A stretch of DNA of 64,000 bases from Glaucostegus cemiculus. Lineage: Eukaryota. Both the position numbers and the translations under genes were made by a program. Positions 1 through 64,000 of the stretch are shown piece after piece. The notes beneath the pieces were generated by a model. That model did no database searches, had not been told where the DNA came from, and saw only the letters and a list, made by a program, of their open reading frames with translations. The stretch spans positions 3,472,001 to 3,536,000 of the forward strand of contig CDPCPM010000054.1 of the NCBI GenBank assembly GCA_976551045.1, in the 5' to 3' direction. Each line of letters opens with the position of its first letter. The first letter of the stretch is position 1.

Positions 1-360
1 AGGGATTTACTTGTCCCCAATCTCCTAAATACAGTGTATACTTCCTTCTTTACCTTGACTAGAGCCTCAATATCTCTAATCAGCCAAGGTTCCCTTAACT
101 TGCCAGGTTTACACTTCACCCTATCAGGAACATGCTGCTCCTAGACTCCTGATATCTCACTCTTAGAAGCCTCCTATTTGCCATTCGTTCCTTTCCCTTC
201 AAATAGGCTCACCCAATCGTCCTCTGCTAGATCCTGCCTAATTCCCCCAGAATTAGCCCTGCTCCAGTTTAGGACCCTAATCTGTGGACCAGTCCTGTCA
301 TTTTCCATCATTATCTTGAAACTAATAGAATTATGATCATGAGATCCAAAATGCTCCCTG
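1..360 (-). mobile_element. CR1-clade LINE fragment (end of endonuclease and linker), decayed
   Basis: Reverse strand encodes a GEHFGSHDHN-like motif; resembles other CR1 copies in the window. Confidence 0.7.
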
Positions 361-374
361 TCACTTCGCCTTAG

Positions 375-652
375 ACAGCACTTTCAAAACCCACAATCTC
401 GACCTGCTAGAAGTACAAGGGCAGAGAAAGCATGAAAATACACCATCCTGCCTTCAAAATATATCACAATTCCTTCATCATCACTGGGTCAAAATCCTGA
501 AATTCTCACTCTCACAGCATTGTACCAATACCTCAAGGACTGCAACAGTTCAAGAAGGCAGCTCACCACCACCTTCCCAAGGGCAATTAAGGATATGCAA
601 TTAAATGCTGGCTCAAGCTGTAAAGTCCACATCCCTTGAATGAGTAATAAAA
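375..652 (+). mobile_element. 3' end of a second LINE family (CR1/L2 group) ending gggcaatta...aaatgctggc...aatga
   Basis: Same sequence recurs at ~14700-15105, ~27860-28095 and ~33005-33210. Confidence 0.7.
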
Positions 653-674
653 TGGAAAAAAAAAACTCCCTTTA

Positions 675-2575
675 GTCAAAAATATAAAAGAAGCATATGT
701 AAGGTTTGGGAGACTGAAATTGGACAGGGCCTTTAAGGAATATAAAGGAAGCGGAAGAGAACTTAAACAGGGAAGCAGGAGGGATAAAAGGAGACATGAA
801 ATGTGCTTGTTGAGTCAGAGTAAAGAGAATCGCAAGCCATTTTATAAACAAAAGGACCATTCAAGAACAAAAGAGAAAATTTATCCTGGAGCCAGAGGAA
901 ATAGGCAAGGTACTAAACAAATACTTTGCATCGGTATTCACCAATGGAGGATAGTGAGATCAGGGAGGAGTATGCTGATATTCTAGAGCGCTAAGGTATG
1001 TTGATATCAACAAGGGGGAGATGTTGGAGCTCTTGAAGAACATTAATGTAGTTAAATCCCCAGGGCCTGATGGGATCTATCTCAGGTTATTCAGAGAGGC
1101 AAGAGAAGAGATTGCTAGAGCTTTGACAGAGATCCTTCTATCCCTTTTCACCACAGACAAGACCTCAGAGGATTGGAGAATAGCCAAAGCTGTTCCTCTG
1201 TTTAAAAAACAGTAGCGGCAAACCAGGAAATGGCAGCCCATTAGAGAGATTCGGTTGGTAATTACAGGCCAATTATTGAGAGGTTAGAGAGGGAATTATT
1301 GGAAAATATTCTTAGGGATAGGATGTACTTGCATCTGGAAAAGCATCGACTTATCAGGGATACTGAGTTTGGCTTTGTGCGGGGGAGGTCATGTCTCACC
1401 AACTTGATTGAGTTTTTTGAGGAAGTGACAAAGATAATTGATGAGGGCAGTGAATGCTTTGATGAGGTCTCTTGTGGTAGTCTGAGCCAAGAGATTAAGG
1501 CACAAGGGATCTATGGCAACTTAGTAGAAAAAAGTTTCAAAGCTGACTTTGCCACAGAAGATGAACGGGTAGTGGTGGAGGGATGTTATTCTGTCTAGAG
1601 GTCTGTGACCAATGGTGTTCCACAAGGATCAGTGCTAGGAATTCTGTTGTTTGTGATCTATATAAATGATTTGGACAAAATGAAGGTGGGCTGATCAGTA
1701 AGTTTGCTGAGGACACAAAAATTGGCTGAGTTGTGAATAGTGAAGAAGGTTGTCAAAAGATTCAGCATGATATAGACCGGTTGGAAAGGTGGGCAGAGAA
1801 ACGGCAGATGGAATTTAATCCAGACAAGTATGAAGTGTTACATTTTGGGAGGTCAAAGTATTCAGTAAGTGGCAGAATCTATAGGAATGTTGATGTATAG
1901 AGTGATCTTGAGGTACAAGTCCAGAGCTCTCTGAAAGTGGCAACACAAGTAGGTGGGCTGGTAAAGAAGGTGTATGGCATACTTGTCTCCATTGGTTGGG
2001 TTGCTGAATATAAACGTTGGGAAGTCATGTTACACCTATATAAAATTTTGGTCAGGCTATACTTGGTCAGGCTGCCACATTACAAGAAGGATGTGGAGGA
2101 TTTGGAGAGGGCGTAGAAGTTGTTCATGAGGATGTTGCTTGGATTAGAGAATATTAGTTATAAGCAGAAAATGGACAAACTTGAATTGTTTTCTCTGGTG
2201 CGTTGCAGGCTGAGGGGCAACCTGACTGAAGTATATAAAATTATGAGAAGCATGGACAGGCTTTAGAGTCAGAGTGAAAATGTCAAATACTAGAGGCCAT
2301 TGCTTTAGGGTGAGAGGGGGAAGGTTTAATGGAGATTTAGGTGGCAAGTTTTTTATACACAGTGTGGTATCCTGGATTATTTTGCCAGGGGAGGTGGAAG
2401 CAGTTACAACAGCAAAGTTTAAGAAGCATTTAGCAGGGACATGAACAGGTAGGGAATTGAGGGATACAGACCATGTACAGGTGGATGGGCAGCTTAAATT
2501 GGCCTCATGGTCAACACAGGCACCATGAGCCAAAGGGCCTGTTTCTATTTCTGTACTCTTTTGTGTTCTATGTTT
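675..2575 (+). mobile_element. CR1-clade LINE, 5'-truncated (linker, RT, 3' UTR), frameshifted
   Basis: KSPGPDGIY, GFVRGRSCLTNLIEFFEEVT and GVPQGSVLG motifs; 3' end gggcctgtttct...ctatg. Confidence 0.9.
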
Positions 2576-2592
2576 TCTCCTTGTATATGCTA

Positions 2593-2841
2593 TGATAGCG
2601 TAGCGGTTAGCGCAACGCTGTTACAGCGCCAGCGATTGGGGTTCGATTCCCATCGCTGACTGTAAGGAGTTTGTACGTTCTCCTGTGTCTGCGTGGGTTT
2701 CTTCCGGGTGCTCCGGTTTCCTCCCACATTCTAAAGATGTACGGGTAGGTTAATTTACGTTTTAAAACGGGCGGCGCGGACTCGTTGGGCCGAAAGGGCC
2801 TGTTACCACGCTGTAAATAAAATTAAAATTAAAAATTAAAA
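2593..2841 (+). mobile_element. Young tRNA-derived SINE (V-domain/HE1-like) with CR1-type tail
   Basis: A-box-like tagcgtagcggttag, B-box ggttcgattccc, core gtgggtttc..ccgggtgctccggtttcctcccaca, A-rich tail; near-identical copies at 25037, 26352 and 45019. Confidence 0.9.
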
Positions 2842-2849
2842 TACACTCC

Positions 2850-5800
2850 AGTCCAGGCAAAATCCTGATAAACCTCCACATCATTCCTATAGTGTGGTGA
2901 CTAGATCTCCACACAATACTCCAAATGTGGTCGAGCCAAACTTTTATACAGCTGCAACATGACTTGCCATCCTTTGTACCCTATGCCCTGACCAATGAAG
3001 GCAATCATGCTGTACGCTATCTGTTGGTGTTGCAAGTTTCAGGGACCTATTGACCTGTACCCCAAGATCCTTCTATATATCAATGCTCCTTAGGGCCATG
3101 CTATTTAATGTATATTTTCCTCCTGCATCTGCGAACTTATACATCTACATCTAAATCACTATGCACATTACAGACAGCAAGGGTCCCAGCACTTACACAA
3201 AAATGACCCTCCACCATGACATTCTGTCTCCTATTGCCAAGCCAAGTTTGGATCCAATTTGCCAACTTGGCCTGGATCCCAAGGTCCCGAACTTTTTAGA
3301 CCTTTCTCCCATGTGGGATCTTGTTAAAATCCCAACTGAAGTCCTGGTAAAACATATCTACAGCACTATCCTCATCAATACCATTTGCTACCACTTCAAA
3401 GGTTCAATTTGATTGTTCAGGCAGGATCGGCATTTGACAAAGCCATGCTAGCTATTTCTGATTGGACTTTGCCATTCAAAGTAATCGTTAATCCGCTCCC
3501 TCAGATTTTTTCTCCAATAATTTCCCTACCACTGGTGTTAGGCTCACAAGCTTTTCCCTGCTGCTCTTCTTGTAAAGGGGGACTACTTCTTCCATACTCC
3601 AGTCATCTGCTACCTCGTCTGCAGTTAATGAAGATTCAAAAATCTCACCCAGAGCCCCAACAACTTCTTCCATTACATCCCGCAGCAGCCTAGGAGAAAT
3701 CTCATCCCGTCCTGGGGATTTATGCACCTTTAAGACCATTAAGGCATCTAGTACCTCCTCTGTGTTTATGGAGACTTGCATTAGAATTTCACTTTGTACT
3801 TCACTGAGTTCTCCAATGACAAAGTCTGTTTCCTCTGTGAATACTGATGAAAAGTATTTATTTAGGAGCTCACCTAAACATAGAACATAGAACGATGCAG
3901 CACTGAACAGGCTATTCAGCCCACGATATTGTGCCGACCTTTATGCCAATTTATACTGAATGTCCTCTTCCTGTGGATCATCCTTATCCCTCCATTCCCT
4001 TCATATTCATGTGTCTATCTAAAAGTTTATGTCTATTAATCTCCATCAAATTGCCTACTTCCACTACTACCCCTGGTAACCCATTCCACGCACCTACCAC
4101 TCTCTGTCTAAAAAACATGCCCCTCACGTCACATTTAAATTTCCTGCGCTCTAACCTTAAAAGCATGTCCTCTGGTGTTTGACTTTTCTACCCTGGGTAA
4201 AAGATTCTGACTGTCTACCCTGACTTTGCATCTCATAACTTTAGAAACACTTAGGTCTCCCCTCAGCCTTCAAAACTCGAGGGAGAACAACCCAAGTTTG
4301 TCCAACCTGTCCTTATAGCTCATGCTCTCTAATCCAGGCAGCATCCTGGTAAACCTGTTCTGCACCCTTTCTACAGTCTCCATATCCTTCCTGTAATGAG
4401 GTGACCAGGGCTGCACACAATACTCCAAAGTGCGGTCTGACTGAAGTTTATATAGCTGCAGCATGACTTCCTTACTCTGATACTCAACACTCCTACTAAT
4501 GAAGGCAAGCATTTCATACACCTTCTTTACCACCTAATCCACTTGCATAGCCACTTTCAGTGAACTATGAATCTGGACCCCAAGATCCCTCTGTACCTCA
4601 ATGCTATTGAGGTATCTACCATTAACTGCATACTTTCACCTAACACTTGCCTGAATTAAACTCCATCTGCCACTTCTCTGCCCATATCTCTAACTGATCT
4701 ACATCCTGCTGTATTCTTTGATAATCCTTTACATTATCCACACTACCACCAATTTTGGTGCCATCTGCAAACTTGCTAATCCACCCATCTGTATTTTCAT
4801 CCAAGTCATTGATATATACCATAACAAACAGAGGTCCCAGCACGGATCCTTGCGGAATCCCACTGGTCACAGACCTCCAGCCAGAATAACAGCCTTCCAC
4901 CCCTACTCTCTGTCTTCTCTGGGCAAGCCAGTTCCGAATCCAAACTTGCAATTCACGCTGGATCCCATGCATCTTTATCTTCTGAATCAACCTACCATCA
5001 GGGACCTCATTAAATGCCTTCCAAATTCCATGCAGATATCGTCCACTGCCTTCCCCTCATCAAGCACCTTTGTCACTTCCTCAAAAAAACGCAATCAAAT
5101 TTTTAAGGTATGACCTGCCCCACACAAAGCCATTCTGACTGTCCTTAAGCGGCCATGCCTTTCCAAATGCACATGAATCCTATCCCTCCGATCCTCTCCA
5201 ATAGCTTCCTTATACCTTGTGGCTTCATGCACAGGTTGCTCCTGTTGCCCCTTATGGCCCTACTCTTTCCCGAGTTACTTTTTTTGCCCTTAATATATTC
5301 ATAAAGTGCCTTAATCTTGTTTGCCAGTAACATTTCATGTCTGTTAATTTCCTTTATAAGTAGTGCCTCTGTACACATTGATGGGCCTTCGCCATTTTTA
5401 TTTCCCTATTCCTGATATATGCTACCTTTTTTCTCTTTATCCAGTGGTCAATATCACCTGACATGCAGGGTTCCCTGTACTTGTTACCTTTGGCTTTCAG
5501 CCTTACAGGAACATGTTGGTCCTGAAATCTCATTATTTCTTCTTTGAGTGTATCCCATGGAAATGCAAATGCAAGTAACTGCTTGCCAGGCCTTGTCTTA
5601 TTTTAATGAAATCCCCCTTCCTCCAATTTAAGACCTTTATTCCTGTTCCATCACAATTTTCTATAACCACTATCTCCAATATGCTCCCCCACTGACACTC
5701 CCTCCACTTGACCGGCTACATTCCCAAAGATAAGATCCAGTAATGCTTCTTTCTTCATTAGTCTATCTCCATACTGTGCCAAAAAGCTCTCCTGGATATA

Positions 5801-5850
5801 TCTCAAATATTCCACCTCCTCTCAGCCTTTTACATTAAGGCAATCCCAGT
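2850..5850 (-). mobile_element. Older CR1 LINE (2850-3875 and 5212-5850) interrupted by a younger CR1 (3876-5211)
   Basis: KSPGRDEISPRLLR in the outer copy; inner copy starts with the (catagaa)n tail and encodes GIPQGSVLGP, KFADGTK and LEYCVQPWSP; outer sequence resumes at ~5212. Confidence 0.85.
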
Positions 5851-6759
5851 TAAATACTTTGGCGTTTCTGACTCTGCAGAGGTCCCAATGTTTCCTCAAA
5901 AGACAGATCACAACTTTATTAATTTAAATAGGCTCTAGGTTCTTTTTTTAAAAGTTCATAGTGCCTAATTATGTCATGTCAAAGAGAAAAAGAACACAGA
6001 GTTCCCTACCTGTGCTGGCATGAATTCTTCATTTCTGAATGAGCACCAATTTCTCCAGGTTTGCTCCTGAGGTAAGGGGTCATATTAGTGTTACTAATGG
6101 TGTTACTATCATTAGCAATGCTACCGCTGACAAGCTCTATCACACTACTGTCTAGAGGTATAAAAGATACTGCTGCTCAATGTGGACACTTACATAATGG
6201 GAATCTTGATAAAGCCATGTTAACATTAGAGCTTTAAATGCATTTTAGAGTGGAACGTTGTGACCAATCTGGCATCTTTAAAATGTTTTGTCTGTATTCT
6301 TCCTAATTCTGAAATTTCCGAATTCATCATCCACAGTAAGACTGAAGCAGTCTGTTGCATCAGGATTGAATACTATGGTATTGGTGTAGAGATTTGATTA
6401 CACTGTGCTCTGTGCTGGGAATGAAGGGAAATAAATTGGAATTTCACATGATTTGGTGAAGTTCTAGTAATCCTAGTCAGCTGGCACAGTACCTAACCTG
6501 GTGAGGAGAACAAGACATAGTCGATGTATCAGGAGTGAATGGGCTGTGGATTTGGTGTTCTTTTATTTGGAGTTGAAAGGAAAGAGTTAGTTTGTACAAG
6601 ACATTAGAGATTTACAAAGTGGGATTGACTAAGAAGGAATTTCGGTAAAGCACTCATGCAACAGGAGTGAACAGGAAGTGAATTGCTCCACTAAGATTCT
6701 ACTGAATCTGTCCATCATATTCTGTGCTTGAATGAAGAATGTACTTTGTCGTTTAAGAT

Positions 6760-7100
6760 TAGTCTTTGAAAGGCAAATGCTTCTCATTCTGTTCAGAAAC
6801 AGGGGCACAGATTGTCTTCGCTGTCAAACTGATGTGTCTCACGTGCCCATCACATCCATTTATGTGGGGCTGCCTCGGGTTGTCATTAACCTGGCTGATA
6901 GAACTGGGACAAAAACATTCTTAAATATCTGCAGGTGTGTATTGCAAAGAGAGTGTCTGTGGCACATCAAACTGTCAGAAAGTGCCATAGACACTTGCTC
7001 GACTAAACACAATGAAACTGTGCCAAGAGTATTCAGTGTGGAGTGCCTGTATGTCTAATTGCCTTTGAGATACATCAGTGTGAAATCTATGTTAAAGAAT
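6760..7100. promoter_or_regulatory. Candidate conserved non-coding element
   Basis: Repeat-free, complex sequence with TGTCA/CATCAAA/TAAT-type motifs inside a developmental-regulator intron; inferred from composition only. Confidence 0.35.
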
Positions 7101-7519
7101 ACTGTAAATTAAGTTCCGCACATACCTACAGTATGTATTGGTTGTAATGTGATATGCTTGGTGAGGGACCTCTGCTGATTTCTGCCAGTCACCAGAGTAT
7201 TCACTTCTACTAAAAAAGCAGGAAATGACAATCTCAACACAAAGGAAAATTCAAATTCTCAAAATCAATGCTGTTTTTAAAAAGACATTATTGTACCAAA
7301 TGTGGAAGTCTGTTTCAAGAGCACCTCAATTATTGGCATTCCCTCCATTAAAAATAAACTTCAAAGGAGATATTTTTCAGCCCTAAAATTCAACCTGTTT
7401 CCAAGCAACAAGGCAATGGGAGAGGCGGCAGATTTGTCTTGTTGATGATATGGATTCAACCCAAAGCAATTTGGGCTGCAAATTATGCACAGAGTTGTCA
7501 CCCTACTGGTCTAGAGATC

Positions 7520-7900
7520 AAAAGAATTTGCATTTATTTAACATCTTAAGTTTTCAGGCTGTCGCAAAGCTAAAGGAATGTTAGTATGATAAAGAGAGCA
7601 GCCAATTTACCCACAGCAAGCTCCCACAGGCACTAATGGATTAATGCCTGACAATTTATCTCTGTGACAACAAACATTGCGTCAAGAATGGAAGGAACGA
7701 CTCTCATGTACTTGAAAGTAGTAGTAAGAATCTTCCATATCCATCTGAAAGGGTAGACTGAGTCTCAGGTTAGTGGCACACCTGAAAGATGGCACTTCCA
7801 TCAGTGCAGCACTTCCACAGGTTATCAGTCTAGGTTTTGTGCTCAGATATCTGTGTGAAACTTGAACACATGATTGCTACCAAATGAACCACAACTGATG
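7520..7900 (-). mobile_element. Deu-domain SINE (SacSINE1/AmnSINE1-like), decayed
   Basis: cagcaagctcccaca, ctgaaagatggcacttcc and cagtgcagcact motifs typical of the Deu domain. Confidence 0.7.
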
Positions 7901-7999
7901 CAAACAACAATATCACAATGAGTAACGGTGATTTTGTTCAGAAGCATGCAAGTCAAAAGGGTTTGGTTTGGTCGAAAGAGATCAAGGTCAATGACTTGA

Positions 8000-8348
8000 T
8001 GCACAGTGGCACAACCAGTAGAGCTGCTATCTCACAGCTCCAGTGACCCAGATTTAATACTGACTTCCAGTGTTGTCTGAGTGGAGTTTGCACATTCCCT
8101 CTGTGACCACATGGGATTCCTCTGGGTGCTCCAGTTTCCACTCTAGCCCAAAAACATGCAAGTTGGTGGGTTAACTGGCCACTGTAAATGAGTATGTGCA
8201 TGAGTTGTAAAGTCTCAGGGGAGCTGATGGGAATGTGGAGAGAATAAAATGGTATTTGCATAGTGTTAGCATAAATGGGTGCTTGATAGTTGGTGTAGAC
8301 TTGATAGGACAAGGGACCTGTTTCCATGCTGTCTCACTCTATGACTCT
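8000..8348 (+). mobile_element. Older HE1-like tRNA-derived SINE with CR1-type tail
   Basis: gcacagtggc...gtggagtttgcacattc...gggtgctccagtttcc...gggacctgtttccatgctgt...ctctatgactct. Confidence 0.8.
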
Positions 8349-8499
8349 GGAAGTATCCTAGCTACTCAGGTACATATGGAGAATTATTCATATATGTATG
8401 TGTTTGGATAATTTCTGTATGAGGTTAGCTCTGGCTGAGTGGGGAACAGCCTTGTCCCAAGTCACTAAGTGGTGGGTTCCAGTCCCTTCACTATGAATA

Positions 8500-11045
8500 T
8501 CTGGAATCATGGAAAACTTCCAACACGGAGGGATGCACTTTGGCCCATTGTGTTTGTGTCAGTTGAAAAATATCAAACCCACCCTCCAGCCTTTGGACAA
8601 TAGTCCTCCAGGTCACACAATTCAAGTGAGGCACCTCATAACCATAATGGGGGTTTCTGCTTCTACCATGTTTCTTGGCAGTGAGTTCCAAATCACCACC
8701 ACACTCTGGGTGAAAAAACTTTCCTTTTAATACTTTGATCAATTACTTTAAATCTATACCCCCTGGTTTTTGACTTTTCTGCTGAGGAAAATGGTCCTTG
8801 TTACTCTATTTAGACGTTTTGTGATTTCACACACCCAAATTAAATCTCCCCTCAGCCTCCCCTCTTCCAAAGTAAGCTATCCCAGCCTCTCCAATCTTTC
8901 CTCATTACTTAATAATTAAGAAATAAATTACTGCAGATGCTGGGTTTCTGAAATGGCAACAGAAAATGCTGGAAGTACTCAGCAAGAATTGAAAGGCCTC
9001 TGACCTGAAATATTAACTTTGTTCCTCTATCCACAGATGCTTCCTGACCTGTTCAGTATTTCCAGCACTCTTTATTTCTTAAACCAAAAGACCAATCCCA
9101 GGTAAATCCTCATATATCTGTTAGGCATTGTCTCCAGTATAATCACATCTTTCTGAAATGTGGTGACCAAAATTGAATGCAGTCCTCAAGCCAAGATCTA
9201 ACTAGTGTTGCATACAGTTCCAACATAACCTCCCTACTCTATGATCTGTGCATATACACTCTACATTTCCTCCATATAATCACTCTACATAATGACTCAA
9301 TAAGCAAAGGATCCTCTTGCCTTGTTGCACCTCCCCAAATGCATTGCCTCACAGTCTCTGGATTAAATTCCATTTGCCATGTTTCTCCCCAACTAACCAG
9401 ACCATCTGTATCTTCCAACAGTCTTAAGATTTTCACATTTCATTCAGCGGTATCATTTACAAATTCTACATTTAAGTCTCAATCATTAATATGACAAGAA
9501 AAATAACAGGGACCAAGAATTGAACTCTGTGGATACCTGTCAATCAATATTCTTCCTGCCACTGAGCACATTTTCAATCCATCTTGCCATTCACTCTTTG
9601 ATCTCATGGGCTTTTACATTTTAGACTACATTGCCATGTAGGACCTTATCAAAAGTCTTGCTAAAATCCATGTAGAGTACATCAAATGCACTGCCCTCAT
9701 TGATCCTCTTCCTTGTTTCTGCCTCAAAAATTCATTCTAATTAATCGTGACACTAAAATTCCATGCTATCAGAATGAATTCCAATAAATTCCCTGTTACC
9801 AAAGTTAAACTGTAATTGCTATACTTATCCCTTTCTCCCTTTTTTTTTTATCAACAGTACATTGCCCACATCATCTACCTCCACAATTTGGTTATCATTT
9901 TGGCCCCTATCAACTCCTACTCTTTCCTGAGTTATCCTTGTGCTCTTTTTGTACTTCTAAAACAATTTTGGATTTTCTTTTTTTAGTGGCCAATATTTTT
10001 TCATTGCATCTTTGCTTTCCTAATTTCCCCTTTAATCTCACTGTCACATTTTCTCAACACTCCCAACTTCGTTTGCAGGGTCTGAAATAAATTTCTCTTT
10101 AATTGCCTTATCCATTGCTCTCTGCATCTTCCCATCTAGGTTGCTTAAGATTTGCTGATTCTACCCTTCTTGTGGGAATATATTTAAATGCCAGCCCCTC
10201 CCCATTGCCCTGAGAGTAGATTTTTCTAGTCCATTTTTCACTAAATCACTCCCAGTCAAGTAAAATTAGCTTTATTCCAACTGCCATGATCACTGCTACA
10301 AAATGTTCTCCCATTTTAACTCCTTCATTCCTTTAAAATAAATCCTGGATTGCCCCCCTCTTTTGGATTTGCTACATACTGGCTAAAAAGATTCTCTCGA
10401 ATGGAATTTAGGAATCCTATACCCTCTGAACCAATAACACTGACTGTATTCCAGTTAATATCAGAAGAATTGGAACTCCCCAGTCTTATTGGCCTAGTGT
10501 TTTTACATTTTTCAGAAACATGCTCTCCTCAGACCGTCTGGAGTACTGGGAGTACAGTGTGATTGCCCTACTTTATTCTTTAGTTCAATCTATACAGCCA
10601 CATTTGATGATCTTTCCAACATTAAATTTGTTCACCCAGCTGATTTGTTTCTTTTCTCCAATATTGCCCCCTCCTCCATTTTTATTCTCCTCTCCACCAA
10701 GTAAGAAAATCCAATAATTAGGAATGCTATGCTGTCAGTCTTGCCTTTCATTAAATCATATTTTCAGTAACTGGAGAAGTATTAAAATTCCACATGTCTA
10801 TCAGTGCCTTCAGCACATCAAACATAGTAACTAAACTCCTTGAATTTACACATGTAATAGTAGGCACAGCCAGACTCCTTTCATGTTTATTTTTTTACAA
10901 TTAGTTTGCTCTACCTTCCAAGCTCCCTCACTAATTTTTAGTGTCTATTTCCAGTTCTACACTTTGTTCCTACTAAGCTTCCTATCTCTTGGCAAACAAG
11001 TTTAAACCTTCCCAAACATTACTAGCAAACTTGCCTTTTGTGATA
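8500..11045 (-). mobile_element. Old, heavily deleted CR1 LINE
   Basis: WQMEFNPE and DFSKTFDKV-like motifs on the minus strand; CR1 3' UTR at ~8500-8750. Confidence 0.7.
8920..9080 (+). mobile_element. Penelope-associated hairpin repeat remnant nested in CR1
   Basis: Inverted arms gaaaatgctggaagtactcagca / gttcagtatttccagcactc flank tgaaaggcctctgacctgaaat; related copies at 12865, 35461 and 61110. Confidence 0.6.
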
Positions 11046-11049
11046 TTGC

Positions 11050-12345
11050 CTGCTGACTAATGGGAAAGACATTGAGGAACAAACTTGCAGGAAAATTGCA
11101 GAAATGTACAAAAACTGTAGTGGTGATAATGGGGGACCTTAACTATCCAAGCATAGACTGGGATAGCAATAACATCAGGGTCAAAGAGGGGGAGGAGACT
11201 CTGATGTTTTTCAGGACAACTTTTTTAATCAGCATGTTTTTGGTTCCATGAGTAAGGTGGCGATACTGAACTTGGTTCTGGGAAATATGTTAGGCTAAGT
11301 GAAGTAGATATCAGTGGGAGAACATTGAGGAAATAGTGACTACAATATTACAAAATTTAGAATAGCTATGGAAAAGGATATAGACCATTCCAAAATGAAA
11401 AATGATCCATTACAAAAGGGTCAATTTCAATGGGGTGAGAAGTGGTTCCCATGGTAGGTGTATCAAACACAAGAGGGCATAGGTTTAAGTTGAGAGGGGA
11501 TATAAGGGGTAAATCTTTTACACAGAGGGTGGCTGATATCCAGAACATGCTACCAGGGAAGGTGTTGGAATCAGATACAATTATTACATTTAAAAGGGAG
11601 TTAAGTAGACACTTAACTAAGCAAAACATAGAAGGATAATGCAGGCAAGTGGGATTTGTATAGACGGGCAAAAACGATGGCATTAATGTGTTGGGCCGAA
11701 GGGCCTGTTCCTCTGCTGTACAACTCTGTGAATCTCTCACTCTATAAAAGCTCCATCCCAGATAAATTGGAATCATACAATAGCAGCCAAAACTGTCATT
11801 GAAGTGAATATGTTTCAGGATATTCAAGTGTGCTCCCATGTGGAAGAGGTTCAAGAACTTAAAATCAGAACTGCATGGACAACTAAAAAGACAAAGAGTA
11901 GAGTAGGGCAAAACAAAACATATGACAGATGGGAGGTTTTTAACACGCGAGAACCAAGCTGATTACAGAAAGTTCAAAAGGGACATAACAAAGGAAGTAA
12001 GAGTGCCAAAAAGAGAGCATGAGAAAAGATCAGCAGCAAAAATACAAGAGAATCCTCACTTTTTGGCAGGTGAATATCCAAGCATATTCCACAGGCATGT
12101 AGACAGGATAAGTACATGAGAAGAAGCAAACTGATAAGAGACCAAAAAGGAGACCTACACACTGAGGCAGAGGGCATGGCTGAGGCTCCAAAATGAATAC
12201 TTGACGTTGGTGTTAATCAAGGATGAAGATGTCATGAGAGTGACAATAAAAGAAGAGGTTGTTGAGATTCTGGATGGCCTAAAAATTAATAATGAGGTGC
12301 AAGAAAGGTTTGCAGCACTTTGAATGGGCAAGTTATCTGTTCCAG
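11050..12345 (+). mobile_element. Old CR1 LINE (endonuclease and linker) with a CR1 3' end inserted at ~11440-11730
   Basis: VVIMGDLNYPSIDW motif; inner piece NTRGHRFKLRG...FTQRV followed by the CR1 tail. Confidence 0.75.
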
Positions 12346-12864
12346 AGGGGATGGGTGCGTGTGTTCCTGGAGATTCCTGGGTACAATTGGGGATTTACGC
12401 AACCTGTGGGCGCCACGGGGGCTCAAGTGTGTTCTGGATAGAGATGACTGTATTATAATTTGAAATTGTAAATAGTGTGAATTGTGGAGGACTATAGAGC
12501 TGGGTCCAGTTTTATTGGCACAGTGCTGGAAACAATTTCAGTAGTACAGGGCATGTGTGAGTTTTATTGATACAGTGTTGTGGCAATTGCAGTGGCCAGT
12601 TTTGATGTTACATAGTTGGGGCCGGTTTTCGTGATACAGGACTGGCTCCAGCTTTAGTGATACATGCTTGGAGTCAGCATTAGTAAAGCAGGGCTTGGGA
12701 TATTTAGCATCACAGAGCTGGGGCCAGTTTGAATGTTACAGGAGCGAGGCCATTTTAGATGTGACAAGGAGATGCGGGGATGTGATGAGAGATACAAGGT
12801 TTCAATGATACATGGCTGGTACAAGTTAAAGTGATATAGGGCTGGGACTAGTTTAATCAACACA

Positions 12865-12948
12865 GGGCTGCAGCTGCTTGACTTGCTGAGTTCCTCCAGA
12901 AGTTTGTTTTTTACTTCAGATTCCAGATTCTGGTCTCTTGCGCCTGCA
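12865..12948 (+). mobile_element. Short Penelope-associated repeat fragment within the minisatellite
   Basis: gctgcttgacttgctgagttcctccag...tcagattccag, similar to the 8920 and 35461 copies. Confidence 0.55.
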
Positions 12949-13069
12949 GGCCAGTTTTACTGATATAGAGCTGTGGCCAGTTTTACTGACACAGGGCTTG
13001 GGGCAGTTTTAGTGACACAGGCCTAGGGCCAATTTTTGTGGTACAAGACAGGGGCCAATTTTAGCATTG

Positions 13070-13560
13070 TAGATAAAAGGTTGGAGCTGGTTTTCCCTGA
13101 GGCGAAGGAGGCTGAGACTTGACATAAAAAGAGAGATATATAATGATGAAAGGCACCGAACAGAAAAGGACATTAACAGTACAGCACAGGAACAGGCCCT
13201 TCAGCCCATGATGTTGATAGGTAGATAGATAGTCAGAGTCTTAGTCCCGTCATAGAGGTGGCAAAAACTAGAGGGCATATGTTTGCAGTGAGAAGGAGAA
13301 GTTTTAAAGGGGATCTAAGTGGAAAACCTTTTTACACAAGGAGTATTTGGTATCTGGAATGAGCTGCCAGATGAGGTGGTGGAGATAGCAACAGAAACAA
13401 TGTTTAAGAGGTAAATGGACAGGAACCTGAATGACCAAGGCATAGAGGAATATAGAATTAACGTAGGCAAGTGGGATTAGTATAGATAGGCATGGGGTCA
13501 GCATAGATGCAGTGGGCCAAAGGGCCTGCTTCAATGTTGTACAACTCTACAACTCTATCT
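13070..13560 (+). mobile_element. CR1 3' fragment with a short antisense CR1 tail at ~13170-13215
   Basis: aaaactagagggcat, ggaatgagctgccaga and gggcctgcttc...tgtacaactcta. Confidence 0.8.
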
Positions 13561-14699
13561 ATTACTTAGTTTTAGTGAAACAGGGCTGGGACTAGTTGTA
13601 GTGATGCAAGACCAGGGCAAGTGGCAATGATGCAGGGCTGGGGCCAGTTGCAGTGATGCAGGACTCGATCAGTGGCAGTTATGCAGGGCTGGGGGAAGTT
13701 GCAATGATGCAGGGCTGGGTCAAGTTGTCGTAATACATGGCTGAGGCCAGTTACAGTAATTCAAGGCTGAAGCAAGGGTGGGGGAGTTGCAGGAATTCAG
13801 CTGGGTTCATTTGTAGTAATTCAGGACTGGAGCCTGTTGTAGTGACAAAGAGCTTGGGCTGATTGTAGTGATAAAAGTCTGAGGCCCATTGTTCTATTAC
13901 AGGGATGGTGCCAGGTTTAGTGAGACTAGGCAGGAGCGGTTTTAGTAGCAAATTACTGGGAAATATTTAATGCTACAGACCCAGAGACAGTTTCAGTAAA
14001 GCAGGGTTAAAGAACAATTTTACCAATGCAAGGCCCTGGCCAGTTTTAGTGAAGTTGCACTAGAACCAGATTTAGGAACAGGGACCAGATTTAGAAACTG
14101 GGACCACTTTTTGGTGATGCAGGGTTGCACCAATTTTAGTGTCACAGGCCCCATTTGGTGACACAGAGTTGAGTCAATTATAGTGATACATGGCAGCAGC
14201 CCAGATCAGTTTTAGTCACTCGTGGCTGGGGAAAGTGACTTGGAATGGAAACAAGTTAAGTGATGAAGTTTTTGTGCTATAGAACCCTGGCAGTTTTAGT
14301 GATAGCGATCTACTGGCTTTAGGGCCAGTAGCTTCAGTAATACAGAGCGAAAGAACAGTTTTAGTGAAACAGGACACTGGCCATTTTTAGTGATACTGGG
14401 CTAGATCTAGATTTAGAAATAAATGACTGGGCCCACTTTTGGTTTAAAAAAGTATGGGGGCCAACTTTAGTGATACAAGGCTGGGGTTAGTTGCAGAGTT
14501 GCAGGCCTGGGACCAGTTTTAGTGATACTGCTCTGGGTCACTGTTATTGATAACAGGACAGCAACCAATTTTAGATGCAGAGCTGGGGCCAGTTCTAGTA
14601 ATACAGGGCCTTAGGGAGTTTTGGTGATACAGGGCTGGGACAAGCTTCACTGCTTCAAGACAGGGAGCAGTTTTGGTGATAAAGCACAGGACTACAGTT

Positions 14700-15105
14700 T
14701 CATTTCATCCACAACCACTGACTCACTGACTCACAGTAGCAGCAATTTGTATCATCCATAGGAACCATGACAGCAACCCACCAAGATTCCTTGTACAGCA
14801 CCTTCCAAACCCACAATCTCTACCAGCTAGACTGACTAGGGCAGAAAAAGCATGGGAACACCACCAGCTGGAAGTTGCCCTCGAAGCCACACACCATTAT
14901 GACTTGAAAATATATCACCAGTCCTACACCATCACTGGGTCAAAATCCCAGAACTCCCCCCTGAACAATGTTGTCGATATACCCAGACTTCAAGGACTGC
15001 AGTACTTGGACGAGGGAGCTCACCACCACCTTCTCACGGGCAATTAGGGGTGAACAATTGCTGGCTCAGCCTATGAAGCTCATATCCCTTGAATGAATTA
15101 AAATT
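14700..15105 (+). mobile_element. 3' end of the second LINE family (as 375-652)
   Basis: cagcaccttccaaacccacaatct...gctcaccaccaccttctc...gggcaattaggg...gaatgaatta. Confidence 0.75.
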
Positions 15106-15494
15106 AACTGTGACACAGTGCTCAGGTCAGTTGTTGCAATATGGAGTTGGGTCCAGTTTTAGTTATACAGTGCTGGGGCCAGTTGTAATGAAACAGGGCA
15201 GGGGTCAGTTTTAGTGACATAAGGTGGGGACCAATTTTGCTGAGAGTATTTGACCCCAGTTTCATTGATGGCTGGGGCCAGTTTTAGCAAAACAGGTCTG
15301 GGGCAGATTTAGTGAAACAGGTCTGGGGCAGTTTCAGAGCTGGCTCCACCTTCAGAAAAACTAGATTAGGTCTGTTTTTAGTGATGTAGGGCTGGGGCCA
15401 GTAGTAATAAAACAGGGCTGGGCCCAGTTGTAGTGATACAAGGTTGGGGACAGTTTTATTGACAGAGGGATGGAGAAAATTTTAGTGCTAATTC

Positions 15495-18400
15495 AGAGTT
15501 GGCATGTCCTCTATAAGGGTAAGAAACAAAGATGGTTCATTTAGGGAACCTACGTTAATGAAGGATACTGAAGGTTTGAGCAGGTAAAAGAAGGAAGTGT
15601 ATGTCAAGTATAGGAAACTGGTATTGAACAATTTCTTTGAATTTTATCGCAGATAGAGGAGAGATCTTAAGAAAGAAATTATGAGGATAAAAGCGGCCAA
15701 GAAATGACCTTGGTAAGTAGAATTATGGAGAATCCTAAAACTTTTAAGTAGATTAGAAGCTAGAGGGTAGCTACGGGAAGAGTATGTCCCCTCAGGACCA
15801 AAGGGGTAATCTATGCATGGCAGCAGGGGGTATGAGCGAGGTCCTAAATCTCATAAGTATTCACCAGTGAGAAAGCTGTGAAGACTGCAGAGTTAAGGAA
15901 CGGATATTCTGATACTCTGGAGCATGTCTGTATCAGGAAGGTGGAAGTGTTAGAAATATTGGTTCACATTAGAATGGATAATTCATCAGGGCCTGATTGA
16001 ATCTATCCCAGGATGCTAAGGGAAACAAGGGAAGAGATTGCCGAGGCTCTGATGGAGAATTTTTCATCTTCATTAGTCATGGGTGAGGTAACAAAAGCCT
16101 GGAGGATAGCGAATGAACATGGAACATAAAACAGTACAACACAGTATGGGCCCTTCAGCCCACAATGTTGTGCCAACCTATATAAGCTTACTCCATGATC
16201 AATCTAACCCTTCCCTCCTACACAGCCCATGACCCTCCATTTTCTGACAACCATGTGCCTATCAAGAGTCTTTTAAATGTCCCCATTGTATCAACTTCTA
16301 CCACCAACCCTGGAAGTGTGTTCCAGGCACCCAATACTCACTGTGTAAAAAAACCTACTTTTGACATCTCCCCTAAACTTTCCTCGACTCACCTTAAACG
16401 GATGTCCTCTGGTATTAGCCATTGCCACCCTGGGAAAAAGGTGCTGGCTGTCCATTCTCTCTATGCCTCTTGTAATCTTATACACCTCTTTCAAGTCGAC
16501 TCTCATCCTCTGTCGCTCCTAAGAGAAAAGCCCTAGCTTGTTCAACCGTTCCTCATAAGACATGTTCTCTATTCCAGGCAGCATCTTCATAAATCTCCTC
16601 TGCACCCTCTCAGAAGCTTCCACATCCTTCCTATAATGAGGTGACCAGAACTGAGCACAATACTCAGAGTGTGATCTAACCAGAGTTTTATAGAGCTGCG
16701 ACATTACCTTGAGGCTCTTGAACTCAATCCCCCAACTAATGAAGGCCAGCACATCATATGCATTCTTAACCACCCTAACAACTTGTGAGGCACCTTTGAG
16801 GGATCTATGGACTGAAACTCCAAGATCCCTCTTCTCCTCCACACTGCTGAGGATCCTGTCATTAACCTTGTACTCCGCCTTCAAGTCTGATCTTCCAAAG
16901 TGTATCACTTCACACTTTTCTGGACTGAACTCCATCTGCTACTTCTCTGCCCAAATCTGTATCTGTCTATATCCCATTGTAACCTAGGACATCATTCCAC
17001 AACACCTCCAACCTTTGCGTCATTTGCACATTTACTAACCCACCCCTCCACTTCCTCATCCAAGTCATTTATAAAAATCACAAAAAGCAGTGGTCCCTGA
17101 ACAGATCCCTGTGGAACACCACTAGTCACCAACCTCCAGGCACAACACGTTCCATATACTACCACCCTCTGCCTTCTGTGGGCAAGCCAATTCCAAATCC
17201 ACGTATCCAAGTTTCCATGGATCCCATGCCTCATGACTTTCTAGATGAGCCTATCATGGGGAACCTTGTCAAATGTCTTACTGAAGTCCATATACACCAC
17301 ATCCATCACTCTACCTTCATCAATTTGTTTTGTCACCGCTTCAAAAAACTCCATTAGGCTCGTGAAGCATGACCTGCTCCTCACAAGGCCATGCTGACTA
17401 TCCCTAATAAGACTATGTTTCTCCAAATGCTCGTAAATCCTGTCCCTAAGAATCCTCTCCAACAGTTTGCTCACTGCTAATGCAAGACTCATTGGTCTAT
17501 AATTCCCAGGATTATCCCTATTATCTTTCTTGAACAACGGAACATTTGACATCCTCAGTCCTCTGGTACCACTCCTGTGGCCAGGGAGGACATAAAGATC
17601 ATCGTCAACACCCCAACAATCTCTTCCCTCTTTTCCCATAGTAACCTGGGGTATATCCCTGAGCAGTCCTACCCTCACATACATGTAAAACATCTTGGGG
17701 TTCTCCTTAATCCTACTTGCCAAGACCTTCTCATGTAAATCCCTTCTTAGGCTCCTTCCTGGCTACCTTATAATTCTCGAGACACCTGTCTGATTTTTGC
17801 TTCCTAAACCTTAAGTATGCTTCCTTCTTCCTCTTGACTAAATGTTCCACCTCTCTTGTCACCCACCGTTCATTTACCCTACCATCATTCCCCTGTCTCA
17901 GTGGGACAAACCTATCCAGAATCCCATGCAAGTTGTCCATAAACAACCTTCACATTTCTGCTGTGTATTTCCCTGAGAACATCTGTTCCCAATTTATGCT
18001 CCCAAGTTCCTGCCTAAAACCATCGTAATTTAGCCCTGCCCCCAAGTAAATGCTTTCCCATATCGTCTGCTCCTATTCCTGTCCATAGCTATGCTAAAGG
18101 TCAGGGAGTTGTGGTCACTATCTCCAAAATACTTCCCCCACCGAGAGGTCTATCACCTGACCAGATTCATTGCCTAGTACTAGATCCAGACTGTGTCAGG
18201 AATCCTTCCTGGACACACCTGACAAATTCTGTTCCATCTAAACCTTTGACACTCGGGAGGTGCCAAGCAATACTGGAAGTTGAAGTCACCCATGACAACA
18301 ACCCTGTTATTTTTGCACTTTTCTAAAATCTGCCAACTTATCTGCTCCTTGGTGTCCCAGTGACTCTTTGGGGGGGTGGGGGTGGAGGGGGGCACTATAG

Positions 18401-20634
18401 AATACCCCCAATAGAACGATTGCTCCCTTCGTGTTTCTGACTTCCACTCACACTGACTCAGTAGATGATCTCTCCAATGACATCCTCCCTTTCTGCAGCT
18501 GTGATCCTATCCCTGATTAGCAATGCCACTCTGCCCCCTCCCTTTTACCTCCCTTCCTATCCCTTTTCAAATATATAAACCCCGGAAGCTCAAGCAGCCA
18601 CTCCTGCCCTTGTGACAGCCAAGTCTCTGTAATGGCCACAACATCGTAATTCCATATACTGATCTATGCTCTAAGTTGGTCACCCTTATTCTTAATTCTT
18701 ATCGCATTAAAGTAAACACATTTCAACACATCCAACTGACTGCATTTATGCCCTATCCATTTCCTATACTTCCTCACAGTCTCTCTGTACATTGCATCTA
18801 CCTTTACACCAACTGTTCCATCATCTGACCTAATACTCTGGTTCCCATTCCCCTGCCAACATAGTTTAAGCCCTCCCCAACAGCTATAGCAAACCTGCCT
18901 GCAAGGACGTTGGTCCCTCTCAAGTTCAGGTGTAACCCATCCCTTTTTAGAGGTCATACCTTCCGCAGAAGAGATCCCAATGATCCGCAAATCTGAAACC
19001 CTGCCCCCTGCACCAACTCTTCAGTCATGCATTCGCCTGCATATCTTCCTATTCTTACCCTCACTGGTGCATGGCACAGGCAGCAATCCAGAGATTACTA
19101 CCCCTGAGCTTTTTAGCTTCCTTTCCTAACTCCCTACATTAGCTCTTCAAGACCTCATCCCTTTTCCTATGTAGTTGGTACCAATGTGTACTGTGACTTC
19201 TGACTGCTCACCCTCCCCCTGAAAAATGCTGTGGACTTGATCTGAGATGTCTCCAACTCTGGCACCTGGGAGGAAATGTACCATCTGGGAGCCTCGTTCT
19301 CATCCACAGAATCTCCTATTTATTCCCCTAACTAATGAATCCCCTATCACTATTGCTTTCCTCTTCTCCCCGCTTCTCTTCTGAGCCACACAACCAGGCT
19401 CAGTGCCAGAGACCTGGCCACTGTGGCTTTCCCCTGTTAGGTCATCTCCCCCAACAGTATCCAAAACGGTATACTTGTTATTGATGGGAATCTCCTTATT
19501 CAAAGAGAGCAATAAGAATAAGCATGAAAACCACAGGCCAGTAACCCATACATCAATAGTGGAAAAACTGGAGAAGATTCTAAGGGGTAGAATTTATGTT
19601 CACTTGGAAAGGTGAGATTAGGAAGAGTCAGCATTGTTTTGTGCAGGGGAACTCAAGTCTCACAAATTAATTGAAGTTTTTCACCGAGCCAACTGAGAAC
19701 ATTGATGAAGGCAGAATGGTAGATGTGGTTTACATGGACTTTGGTAAGGCTTTTGAATAGGTTCTCCAAGGTAGGCTAGTCCAGAAAGTTAAGACAAAAG
19801 GTAATACTTGATTGTGACATATATAAGTGGCTTGGATGAAAACACAGATGGGTGGGTAAGTCAGCTTGCAGACAACACAAAGACTGGTGGAGCTGTGGAT
19901 GGTGTAGAGGGCTATCAAAGGACTATCAAAGGATACAGCAGGATATATATCAATTACAGATATGGGCAGAGAAATGGCAGATGCAGGTTAATCCGGGCAA
20001 GTGTGAGGTGTTGCACTTTGGGAGGTCAAATGTAAGGGGAAAGTTTTCTTAAGTATGGCAGAACACTTAAGACCATTGATATACAGAGGATCTGGGGAGT
20101 CCAAGACCATAGCACCCTGAAAGTAGTCATGCAAGTAGATAGGGTGGTAAAGAAGGCATATGACGTGCTTGCCTTCATTGGTCAGGGCATTAAGTGTATA
20201 CACTTGGATATGCGGGGAATGGCGTGATAATGGATCACGTGCAAGCATTGTTTAATTTAGCATTGTGTTCGGCATAGACATTGTGTGTCGAAGGGTCTGT
20301 TTCCGTGCTTTACTGTTCTAGGTTCCAAGGGGACCAAGTGAGGGCAGGGAAGTATAGAACTAGAGGGCACAGGTTTATAGTGAGAGGGAAGAAATTTAAA
20401 TGAGATCTGAGGAATAGATTTGTCACACAGAGGGTGGTGAACATCTGGAAGGAACTGCCAGAGGAGGTTGTGGAGGCAAATACAATAACAATGGCTAAAA
20501 GGCATTTGGACAGGTACTTGGGTAGGAACACACAGAGGGATACAGTCCTAACAGGATTCGCATAGGGAGGCATCATAGTTGGCTTGGACAAAGTGGGCTG
20601 AAAGGGCCTGTTTCTATGTTGCATGATTCCATTA
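15495..20634 (+). mobile_element. Plus-strand CR1 LINE (15495-16114, resuming ~19492-20634) split by an antisense CR1
   Basis: ...tggaggatagcgaat| resumes as |ctccttattcaaa...; later motifs DFGKAF, LADNTK and KCEVLHFGRSN; two successive 3' tails. Confidence 0.8.
16115..19490 (-). mobile_element. Near-full-length CR1 LINE (part of ORF1 esterase, endonuclease, RT, 3' UTR), disabled
   Basis: AIVIGDSLVRG (SGNH/GDSL block I), VVMGDFNF, YMDFSKTFDKVPH, GVPQGSVQGP and EYCAQFWSPHYRKD in broken frames. Confidence 0.92.
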
Positions 20635-22540
20635 ACCATAGAACCAGAGAACAACACAGCACAATACAGGCCCTTCGCCCACCATGTTGTGCTGTCCATC
20701 AAGCCGCACCTCACTATCTAACCCTTTCCTCCCACATATCCCTCTATCCCACATTCCTCTATATGTCTATCCAACAATTGAACCTGTCCAACGTATCTGC
20801 CTCCACCATCACCCCAGGCAGTGCATTCCAGGCACCAACCACTCTCTGGTTGAAAAACCTCCCTCTGACATCTCCCCTGAACTTCCCACCCATAACCTTA
20901 AAGCCATGCTCTCGTCTTGAGCATTGGTGCACTGGGAAAGAGGCGCTGGCTGTCTACTCTATCTATTCCTCTCAATATTTTATACACCTCTATCAAGTCT
21001 CCTCTCCTCCTCCTCCTCTCCCATAAGTAAAGCCCTTGCACCTTAAGCCTCACCTCATATTCCATACCCTCTAATCCAGGCATCATCCTGGTAAATCTCC
21101 TCTGTACCCTCTCCAACGCCTCCACATCCTTCCTATAATGTGGTGACCAGAACTGAACACAGTACTCTAAGTGTGGTCTAATCAGAGTTTTGTAAAGCTG
21201 CATCATCACTTCGCAGCTCTTAAACTCAATCCCACGACTTATGAAAGCTAACATCCCATAGGCCTTCTTAACTGCCCTATCCATCTGCGAGGCAACTTTC
21301 AGTGAATTGTGAATATCAACCTCCAGATCACTCTGCTCCTCACCACTGCCCAGTACCTTGCCATTTACCTTGTACTCTGCCCTGGAGTTTGTCCTTCCAA
21401 AGTGTACCACCTCACACTTCTCTGGATTGAACTCCATCTGCCACTTGTCCACCCAGCTCTGCATCCTATCAATACCCCTCTGTAAGCTCCAACAGTCCTC
21501 CACACTATCCACTACACCGCCGATCTTAGTGTCATCCACAAATTTACTAACCCAGCCTTCCATCCCCTCATTTAAGTCATCTATAAATATAACAAAAAGT
21601 GACTGTGATCACTAGTCACAGCCCTCCAATCGGAGGGTACTCCCTCCACCACAACCCTCTGCTTTCTACAAACAAGCCAATTCCTAATCCACACAGCCAA
21701 GCTTCCCTGGATCCCATGACCTCTGACCTTCTGAAGAAGCCTACCATAAGAAACCTTATCAAATACCTTACTAAAATCCATGTAGACCACATCCACCACA
21801 CTACCCTCAACAATCTTCCTTGTCACCTCCTCAAAGAACTCTATCAGGCTTCTGAGGCAAGTTCTTCCCTTCATAAAGCCATGCTGGCTGTCCCTAATCA
21901 GTCCATAATTCTCTAGGTGTTCATAGATCTTATCCCTTAGAATTCTTTCTAACAGCTTACACACCACAGACGTGAGACTCACCGGTCTGTAATTCCCTGG
22001 ACTATCACTACTACCTTTTTTGAAAAGGGGACAACATTCGCCACCCTCCAATCCTCCGGTACCATCCCCGTGGACAACGAGGACTCAAAGATCCTTACCA
22101 GCGGCTCAACAATCTCCTCCCTCATCTCACGAAGCAGCCTGGGGAATATTGCATCAGGCCCCGGAGACTTATCTGTCTTGATATTATTCAACAACTTCAA
22201 CACATCGTCTCCCTTGATACCTACATACTCAAGAACATTACCCTTACCAACAGTCTCTACCATGTCATCAAGACCCCTCTCCTTGGTGAATACCGAAGAG
22301 AAGTATTCATTAAGAAATTCTCCCACTTCCGCCGCCTCCAGGCGCATCCTCCCACCTTTGTCTTTAATCGGACCTACCTTTACCCTAGCCATCCTTCTGC
22401 GTGAAAAAAGCCTTGGGATTTTCCTTAACCCTACTAGCCAACGCCTTTTCATGTCCCCTTCTAGCTCTCCTCAGCCCTTTCTTAAGTTCCTTCCTTACTA
22501 CGCTATATTCCTCATGGGCCCTGTCTGAGCCTTGCTGCTT
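20635..22540 (-). mobile_element. Young CR1 LINE, 5'-truncated
   Basis: Long open pieces (KSPGPDAIFPRLL, KFVDDTKIGG, LEYCVQFWSP); same subfamily as the 43361 and 51442 copies. Confidence 0.93.
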
Positions 22541-23269
22541 AATTCCACAGCCTTGATTCCACAGATAGATTCAGAGATAAATGGCTAAAGAATGGTTTTA
22601 GTTACACAGTTTTATTGATGTTAGGTTGGGCAAGATTTAGAAGTAGAGGACCTTGTTCATTTTCAGTATAACACAGTTGGGCCAGTTTTGAGTGAGACAG
22701 GCTGAGTACCAGTTTTCATGGAACAGGTCTGACACAGATTTAAAAATAGATGGCTGGCTCCATTTTTAGTTAAACAGGGCTGTGACCAGTTGTTATGATA
22801 CTGGACTGGTGTCAGTTGTAATAAAACAATACTGAGGGCAGTTGTAGTGAAACAGGGCAAGGGACAGTGGTCAGACTATAGCTTAGTGACACAGTCCAGG
22901 TCAATTTTGATGATACAGGGCTTTGATAAGTTTTAGTTATACAAGCCTGTCGTGATACAAGGGCTGGGGCCAGTTGCATTGATATAGAGCTGGGGCCAGT
23001 TGCTGTAATACAGGACCGAGGCCAGTTGTCATAATAAAGGGGTGAGGCCAGTTATAGTACCATAGGGTGGGGTAAGTTTTAGTGATTCAGAACCCAATAC
23101 CAGTAATACAGGGCTGGAAAGAATTGTAATGATATAGTAATTGTAATGATACAGACCTGGTTAGTTTTACTGATATTGGGTTGGGGGAAGATTTAGTAAT
23201 AGAGTGCTAGGACCACATTTAACTAAATAGGCAGGCACGGATGTGTGGGGGCAGGCATGGTAGTGTAGC

Positions 23270-23548
23270 AGTTAGCATCAGTGACCCAGCATCAGTGACC
23301 CAGGTTCAATTCCGGCCACTGTCTGTAAGGAGTTTGTACATTTTCCCCATGTCTGTGTGGGTTTCTTTCAGGTGCTCTGGTTTCCTCCCACATTCCAAAA
23401 GTTATGGGTTAGGAAGTTGCGGCCATGCTATGTTGGCACCGGAAGTGTGGCGACACTTGCGGACTGCCCCCAGAACACTCTACGCAAAAGATGCATTTCA
23501 CTGTGTGTTGTGATGTACATATGATGAATAAAGGTTTCTTATCTTATA
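23270..23548 (+). mobile_element. tRNA-derived V-type SINE with MER6-like body and a non-CR1 tail
   Basis: Same head and core as the 2593 family, then catgctatgttggcaccggaagtgtggcgacacttgcgg...gcatttcactgtgtg...aataaagg(tctta)n. Confidence 0.8.
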
Positions 23549-24822
23549 TCGTTGATTTTAGTGATACCAGGCTGGGAACATTTACAGTGATGCTGGGCAG
23601 GGTCTAATGTAGTGATACATGGCCGGAGCAAGTTTTAATGAAATGGAACTGGGGCCAATTGTAGTGATTCAGGACTCTGGCCATTTCTAGTGATGAGGGG
23701 CTCGGATCACTTATATTGATACATATGCTGGGGCCAGTTTTAGTGAAGCAGTGATGGGGCTAGTTTTATTGATGCAGTGCTGTGGCCTTTTTTAGTTAGC
23801 TGGGGCTGGGACCAGCTTTAGTGTTGCACTGCTGGGGCCACATGCAGTGACATGCTACTGGCACCTGATTTATTGATACTGGGCGGGGGATAGTTTTAAT
23901 GGCAACAGGCTGGGTGAGTTTTATTGAGGCAGGGCCAGAGGCAGTTGCAGTGATACAGGGCTGGGTCAATATTGATGATACAGGGCTTTGGTGAATTTTA
24001 GTGATGCATGGCCAGGGCCAGTTTTAGTAACACAGGGCTGGGGAGATTTGGGTGCTTCAGAATTGGAGTCAGTTTCAGTAGTACATTTGGGAACAGTTTT
24101 TGTGAAGCAAGGCCTAGCCAGTTTTGTTGATATTGGGCTGGGGACATTAGAAATAGAGGACTGGGTCCACTTTATGTGAAACATGGTTGGGATCAATTTT
24201 AGTGATAGCTGAGGCTAGCTGTGCTGATTCAGGACTAGCACTATGGAGCTGGGTCCAGTTGTAGGAATTCAAGGCTGAGGCCATTGTGGTAATTCAGGAC
24301 GAGGGACAGCTGAGACCAGCTGTTGTTCAGCAGAGTTGGGACCAATTAGTTAAACAGGGTGGTGCCAACTGTAGTGATATAACTCTGGGGCTACTTGTAT
24401 CAATATATGTGTCGGGATCAGCTTTATGGAATTAGGGCTGAGGTCAGTTTTAGTGATGCAGGGTTGGAGCCAGATTTAAGCATGCAAGGCCTGAGCCAGT
24501 ATTCTTGATAAATATCCCTTGGCCGGTTTTAGTGACATAAGCCTGGGGCAATGTAGTGATTCAAGGGTGGGCCAGTTGCAGTGACTCAGAACTCCAGCTA
24601 GTTGTAGTGATTCAGGGCTGGGGCTAGTTGAACTAGTACAGAGCTGAGACCATTCATAGTGATTCAGGATTTGGACCAATTGTAGTGATAGTAGGTTGAG
24701 GCCCATGTTTGTGATACTGGACTGAACCAGTTTGATTGAGACAGGGCCAGAGGCAGTTTTAGTAAATCAAGGCCAGGGCCATATTCAGGTGATACAGGGC
24801 TGGGGCTAGACTTCAGGGCTAT

Positions 24823-25462
24823 AATGTCAATGTCACACTTCGCTGTAATCAAAATATTGAATAATCTGATGATGGGGGCCAAGAGGAATGGGAAGGTCCT
24901 TGTTGTTGTTTTCAGAGATCTAGCAAAGGCATTTGACTCTGTTGGCCATAAGCTTATTATTAAAAGTTTTGGGCAGGATGGGGGTTGGTGTCCATCTTGT
25001 CAACCTTGCCACTGATTTATATTCAACCCTGACTACTTTTTATAATTTTTAAAAAAATTTTTTTATTTACAGCGTGGTAACAGGCCCTTTCAGCCCAACA
25101 AGTCCGCGCCGCCCATTTTAAACCCCCAAATTAACCTACCCGTACGTCTTTTAGAATGTGGGAGGAAACCGGAGCACCCGGAGGAAACCCACGCAGACAC
25201 GGGAGAACGTACAAACTCCTTACAGTCAGCGACGGGAACCGAACCCCGATCGCTGGCGCTGTAACAGCATCGGGCTAACCGCTACGCTATCGTGCCGCTT
25301 ATTGAGAACAGTAAGGCCAAGACCAGACCCACTTCTATCATGAGAGGGGCTAAGCAAGCCACTCCGCTCCCACTCCCCCACCCTTTTATTTAACATTATG
25401 ATGGTCACTGATTATGTTCACTGGATAGCATTGGGTGCAATTTTTATTTAGGAACAAAGTGT
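24823..25462 (+). mobile_element. R2-like (RLE-type non-LTR) reverse-transcriptase fragment interrupted by a SINE
   Basis: Reconstructed across frameshifts: IKILNNLMMGAKRNGKVLVVVFRDLAKAFDSVGHKLIIKS-LGRMGVGVHLVNLATDLYSTLTT-[SINE]-IENSKAKTRPTSIMRGAKQ..PTLLFNIMM..SLDSIGCNFYLG. Confidence 0.7.
25037..25298 (-). mobile_element. Young tRNA-derived SINE (2593 family)
   Basis: Reverse complement of the 2593 and 26352 copies, CpG-rich, with T-rich tail. Confidence 0.9.
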
Positions 25463-26218
25463 GCAGTGATTCAGAGCCAATGTCAGTTGTCATATTACAG
25501 GGCTAGGACCTATTTTAGTGATATAGGCTGGGTAGTATGAATAACAAAAGGCTCAGGCCAGTTTTAGTGATGCAGGGCTAGGCCCAGCAGCTGTGATACA
25601 GGGATGGGGCCAGTTGCAGGGAGGTATAAGGAGCTGGAGCCAATAGGCATGATTGAAAGTTGGATCATGCAGGGCTGGGGCCAGTTGCAGTGATTAAGGA
25701 CTGTTTGGTAATAGAATACTGGACTCCAGTTTCAATGATGGCTAGGACCAGTTGTAGTGAAACAGGACAAGGTCAGTTGCAGTGATACAGTCCTGGGGCC
25801 AATACTGTGATGTGGGGCTTCAGCCAGTTTTACTGTTACACAATGGAATCAGATTTAGTGAAGCAGAGCCAGTACCAGCTTTATTGATACGTGACAGGTC
25901 ACTTTCAGTGATACATTCCCAAGGCTAGTCAGTGATGCAGTGCTGGGGCCAGTTTTAGTGAAACTGGGCCAAGGTCTGTTTCATTGATTTAGGTGCAGAG
26001 CCAGATTTTGTGATACAGGCCTGATGTGAGATTTAGTGCACTGGGACCATGCCAAGTTTAGTGATACAGGCTATAGCCAGTTTCATTTGATGACTGTGAC
26101 CAGATTTATTGACACAAGTTCACGGCTGGTTGCAGGGATACATAGCTGGGACTAGTTTTAGTGATGCAGTGCTGAAGCCAGATTTAGTGATAGAGATCTG
26201 GGGCCAGGTTTAGTGATA

Positions 26219-26895
26219 CAATAAAACTCTGATAATCTGGCACACTTGGGATGTTATTGGATGTGGATTGGCAGATTTTCCAAACTATTGGATGTTGTCT
26301 TTGTTAATACTCCAAACACTTTTAATTCATTGCTTTCAGATGTTACATCGTGGGCGGCACGATAGCGTAGCGGTTAGAGCGACGCTGTTACAGCGCCAGC
26401 GATCGGGGTTTGATTCCCGTCACTGACTGTAAGGAGTTTGTACGTTCTCCCGTGTCTGCATGGGTTTCCTCCGGGTGCTCCGGTTTCCTCCTACATTCTA
26501 AAGGACGTACGGGTAGGTTAATTTGGGGGTTTGAAATGGGTGGCGCGGACCCATTGGGCCAAAAGGGCCTGTTACCACGCTGTAAATAAAAAAATGTTTA
26601 AAAACTTCAAAAATAATATTTTAATAAGTTTTCCAATAAAGATGGCAAATTTAAAGAGACTACACAAGCTGGGATAGGTGGAAAGGGAGCACAGGAATTG
26701 GGGCTCCAGTGAGTGAAAAGGGAAGGTGGGAACTGTGGGTCCCAGTGAGTAGAAAGGGAGCACGGGAACTAGGATCCTGGGTGGGATCGTTGGAACTGGG
26801 AAGGGAGTGCGGCAAGCATCACTTGGCGAGCCAAATACTGGACCATTGAGAGATAGTCAGATAGTCATTGTCAGATAGTGGATTATTGGAGTTCA
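26219..26895. mobile_element. Tigger/pogo-like MITE inserted at a TA of the minisatellite and interrupted by a SINE
   Basis: Left end TA|caataaaactctgataatctggca; right end ggattattggagtt is a partial inverted match; internal ~35-bp direct repeats at ~26680-26790. Confidence 0.55.
26352..26613 (+). mobile_element. Young tRNA-derived SINE (2593 family), full head
   Basis: gggcggcacgatagcgtagcggttag...gggcctgttaccacgctgtaaataaaa. Confidence 0.9.
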
Positions 26896-27859
26896 GGACT
26901 GTTCAGGACTGGGGCCAGCTTTAGTGATCAGAGTTGGCTCCAGGTTTTGTGACACAGAGCAGGAACCCATTTCAGTGATAGAGTGCTGGGTTACAGTTTC
27001 AGTGATGGCAGGAAACAGTTGTTCTGATATAGGCCAGGGCCAGTAATAATGATGCATTACTGAGGCCAGTGTTATTGACATAGAACCAAGACCTTTCTTA
27101 GAGGTATAGTACTTGTTCCCGGTTTACTTTTGCTGTATTTTGTTTCAATGTAATGTCAAAACTGAAAGTCACCCCCATCCTCCTGTCCAGGAGCACACAG
27201 GAGCCACGTTTGGAGTGGGTTGCTGTGAGGGGTGGCTTGGTTCGGATGATTAAGAGGGTGGGGGGAAGCAGGGTCAGAAATGCTGCAAAAGTCCTACTGA
27301 AGCTGTGACAGGCACAGCTGTAAGAGCATGATTATTTGTTCCACTGGATCAGTAAATGGCAGATCATTCCCTGGAGTAGAGTGCACTCCTGAAACGAGAT
27401 GAATCGAAGCTGCCAGATTTTAAAAGATTTTGCATGAACCTCTTTCCCTCCAAAATAGGTTTTGAGGGTGAGATGGGATAAGGGTTGGAGAGGGTGGGGG
27501 AGATTCTTTCAAGCCCTTTTGTTTGTATTATACTTGTGTTTAGTTTTGGACTGGGCTTTATCTCAATCGGATGAAAGTGGTCTACAATAAGAAATAGCTT
27601 CAGCTGGTAAGAGAGGAAAAAATTTCCAAATTGCGTTTTCTCTTAGAGACCTAAGGTCATTCAGGATTTCCATGTTGTTCTTCAGACAGACATAATTACA
27701 AATCCCACTGGAGCTAGGTGAACAGAAAGATAGGATGTGGCAGTGCTGGGGGTTAGACTGGAGGCCTCATGGTGATGTCTGGGTGCTCCCACAGAAAAAT
27801 CATTTCTTAAGGCCACGGTGTGAAGGAGTTCATTTCCCAAACCCAACTGAAGCACAAGG

Positions 27860-28095
27860 GCAGCAGGCACACAGCAACAACACTGCCTGCAGGTTCCCTT
27901 CCAAGTTATGCGATATCTTGATTTTGGAAATGTATTACCAATCCTTCACTGTCAATGGGTCTAAATCCTGGAACTTATCATTGAACACCACCAACAGAGT
28001 ACTTTCACCTGCGGTTCTAGGCAGCATCATTACCACCATCTTCTCAAAGACAATGAAGGATGGTCAATAAATGCTGGTCTTGCCAAGAATCAATA
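27860..28095 (+). mobile_element. 3' end of the second LINE family, decayed
   Basis: caagggcagcagg...gggtctaaatcctggaac...caataaatgctggtct. Confidence 0.65.
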
Positions 28096-28699
28096 AAAAG
28101 AGATCACTCTAATGACTAACGTATCCAGAATGTATTGAATGTCAAAATTGAATGTCACACATTGAGAAACTTCTAAGGTCTAAATTAACAAGGTGCTTGG
28201 GTCTTTAAAAACATGAGCAGAACAAAGTTTGCAATTTAACAAGTGCTTTAATAGTTCACATGGCATGGTAAAGGTATGCATGGAACAACCACACCTTGTA
28301 ATTGAAATTCATGATACTGATGGCTGCTAATTCATTTTGGAAGTCGTAATTATGCCAAGGTATTCTCCATCTGCCATGTTAAGCAGCAGATACTGGACAC
28401 AAAGATTAGTGTACTTTTACCATGAAGGTCAAGAGTCACTCCTGGGTAGCCATGGGCAAAGAGCCCTGACATGTGAAATGGTACAAGCCTCTTTGTGTCT
28501 ATCTTTTGCCTGTCCATTCTGGAGAAGTAGGGCTTGTAGCTTGGCCATTCCCCCCGCATCCCAATGTTCAGTGCTGTTCATTCCAGGTGTGAATCCTTTT
28601 TCTTCACTACTTCAAGCTCATCAGTAGGCAATCCACTAATATCTGCAGTCGATCCTGAAGCTCATTAAAGTTTGGAGTAAATATTTGTCACATTTTAAC

Positions 28700-28950
28700 T
28701 TTCTACAGCACCTTTTGCAATATTGGGATATCCAAAAGAGCTTTACAGCCAATGAAGTATCTGTGAGGGTCAATTACTTGTTACAATGTAATCAAACTCA
28801 GTGACTGATTTGTGCAGAGCAGACTCCACACACACCAATATGACAAGTAGACAACCTGCTCCATAACGTTGTTTAGCCAGGAGTCAGGAGAACTCACTTC
28901 TCTTCACTGAAATAGAAATGTGGCATATTTTACATTCACCTGAAGGGGCA
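28700..28950 (-). mobile_element. Deu-domain SINE 3' part, decayed
   Basis: ctttacagccaatgaagta, caggagaactc and ttttacattcacctga motifs. Confidence 0.6.
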
Positions 28951-29724
28951 TTTGTGCACTAGTTCCTTTAATTTGAACTTGATAGTAAAATGATTTGTTT
29001 GACTCTTTGGACTGTCTCCCTATAAAAAACAATCCTGACTCTGCAGCCAAGTATACTCTGAGGAAGTTAAGAGCAGACTATGGCATGGTGTATGAGCAAT
29101 CAAAGTGCAATAGCCCTGCCTTGGGCCAAGCATAGTTCAGAAACAAATTTCCATATATGTGCAACCTCCCTCAGTACTGCCAGTCCAGCTGTGCAGCAGT
29201 AACCAGTACTGCTACTCCTAGAGTACAGCACCACCTCACCACTGCTCTCCAACTGCAAGGATCCTTCAAAATGGTGCATTAAGCCTCTCTGTTCAAAGGA
29301 AGCTGGGTACATTCCTTACTCATCTGGAGAGACCAAGAAGATCAAGAACACAGTTTTACTGGCATTGCTGTTTTCCCAGGGTGCCATTGAGTGCATGCAT
29401 GTCTCCACCAATCTGTACTGCAGCTGAAAGGAATTCTACTCCCTCACTATTCAGTTGGTGTGTGGCCAAAGGCTGTTTGCAATGTCTATTACCCTGGCAG
29501 CAGGCATTGTCCCGTCATTCCACAGCTCAGAGCCACAAAAGATTTTGGGTGACAAGGACTGCCTGCAGGTGACTGGGTTTCAAGTGCACAATCCATGCAC
29601 ACACAGGCAACCTATATGCAAGAATACCATGCTCCCATGTGAAATAATGCACAACAGACCACTGGCAACTTGAAGAATTATTCCATTGGGTACACCATTT
29701 TGGAAGATCCCTGCAGTTGATGAG

Positions 29725-30435
29725 AAAGTGTTGTTCTGTTGGAGGACCAGTACTGAGGTACTGCTGTGCAGTTGGATAGGCAGTATTCAGGGAGTGCTGC
29801 ACAGTTGGAGCAGAAGTGCTGAGCGAGTGTTGTACAGTTGGAGGGGCAGTACAGAGGGTGTGCTGTACTGTTGGAGGGGCAGTACCAAAGGGATGTTGCA
29901 CTATTAGAGGAGCAGTACTGAGGGAGTGTTGCATTGTCAGAGCAGCAGTACTGAGTGCTCCACTGTCAGAGGGGCAATGCAGCTGTGCTGCTGCACTTCT
30001 GGAAGATTGGTGCTAAGGTCGTGCCATACTGTCAGAGTAGCAGTACAGAGGGAGAGTTTCCCCAGAAGGATAATACTAGGGAAGTGTTGCACCATGGGAG
30101 GGGGCAGTACTGATGGAGTGTTGCACAATCAGAGTTGGCCAAGTTCTCCCTCAAGTTTACAGTGGAAATCCTTAGAGCAGGAGTGTTCCAGAACATTGAA
30201 CAGTACAGCACAGGAACAGGCCCTTTGGCCCACCATGCCAATTCTCTCAGCGGCCAATATTTATCCTTCAACCAGCATTACTAAAACAGATTTTTTGGTC
30301 ATCATCACATTTTTGTTTGTAGGAGCTTGCTGCGTGTAAATTGGTTGCTAAGTTGTCCGCATCACAATACTGCACACTCTTTAGAAATATTTCATTGGTC
30401 ATAAAGTACTTTGGGACATAGTGGTGAAAGACTTC
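29725..30435 (+). repeat. 33-bp tandem array (gtgctgcactgttggaggggcagtactgaggga, ~12 units, ~29725-30130) running into the 3' part of a Deu-domain SINE
   Basis: 11-aa periodicity in ORF 29527..29934; followed by ggccaatatttatcc...ggagcttgctg...ctttgggaca. Confidence 0.8.
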
Positions 30436-30449
30436 AAGCCTTCCTTCCT

Positions 30450-31950
30450 GGCACTCAGAGGACAGAAATGTAGATCGGCCGGATACCCTGCAAGCCTCTG
30501 TAACCCACAGCTACAACTGCAGCAGCCTCAGCTAACACTGCAGCACTCAGTTTTAGTGCCTTCTGTTGGTCCTGCAGTGGAAGCTGATAAATCGGCCATC
30601 AAATGCTGCATCATACTTGGTCCACAATTGTGCAAATGTAATTGGCCATCACTTCCAGACTGGAGAGGACAGCTACAGGCTCTATGCAAAATCCTGTGCC
30701 AAGTTGGTGCTGAACTCCCCATGCTACGTGACAGTGAATGCAGGCTTTCTGGCAACCCTGCCAATGCAGCAAGCACTTCATTGTGCATACCCATCAGTCT
30801 TCTTCAGTAGCCAGTCCCATCAAAGTCCTCATCTGATCACTCTGCATCCTTGAGGGTGCTGACACTTGCACTATCGTGGCCCCCTGCCATGGCTGCAGGC
30901 CACTCATGCCTGGAGATCCCACCTCTCTGCCTTCCTCTAAATTATGCACAGTATCAGTATCTGAGCTGGTTGCTGAGACAGTGAAATCGAGTGACGATGT
31001 GACTTCAGCACTGCTGCCGTCTTGCTGTCCCCCACTGCCTGGACAGGATGCAGTTCTTCGGTATCTGCAATGGAAAATGGGCAAGGGTAAAGTTATGATG
31101 CGGGGACCAGAGGGAAGTGAGAGGTGCATGCTCACGCCATTTGCAACCTGCAAACCAGAATAGAGTGTAGAGGAGGGTGTATGGAAATTTAAGTACAAGG
31201 GTACGATCCCTTTCGATGGGCTCAACCCTGGCACTGGCCACAGATACAATATAGGTGTCCGATTAATGCATAGTACTCTTCTCCATGATATTACAATGTA
31301 TAGATGAATTTGTCCTTTATTGTTAGCTGCCTCTGATTGTGTACCATCAGGGGAAGATGTGCAGGTATATGGTTTGGGTGGATATGTCTATCAGGATTGG
31401 TAACTGACAGCTCTGCAAGCTGCAAGCTGTAAGTGTGAGGCTAACGTTGGGAATAAATGTAAAAGAATGAGGTAAAGCATATGGATGTTACATAAGTGTC
31501 CTGATTAATGAAGGCAGTAGGCAGGTGGGTGATGGGGGCATTGTGCATTGAGCCAGGTCTCAGGCTGGTAATTCGACTGATGGGACATGGCATTAAGGAG
31601 GCATTCACTGACCTTGACCACATATGTGAGGTCACTGAACTTCTTGCGATGCCAAATCCAGATCCTCAGGGTTTGAGAGCTGGTAATGACCATATCTTTT
31701 TACTCTTGCTGACTCGAGGCCCCCTACAGATACAGGACATCACCCCTACATTCAAGGCCTGCTGTGCAGCATTAGAAAACCTTGGAGCTTGCACTCTCCC
31801 ACGTTGTACCACTCTTCATTGATTCCCAGGTCAGATTTACTTCCTGTGCAGCTGGCTACAACCGCTCCAGCCATGGTGCACTCCCCTTTAAGGTGTGCAA
31901 GCTGACTTCAACTGGAGCTAGCCCTCATAATACTGGCTATTTGCTGTTGT
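30450..31950 (-). pseudogene. Decayed PIF/Harbinger-type Myb/SANT-like gene with intron remnants
   Basis: Minus strand gives VQRGRVQAPRFSNAAQQAL...RIWIWHRKKFSDLTYVVK|gtcagt (Myb_DNA-bind_5-like); downstream ttgcag acceptor and an LMGMHNEVLAALAGLPESL-like segment. Confidence 0.6.
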
Positions 31951-32094
31951 GACCAGCCAATCCACAATGGTCATTTGATACTAAAATCATTGACAAGACT
32001 CATCAGCACAAAATTGGAGTGCTTCCCATGTTGCAATTAATTGTGCATTAAGATCCCTGTGTCTATTATCAAAGGTTATCATAGTTAGCCTTCT

Positions 32095-32520
32095 TTAAGG
32101 TCAGCCATTGTTCAATGGCACAGTTTAGAGTCAGTTAGTGGTCACCAGCATGATTTAGAATGAATCAACATTCAAAGACACTGTTCAGGGTGAGTTGGTG
32201 TTTCATTGGCTTGGATTAGAGTGAGTTAATGTTTAATGGCACTGTTCAGGATCAGTCACTATTCAGTAGCACATTTGGGGGTTAGTCAGTATTCAGTGGC
32301 ATGGTTTAGGGTTATTCAGTGTTCTGTAGCAGGATTTAGGGCCAGTCAGTGTCCAACAGCGCAGCTTGGGGTCAGTCAGTATTCAATGGCATGGCTTAGG
32401 ATGAGTCAGCTCAACCGAAATGGCACAACCTGATTTTGGACAATTAGTGTTCAATTACATGATTTAAGTTCATAGTTAATGGAATAGATTGAGCACAGTC
32501 AAAGTTCAATGACACAGTCA
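32095..32520 (+). repeat. Degenerate 30-bp tandem repeat (~GTCAGTATTCAGTGGCATGGTTTAGGGTCA)
   Basis: 10-aa periodicity in ORF 32236..32433 (VAHLGVSQYS/VAWFRVIQCS/VAGFRASQCP). Confidence 0.8.
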
Positions 32521-32919
32521 ACTATGACTAAACAGCAATGGGACGGTTGACTCATGTGACCCAGAGAAGGTTGGTGCATTTGGCGCTGACTAGTCCTTCA
32601 CTTCTCCTCCTTCAAACCCATGCAGCCACACCCATGCTTGCCACTTTGGCATGTTCAAAATCAAGAGAAACTAAGGAAATGAGAAAAACATTAATGGAAT
32701 CCAGGACACAAAAATTGCAACTAAATGGGGATTAGAGAAAATAACAGTCCAAAACAAGGCAAAACCAAAATTTTTAATTAATAAATTAAAATGTTGATTG
32801 TTTTCTCGGAAACAACAAAAGCCTTTGCTTCCTAGAAATACTGTGCTTGATGTTAATAAGGGAGGCTACAACAAAGGACTTTTCTCTTGTGTGGCTTCAG
32901 GAGGAAATATAAGAGTTTA

Positions 32920-33210
32920 AATTGATTCAGCCTTTGAATCCTCAGTGGCACCAGCCAAACTCTTAACTTCTACTACCAAGGAGGGTAGGAGGATCAGAGC
33001 ACTTCCCCAAATCATCCACCGTCCTGACTTGCAAGTATTTAACTGTTCTTTCACCGTCAGTGGGTTTAAATCCTGGAGCTCTGTCTCCAACAGCACTGCA
33101 GGAAAAGCTTCACTGGAAGAACTGCAGCGGTTCAATGAGCTCACCACCATCAAAGGTGATCAGGGATGAGCAATAAATGTTGTGACACCATCCCATTAAT
33201 GAATATAAAA
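32920..33210 (+). mobile_element. 3' end of the second LINE family, preceded by a short piece that looks antisense
   Basis: cctgacttgcaagtat...actgcagcggttcaa...gcaataaatg...aatgaata. Confidence 0.6.
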
Positions 33211-34519
33211 ATCAAATTTTTTTCATGAAAAGTATTAGGTGCTGTACAAATACTAAACAATTTACACTGTTGCAGAAAGTCATGACTTATTCTCATTGTA
33301 TTTTGAAACCAGGAATTACTATGCTCCATCTGAACAATCCAAGACTCACATTGCCACTGTGCCTTTCACAACCTCAGCAGCTCAATCATTTTGCAAGTCA
33401 CCACATAAGCTTGGTCGCTGCTGTTGTAAATGTAGCAGAAGATTACCCATTTGTGCACAGCACGTTTCCACAAATAGAAACATGATGATGGTTAGAAAAT
33501 GTGGTTTAATGATGTTGGCTGAGGGATAATGTATTGACCTGTTCACTGGAGACAACACACTGCTCACTGATAGAGCCTTATTTAACATCACAACTGAAAG
33601 ACAACATACCTAATATCAATCCCGACTCAAAGATGCCAGTACCAGTCTGTGAGGTCTTGCTGGAACTTGATTAATATGAGCTGACATTGACCCAGGTGTG
33701 ATACTTTGTTGTGGTTTGCAATGCTGTCCGTTTCACCAAGCAGTCCAGTTGGTAATCTGGTGGTCAACTCCTTTGCCCTCCCCCCAACCCCTTGACCTCG
33801 CCCAAACCCTCCACATTACTGTTGTACAGATCACACTGTGATTGGGTAGGTCAACAACTACAGGGGTGGTTCCTTCTGGTAAGCACCAGCTAAGTACCCT
33901 TCAGTAATTTAGCAAAAAATCAGTGCAAATTTTAATATTAATATTTCTTGATAATAATTCTTGATTTAGTAATTTTAAGTATGCAGTTTGATTTGGGGCC
34001 AAGTTGTGATTTCAAGGAGTAAAACTGGGAATGACTGAAGGTTTTAACCTGATAAACGTTCTTGGTATGCCTGGACCAGACTCGACACACGGGCAGCATT
34101 AGTGAGCACAGAGTTTGGCAGGAGATGGAGCTGGACAGATATGGCAGCAAGAAACCACTTGTAAGAGACAATCCATCCAGATATGTCATTATTGCAACCA
34201 TGTGATTTATCTTTGTGGGCAGCAGTTGACAAGGTGAGCTCCTAGGCTCACTATACAGGACTATGGCCATTGGTATAAAGAAAGGCCCTGGAAACAGTCA
34301 GTGCAAAAGTGCCAAAGCACTGGCTGCATAGAAGCAAAACAATTAGAGAAGCAATGGAAGAAGACACAATGGAAGAAGACTCACCTAATCAATGCACATG
34401 TAACACTTGTATTGGTCTGTGGAATGCAGTTTGTATACTGTATGTAACTGAGTGGGAGGTGTGTGTCTCTCTGTCTATGGTGGGGTTGTGTATGTCATTG
34501 ACTGTATTTTCTAACTGCA

Positions 34520-34630
34520 AGTTGTTTTTGTGGCTGAATGTGAATTTGGTACAGTGTTTGTGTGTGTCTCAGTGGCTTGAGTGTGTGTGAGTGTGTGTGC
34601 CTGTGTACATGTGTTGGTATGTGTGGGTGA
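34520..34630. repeat. Degenerate (TG)n-rich microsatellite
   Basis: gtgtgtgtctc...gtgtgtgtgagtgtgtgtgcctgtg. Confidence 0.6.
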
Positions 34631-35460
34631 GATCCATCATGTGTTGTGAGATGGGAATAGAATGATGAGGGGATACACATGATTAGTCTTCCAGTGTGTC
34701 TGGATTTCAGCGAGGAGGGAATGGGGCCACAGGAAGCAGTTCTTGGATGGGAAGGACTTTGGTCCCTGGCGAACTCTGGGTGACTGAGACAGGATGGTGA
34801 GGGAGAGTTAATTTTAAGATATCTTCACTGTAAGCTGCCTCCACCTCTCAACAACTGCTGATCCAAGGCAAGTGCAGCCAAGCTTACAGAGGTGGCATTG
34901 GTGCAACAAGAGAATACACCCGTTAAAGTGAAATGCATTTTATTCTGAACACTTTATCCCACCTTGCGCTTTACTTTTATCTCCTTGGATTTCCCCATGA
35001 TGGAAAATGAGGACAGCTTCTCCTCCACTGCCCTTGCCAACCCTGCACAAAATGTTGGGGAAATGCAAAAGTCCTGTGTTTATCTCACATCATTCTCGCT
35101 GTTGTTACTTACTCTGTCCTGTCCTTTGCCCCACACAGAGCTTCCATTTTGCTCTTTCCAGCATTTGTCCTTTTCCCTGGTCTATAATTTATTATTTCAT
35201 TTTGGGGATGTTGCCCATCACCTACTGCCGTCAAGGAGGAAGTCGTGTGTGGCCTTATTGACAACCAAGTGGCTTGCTGGGACATTTTACAGGGCAGTTA
35301 AGAGTCAACCACAATGCTGAGGGCCTGGATTTCCACAAAGGTCAGATCAGGTGAGGATGGCAGACTTCCTCCTCAAAAGACATTTGGTACAGTGAATGGA
35401 ATTTTTATAGAAATCCAGTAATTCCAGTCACCTTATAAGCTAATGTCAAATATCTACTCA

Positions 35461-35590
35461 TTCTAATGAAAGGTCATCATCCTAAATACTTAATTCTGTT
35501 TCCCTTTCCACAGATGTGCCTGACCTACTGAGTGTTTCCTGCACCCCTGTTGTATTTCAGGTTTCCAACATCTGCAGTGTTTGTGTTTGC
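35461..35590 (+). mobile_element. Penelope-associated repeat with a degenerate hammerhead-like core
   Basis: ctaatgaaaggtcatcatcctaaatac...ccacagatgtgcctgacctactgagtgtttcctgca...atttcaggtttccaacatctgcagt. Confidence 0.6.
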
Positions 35591-35920
35591 TTTTGCTTTC
35601 AGTTTCCTGACCCTCCCTCTTTTAAATTGCATCATCTCTCAGCGTCTTTTCAACATAAAACCAATTGTTAGGAGCTTGGAGGTCTGCCATATCATTTCAC
35701 TGGAAACCTTACAAAGTGTGAAACTGCCTGATCGCATCCAGACTCTTAAAACAATAGTCTTCCCTATTTCTTTAAAAAGCTTAAACATAAATCTACAATT
35801 ACTTTATTAGAAAAGCAGTAAAACTTAAAGTAAACTAAGAGAAAACATTTCATCTTGTCATTGGATGCAAGTAAAGAGATGGTACATAGTTAAATCTATT
35901 CAAGCATAAATCAGAAAGGA

Positions 35921-35926
35921 CTATAC
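35921..35926 (-). promoter_or_regulatory. Splice donor of the BNC2 exon (AG|GTATAG, weak at +4 to +6)
   Basis: Minus strand GAC AG|GTATAG; BNC2 similarity stops here. Confidence 0.85.
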
Positions 35927-36063
35927 CTGTCTCTGCTCCTGCGAGATGGGAATGCTGCATTGCAACCTTCCACTGTGCAAACATGCATCTCCTTCAGGTG
36001 AACATTCTTGTAGTGTAACTTCACACTGTAGGAGCTTTTAAAGCTCTTCTTGCAGACGTAACA
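35927..36063 (-). other. BNC2: C2H2 zinc-finger pair 2 of BNC2 (finger 4 is completed by the next exon, not seen in this window)
   Basis: CYVC...HYKNVH then CTVEGC...RRSRD; the exon ends before the His ligands. Confidence 0.9.
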
Positions 36064-37878
36064 GATCTTGGGGTCAGGGCTGGAGCAAAGTTCACTCTCT
36101 GGTGAGTATTTCTGGGGACTGCCATATCCCATAGAAGAGGCAAAGCCTTCCTGGAGGGCAGCCATGCTCCCAGCTCCTCCGTTATACAAGCCATACTGGC
36201 TGATACTATAGAACATGTCATAGGTTGGGTCACTGAACTCCTCCTTTATTTTAATGGTTTGGGGAGGAGGGGAAATGCAGTCTTTGTCTTCATTCTTGCT
36301 GCTTGACATTTCTTCCTTATCAAAGATCTCTCTGTGTGTCTGCTCCTCATTTTCTGTGGCATCATCGCACATTTTAGACTCTGAGCCTTCAGACTCATCC
36401 TCAAAATCGCGGTCCTGCTCATGATCCTCAGAAGTAATGCTCCCCATTTTTTTATCCTCAAACCCACCAAGGCTTCTCTCATCATCTGCCTTTCTGCTGC
36501 TGTGCATGTGAATGGCAGGACTCATACCCTTGTGACCGTTGCCATTGCTCATTTCCTCATCATGAATGTCATTGTTGACATGATTCTCATTGACCTGATC
36601 CTCTTCATCAAACTCATCAGCTGCACCAATCACCTCTTTTTCTATCTTGACAGGCATACTTGATTTGCGAGACTTTTTCTTGGGGGCAAGTTCAGCTGCA
36701 AGCTCCTGGACAGTGGATGGGTGCTGCTCAGGTCCACAAGGCTGCTCCAGGCTGGCTACCACTGGCATGATGGGACTGGTAGGGAGTGAGTTCGGTGGAC
36801 TCACCATTTCACCAGAGGTCAGCAGGCTCCGGTAAAATGGAGGGACAGGCTGCACTGTTTTTAATGAAGGGAACACCAGTGGGCTTTGAAGAACTGGATC
36901 CACTGAGGACGAGCTGAAGCCCAGGGATGGCCGTCCAGGAGACGAAAGACTCAAATTTGACTTGATGCTGGATATGACGGGAGTGGCAGCTCCAGATGTG
37001 GCTCGAATGAGGTCCTTGTCTCGGTTGTTCCTCAACATTGGCATGTGCAGGCGGGGGTTGGGATTTGCACTATGTCGATTGCGACTCCTCAGGGAACTGA
37101 AGACCATGTTACAGCCTTCAATGGTGCACCTGTGCTTGATCTTCAGATGCACAGCATTGTAGTGGATCTTGAGTGTGCCTTTGTCATAGAAGGTCTTGCC
37201 ACAGGCATTGCAGACCACTCGGCCTTTCCTTGGGGTCAACCCATTCCTTCGCATCCTCTGAATCTTTGCATTCAGAATGCTGGCTTTGGAGTGGTCAGAT
37301 TTGACGGGGTCATTTGCAGGAGCTGGAGTGTGAATTGGGGACATGCTCTTCTGTTCATTTTTGGGTTCAATGTTGATGATGCTGCTGAGTGCATTCCTGC
37401 TGCCTGATTGGTCACCTCGAAAAGGTGAAACAGAGACTTCAGACTCACTGCTCTCCACACGCTCATTCTGGATGGGAAGGTTAGGTTCCCTCAGTCTCAG
37501 GCTTGGCTGTTCAAGCATGACCCCATTGGGAGGGAGGCCAAGTAGTGGAGCAGACACAGGGTTTATGTACTGGAATGGAAGCAGGAAGGCCAGGCTATTA
37601 GGGATGTTTTCAAAATGATGGATGCTGGAAGGGTTGCTGTTTTCGAGATGAGCAAGGAGGCTGGGGCTCCGTGTCCGATTGTTGCCTTCTATAAAAGTCC
37701 TGATATCGGAATCTGCTTTGGAAGTCGGCACTGCCACAGCCTGCCCTTCTTTTTCTTGGATGGCCATCAGCTCCACAATGGATTTGGTTTCTCCGAATCT
37801 CAGGAACTGCTGGAGGGTAATGATCTCCTCTTCCCGGGACATGATTGCCCAACGGTCCAGCACCTTGCCTGCAGCATC
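35927..37878 (-). CDS. BNC2: Basonuclin-2, large internal coding exon (orthologue of human exon 6), 1,952 nt, phase 0 to phase 2
   Basis: Translation [46 protein letters not shown]...[56 protein letters not shown]...[17 protein letters not shown]...[45 protein letters not shown] matches BNC2 as I know it. AG acceptor at 37880-37879 and GT donor at 35926-35925 bracket the open frame. Confidence 0.96.
36658..36684 (-). other. BNC2: Basonuclin nuclear localisation signal PKKKSRKSS
   Basis: CCC AAG AAA AAG TCT CGC AAA TCA AGT read in frame on the minus strand. Confidence 0.88.
37045..37212 (-). other. BNC2: C2H2 zinc-finger pair 1 of BNC2
   Basis: CxxC...HYNAVH followed by CxxxxC...[10 protein letters not shown] in the exon frame. 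Confidence 0.92.
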
Positions 37879-37925
37879 CTTCGGGCCATATCAAGGAAAC
37901 AACAAAGGCAAAAACAAAAAAAAAT
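37879..37925 (-). promoter_or_regulatory. Splice acceptor and polypyrimidine tract of the BNC2 exon
   Basis: Minus strand reads ...ttttgtttttgcctttgttgtttccttgatatggcccgaAG|GATGCTGCAGGC. Confidence 0.85.
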
Positions 37926-39790
37926 CTTATTGATTCTGCATAATTACAGCAGTCTTATTCAGAAGATGCTACAACTGTCCTACTGATGAAACAGAGGCCC
38001 AGGAGCAACATACAAAGATTGTTAATACCATTCGACCCACAGAGCAAACTTTTCTGCCATGCACATGTGGTAATTAGGTTGACTATTAGTGAAACAGACA
38101 GAGTTTAATAATGTCAAAGCAAATGCAATGAAAACCACTGGGACTCTATGAAATGAACCAGCTAAGATCCTGCTATTACAAAGACAATGATTTCTTTTAG
38201 ATGTAGATGTTGAGTATACATTGCTTATTAATATGGAACACTTGCTGTGCAGACGCAAGGTAAGTCTGCATGATAATCCTTACAAGTCTGATGGTATGGG
38301 AGGGGGTCATTTGCAAGGAACAACCTTTTCTCTACTGCTATACATAAGAGTGAGTGAAGCATGAACTCGTAAGACCACAAAGTAAAATCATAACTTAACA
38401 AAATATGTTATGTTAATATTCTAGGCAAAGAACATGAAGCAACAGAGGTACATTGTGGCAGCAAATCACAACATGGAGCTTTCGTGATTGTCCCAGGACA
38501 GTCTGCAGTACACACACATTAAATCTGGTTTTCATTGGTTTGTGTGGCTAATGTAACACTGGAATGGACACAGAAATTGCAGGATCAATCGTGGTGCAGC
38601 AGATGACTAGACAGAACTATTCTTCTAAATTAAAGGCAAGCATTCAAAATCTACCTATTGCAGTATGCAGTTTTATTCCTTTATATCATCATGCATTTAC
38701 CAATGAAAAATATATTCTGGACCAAGGATAATTAAAGCTCTTGCATTTTACTATACATTAAAATGTGTTTCACTGTTTTCATATTACTCATTAGGCTGCT
38801 CTGTGCCTTGAGGTAGTGCCAGACACTTGATGTTATACATTAGTTTCACTCTGGATAAATATTGTGTAACATGTTACCAATATCAGTACAGCCTTTCTAA
38901 ATAACCTTTCTTACTAATGTAATAGGTCAGTCTTTCTGATTCTGGATTTGAATTTCTTGCTGAATGGTGATTTTCTATTGTTTTCAATCCCAATATTGAT
39001 CTGGGAAAGGATAAACTGGTCAAATTCTGATCCATCAGGGTGGAAAACTCACTTGAAAGCTCAGCCCTAAGAAGCTGTGATCCTTATGCGTCCCCCAAGC
39101 ATTACTCTGATAATAACATGCTTGTACCCGCTAATATTTTCCAGGGATCTGTAGTGTCTGTCAGACAGTTTATTGATTCACTGACATCAATACATACAGA
39201 AGGAAAACAGAATTAGCATCACTCTCTATTAAGGCTAAAAGATCTTTAAAATCTGAACATCAGGCAAGTCACAATTGCCTCTTCCTGGATCACATGACCA
39301 TGCAGCCTCACTTACTCTTTCAGTCCAAGTCCCTCAACCAGAACCAAGTCCAAAAGGTTTAAGGAGATCAATAGTTGGTCTTCATTTCGTCACTCGAATT
39401 CAGTTGGAGAAGAGAACCTATGTGGAATGTGAAAGGCTTGTCCAAAACAAGCAGAAATGTCGTGATCCCATAGAACACTGGTTCTGCAAGATTATCATCT
39501 AACTACAGCTTTGCTCTGGTAACCTTTCAACAGCAGTAGGAACAGGATTAGGTCACCAGGCCCTTCAAGCCTGTCCCACCATTCAATATGATCATAACTT
39601 CAACTCCTCCACCGTGCCTGTTCCCCATAACCCTCAATTCCTTGAGCTTTCAAATATTTATCTATCACTACCTTAAATATATCTAATGATCTGATCCCCA
39701 GCACCCTTGCAGGCAGAAAATTCTAAAGATTCACTACCCTCAGAGAGAAGTAATTTCTATGCACCTCAGTTTTAAATGACTGTCCCATTA

Positions 39791-42700
39791 GGACAGGTAG
39801 CTAGGTGACTGTTAGGAAAGGGAAGGGGATTAGGCAGAGGTAGCAGAGCACCCCTGTGGCCGTCCCATCAACAATAAGTATACCGTTTTGGATACTGCTG
39901 GTGGGGCCGACCTACCAGGGACAAGTTGCAATGGTTGCATCTCTGGCACCAAGACGGGACCCTCAGCTCAGAAAGGAAGGAGGGAAAAGTAGAGAGCAGT
40001 AGTGATGGGGGATTCAGTAGTTAGGGGGACAGGTAGGAGATTCTGTGGGAGAGATCAAGAAGCCTGGATGGTCTGTTGCCTCCCTGGTGCCAGGATCCAT
40101 GCTATCTCAGATCGAGTTCTCAATATTCTCAGGAGGGAGGGTGAGCAGCCAGATGCTGTGGTCCATGTAGAGACCAGTGACGTGGATAGGATGGAGGAGG
40201 AGGTCCTGCAAAGAGAGTTTAGAGAATTAGGTGCAAAGTTGAAGGACAGGACCTCCAAGGTTGCAATCTCAAGATTGCTACCCATGCCACGAGCTAGTAA
40301 GGCTAGAATTAGGAGGATCATGCAGCTAAATACTTGGCTAAGGAGATGGTGCTTCTGGACAACTGGGCTTTGTTGCAGGAAAGGTGGGACCTGTTCCAAC
40401 AGGACGGTTTGCACCTGAACTGGAGGGGAACTAACATATTTGCAGGTAGGTTTGCTGGTGCTGCTCCAGGGGGTTTAAACTAGATTTTCAGGGGGAGGGG
40501 AACCAGAGTGTTACAGCAGATAGTGAAGTGGAGGAGGAAAAAGGTTATGCGAGGACTGCAGGTATGGACAGAAATCACAGGATGATATGTGATAGAAATG
40601 TTCTCAGGTGCATCTGTTTCAATGCAAGAACTATTGTAGGTAAATCAGGTGAGGTTATGGCATGGATTGGCACGTGGGATTAGACATCATTGCTATTAGT
40701 GAGACATGGTTGCAGGAGGGGCAGGACTGGCAGCTTAATGTTCTAGGGTTCCATTGCTTCAGATGTGATAGAGGGGGAGGGATGAAAGGGGGAGGAGAGG
40801 CATTACTGGTCAGGGAACAGATCACAGCTGTGTGTACACAGGACAGCCTGGAGGGCTCGTCTACAGAGGCCATATGGGTGGAGCTGAGGAACAGGAAAGG
40901 TGTGGCTACACTAATAAGGTTGAATTATAGACCGCCCAATAGTCAGAGAGAATTGGAGGAACAAATCTGTAGTGAGATAGCAGACCGATGTAAGAAACAG
41001 AATGTCATAATAGTAGGGGATTTTAACTTTCCACATACTGACTGGGATTCCCACACTGTGAAAGGGTTGGATGGTTTGGAGTTTGTCAGCTGTGTTCAGG
41101 AAAGTTTTCTAAATCAATATATAGAGGTACCAACGAGACAGAATGCAATACTTGATCTCCTATTAGGGAACCAGACAGGTCAGATGACAAAAGTATGTGT
41201 AGGTGAGCACTTTGGGTCCAGTGACCATAATGTCATTAATTTCAAGATAATTATGGATAAGGACAGGTCTGGTCCTTAAGTTTAGGTTCTAAATTGAAGA
41301 AAGGGCAATTTTGTGGAAATGAGAAAGGATCTAGGAAGAGTGGATTGGGATAAGTTGTTTTCTGGCAAGGATGTGTTCAGTAAGTAGAAGGCCTTCAAAG
41401 GCGAAATTTTGAGAATGCAGAGTTTGCATGTTCCTACCAGGATTAAAGGCAAAGTTAACAAGCATAGGGAACCTTGGTTTTCAGGGATATTGGTGCTCTG
41501 GTTAAGGAAAAGAGAGGTGTATAGCAGGTATAGGCAACTAGGAACAAATGAGGTACTTGAAGACTCTAGAAAAAGTAAGAAAATACTGAAAAAGGAAATC
41601 AGGAAGGCAAAAAGAAGACATGATGTTGCTTTGGCAGATAATGTGATGGTAAACCTGAAGGGTTTCTGCAAGTATATTAAAAGGATAGTAGGGGACAAAA
41701 TTGTTCCCCTAGAAGAACAGAGTGGAGCCTCAGGAGATGGGGGAGGTCTTAAACAATTTTTAGCATCAGTATTTACTCAGGAAACTGACATAGTGGATAT
41801 GGAAGGAAAGGAAACAAGCAATAGTGTCATAGAACATACAGAGATTAAAGAGGAGGAGGTGCTTGCTGCCTTACAGCGAATAAAGGTAGATAAATCCCCA
41901 GGGCCTGACAAGATATTTCCTCGGACATTGAGAGAGACTAGTGTAGAAATTGCAAGGGCCCTGGCAGATATATTTAAAATGTCCTTAGCCATGGGTGCAG
42001 TGCCAGAGGACTGGGGGGTAGCTCATGTTGTACCGTTGTTTAAAAAAGGCTCTAAAAGTAAACCAGGTAACTACAGGCCAGTGAGCCTGACATCAGTAGT
42101 AGGCAAATTATTGGAAGGTGTTCTGAGAGATCGGACATACAAGTATTTGGACAGCCAAGGGCTGATTAAGGATAGTTGGCATGGCTTTGTGCGTGCTAGA
42201 TTGTGTTTAATGAATCTTGTAGGGTTTTTTGAGGAGGTTACCAAGAAAGTAGATGAAGGAAAGGCTGTGGATGTTGTCTACATGGACTTTAGTAAGGCCT
42301 TTGACAAGGTCTCACTTGGGAGGTTAGTTCAGAAGGTTCAGACACTAGGTATCCATGGAAAGGTTGTAAACTGGATTCAAAATTGGTTGTGTGGGAGAAG
42401 ACCAGAGGGGTAGTGGATGATTGTTTCTCAGACTGGAGGCCTGTGACTAGTGGTGTACCTCAGGGATCTGTGCTGGGGCCATTGCTGTTTGTTGTCTATA
42501 TCAATGATCTGGATGATAATGTGATAAATTGGATCAGCAAGTTTGCTGATGACACTAAGATTGGAGGCGTAGTGGACAGCGAGGAAGGCTTTCAAAGCTT
42601 ACAGAGGGATCTGGAAGAATGGCCAGAAAATGGCAGATGGAATTTATTGCAGACAAGTGTGAGGTATCACATTTTGGAAGGACAAATCAAAGTAGGACTT

Positions 42701-44105
42701 ACACAGTAAATGGTAGGGCACTGAAAAGTGCGGAGGAACAAAGGGATCTGGGAGTTCAAATATATAATTTCCTGAAGGTAGAGTCACAGGTAGACAGGGT
42801 TGTAAAAAAGCTTTTGGCATCCTGGCATTCATAAATTAAAGTATTAAGTATAGGAGTTGGGATTTTATGGTGAGGTTGCATAAGACATTGGTGAGGCCAA
42901 ATTTGGAGTATTGTGTGCGTTTCTGGTCACCTAACTATAGGAAGGATATCAGTAAGATTGAAAGGATGTAGAGAAGATTTACGAGAACATTGCCGGGTTT
43001 TCAGGAGTTGAGTTACAGGGAAAGATTGAACAGGTTAGGACTTTATTCCTTGGACCATAGAAGAATGAGGGGAGATTTGATAGAGGTTTACAAAATTATG
43101 ATGGGTATAGACAGCGTTAATGCGAGTAGGCTCTTTCCACCTAGATTAGGAGAGATAAGTATGAAAGGACACGGCTTTAGGGTGAAAGGGGAAAGATGAG
43201 AGGGAACTTCTTCACTCAAAGAGTAGTTTGAGTGTGGCATAGGCTGCCATTTGATGTAGCAAATACGGGCTCACTCTCAAGTTTTATGAATAAATTGGAT
43301 AGATACATGGGCGGTAGAGGTCTGGAGGGTTACGGACTGGGTGCAGGTAAATGGGACTAGAACACAGAACCTTACAGCACAAAACAGGCCCTTCGGCCCA
43401 CCAAGTTGTGCCATCCTTCAAACATCTCACAATCTAACTCTTTCCTCCCACATATCCTACTATTCCACATTCTTCCATGTGCCTATCTAACAATCTCTTG
43501 AACCTGTCCATCGTATCTGCTTCTACTACCACCCCAGGCAGCGCATTCCATGCGCCAACCACTCTCTGAGTGAAAAACTTCCCTCTGACATCTCCCCTAA
43601 ACTTTCCACCCAATATCTTATAGCCATGCCCTCTTGTCTTGTGCATCTGCGCTCTGGGAAAGAGGCGCTGGCTATCAACTCTATCTATTCCTCTCAATAT
43701 CTTATACACCTCTATCAAGTCCCCTCTCATCCTCCTCCTCTCCAATGAGTAGAGCCCTAGCACCTTAAGCCTCTCCTCATATTTCATACCCTCTAATCCA
43801 GGCAGCATCCTGGTAAATCGCCTCTGTACCCTCTCCAACGCCTCCACATCCTCCCTATAATGCAGCGACCAGAACTGAACACAATATTCTAAGTGCGGCC
43901 TAACTAGAGTTTTATAAAGCAGCATCATCGCCTCTCTGCTCTTGAACTCAATCCCACGATATATAAAAGCTAACATCCCATAAGCCTTCTTAACTGCCCT
44001 ATCCACCTGCGAGGCAACTTTGAGTGAACTAGCGGAATAAAGTTTCAGCACAGACTAGAAGGGCTGAATGGCCTGTTTTCTATGCTGTAGTGTTCTATAG
44101 TTCTA
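39791..44105 (+). mobile_element. Near-full-length CR1 LINE: ORF1 SGNH esterase, APE endonuclease, RT and 3' UTR, disabled
   Basis: MGDSVVRG and CCLPGARI; DIIAISETWL, YRPPNS, VGDFNFP, SSDHN; YMDFSKAFDKV, GVPQGSVLGP, KFADDTK; stops and frameshifts. Confidence 0.94.
43361..44027 (-). mobile_element. Young CR1 3' fragment inserted in the 3' UTR of the plus-strand CR1
   Basis: Open ~200-aa C-terminal ORF2 piece; ACTAG at 43356-43360 and 44028-44032 as a candidate target-site duplication. Confidence 0.9.
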
Positions 44106-44884
44106 TTATTTTGCAGCTATGACCTCTTGCCTGTGACTGTCCCAGTTGTGAAAACATCTCAGCATCTACCCTATCAAGCCCCATTAGGATCTTATATGTT
44201 AGAATAAGGCCATGCCTCATTCTTCCGAACTCTTCCAAATGGTCAAGACCCTCTTGATAGGATAATCTTCTCATCCCATTTTATCCCAGGAATTAGCTTT
44301 TAGACTGCCTCCAATGCTGATATACCTTATAGGTAAGGAGACCAAAATGGTGCATGGTGTTCCAGGTGTGGTCTTGTCAACTGCAACAAAAATTTCTTAT
44401 TCTTAAACTCCAACCCCTTCACATTAAAATTCAGCATGTTGTTTACCTTCTCGTTGGACCTGCCTGCTAACTTTTTGTGGCACAGGCACTAGAATGCCTA
44501 AATCTCTCTGAACTTCACTCATTTGCAGTCTCTCCCCAGTTAGAGAATAATCCGTCCTTTGATTCCTCGTACCGAAGGGCATGATCTCACGCTTCCCCAC
44601 ATTAAACTCTATTTGTCAGGTTTTTGCCAATCACTCAGTCTATCTATATTCCATTGCAGAATCACAATGTCCTCATCACAACATGCCCTTCCGCCTATTT
44701 TTGTATAATCAACAAACTTCATCCATGCTGCCTGAATAGGAGCCATTTATTCCAGTTGTTTTCTATGTGACAGCCTGTTTTCAATCCAACACGAAGGAAA
44801 TTAGTTTAGGCAGTGTTGTTTTACACAGGAACATAGACAGCAAACCTGATCAGTGAGATCAGATGACACAACTTTGGAGTCAGA

Positions 44885-45600
44885 GGGTCATAGAATCACA
44901 CAGCACAGAAACAGGCCCCTCAGCTCACCATGTCCATGCTGACCATCAAGTACTCGTCTAAACCTGCACTTGGTTGGTCGCCTTCTGTGCCCTGACAGTT
45001 CATGTGCTTGCCTGGATATTTAAATTTTATATTTATATTTTTTTAATATTTTATTTACAGCGTGGTAACAGGCCCTTTCGGCCCTCCAAGCCCACGCTGC
45101 CCATTTTCAACCCCTAAATTAACCTACCCGTACGTTTTTCAGAACGTGGGAGGAAACCGGAGCACCCGGAGGAAACCCACGCAGACACGGGAGAACGTAC
45201 AAACTCCTTACAGTCAACGACGGGAATCGAACCCCGATCACTGGCACTGTAACAGCGTCACGCTAACCGCTTGTACCAGGCAGTAGCTTCTGGTTCCCTG
45301 CCTCCCTCAGGTAAAAATTCTTCCTCAGATACCCTCTAAACATCCTATCCCTTCCCTTAAACCCACATCCCCTACTTTTATACACTTCTGCAATGGAGAA
45401 AATTTTCTTACTCTCTACTCTATCTATATCTTTCGAAATGTACACCTCTGTCAAGTCTGTTCCACACCAAGAAAAACAACCCTCGCTCCATCCATCCTGT
45501 TCTCATCACAGTGAATTGTGCCCTCTCCAACACAATTGTGTCCTTCCTATAGTATGATGACCAGAACTGCACACAGTAATCTAGCTGTGGCCTAATGCTT
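44885..45600 (-). mobile_element. Old CR1 3' fragment interrupted by a SINE
   Basis: catagaatcacacagcacagaaacaggccc tail; continues after 45271 to gaccagaactgcacacagta. Confidence 0.7.
45019..45271 (-). mobile_element. Young tRNA-derived SINE (2593 family)
   Basis: ttatttacagcgtggtaacaggccc...cgggaatcgaacccc...cgctaaccgct. Confidence 0.9.
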
Positions 45601-47464
45601 TTTTATGTAGTTTTACCCCCATTTTAGCTCTCTATATTTGTTTCTCTTTTGAATAACTCCTGGTTGTCCATGCAGATCTACCTGTAAGTAGCAGCTTCCA
45701 GTCTACTTTTCCCAAGTGCATTTGAGTTTGAAATTGGCTTTTCCCCAGTACAGGACTTTAATTTCTGAATCACCCTTATTCCTTCATAACTGCTTTGAAA
45801 TGATTTATGGTCCGCATTTCCAATATGTAAGTATTGAATCCACACCCAATGGTCAGAAATGAAAGCCTGTAGACCACCTACTGCACACTAGGATTGACAA
45901 TCCTTCAGCGCTCCCCACTAATTAAGGACTAACTCATGAAAAAAATCAGAGGACAATTAAAAATCAATTGTGGTCTTTAGAAATATTCTTAGAACATTTG
46001 GGTTTGTTGTATTCAATGGACTGAAGGAACAAAAAAGAATTTTGCAATCAGCGAAGAAAGGCTTTGTTGGCTTTCTTACTTATCGTGGATAGACAATGAT
46101 GAACAGTTAGCAACCAACAGTAGTAATGTCATTGAAAGGCTAGATGGAGGTCAGCAGAGGAGATTCACCAGGATGTTGCCAGAGATGCAATGTTTCAGAT
46201 ATGAAGAGAGACTGGATAGGCTGGCTTTGTTTCCTTAGAGTGGACCACTTCTTATTTGACAAATTTTTTGCTTTCTCTCATCAGTGCAATAGGAGAAACA
46301 ATGGATACCATACTGGGTTCTCTGTATCATTCCAGTTGCATCATGGCTTCAGCTGGTTTGAACTCCAAAAACTTGTGCAGCATAGACAGAGGGAACTCTG
46401 GCCATCATGCCTCCCATCATCTTGAAGGAGTTGTCTGACGTAGTCCCTTTCCCTACAACCTGGGAATGAGTTCTCTTTAATTACACCTTTCCAGCTAGAA
46501 CCTCTTGCACTTCCCCTTCAGGAAGTGCATCTACATCCTCAAACATTTCCCAGAGAAATATAACCTCCTAATTTTTCTTCCACTTCTTTATGATAAATCT
46601 AACTATCAGCCACAGGAAACAGATTGCTCTGCTTGGTCTACTATTATCCACTCATAATTCTGAACAGCTCTATTCAGTCTTCCCCTAGCCTTCTACACTT
46701 GAAGGAGAACAAGGTTCAACATTGTTATGGTTATAGGTTTGCCAGGAACATACTGCAAATTACTGTTGGGAGGAATTTGGTTGTGGTGGGGTGGAGAGTT
46801 GATAAATTTAGCTTTGATCATGACTTTAAGCTTTTCCCTTCCCTCTATATTCACATGGCATTAACAGACTGCCCTAAAGGACAACCTCTTGGATGCAATA
46901 CATCAACCTGAGGTCTGATTTTGATACAAAATTGTGGACCAAGATCAGACAGCCAGCAGCTTGTTGTGATTATCCTCAAGCTTGTATGTTGATCTGAGGC
47001 TGGTGAGAACTGACATTAAATAAGCTTGCATAAATCCATGAAAGATGGTTTCCCTCCAAGGGCTGATGTCCACACGATCCAATAATACTGAGGCAGCTCA
47101 GAAAACTGTTTTCAATTTCTGCATGCCATTTCAAAAATTCATCTTTAAGTAATTTCCTGGCTTAGATTCCAGAACAGCTTTTAAATGTACTGACCCGATC
47201 CTGTTCAACACAAACAGGCATATAAACACAGAGCAATAAATGGGTTGCAATAAATAGATTGACATGTGTATGGTGCACTCTTAGCCTGCAGTACATACAG
47301 ATAGCACAGTAAAAATTAACAGTTCCGATCCTTCAGGCTGAAGGTCAAATTTGGTTATGTTACAGATCTGAAATGTTTGCATAGTGTCATACAGTCTCGG
47401 CTTATTTTCCACATGTCCACATTCAGATAAACAGAGCTGTTCGCCTTCTCAAGTATGTCAAATT

Positions 47465-47665
47465 CAGAAAGCCTGTATTTCCCTGCCACAGGGAGTGGTT
47501 GAGGTCAAGAACAGAGAAGCATTTAAGAGGAAGCTAGATAAACACACAAAGAATGAATAGGGGGCTAATGACAGGGAGTAGTGAAGGTATGGGACGATCT
47601 TAGGTGGTGCTGGGACTCTGGCACAAACTTTTTGGGCTGATGGCTTGTTTCTGGGCCCTAAAATT
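47465..47665 (+). mobile_element. CR1 3' end, decayed
   Basis: ccctgccacagggagtggttgagg...catttaagaggaagctagataa...gggctgatggcttgtttctg. Confidence 0.65.
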
Positions 47666-48369
47666 CTCTTAAGCTCCATCGTGCACAGTGTAGCTGTGAG
47701 ATGCACCCTTAGGGTGTGAATGGGCTCCAGTTCAAAATATTCTGAGATTTATTTCTGCAGCAGAGGTTGCAGAGACACAAGAGAGTTGTGGTGGTGAAGA
47801 GGAAGAATGGGATTTAGTGCACAGAGAGCACAGGATAGGGATTCAAAGCCTGGAAGCCTTTGCTTCCTGATAGGAATATTTCAGGGAAGTAACTGGAGAA
47901 GTGTTTGGGACACTGTCTCGTAACAAATTTTTTGGAATGCTCTTTGCTGCAATGAATACGTTGCCTGTATTTCCCATACACATCTCCACTTTATGCGATA
48001 ATTCCCCTATCAGCTGGGAAGCTGGTCAGGAAGGAAAACAAAACTCCCACCTATGGATGACAGTGATGTAACCATTCAGTGAGAAACAAGAATGAGGAAT
48101 GCATAGCAACTCTGGGCTGCAGCATTCCATCCAGCAAGTGCCTGGGCAGGAATTGAAAAAAGTCACCAAATGAAGGCAGACACACTCAAAGATCACAGTA
48201 ATCTTGAACTGTTTTTTTCCCCCCATTATGGCACTGCAGAATAAAGGTGAAATTGTTAAAGCACTGACCCATGCCTTCATTGGTTTAAAAAGAATGAAAG
48301 ATTTACATTGCTATTGCATTGTGTATGACCTCAGTACAGCCAAAGTGTCTTCAGCTCACAATAACAATA

Positions 48370-48770
48370 ATATTGCAATCATCTTTTTCAGATGTTGGTG
48401 GGGCTGAACAGTGATCGAGACTCCAAGAGATAAAGATGCCCTCTCATCTTTTGTTTCACCTGTGAAAACAGACACAGCCTCAACTTTATGCCACTTCTGA
48501 AAGAAAGCAACTCAAGCAGGGCTTCATTGCCTCAGTATTGACCAGCCAACAGTACTGACCCTTTGTCGGCGCAATTATCCCAATATATGGCCCCTCCATC
48601 AACATAGCACTCCCTCAGTATTGCAACTTCAACATCAACACTCCCTCATTTTCCAGCCTTCCAGCAATGCAGGGAGGAGTCAGCCTAGACTTGTGCACAA
48701 ATGCGCCTTGAACCCATCACCATTCGACTCAAGGGTAGAAGAGTGACCAGTTGAGCAATGGCTGATCTAC
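48370..48770 (-). mobile_element. Deu-domain SINE, decayed, with partial internal duplication of the cactccctcagta segment
   Basis: gcactccctcagtattgca...gtcagcctagacttgtgc...ttgaaccc...gactcaagg. Confidence 0.6.
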
Positions 48771-49369
48771 AATGCAATATCTCAGTGAAGTGCTAAATGC
48801 ATTTTATAAGTGCATGAAGATGGGAGGAGGTGCGTATCAGTAAGTGATGATGCCAAGTTCTGATTCAGAATGTAAGGGAAGATGAGGTAGTGTATGGACT
48901 CTCACTGCGTAAACCTACCAGATTACAAAATATTTAGATTAAACAGACTCACAAAGGTTGTTAATTACAGACAAGGCAGAGCCATGCAAACTCCCAGAAC
49001 TGAAGAATATTAACCCATGTGACAGTGATAGAAATAATCTGGACTAAACATACTACAAGTTTAGGCCAGGAACATATTTGCTCAGGATGCCTATCACTAG
49101 TGCATTCTTCACCAACCTTGAGGATAACCTCCCTTGCAGTGTCTGACATTGAGGCAACATTTATGATTGGCATCAGGCCCTGTGCTTGGGCATGTTGCAA
49201 TAACTTAGTGCGAAAATTGGCAGTGCTGATCTCATTTGCACCTACTTCCTCTCACTGTCATTATAGGCACAGCTTCATTAAGCACAATGCCCTGAAATCT
49301 GGTCAGTAAACACCCACTTGTCTATTCTTGCTTAATTTGCTTGTCATCTTTGGAGATCAACCAGCTGCT

Positions 49370-49840
49370 TTGACAACATAGAGGGTATATTTGTTAATGA
49401 CTATTGATGCTGTGACTTTTACATTACAAAGATAATAGGTGATTGCTGGAACAAAACTAAAGTATGCTCTCAAACTGTTTTAAAGACAGAAGCATGCACC
49501 AGAAATACTGACAAGCTTTCATTTCAAACAATAGCATTATCAACAGAACACAGAATTAAACTAATTCCCATTTTAGTTTTCCATGTATGCCATTGATAGA
49601 AATTATATTTATTGTCCTTATTCTGCTTGCAAATTGCGCCTCTTATATTTCAAATCCCTGAAGCTCTTTTCCACTTGTAGTAGATTATGGAAGATAGATG
49701 CAAATCTACTCAACGCCCACTCTGAAAAAACAGTTGAGGGCAAAGTAACTATGGGTTTAAAGCTTTACTGGCCATTAGCAGTGAGTTAATCACAATTAAT
49801 CCACTCTCATCTGCAATGGCATGAGCTAATCTACAGGAGA
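49370..49840. promoter_or_regulatory. Candidate conserved non-coding element
   Basis: Repeat-free block with ttaatgactattgat, ttaatcacaattaatcc and gctaatc homeodomain/Sox-like sites. Confidence 0.35.
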
Positions 49841-49983
49841 AGTCATGACGAGATGCATATCCACTGGCAAGACAGTTGGGTCCATGAATATACAGAACAT
49901 ACCAAAGTCAGATCCATAGACATTTATTAAGCCATGCTTGTGGAATGTGGTATAGTGACTCTTCCCTAGAGCTATTTCCAAAA

Positions 49984-50120
49984 TAGAACATAGAACAATA
50001 CAGCACAGAACAGGCCCTTTGGCCCATCAAGCTGTGCCATCCTACAAACATCTCCCAAACTAACTCTTTCCACCCTCATATCCTACTATTCCACATTCTT
50101 CCATGTGCTTATCTAACAAT
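49984..50120 (-). mobile_element. Very short young CR1 3' tail
   Basis: tagaacatagaacaatacagcacagaacaggccc...; close match to 43361-43495. Confidence 0.8.
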
Positions 50121-50899
50121 AGCATGAAAGTTTAACTATGGATCAGAGTATTGTACCTATACATCACAGTGAAACTCTTAAACCTGCAATCCACAATCAG
50201 AAATCAAGCTTGTCTTGCTATGCAAAGTGTTTCAATGGTTAATTTTATTGCTTTATGTCTGGTGGTGAAACGAAACTCCTTCACCCTGTTACAGCTTTCA
50301 GTAGACAATGACATTGCACTCTGACCCATTATATAAAACAGCCACTGACTCAATTTACTGGCCATATGACAAGAGGGCAAATGTCACTGGACAAACATTT
50401 TTGACCAATCCATACCCAGAGATGCAACATGGTCGAATGAATCCACCATGAGCATTTGTTTTAAACACAATGATATAACCACAGTAAGTTCAAATCATTC
50501 GTAAAGAAATGAGGAAATGAGTCTTGAAAATGGCCAATCTTTGATAATCCAAATGAAACATATGAATGAAAGAAATCTGGCAACACTGTTGCATCTTATA
50601 TTTTAAAAGGTATGTGTGTAGATGCTGACAACTTTCCTGCACAAATGTGAGATTAACGCCAAAGTTCTCTTATTTGCATAATTTATTCAATATTTGATTC
50701 TCAATGCTTCGTAACATAATTTATTTATTCATGTATGGAATTTATTCTATTTCTAAGCAAGACCTTTTAATAAATCACATGGCTTCTGTCAGTGAGTTTC
50801 CTGAACCCTTGAGATCACAGAATAGATTCTCACCTTGAGCTTGGACCAGAAGGTATTGCACAGAGAGAGGAAGCCAGTAGTGATTGGACTGATGAAGTG

Positions 50900-51388
50900 T
50901 TTTTTTTAAATCAAAATAAACTTTATTCATAATAAAAGACCTACTATGTACAACTATAAAACAGTGCAGTCTTTACATTCTTGTACAGATCATTCCTTAG
51001 TGTTACCTTTTTTATATAAAAAACAGCACCGATGCCACACGCGTGGCTCCCTGGGGCCTACCCAGTCCCGTATTTACAATATTTAAGGGGCTTTCTCGCC
51101 TGACCCCGCCCCTCCCTCTCCAGTGGCAGAAGAACCCTAAACTGTAGTCCTTCTCCACCGAGCCCTTGCATTGGCTGCACCCAGCTTCAGTGCATCCCTC
51201 AGCACGTACCCCTGCAGCCTGGAATGTGCCAGTTGGCAGCATTCCCCTACGGACATCTCACAGTGCTGGGAGACCAACAAGTTTTGGGCAGACCAAAGGG
51301 TGTCTTGGCCTGACGTCAAAGGGAACGTTGCATTGGTTGGGCCAGTTGCCGAAGAGCATGGCTCGCTCTTCGTGCATCCTCATCAGCC
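50900..51388 (-). mobile_element. Tx1/L1-clade LINE 3' end with internal deletion, 3' UTR and poly(A)
   Basis: DTLWSAQNLLVSQHCEMSVGECCQLAHSRLQGYVLRDALKLGAANARARW (Tx1-like ORF2 C-terminus) joined to a MLFGNWPNQCNVPFDVR segment; AATAAA-like signal and T-run at ~50900-50928. Confidence 0.75.
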
Positions 51389-51441
51389 TTTCAGCCCCTT
51401 GAGCCTGTTCTGCCATTCAAAACAATCATGGTTGATGCTTT

Positions 51442-54400
51442 ATAGAACCATAGAACCATAGAACAATACAGCACAATACAGGCCCTTCGGCCCACCATGT
51501 TGTGCCACCCTTCAAACCGCACCTAAGACTATCTAACCCCTTCCTCCCACATATCCCTCTATTTTAAATTCCTCCATATGCTTATCTAACAACCTCTTGA
51601 ACTTGACTAAAGTATCAGCCTCCAGCACCACCCCAGGCAGCACATTCCATGCACCAACCACTCTCTGAGTGGAAAACCTCCCACTGACATCTCCCTTGAA
51701 CTTCCCACCCATTACCTCAAAGCCATGCCCTCTTGTATTGAGCATTAGTGCCCTGGGAAAGAGGCACTGGCTGTCCACTTTATCTATTCCTCTTAATATT
51801 TTGTATACCCCTATCATGTCTCCACTCATCCTCCTTCTCTCCAATGAGTAAAGCCCCAGATCCTTTAGTCACTCCTCATAAACCATACTCTCTAATCCAG
51901 GCAGCATCCTGGTAAATCTCCTCTGCACCCTTTCCAACGCCTCCACATCCTTCCTATAATGAGGCGACCAGAAATGGACACAGTACTCTAAGTGTGGTCT
52001 AACCAGAGTTTTGTAAAGCTGCACCATTACCTCACGGCTCTTAAACTTGATCCCTTGGCTTATGAAAGTTAACATCCTATAAGCTTTCTTAACTACCCTA
52101 TCCACTTGTGAGGGAACTTTCAGTGATCTGTGGATATGAACCCACAGATCCTTCTGCTCCTCCACATGCCCTAGAATCCTGCCATTAACATTGTACTCCG
52201 CCTTGGTGTTAGTCCTTCCAAAGTGTACCACCTCCCACTTCTCCAGATTGAACTCCATCTGCCACTTGTCAGCCCAGCTCTACATCCTATCAATATCCCT
52301 CTGCAAGCTTTGACAGCCCTTCACACTATCCACAACACCACCAACATTTGTGTCATCTGCAAACTTGCTAACCCAGCCTTCCATCCCCTCACCTAAGTCT
52401 TTAATAATTATCACAAAAAGTAGAGGTCCCAGAACCAATCCCTGTGAGACACCACTAGTCACAGCCCTCCAATCTTAATGCACTCCCTCCACCACAACTC
52501 TCTGCTTTCTACAGGCAAGCCAATTCTGAATTCACATGGCCAAGTCTCCCTGGATCTCTTCCCCTCTGATCTTCTGAAGAAGCCTACCATGGGGAACCTT
52601 GTCAAACACCTTACTGAAATCCACGTAGGCCACATCTACAGCACTACCCTCATCAATCTTCCTGGTCACCTCCTCAAAGAACCCTATCAGGCTTGTGAGG
52701 CAAGATCTGCCCTTCACAAAGCCATGCTGGCTGTTCCTAATTAGTCCATGATTCTCTAAATGCTCATATATCCTATCTCTAAGAATCCTTTTGAACATCT
52801 TGCCCACCACAGATGTAAGGCTCACTGGTCTGTAATTCCCTGGACTATCCCTACTACCTTTTTTGAATAAGGGGACAACATTTGCCACTCTCCAATCCTC
52901 CACTACCATTCCCGTGGATGAGGACTCAAAGATCCTAGCCAACGGTTCAGCAATCTCTTCCCTTGTCTTGTGAAGCAGCCTGGGGAATATTCCGTCAGGA
53001 GCCGGGGACTTATCTGTCCTAATATTTTCTAACAGCTCCAACACATCCTTTCTCTTGACATCTACATGCTCCAGAACATTAACCTTACCAACACTGCCCT
53101 CAGTGTCATCAGGACCCCTCTCCTTGGTGAATACTGAAGAGAAGTTTTCATTGAGAACCTCACCCACTTCCACAACTTCCAGGGACATCTTCCCACCTTT
53201 GCCTCTAATCGGACCTACCTTTACTCTCGTCATCCTTCTGCTCCTCACGAATGAGAAAAAAGCCTTGGGATTCTCCTTTACTCTACTCACTGAAGCCTTT
53301 TCATGTCCCCTTCTTGCTCTCCTCAGCCCCTTCTTAAGTTCCTTCCTTGCTACTCTATATTCCTCACGAGCCCTATCTGATCCTTGCTGCCTATACCTTA
53401 TGTATGCTGCCTTCTTTTTCCTAACTAGTTGTTCCACCTCTTTTGTCACCCATGGTTCCTTCACCCTGCCATTCTTTCTCTGCCTCAGTGGGACAAATTT
53501 ATCCCTAACATCCTGCAAGAGATCCCTGAACATCAACCACATCTCCACAGTACATTTCCCTTCAAAAATGTCATCCCAATTTACACTCCTAAGTTCTAGC
53601 CCTATTGCCTCATAACTTGTCTTTCCCCAATTAAATATCTTCCCATCCTCTTTGCTCCTATCCTTGTCCATGACAATGCTAAAGGTGAGGGAGCAGTGGT
53701 CACTGTCCCCCAAATGCTCACCCACGGAGAGATCTGTCACCTGACCTGGTTCATTTCCTAAGACTAGATCTAATATGGATTCCCTTTAGTCTGTCCTTCA
53801 ACATACTGTGACAGGAATCTGTCCTGGACACACTTAACAAACTCTGCCCTGTCTAAACCTTTGGCACTAAGCAGGTGCCAATCAATATTTGTGAAGTTGA
53901 AGTCTCCCATGATAACAACCCTGTTATTTTTGCATCTTTCCAAAATCTGCCTTCAAATCTACTCCTTAGTATCCCTGCCGCTACAGGGGGGGGGGGGGGG
54001 GGGGCTGAAGAATACTGCCAGTAGAGTAACTTCTCCTTTCTTGTTCTTAACTTCCACCCATACTGACTCTAGAGAGGATCCTTCTACATTATCCACCCTT
54101 TCTACAGCTGTAGTAGTATCCCTGATCAGTATTGCCACCCCTCCTCCTCTTCTCACCCCCTCCCTATCCCTTTGAAAACACTGAAAAACAGGAATATTCA
54201 ATATCCATTCCTGTCCGGGTGACAGCCAAGTCTCTGCAAGAGCCATGATGTTGTAGTACCATGTATTTATTCAAGCTCTCAGTTCATCACCCTTATTCCT
54301 GATACTCTTTGCATTTAAGTAAATGCACTTTAGCCCATCCACCTTTCTACTTTTATACCCTGTACTTGCTTCTCCTTCCTCAAAGCCTCTCTGCCTGTTA

Positions 54401-54506
54401 GATCTGACTTTTTCCCGTCCACACCTTCCTACTCCTCTGGCTCCCATCCCCCTCGCAAACTAGTTTAAACCCTCCCGAACCACCCTAGCAAACCTGCCTG
54501 CAAGGA
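51442..54506 (-). mobile_element. Young CR1 LINE with the whole ORF2 region (endonuclease, RT) and the end of ORF1, frameshifted
   Basis: ALAETWL, GEHLGDSDH, a 402-aa open segment, KFADDTN, LEYCVHFWSP; (tagaacca)n tail. Confidence 0.94.
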
Positions 54507-55060
54507 TTATCTCAATACTATTTTCCTGCTCTTTCCCGATATGCCTTGATGCTTTAAGTGTCAAAATATCTAATTAAGTCCTTCTTAAATATATTCAGTG
54601 ACCTTACCTTCACAGCCCTTTGTGGTAGAGAATTCCATAGGTTCACAACCAGCAGGAGTAAAAGGGATTGCTTCCCTGGGAGCCAGAATGGGCCTGATCG
54701 CTAATTAACCTCCTTCTAAGTTGTTATAGCTCAAGGTAAATAATAAAGAAATTTCTCATCTCCATCCTAAATACTTTACCCTGCATTCTGAGACAGTGAC
54801 ACCTTATTTTGGACCGTCACTCAGAGGAAGGATTGTCCTTGTGCTCAATCTGTCAGGCCCTGTCAGTATTTTTTACATTTTAATGAGATCTCTTCTAATT
54901 CTTCTAAATTCATGAATACAGACCTACTTAGCCCAATTTTCTCATCATATGACAATCCCATCATCCCAGGAATCAGTTTGATAAACTTTTATTGGACCCA
55001 CTCTACGGAAAGTATCTCATTTCTTAAGTAAGGACACCAAACTGCATATTCATACATTCT
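54507..55060 (-). mobile_element. Old CR1 3' region; its tail lies at ~51390-51440, so the young CR1 is nested inside it
   Basis: cagccccttgagcctgttctgccattcaa before the insert; gtggtagagaattccataggttcacaacc...atcccaggaatcagt after it. Confidence 0.7.
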
Positions 55061-55919
55061 GTACAAAATTAATCAACTTAAACCTGGGGAATGAGACTGT
55101 CAGAGCTAAACAGAATGTCAGTTAAAAGCTGTAAAGCAAAGGTACAAAAGGGATGAAGAAAAAGGAAAATTAAAGAAGTTAGAGGAGCCTTGGTCAGATA
55201 ATATGGAAAAAAAATCAAATGTCTGACCACAGCCAAGAAACTGTGCCAACCAGTGTGAACTAGGCAAAGTACATCTGAGGCATGGATGATATGGAGGTAC
55301 ATTTAAGTGAAACCATAGTTTCCATCCAAGGACCATGAGGAAAATTAAGGAACTAATATCTTAGGACTTGACAATTTTTCAGAGTTGATTAGAAAGTAAC
55401 TTTGCTGCAGACTATCAAAGCATTACATAGAAAATCCCCTTCAAAATAGAAGGGATTTCAGGAACCATCACATCAGTTGATGTGAACTAACAGAGTTGTA
55501 AAATAGAAGACAATTAGTAATTGCACAGAGAATCATGAGTCAAACAGATCAACAAAATAAACCTGCTTAAATTATATCACTCTTGTTCAATGTAATGGGA
55601 TTGTTTTAAAACATGATGTAGACCACCGTTCAGGGAAATGCACATAGGCCTGCTTCTATTTATTATAAGCACAAACAATCTGTATTATAATTGTGGTGGT
55701 AAGAGCTGGGGGTGTGGTGAGGGGTAACAATGCCAGGAATGTGCTGAAGACATTGTGAGAAAGATCGTGGAAGGCTGAGGCAAGTCAGAGATAAGCCCAG
55801 AGCTCAGATGGATGTGGATGTCAAGATAGAAGTAGGTAAATTAAGCCATTTTTATGATAAGAATATAATTTCATCCGGTTAATAGATGAACTGTGGGATC
55901 CCACTGAGTTGAGAGGCAA

Positions 55920-56335
55920 AAACAACTTCTGTGGCATCTTTAACATTGTAAAACATTCCAAGCTGCTGCAAAGGACAAATAATCAAACAAAATTTAACAC
56001 CGAGCCACATAAGGAATACATTGGGACAGATGACTAAAAGCTTCGTGAATAAGGTCGGTTTCAATGACATCTTAAAGGAAGAGAGAATGAGGAGAGAGAG
56101 GTTTTGGAAGAGAAGTCCAGAGCTTCAGTCTCAGCAGCTGACTGCACAGCAGCTAATGGCAAAGCAAATAAAATCAAGGACAATCGGGAGGCCAGAATTG
56201 GTGGAGAGCAGAGATCTCAGAGGATCATATGGCACTGGAGATTACAGAGATAGGGTGGAATGAAAGCATGGAGGGATTTTAATATCAGGACAAAGATTTT
56301 CATTTTGAGATATTAGCTGATTGCAAACTATAGTG
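55920..56335 (-). mobile_element. L2-like LINE 3' end, decayed
   Basis: aaaatttaacaccgagccacataagg...gatgactaaaagctt...catcttaaaggaagagaga. Confidence 0.6.
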
Positions 56336-56419
56336 GGTTGGAGAGATAAACTCATAAAATCAACAAACAGAACCTCGAGTCCAGAAGCATAAAGTAACAG
56401 TCGAATCTTATTTAGTATG

Positions 56420-57140
56420 ACCTAGGGTTTAGGATAAGGGGGAAAAGATTCAGAGAGCATCTGAGAGAAGCCTTTCTCATCCAAAGAGTGATGAGTAGCT
56501 GATACACTGCCTGAGCGAGTGGGTGAAGTGGGGTCACTGATGGCATTTAAGAAGTCTCTTGACTAGCACTTGAATTGCTTAGCCACTGGAGGGTATGGGC
56601 CAAGTGCAGGGAGGTAGGATTAATGTGGATGTGTGCCCACCGTCAACATGGATGTGGTGGGCCTGCCTCCAGGTTGCATGTCTCTGTGATTCTTTGACTA
56701 TCGCCTCGGATGGGCCACAGCTTGCAGCTTAGGTAACTTATTTTAGGAAAGATATGAAAGAAACCAAAAGGTTGATTCAGTGTGATGACGCCAATGGTGA
56801 GCGATAGTCAAAGAGTCACAGAGGCCTGGAAGCAGGCCCACCACATCCACGTCAACAGTGGGCACACACCCGCACTAATTCCACCTCCCTGCACTGGTCC
56901 CATACCCTCCAGTGCCTAAGCAATTCAAGAGCTAATCAAGAGACTTCTTAAATGCCATCAGTGACCCCGCTTCAACCACTCTCTCTAGCAGTGCATTCCA
57001 GCTACTCATCACTCTTTGGGTGAAAAAGGCCTTTCTCAGTTGCCCTCTGAATCTTTTCCCCCCTTATTCTAAATCTATGTCCTCTTGTCATGTCTGCCTC
57101 TTGTATGGGGAAATGTTATCTATCCTATCTATACGTCTCC
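56420..57140. mobile_element. Two old CR1 3' ends facing tail to tail (+ 56420-56700, - 56810-57140)
   Basis: gggtttaggataagggggaaaagattcagag on + mirrored by ctctgaatcttttcccccttattctaaatct. Confidence 0.7.
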
Positions 57141-57269
57141 TGCAGCCCCCTGATGTCCTTCCTCTGGTGTTGCAACAATCACGGTAGCATGGCTGATAGT
57201 AAAAGGATGACACTTCCACAGAGGCTTTCATGCACTTTCATTAAGGCCCTGGCTTGGGAAATGAGAAAT

Positions 57270-57600
57270 TTGTGAACAGTAAGCTCCAACAAACTGCAAT
57301 ATGATAAAATCATGATAATCTGGTGTTGTTTAAGGAGTAAATATTGGTCAGGACACCAGGGAGAACCTGGCCTTCTTCGAAATGGTTCCTAGGGATCTTC
57401 TGATCTGCCCAAGTGAGTAGATGGGACCTTGGTTTAAGGTCTAACCTGAAAGTCAACACTTTCAATGGTGCTGCACTCCCTCCATACTGTGTTGGATGTG
57501 TCAGCCTGCACTGTTGTGCTCAAATTTTTGTAGTTGGATTTGAACCCACAGTCTTCTGACTCAGAGGTGAGAGTCCAATCCACTAAGCCACGGCTGACAA
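57270..57600 (-). mobile_element. Deu-domain SINE (SacSINE1-like), near full length
   Basis: aatattggtcaggacaccagggagaac...gctgcactccctccatactg...tgaacccacagtcttctgactcagagg...cactaagccacggctgaca. Confidence 0.8.
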
Positions 57601-58340
57601 GCTAAATAGTGACAGACTGTCAAACAGTCATGAAAGAGAATATATTTATGATTAAAAATTGATCAAAAAAGAGAGATTGGAAGAAATACTTCACCGAAAG
57701 GTTGGTGCGAATACACAATTGCACAATAAATATACACAACAAACTTCATAAATCAACATAGTTAATTTAATAAGAGGAATATTTCTAGGCTATGGATAAT
57801 GATCAGCAGAGTAAGATTAGTTTGTATTGCAAGAATAGACTTGACTTGCCAAGTGATCTGTTTCCATACTGTAACGACGGATGATTCTGATAAAACAGAC
57901 ACACAGTGGCTTGACCCCAAAGAAAAGAAACAGACATGATAAACACAGCAAGGAGAATAAATCACCCAGCTCATTGGACATGAGCAGAGACACAACAAAG
58001 AAAAATAAAATGCTACAATCTGACACCAAGGGTATAAAAGAGAAATACAGCAGAGATACAGATAACTACTTCAAAGGAAAAGACCCAAGGGGCCAAGATA
58101 GAAAGAATAGGATCAATATTAAAATAAAATTTAAGTTGTGCAATATGGATAGCTTTTAATAGATGGATGGCTCCTGGGTATTAATTTATGGGATATCATT
58201 ATCTTTAAAAAGAAGCAGTCTGTGTGTTCACCAATCTGATTCAAAAGATAAATCTGAAGGACCAACATATGTTTTCCACTGGCCTTTGGACATTAGGGCT
58301 TTTATACAGCACCTCTGTTCGCAGTGGCAAGAATCCAACA

Positions 58341-58535
58341 GAAAAATTCCAGGCATGAAGCATTTTGAAAGAATGGTCTTTTGGACATGATGTAGAACAG
58401 TGGTCTCCATCTACTCTCTCAGGTGCAGATAATGGATCCCATGGCACTGTTTCAAGGAAGAACAAGGGAGCTCTACTGGCCAATACGTATCCCTTAAGCA
58501 ACATGTTGGAAACAGATTATATGGTCACAATCAAT
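58341..58535 (+). mobile_element. Deu-domain SINE derivative, inverted partner of 59395-59595
   Basis: ggtcttttggacatgatgtagaacagtgg...taatggatcccatggcactgtttcaa...ctggccaata. Confidence 0.7.
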
Positions 58536-58869
58536 TCTGTGGGTTTTGAGGTCAATGACGGCTCCGCAGACTTTCTTACAAGAGGGGCATGTGGTGCCTC
58601 TACATTATGGTGTCCTCTACATTACCCCTGAGTACTGCCTCTACAACTGTGTCATGATATCCTGCGTAGTAATCCACTGACATTCAGGTGAATGATACCT
58701 GGTGGTCATGGTAATCAGATTAATCTCTTACCATGGGTGTACTCATCTGAGTGTGACCCCTGCCAAAACGTATAAGTGGCTTTTGAAAATTCTTGATGTT
58801 TAATTTTGAGGGATTATCTCAGTTCCACCTCTTAGTCCAAAATTAAGCTCATATCATTGTAAAGAATCA

Positions 58870-59235
58870 CACAAAGAACCAAAGAAAAATAGGCCACTCA
58901 GTCTAACTATCAAACTGCTACTAAATCCCACTGTTCTGTTCTCCCTCATATGCTTTTCAGATTCATCTTAAAAGCATCTCTGTTCCTTGTCATAACCTGT
59001 CCCTGTAGGAGCAAGTCCTGCACTCTTACCACCCTCTGGGTTTGATTTCTCCTGAATTCCACACTGGATTTCTTCGGCTCTCTCTTATATTGATGGCCCC
59101 TGATTCTGGTCTTTGTCCAGCAAGAGGAAGTATCCTTGCTCATTCTACCCTATCCAGTTCTTTCACAATCTCCTAACAGGTCACACCTTGGCCATCTGTT
59201 CTGTACAGAAGAAATCCCAGCCGATTCACCTCACT
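58870..59235 (-). mobile_element. Old CR1 3' end
   Basis: IRGHQYK...RVVRV...AFK in ORF 58946..59143. Confidence 0.65.
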
Positions 59236-59319
59236 GAGCTTCAGATTATTACTCAGGACAGCTGATGGGTACCATTGAGCCAAAAATACTTGGATCTCTG
59301 TCACGACCTGCAGGGTCTT

Positions 59320-59595
59320 AGACACTGCCAATATTGAAATATGGTTGGAAACACGGAAGCCAATTTGTGCACAGCAAGCTCCCACAAATAGCAATTTGAT
59401 CATGACCAACTTATTGGTTTCAGTGTTGTTGCTTGAGTGATAAATATTGGCCAGGAGAGCTCCCTTGTTCTTTGAAATAGTGCCATGGGATCCATTATGT
59501 GCACCTGGGAAAACAGATAGGAGCCACTGTTTAACATCCCGTCCAAAAGACCAAATGATGAGTTTTTCAAAATACTTCATGCACGGAATATTCTT
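59320..59595 (-). mobile_element. Deu-domain SINE derivative
   Basis: gccaatttgtgcacagcaagctcccacaaa...aaatattggccaggagagctcccttgttctttgaaatagtgccatgggatcc. Confidence 0.75.
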
Positions 59596-59619
59596 GTATG
59601 TGCAGAAAGCTATACTAAG

Positions 59620-60665
59620 ACACTCAGCCCTGAGGAACTGCCACAATATCAGTGGGGCAGTGCTGAGGGAGCACTGCATAGTCAAGGAGGGAATACCAAG
59701 GGAGAACCACATTGTCAGAAGGACAATGCTCTGAGGGAATGCTGTGTTATTAAAGGGGCAGCACTGAGAGAATAGTCTCTCTGAGTCAGTGGGGCAGGGC
59801 TGAGAAAACATCACATTGTCAGAGCGGCAATACTGCACTGAGGAAGTACAGCACTGTTGGATGGGCTGTACTGAGAAGGGACTGCAGTGATGGAAAGCAG
59901 TATTGAGGGAGCACTGGAGTGTTGGAGGGGCAATACTGAGGGAGCACTCTTTGGCCATGAGGGAGCACTGGAGTGTTGGAGGGGCAATACTGAGGGAGCA
60001 CTCTTTGGCCATGAGGGAGCACAGGTGTGTTGGAGGGGCAATACTGAGGGAGCACTCTTTGGTCAGCGAGTCAGATTGAGGGAGCACAGGTGTGTTGGAG
60101 GGGCAATACTGAGGGAGCACTCTTTGGTCAGCGAGTCAGATTGAGGGAGCACAGGTCTACGGAAAAGGCAGTACAGGGTGAGCACTATTTTATAAAGATT
60201 GTACCGAGGAAATGCTGCACTGTTAGAGGATGAGTACTAAGGAAGCACTGCACTGTAGGAGGGACAGTACTGAGGGACTGATGAGCTAGCATTGAGGCAG
60301 CATGGTTCTTTGGAGAGTTAGTACCAAGGCAGTGCTATACTCTCAGAGGAATTTCACAGATGGCATTTTGCACTGACGAAGGTGTCACCTTTCAGATGAG
60401 ATATCAAATCAAAGTCTCATTTGCTCCCTTTGTTTGATGTAAATTATTTAATCAAGAGCAGGGGAGTTTTCTCAAGTCTTCTGGCCAATACTTATTCCTT
60501 AATCAATGCTATTGCATTGGTGTTTGGAGATTTGCTGTGCACAAATCACCTGCCATGTTTCCTAAATTACAAGTGATTACACCTGAAATGCTCCTTATTG
60601 GCTATAAAGAATTTTGGGACATTCTGAGGATATGCAAAGAAACAGAGGAATGCAAGCTTTTCTTC
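59620..60665 (+). repeat. 33-bp-based tandem array (~59620-60375) with 54-bp and 65-bp higher-order duplications, running into the 3' part of a Deu-domain SINE
   Basis: Units start at 59905 and 59959 (54 bp) and at 60013 and 60078 (65 bp); then cacctttcagatgagata...ctggccaatact...ttttgggacattctgagg. Confidence 0.85.
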
Positions 60666-61181
60666 TCTTGTACAGGCCATGGTTTCTGGTGTGTTGGGTG
60701 TACATTGTCAGTACAATTTGTGCAGTGTCAGCTCATATGATAAGATTAGGCAGAACTCTCAAACTCAGCTGAATCTGTAGATATGGCTTTACTTGTGACC
60801 CTCTGTACCACTTTGCCCTAATTTTAGATTTCTGCCTGAGTACCCTGCCCTCAAATGCTAGGACTTCTAGATTCTCAAAAGCTGGTTTATCTGCTTCCTG
60901 CCTGCCTTTCCCTACATTGCACCACAGGTAATTTAATCAACATATTTTATTTGTAATATTTGTCTTTATTCCTGCTTTGTTCTCTAAAGACACCACTTGC
61001 GCAATCACAATCACGACTGCTGGATGAACCCTGTCCCAACTCAGATCTTTAGTCGAGGGGAGCTAATTCCTTATCCATTCTACAAAGGATCTCAAAGACT
61101 GTCTCAGAGACACAAGAGATTCTGCAGACACTGGAATCTGGAGCAATACACATAAAAAGTCTCTCTTTGAGAATCCAAATA

Positions 61182-61485
61182 CAGGAACTCCCTGGGTTAT
61201 GAATTACCTGATTTACGAAAATCCACCTTTACGCAAAGTCTCCCATACATTTTTAAAGCATTTTTGAAGCTAGTAATAGTAATAATAATAAAATTATGTT
61301 TCATAGTATTCATTATTGAGTGGATATTGTATATATTCCATTTGTTTAAAAATGGGTAGTCTGAAGGTGAAATGAAAGAATTATTAGCAAGTATATGTAG
61401 AGCAATATGACATGGGCTACTATAGAAAACAGATGTTTCTGACTTGTGGAGAAATTGGCTTATGGACAGTACTCAGGAACAGAAA
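61182..61485. mobile_element. Possible Tigger-like MITE remnant
   Basis: TA|caggaactccctgggttatgaa left end and a ttctgactt...ggcttatggaca...ggaacagaa subterminal motif; right TIR not visible. Confidence 0.4.
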
Positions 61486-61699
61486 TCACATTTTGACTGC
61501 TCGTACTTCCAGTCAGAAGTACAGGCAGTCAAAGTGAGCAAATTTTCCTCAAAATGAGCAAAATCTGTTTTTAAATGTCAAACGTTAAATATATTTAAAT
61601 ATATAACTGCTGCAAAACTGTCATAATCCTTTAATATACTCTGTCCCCAAAGCCTTAATTTGTTGGCTATTCCAACTGCTCAGAATTGCTGCAGGTTTT

Positions 61700-62120
61700 C
61701 AGGCACAAGTAAATATGTCATTAGAAGCCCTTGTGAAAGTGTCTTTTCATCCCGCCATTAACATAATGTAGCAGATTCAGCACATGTTCATTCAGTCCTC
61801 CGCTAAGCTCATTAATATTTCCCCCAGCGCTTTGACAGATTACCTTGTCATTACGCATCCTGGAGTCTTTCAAACAATATGGGTAAACTACTGTTTTGTG
61901 AGGTTAATGACAATTATCCCATAATTACCACATAAGTCATTGGGTCCACTTTATCTCATAGTTAGGTGCTCTGCACTGTGTCTGTATTGTGCAACTGTCA
62001 CTGTGTCACTGTAAGTGAATCATGTACAGATATATTTATCTGCTGTTACCTTGTAAATTATGCTGACAGCCTGATGAACAAATTACTGTGTCTCATCACT
62101 TAAATACCACTGTTGATAAA
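61700..62120. promoter_or_regulatory. Candidate conserved non-coding element or enhancer
   Basis: Dense TAAT/ATTA and TGACA(G) motifs (cattaacataatg, ctcattaatat, ttgacagattac, ttaatgacaattatcccataattac) with retained CpGs in repeat-free DNA. Confidence 0.45.
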
Positions 62121-63379
62121 ACAAAACAGACAACAGTTGCAGATTCTACCTACAATTAGCACAATCGCATGAGCACTCTGTACAGAGCCTGCTCAGGCAC
62201 TTGGGCAGAATGCAGCACCATTAACAACATATCCATTTATGTATATTCAATAAAAAAAACAGCAATTTATAATTATTTTAAATTCGGATATTGTGAGGAA
62301 CACTGAAGATAGCAATGACCGCTAGCAGCCATTTTGTTGCCTGCTTTGCTGCCTCATGTTTCAAGGTCTGAACTCTGTTTTCCGTTCAGAGACCTGACCA
62401 GAAAGAATCTGAATCCACCTGGAATAATCCTGGTGAACAATAGTGGGTTGAAAGCCATTCACTGTTATTAATGTGCAAATCTCTTCACAGTTTGTGATAA
62501 GGTAGAGATTCCTCATAAAATGCAAATCACCACTAAGTAGTCTAACAATTTGTGCAGCTCTACTGTAAATTTTATGGAAAGAAAAACTCTCCTTGAACCT
62601 CTATGTGAACATCAAGAAGTTGCTGAACATGTTGCCATTGGACTTGTTGTAGAAAGTTAGGATTGGCAGTTAAATGCAGAAGGACTGTTGTACCAAACGG
62701 ATGTGTGTTTCTGCTGTTTCTCAAGCCCTAAGCAGGAACAATTCCAATTGTAGTCTCTATTTACCATCTGTCAAGAAAAATTGTTTTTTTTTATTGTCTT
62801 CTTGCATTTCATTTTGGTCTCTTTTTGCTCTAGTCTGGCTCTAATTTACTCTCCCCTGCTTCGTTCCTAAATATCAATGGTTAAGGATGCAGGTTGTTAG
62901 TCCAGGTGTGCATTGTTTCAGGCACCCTGTTGTCCTCACTCCAACCATTATACTCTCACAATCCAAGTTACAGGGCAAAATATCCTCAAGCTAAATAATG
63001 GGGGAAGGAGAGTACATCGGGCAGAGCAATGCAAACTGCCCTACTCAAGCACAGGCAGAATGGGCCAACTGACCTCCTGCTGTGCCCTACATTTCTATAA
63101 TTCTGTGAAATTTTGTCTCTCATGCTGTGCTTGGTTCACCAGTTTGATGCCGTCATTACACAAGATAGGACCAGCCGTGTCAAAACACACCATCTCAAAG
63201 GAGGGAAGAGGAAGGCAGTTATATAACTCTTACCAGAGACCATTAGTGCATGCCATCTACAATGGTTTTACTCTGAAATGAACCCAGGTAGTTACCTGCC
63301 TAAATAGGAGCTGTGTCTGATTGTTTTCCATTGGTACTATGCCCTTTGATGACATGATGAAGGCTTGGAGGGATAAAAA

Positions 63380-63800
63380 TATGCATTTGCACAGCACATT
63401 TCACATGGATCTGGTGCTTCACAGACACTCGAATGCTTGTTAGAGTTTAGTCACTATTACAATGCAGCTATTGCTACTCCACAGTTGTGCATAGCGAGGC
63501 CCTGAGTGATAATGAGCAGGTAATGGGATTTTTGGGGAAGTTATTAAATACTGGGAAAACCACCCTTGTTCTCCTTCAAAATATTGCCATTGGTAACTTT
63601 TTTATTCAAGTGAGACACCAGATGGGGTTTCAGCTGAAGATTTTCTCCAAAGCCAGCACCTCTAACAGTGCATCTTCCCCTCCGCATCAGCACTGGAATA
63701 TGCAGGTTAAAGTTCTGTGTTCAAAGCGCTGGAGTGGGACTAGAACCCAGCACCTTCTGAGTCAGGGATGAGAGTGCTACCCACCGAATCACAGCTGAAT
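63380..63800 (-). mobile_element. Deu-domain SINE, decayed
   Basis: ctccttcaaaatattgccat...aacagtgcatc...tggagtgggactagaacccagcaccttctgagtcagggatgagagtgctacccaccgaatcacagctga. Confidence 0.75.
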
Positions 63801-64000
63801 CCATCAAGGTGCCTTTGAATAGGTTATACAAAACTCTCACAGTTATGACTCTGAACTGATTCCTTTTCATTATTTTGTTGCTGAAGTGGAAACCGGTATA
63901 AGTTAGGTCCCTTTGTAATAAAAACATGTTAAAAAAAATAACATAATCACAAAGTTGATTAAAGTGTGATGAACTAATATTTTTTCAGATAGAGACTGGT

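What the first reader, a model, noticed from the sequence alone, without database searches (positions are those of the whole stretch)
35927..37878. Predicted protein-coding circular RNA from the large BNC2 exon (circBNC2 equivalent in a cartilaginous fish)
Seen: the exon is 1,952 nt (3n+2). Back-splicing its donor to its own acceptor gives ...GAC AG|G ATG CTG CAG... Translation from the ATG at 37842 (MSREEE) would run once round the circle and cross the junction into the +1 frame. It would add [25 protein letters not shown] before the TGA at 37802-37800, giving a 664-aa product with three complete fingers, the NLS and a new C-terminus. Recalled from the literature, not checked here: the orthologous human exon forms a single-exon circRNA reported to encode a ~681-aa protein by the same junction frameshift. 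Inference: this circRNA/ORF could be an ancient jawed-vertebrate feature. Caveat: the junction frame follows automatically from the conserved exon phases.
Basis: partly seen in the sequence, partly recalled or inferred. Interest (0 to 1): 0.72.

Follow-up and report, generated by a model that had tools for sequence, protein, structure and literature searches.

The report
Sawfish BNC2 exon, unproven coding circle
This is the ordinary long coding exon of the BNC2 zinc-finger gene in a sawfish-like ray; its human counterpart is reported to loop into a protein-coding circular RNA, but here no circle was seen and the predicted circle protein is likely an automatic by-product of the exon's reading-frame phases.

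Summary
The arithmetic is right: a 1,952-nt exon, AG/GT ends, a 664-aa circular ORF with a 25-aa +1-frame tail. It is the large BNC2 exon of a batoid close to Pristis pectinata. The ORF is not more than chance gives. The BNC1 paralogue yields the same design (645 aa, 11-aa tail), and synonymous resampling gives a tail of 25 aa or more in 13-24% of trials. The human tail works out at 36 aa, so the stop is not conserved. No inverted repeat pair lies within 5 kb of both exon ends. RNA reads of a near relative show sense expression; all 4 listed donor-crossing reads splice linearly, too few to exclude a circle. Human ctBNC2 rests on one primary paper. Side finding: the donor, which splits zinc finger 4, also has a repeat-derived alternative last exon at 31064-30794, open here and annotated in devil ray and skate (86/89 and 79/89 identical). 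Earlier scan notes reached similar verdicts for other 'coding circles' on other DNA.

The parts
35927..37878 (-). Large internal coding exon of BNC2 (1,952 nt, phase 0 start, phase 2 end)
   Evidence: expressed on the sense strand in 3 of 3 raw-read runs of a near relative
37879..37880 (-). Splice acceptor AG after a pyrimidine tract; upstream intron about 134.6 kb
35925..35926 (-). Splice donor GT in the middle of zinc finger 4; canonical last exon about 88.5 kb downstream
   Evidence: 4 reads spliced from here to the canonical last exon
37840..37842 (-). Internal in-frame ATG, start of the hypothetical circular ORF; also the annotated start of a linear Narcine isoform (P0006)
37803..37877 (-). 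+1-frame stretch of 25 codons that would form the circle-specific tail
   Evidence: no database protein found with it
37800..37802 (-). +1-frame TGA made by the Leu-Arg codon pair; human stop deduced 11 codons further on
37147..37215 (-). C2H2 zinc finger 1
   Evidence: Pfam PF00096, residues 222-244
37045..37128 (-). Atypical zinc finger 2
   Evidence: read from the translation; label from knowledge of basonuclin paired fingers
36664..36684 (-). Basic patch, putative nuclear localisation signal
   Evidence: translation; the review PMC13304701 names a putative NLS; its position here is recalled, not tested
35998..36066 (-). C2H2 zinc finger 3
   Evidence: Pfam PF13894, residues 605-627
35927..35979 (-). 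First half of zinc finger 4 (both Cys; both His lie in the last exon)
30794..31064 (-). Candidate alternative last exon in an old dispersed repeat; in frame with the donor, 89 aa then TGA
   Evidence: annotated in Mobula hypostoma X3 and Amblyraja radiata X8; no reads tested here
6010..6066 (-). 57-nt in-frame cassette exon that would interrupt finger 4; matches the insert in Pristis pectinata isoforms X1 and X3
26369..26626 (.). Downstream arm of the nearest inverted repeat pair spanning the exon (258 nt, 86%), 9.3 kb away
45017..45271 (.). Upstream arm of that pair, 7.1 kb away

Best explanation
This is the ordinary large coding exon of BNC2, spliced linearly to the last exon in the reads examined, and its circular reading frame is likely a by-product of exon phase rather than a selected gene. 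Shown: a phase-0 acceptor, a phase-2 donor and an internal Met force any back-spliced copy to read round once and slip into the +1 frame; the tail then runs to the first stop that synonymous codon choice happens to create. Inferred: with 135-kb and 88-kb flanking introns some back-splicing probably occurs (about even odds), as in human and mouse, but as a low-level splicing by-product that makes little or no protein. Inferred: where the animal makes a finger-4-truncated BNC2, it more likely does so by linear alternative splicing from the same donor.
For: BNC1's large exon (1,937 nt, 3n+2, ATG also at nt 37) gives a 645-aa circular ORF with an 11-aa tail; both 236-nt upstream exons give junction-crossing ORFs too. 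Synonymous resampling of the exon start, 20,000 trials each: tail of 25 aa or more in 24% (codon-usage weights) or 13% (flat); 11 of 24 +1-frame segments of the exon are 25 aa or longer; 29% of 500 in-frame start points give such a tail. Human tail deduced at 36 aa from a 1,970-nt circle and 681 aa, a different one of the nine possible stop sites in the first 40 codons. The protein under the tail is identical in 113 of 119 orthologues, which explains any tail likeness. No inverted pair within 5 kb of both ends; the best pair within 10 kb is matched by 24% of 169 sliding pseudo-exons. 4 of 4 listed donor-crossing reads go to the canonical last exon. 0 of 165 fetched proteins carry the +1 tail after the donor. 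Literature: back-splicing mostly error (PMC8365531 abstract); vector artefacts in circRNA translation (PMC7544230 abstract; bioRxiv 2020.12.10.418848).
Against: The read test is weak: 91 reads, 18-24% of each run read, library selection unknown, a relative rather than this species, only the donor end covered; 0 of 4 allows a back-splice share up to 53%, and 1 further partly laid read was not listed. Both sawfish and (by deduction) human avoid the first five possible +1 stops; singly p is about 0.24 and 0.12, jointly about 0.03-0.06 if independent, which shared ancestry makes doubtful. The human paper reports endogenous circBNC2 by northern blot with RNase R in human and mouse and endogenous ctBNC2 by a junction-peptide antibody; mouse circBnc2 was also validated by divergent RT-qPCR elsewhere, exon not stated. 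No vertebrate DNA alignment of the tail could be made.
Confidence: 0.8

Rival explanations
1. An ancient translated circle: the exon back-splices in jawed vertebrates and is translated cap-independently from the ATG at 37842 into a three-finger BNC2 whose function (CDK1/cyclin B1 scaffolding in the human paper) depends on losing the C-terminal fingers, with the tail free to vary in length.
For: Human and mouse circBNC2 and a 681-aa product reported; exon size, phases and ATG position conserved; first five possible +1 stops avoided in sawfish and, by deduction, human; long flanking introns; sharks do back-splice (4,558 circRNAs in bamboo shark liver, abstract).
Against: Same design arises in BNC1; tail length differs 25 vs 36; no close inverted repeats; no back-splice among 4 listed reads; ctBNC2 appears in 4 library papers, one primary and three reviews by title; its junction peptide was found by MS in overexpressing cells; two of the four 'intronic' knockout guides translate to residues of the coding exon just upstream, which questions circle-specific knockout.
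Confidence: 0.07
2. The circle is made and matters, but as a non-coding RNA (microRNA or protein sponge, or competitor of linear splicing that lowers full-length BNC2).
For: Sponge roles are claimed for human BNC2 circles (search listing; review passage); the 1,970-nt human circle is detected in several tissues.
Against: Nothing tested here shows a circle in this animal; several human circBNC2 reports may concern other exons (e.g. hsa_circ_0008732 in the listing); no cis-element for back-splicing stands out.
Confidence: 0.08
3. The exon is never back-spliced in this lineage; the mammalian circle depends on mammal-specific intronic repeats (Alu/DHX9-controlled in the human paper) and arose separately. 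This differs from the best explanation only in the amount of circle (none against a little).
For: Human circle tied to DHX9/ADAR1 binding of flanking introns; no close inverted pair here; circRNA repertoires linked to young transposons (PMC8516420, listing only).
Against: 14 of 28 inverted pairs in the window span the exon, though distant; very long introns are recalled to favour back-splicing.
Confidence: 0.05

Closest known systems
Human/mouse circBNC2 encoding ctBNC2, 681 aa (PMC9622807; sections 6 and 7 read whole, passages of results, discussion and methods, 6 supplements searched; the main supplementary PDF with the ORF sequence could not be read)
   Same: Single-exon BNC2 circle with a junction-specific peptide and a TGA stop. 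The paper calls it 'exon 2' and gives no coordinates in the main text, but only the large exon can hold 681 aa, and 1,970 nt with the ATG at nt 37 gives 645+36 = 681 (inference).
   Different: Tail 25 aa here against 36; no circle, IRES activity or peptide shown here; no close inverted repeats.
hsa_circ_0086414, chr9:16435552-16437522 (PMC6978993 passage; PMC9028053 passages)
   Same: 1,970-nt BNC2 circle, the size expected for the orthologous exon.
   Different: Described as a biomarker/non-coding RNA; evidence is human only.
circZNF609 (PMC7544230 abstract; PMC5387670 listing)
   Same: A circle from a zinc-finger gene with a claimed translated ORF; that it is a single exon whose stop arises after the junction is recalled.
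   Different: Its translation was traced to trans-splicing by-products of overexpression plasmids and no endogenous protein was found; circZNF609 uses the host start codon (recalled), whereas BNC2 would use an internal Met.
Human linear BNC2 isoform ENST00000418777 / NM_001317939, 860 aa (PMC6506863 passages)
   Same: A short BNC2 isoform; its p.Arg853* variant at chr9:16435054 lies about 0.5 kb past the large exon's donor, so it ends in an alternative last exon and lacks the end of finger 4 (inference from the coordinates). The batoid exon at 31064-30794 would give the same kind of product.
   Different: The batoid exon lies 4.9 kb from the donor, in an old dispersed repeat, with an 89-aa tail unlike the marsupial insert seen at this junction; likely a separate origin.

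Membership tests
BNC2 (basonuclin-2) orthologues | Protein identity to annotated BNC2, above BNC1 | tested here: met
   647 of 650 residues identical to Pristis pectinata BNC2; BNC1 is a separate locus at 47% identity
BNC2 (basonuclin-2) orthologues | Three zinc-finger pairs over a large exon and a last exon | tested here: met
   Pfam fingers; upstream and last exons found on the same contig and strand
Exonic circular RNA | Canonical donor and acceptor able to back-splice | tested here: met
   AG/GT; true of any internal exon
Exonic circular RNA | Back-splice junction reads | tested here: inconclusive
   0 of 4 listed donor-crossing reads, 91 reads in all, near relative, donor end only
Exonic circular RNA | Reverse-complementary matches close in both flanking introns | tested here: not met
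   None within 5 kb; best within 10 kb matched by 24% of 169 pseudo-exons. A common, not obligatory, feature
Exonic circular RNA | RNase R resistance | not testable with these tools
   bench test
Translated circRNA (ctBNC2 type) | Junction-crossing ORF with a new C-terminus | tested here: met
   664 aa, but BNC1 and both upstream exons meet it as well
Translated circRNA (ctBNC2 type) | Conserved circle-specific stop or tail | tested here: not met
   25 aa against 36 aa deduced for human and 11 aa in BNC1; tail sequence across species could not be aligned
Translated circRNA (ctBNC2 type) | Cap-independent initiation element | tested here: inconclusive
   200 nt before the ATG on the circle have even base composition and 3 DRACH motifs against 4.0 per 200 nt in the exon; IRES activity needs an assay
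Translated circRNA (ctBNC2 type) | Endogenous junction peptide or ribosome footprints | not testable with these tools
   No database protein found with the tail (weak, 0 of 165)

The most novel reading that the evidence does not exclude
The donor inside zinc finger 4 is an ancient switch that makes a three-finger BNC2 with its own job, and vertebrates reach it by several routes: a back-spliced, translated circle shared from rays to humans, a mammalian alternative last exon, and a batoid last exon captured from an old repeat and now under purifying selection. The truncation, not the tail sequence, would be what is conserved.
Probability: 0.08. Interest if true: 0.65.

Novelty: already known. 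Interest (0 to 1): 0.2.

Why it matters
If a translated circBNC2 were shared by rays and mammals it would be among the oldest coding circles and would give independent support to a human claim that now rests on one paper. The evidence here says instead that such an ORF is guaranteed by exon phase, so finding it in another species is no support for ctBNC2; the sawfish's earlier stop is a natural variant against a 36-aa functional tail. The more testable lead is the linear alternative last exon kept in three batoid orders.

Tried and rejected
Run search: no holder on record as RNA was listed; the contig run X1 laid 0 contigs although it held 0.59 of the words, no evidence either way. Protein search with the +1 tail, padded upstream to 41 aa, found no candidate (needs three shared 5-residue words, weak). 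Bamboo shark circRNA paper: its only readable supplement (294 characters) has no BNC2, the circRNA list was not seen. The tongue sole paper cites only human circBNC2. BNC2 not found in 3 readable supplements of PMC8365531. PMC6380039 gave no hits; PMC1567895 is not held. No non-mammalian circBNC2 came up in the listings. Intron read-through with polyadenylation (short tail, AATAAA at 35808) was considered: depth was zero at 35672-35887 in all three runs, so no support at this depth. The two Cys of the tail completing finger 4 was considered and dropped: they follow from forced codon pairs and are 5 residues off the His positions (not modelled). The alternative last exon has no Pfam family and one hit among 1.84 billion representatives; its likeness to Harbinger Myb-type remnants is recalled only. 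No earlier scan notes near this place.

Full report
Observation. The exon at 37878-35927 (-) is 1,952 nt (3n+2) with a pyrimidine tract plus AG before it and GT after it. Circularised in silico, its longest ORF starts at ATG 37842, is 664 aa, crosses the junction into the +1 frame and ends at TGA 37802-37800 after 25 new residues.

Identity. The exon's protein matches BNC2: the best of 120 listed hits (1,216 at E<=0.001) is Pristis pectinata BNC2, differing at 3 of 650 residues, so the host is a sawfish-like batoid close to, but not identical with, that record. In the own genome the upstream 236-nt exon lies about 134.6 kb away and the last exon about 88.5 kb away, and BNC1 is on another contig. 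The donor falls inside zinc finger 4: both Cys are here, both His in the last exon.

Is the circular ORF more than chance? No. The BNC1 large exon (1,937 nt, 3n+2, ATG also at nt 37) gives a 645-aa circular ORF with an 11-aa tail. The 236-nt upstream exons of both genes give junction-crossing ORFs as well (78 and 62 aa). Keeping the protein fixed and resampling synonymous codons (20,000 trials per setting), the +1 stop can fall at only nine codon pairs in the first 40 codons; a tail of 25 aa or more arises in 24% (codon-usage weights) or 13% (flat) of trials, and a random tail is already about 40% identical to the real one. Of 24 +1-frame segments in the exon 11 are 25 aa or longer. The 48 residues across the exon start are identical in 113 of 119 orthologues that carry the motif (120 examined), so main-frame constraint would explain any likeness of tails.

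Comparison with human. PMC9622807 reports circBNC2 in human and mouse kidney and liver (northern blot, RNase R, 91% human-mouse identity), an IRES-driven 681-aa protein, a junction peptide by MS in overexpressing cells, an antibody to that peptide used on endogenous samples, and binding to CDK1 and cyclin B1. It names 'exon 2' and gives no coordinates in the main text; the supplementary PDF with the sequence was too large to read. hsa_circ_0086414, a BNC2 circle, spans 1,970 nt. With the ATG at nt 37 this gives 645 residues to the junction, so 681 aa means a 36-aa tail, which is the Leu-Met stop site. This identification is my inference. Against my reading: both species avoid the first five possible stops (p about 0.24 and 0.12 singly; not independent). 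The term ctBNC2 occurs in 4 library papers, one primary. Two of the four knockout guides that the paper calls intronic translate to six-residue stretches present in 119 of 121 fetched BNC2-search proteins, in the coding exon just upstream; this may be a listing error but weakens the circle-specific knockout as written. Overexpression vectors are known to yield linear exon repeats that mimic circle translation (abstract; first quarter of the text), and most mammalian back-splicing is estimated to be error (abstract).

Biogenesis signals. Of 28 inverted pairs in the window 14 span the exon, but none has both arms within 5 kb; the nearest is 258 nt at 86%, 9.3 and 7.1 kb away, equalled by 24% of 169 sliding pseudo-exons, and its downstream arm has a better partner 1 kb off in the same intron. 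Only 26 kb of the upstream intron was examined.

RNA. Three raw-read runs and one contig run of organism A were laid on 35600-37740. 91 reads were laid (32, 49, 10; 0 contigs), mostly in the orientation of sense BNC2, with 21 fixed differences from the window (3 change a residue), so organism A is a near relative. Five reads were only partly laid; the 4 listed, all at the donor 35927, continue into the canonical last exon (compare). No joints were listed (threshold 3 reads). 0 of 4 bounds the back-splice share only below 53%, and the library selection is unknown, so this neither shows nor excludes a circle. Sharks do make circRNAs, but the list could not be searched.

What else the donor does. 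Orthologous proteins show several endings at this junction. In this genome I located three alternatives to the canonical last exon: a 27-nt microexon 7 kb above the last exon (L025; insert seen in many shark and ray isoforms), a 57-nt cassette at 6066-6010 matching P. pectinata X1 and X3, and a terminal exon at 31064-30794. The last has a good acceptor, is in frame, and encodes 89 aa that are 86/89 identical to the C-terminus of Mobula hypostoma isoform X3 and 79/89 to Amblyraja radiata X8, with the same stop. It sits in an old dispersed repeat (39 other scored matches at 65-85% identity, a floor). Its Mobula identity exceeds the loosest 89-aa stretches of the coding exon (72-76/89; binomial p about 6e-4 against 76/89, a post-hoc comparison), which suggests constraint. 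Against a coding role: three unnamed skate-like ORFs were fetched; the two aligned lack the stop and run 8 residues further (the third ends alike), the 30 or so codons of intron just above the acceptor are about as conserved, the two annotations are predictions, and no reads were tested. Humans have a verified 860-aa linear isoform ending just past the same donor (passages). So finger-4-truncated BNC2 is available by linear splicing, with no circle needed.

Verdict. An ordinary, expressed BNC2 exon. A low-level circle is about even odds by analogy with mammals and the long introns (inference); a conserved functional circle protein is unlikely (about 7%). Earlier scan notes on MAP3K4, SHPRH and N4BP2L2 circles reached like verdicts; they are unchecked and not counted as evidence.

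Noticed in passing
window 31064-30794 (-): Repeat-derived candidate alternative last exon of BNC2, in frame with the finger-4 donor, 89 aa; annotated in devil ray (86/89 identical) and thorny skate (79/89), same stop; would give a three-finger BNC2 by linear splicing. No polyadenylation hexamer until 28972.
   Followed up: partly
window 6066-6010 (-): 57-nt in-frame cassette exon (AG/GT) matching the 19-residue insert of Pristis pectinata BNC2 X1 and X3; would break finger 4 while keeping fingers 5 and 6.
   Followed up: partly
L025 about 474-500 (-), G000:C54 about 3426474-3426500: 27-nt microexon giving the 9-residue insert in finger 4 found in many shark and ray BNC2 isoforms.
   Followed up: partly
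L002 (G000:C323), BNC1 large exon: Paralogous exon with the same phases and ATG position; circular ORF 645 aa with an 11-aa tail. Serves as the control.
   Followed up: yes
PMC9622807 methods, compared: Two of four guides described as intronic translate to residues of the BNC2 coding exon upstream of the large exon; the paper's 'exon 2' numbering does not fit the canonical gene.
   Followed up: partly
window 1300-2400, 3200-5200, 16300-17800, 20900-22500, 39800-44100, 51800-53800: Many decayed LINE-like (reverse transcriptase/endonuclease-type, label recalled) copies in both introns, some in inverted pairs at 62-70% identity; a 230-260 nt SINE-like repeat at 2594-2841, 25037-25298, 26354-26626 and 45017-45271.
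   Followed up: no
window 35600-35671: Three reads of run X23 reach over the end of the laid stretch inside the intron, same orientation as the exon reads; pre-mRNA or repeat, unexplained.
   Followed up: no
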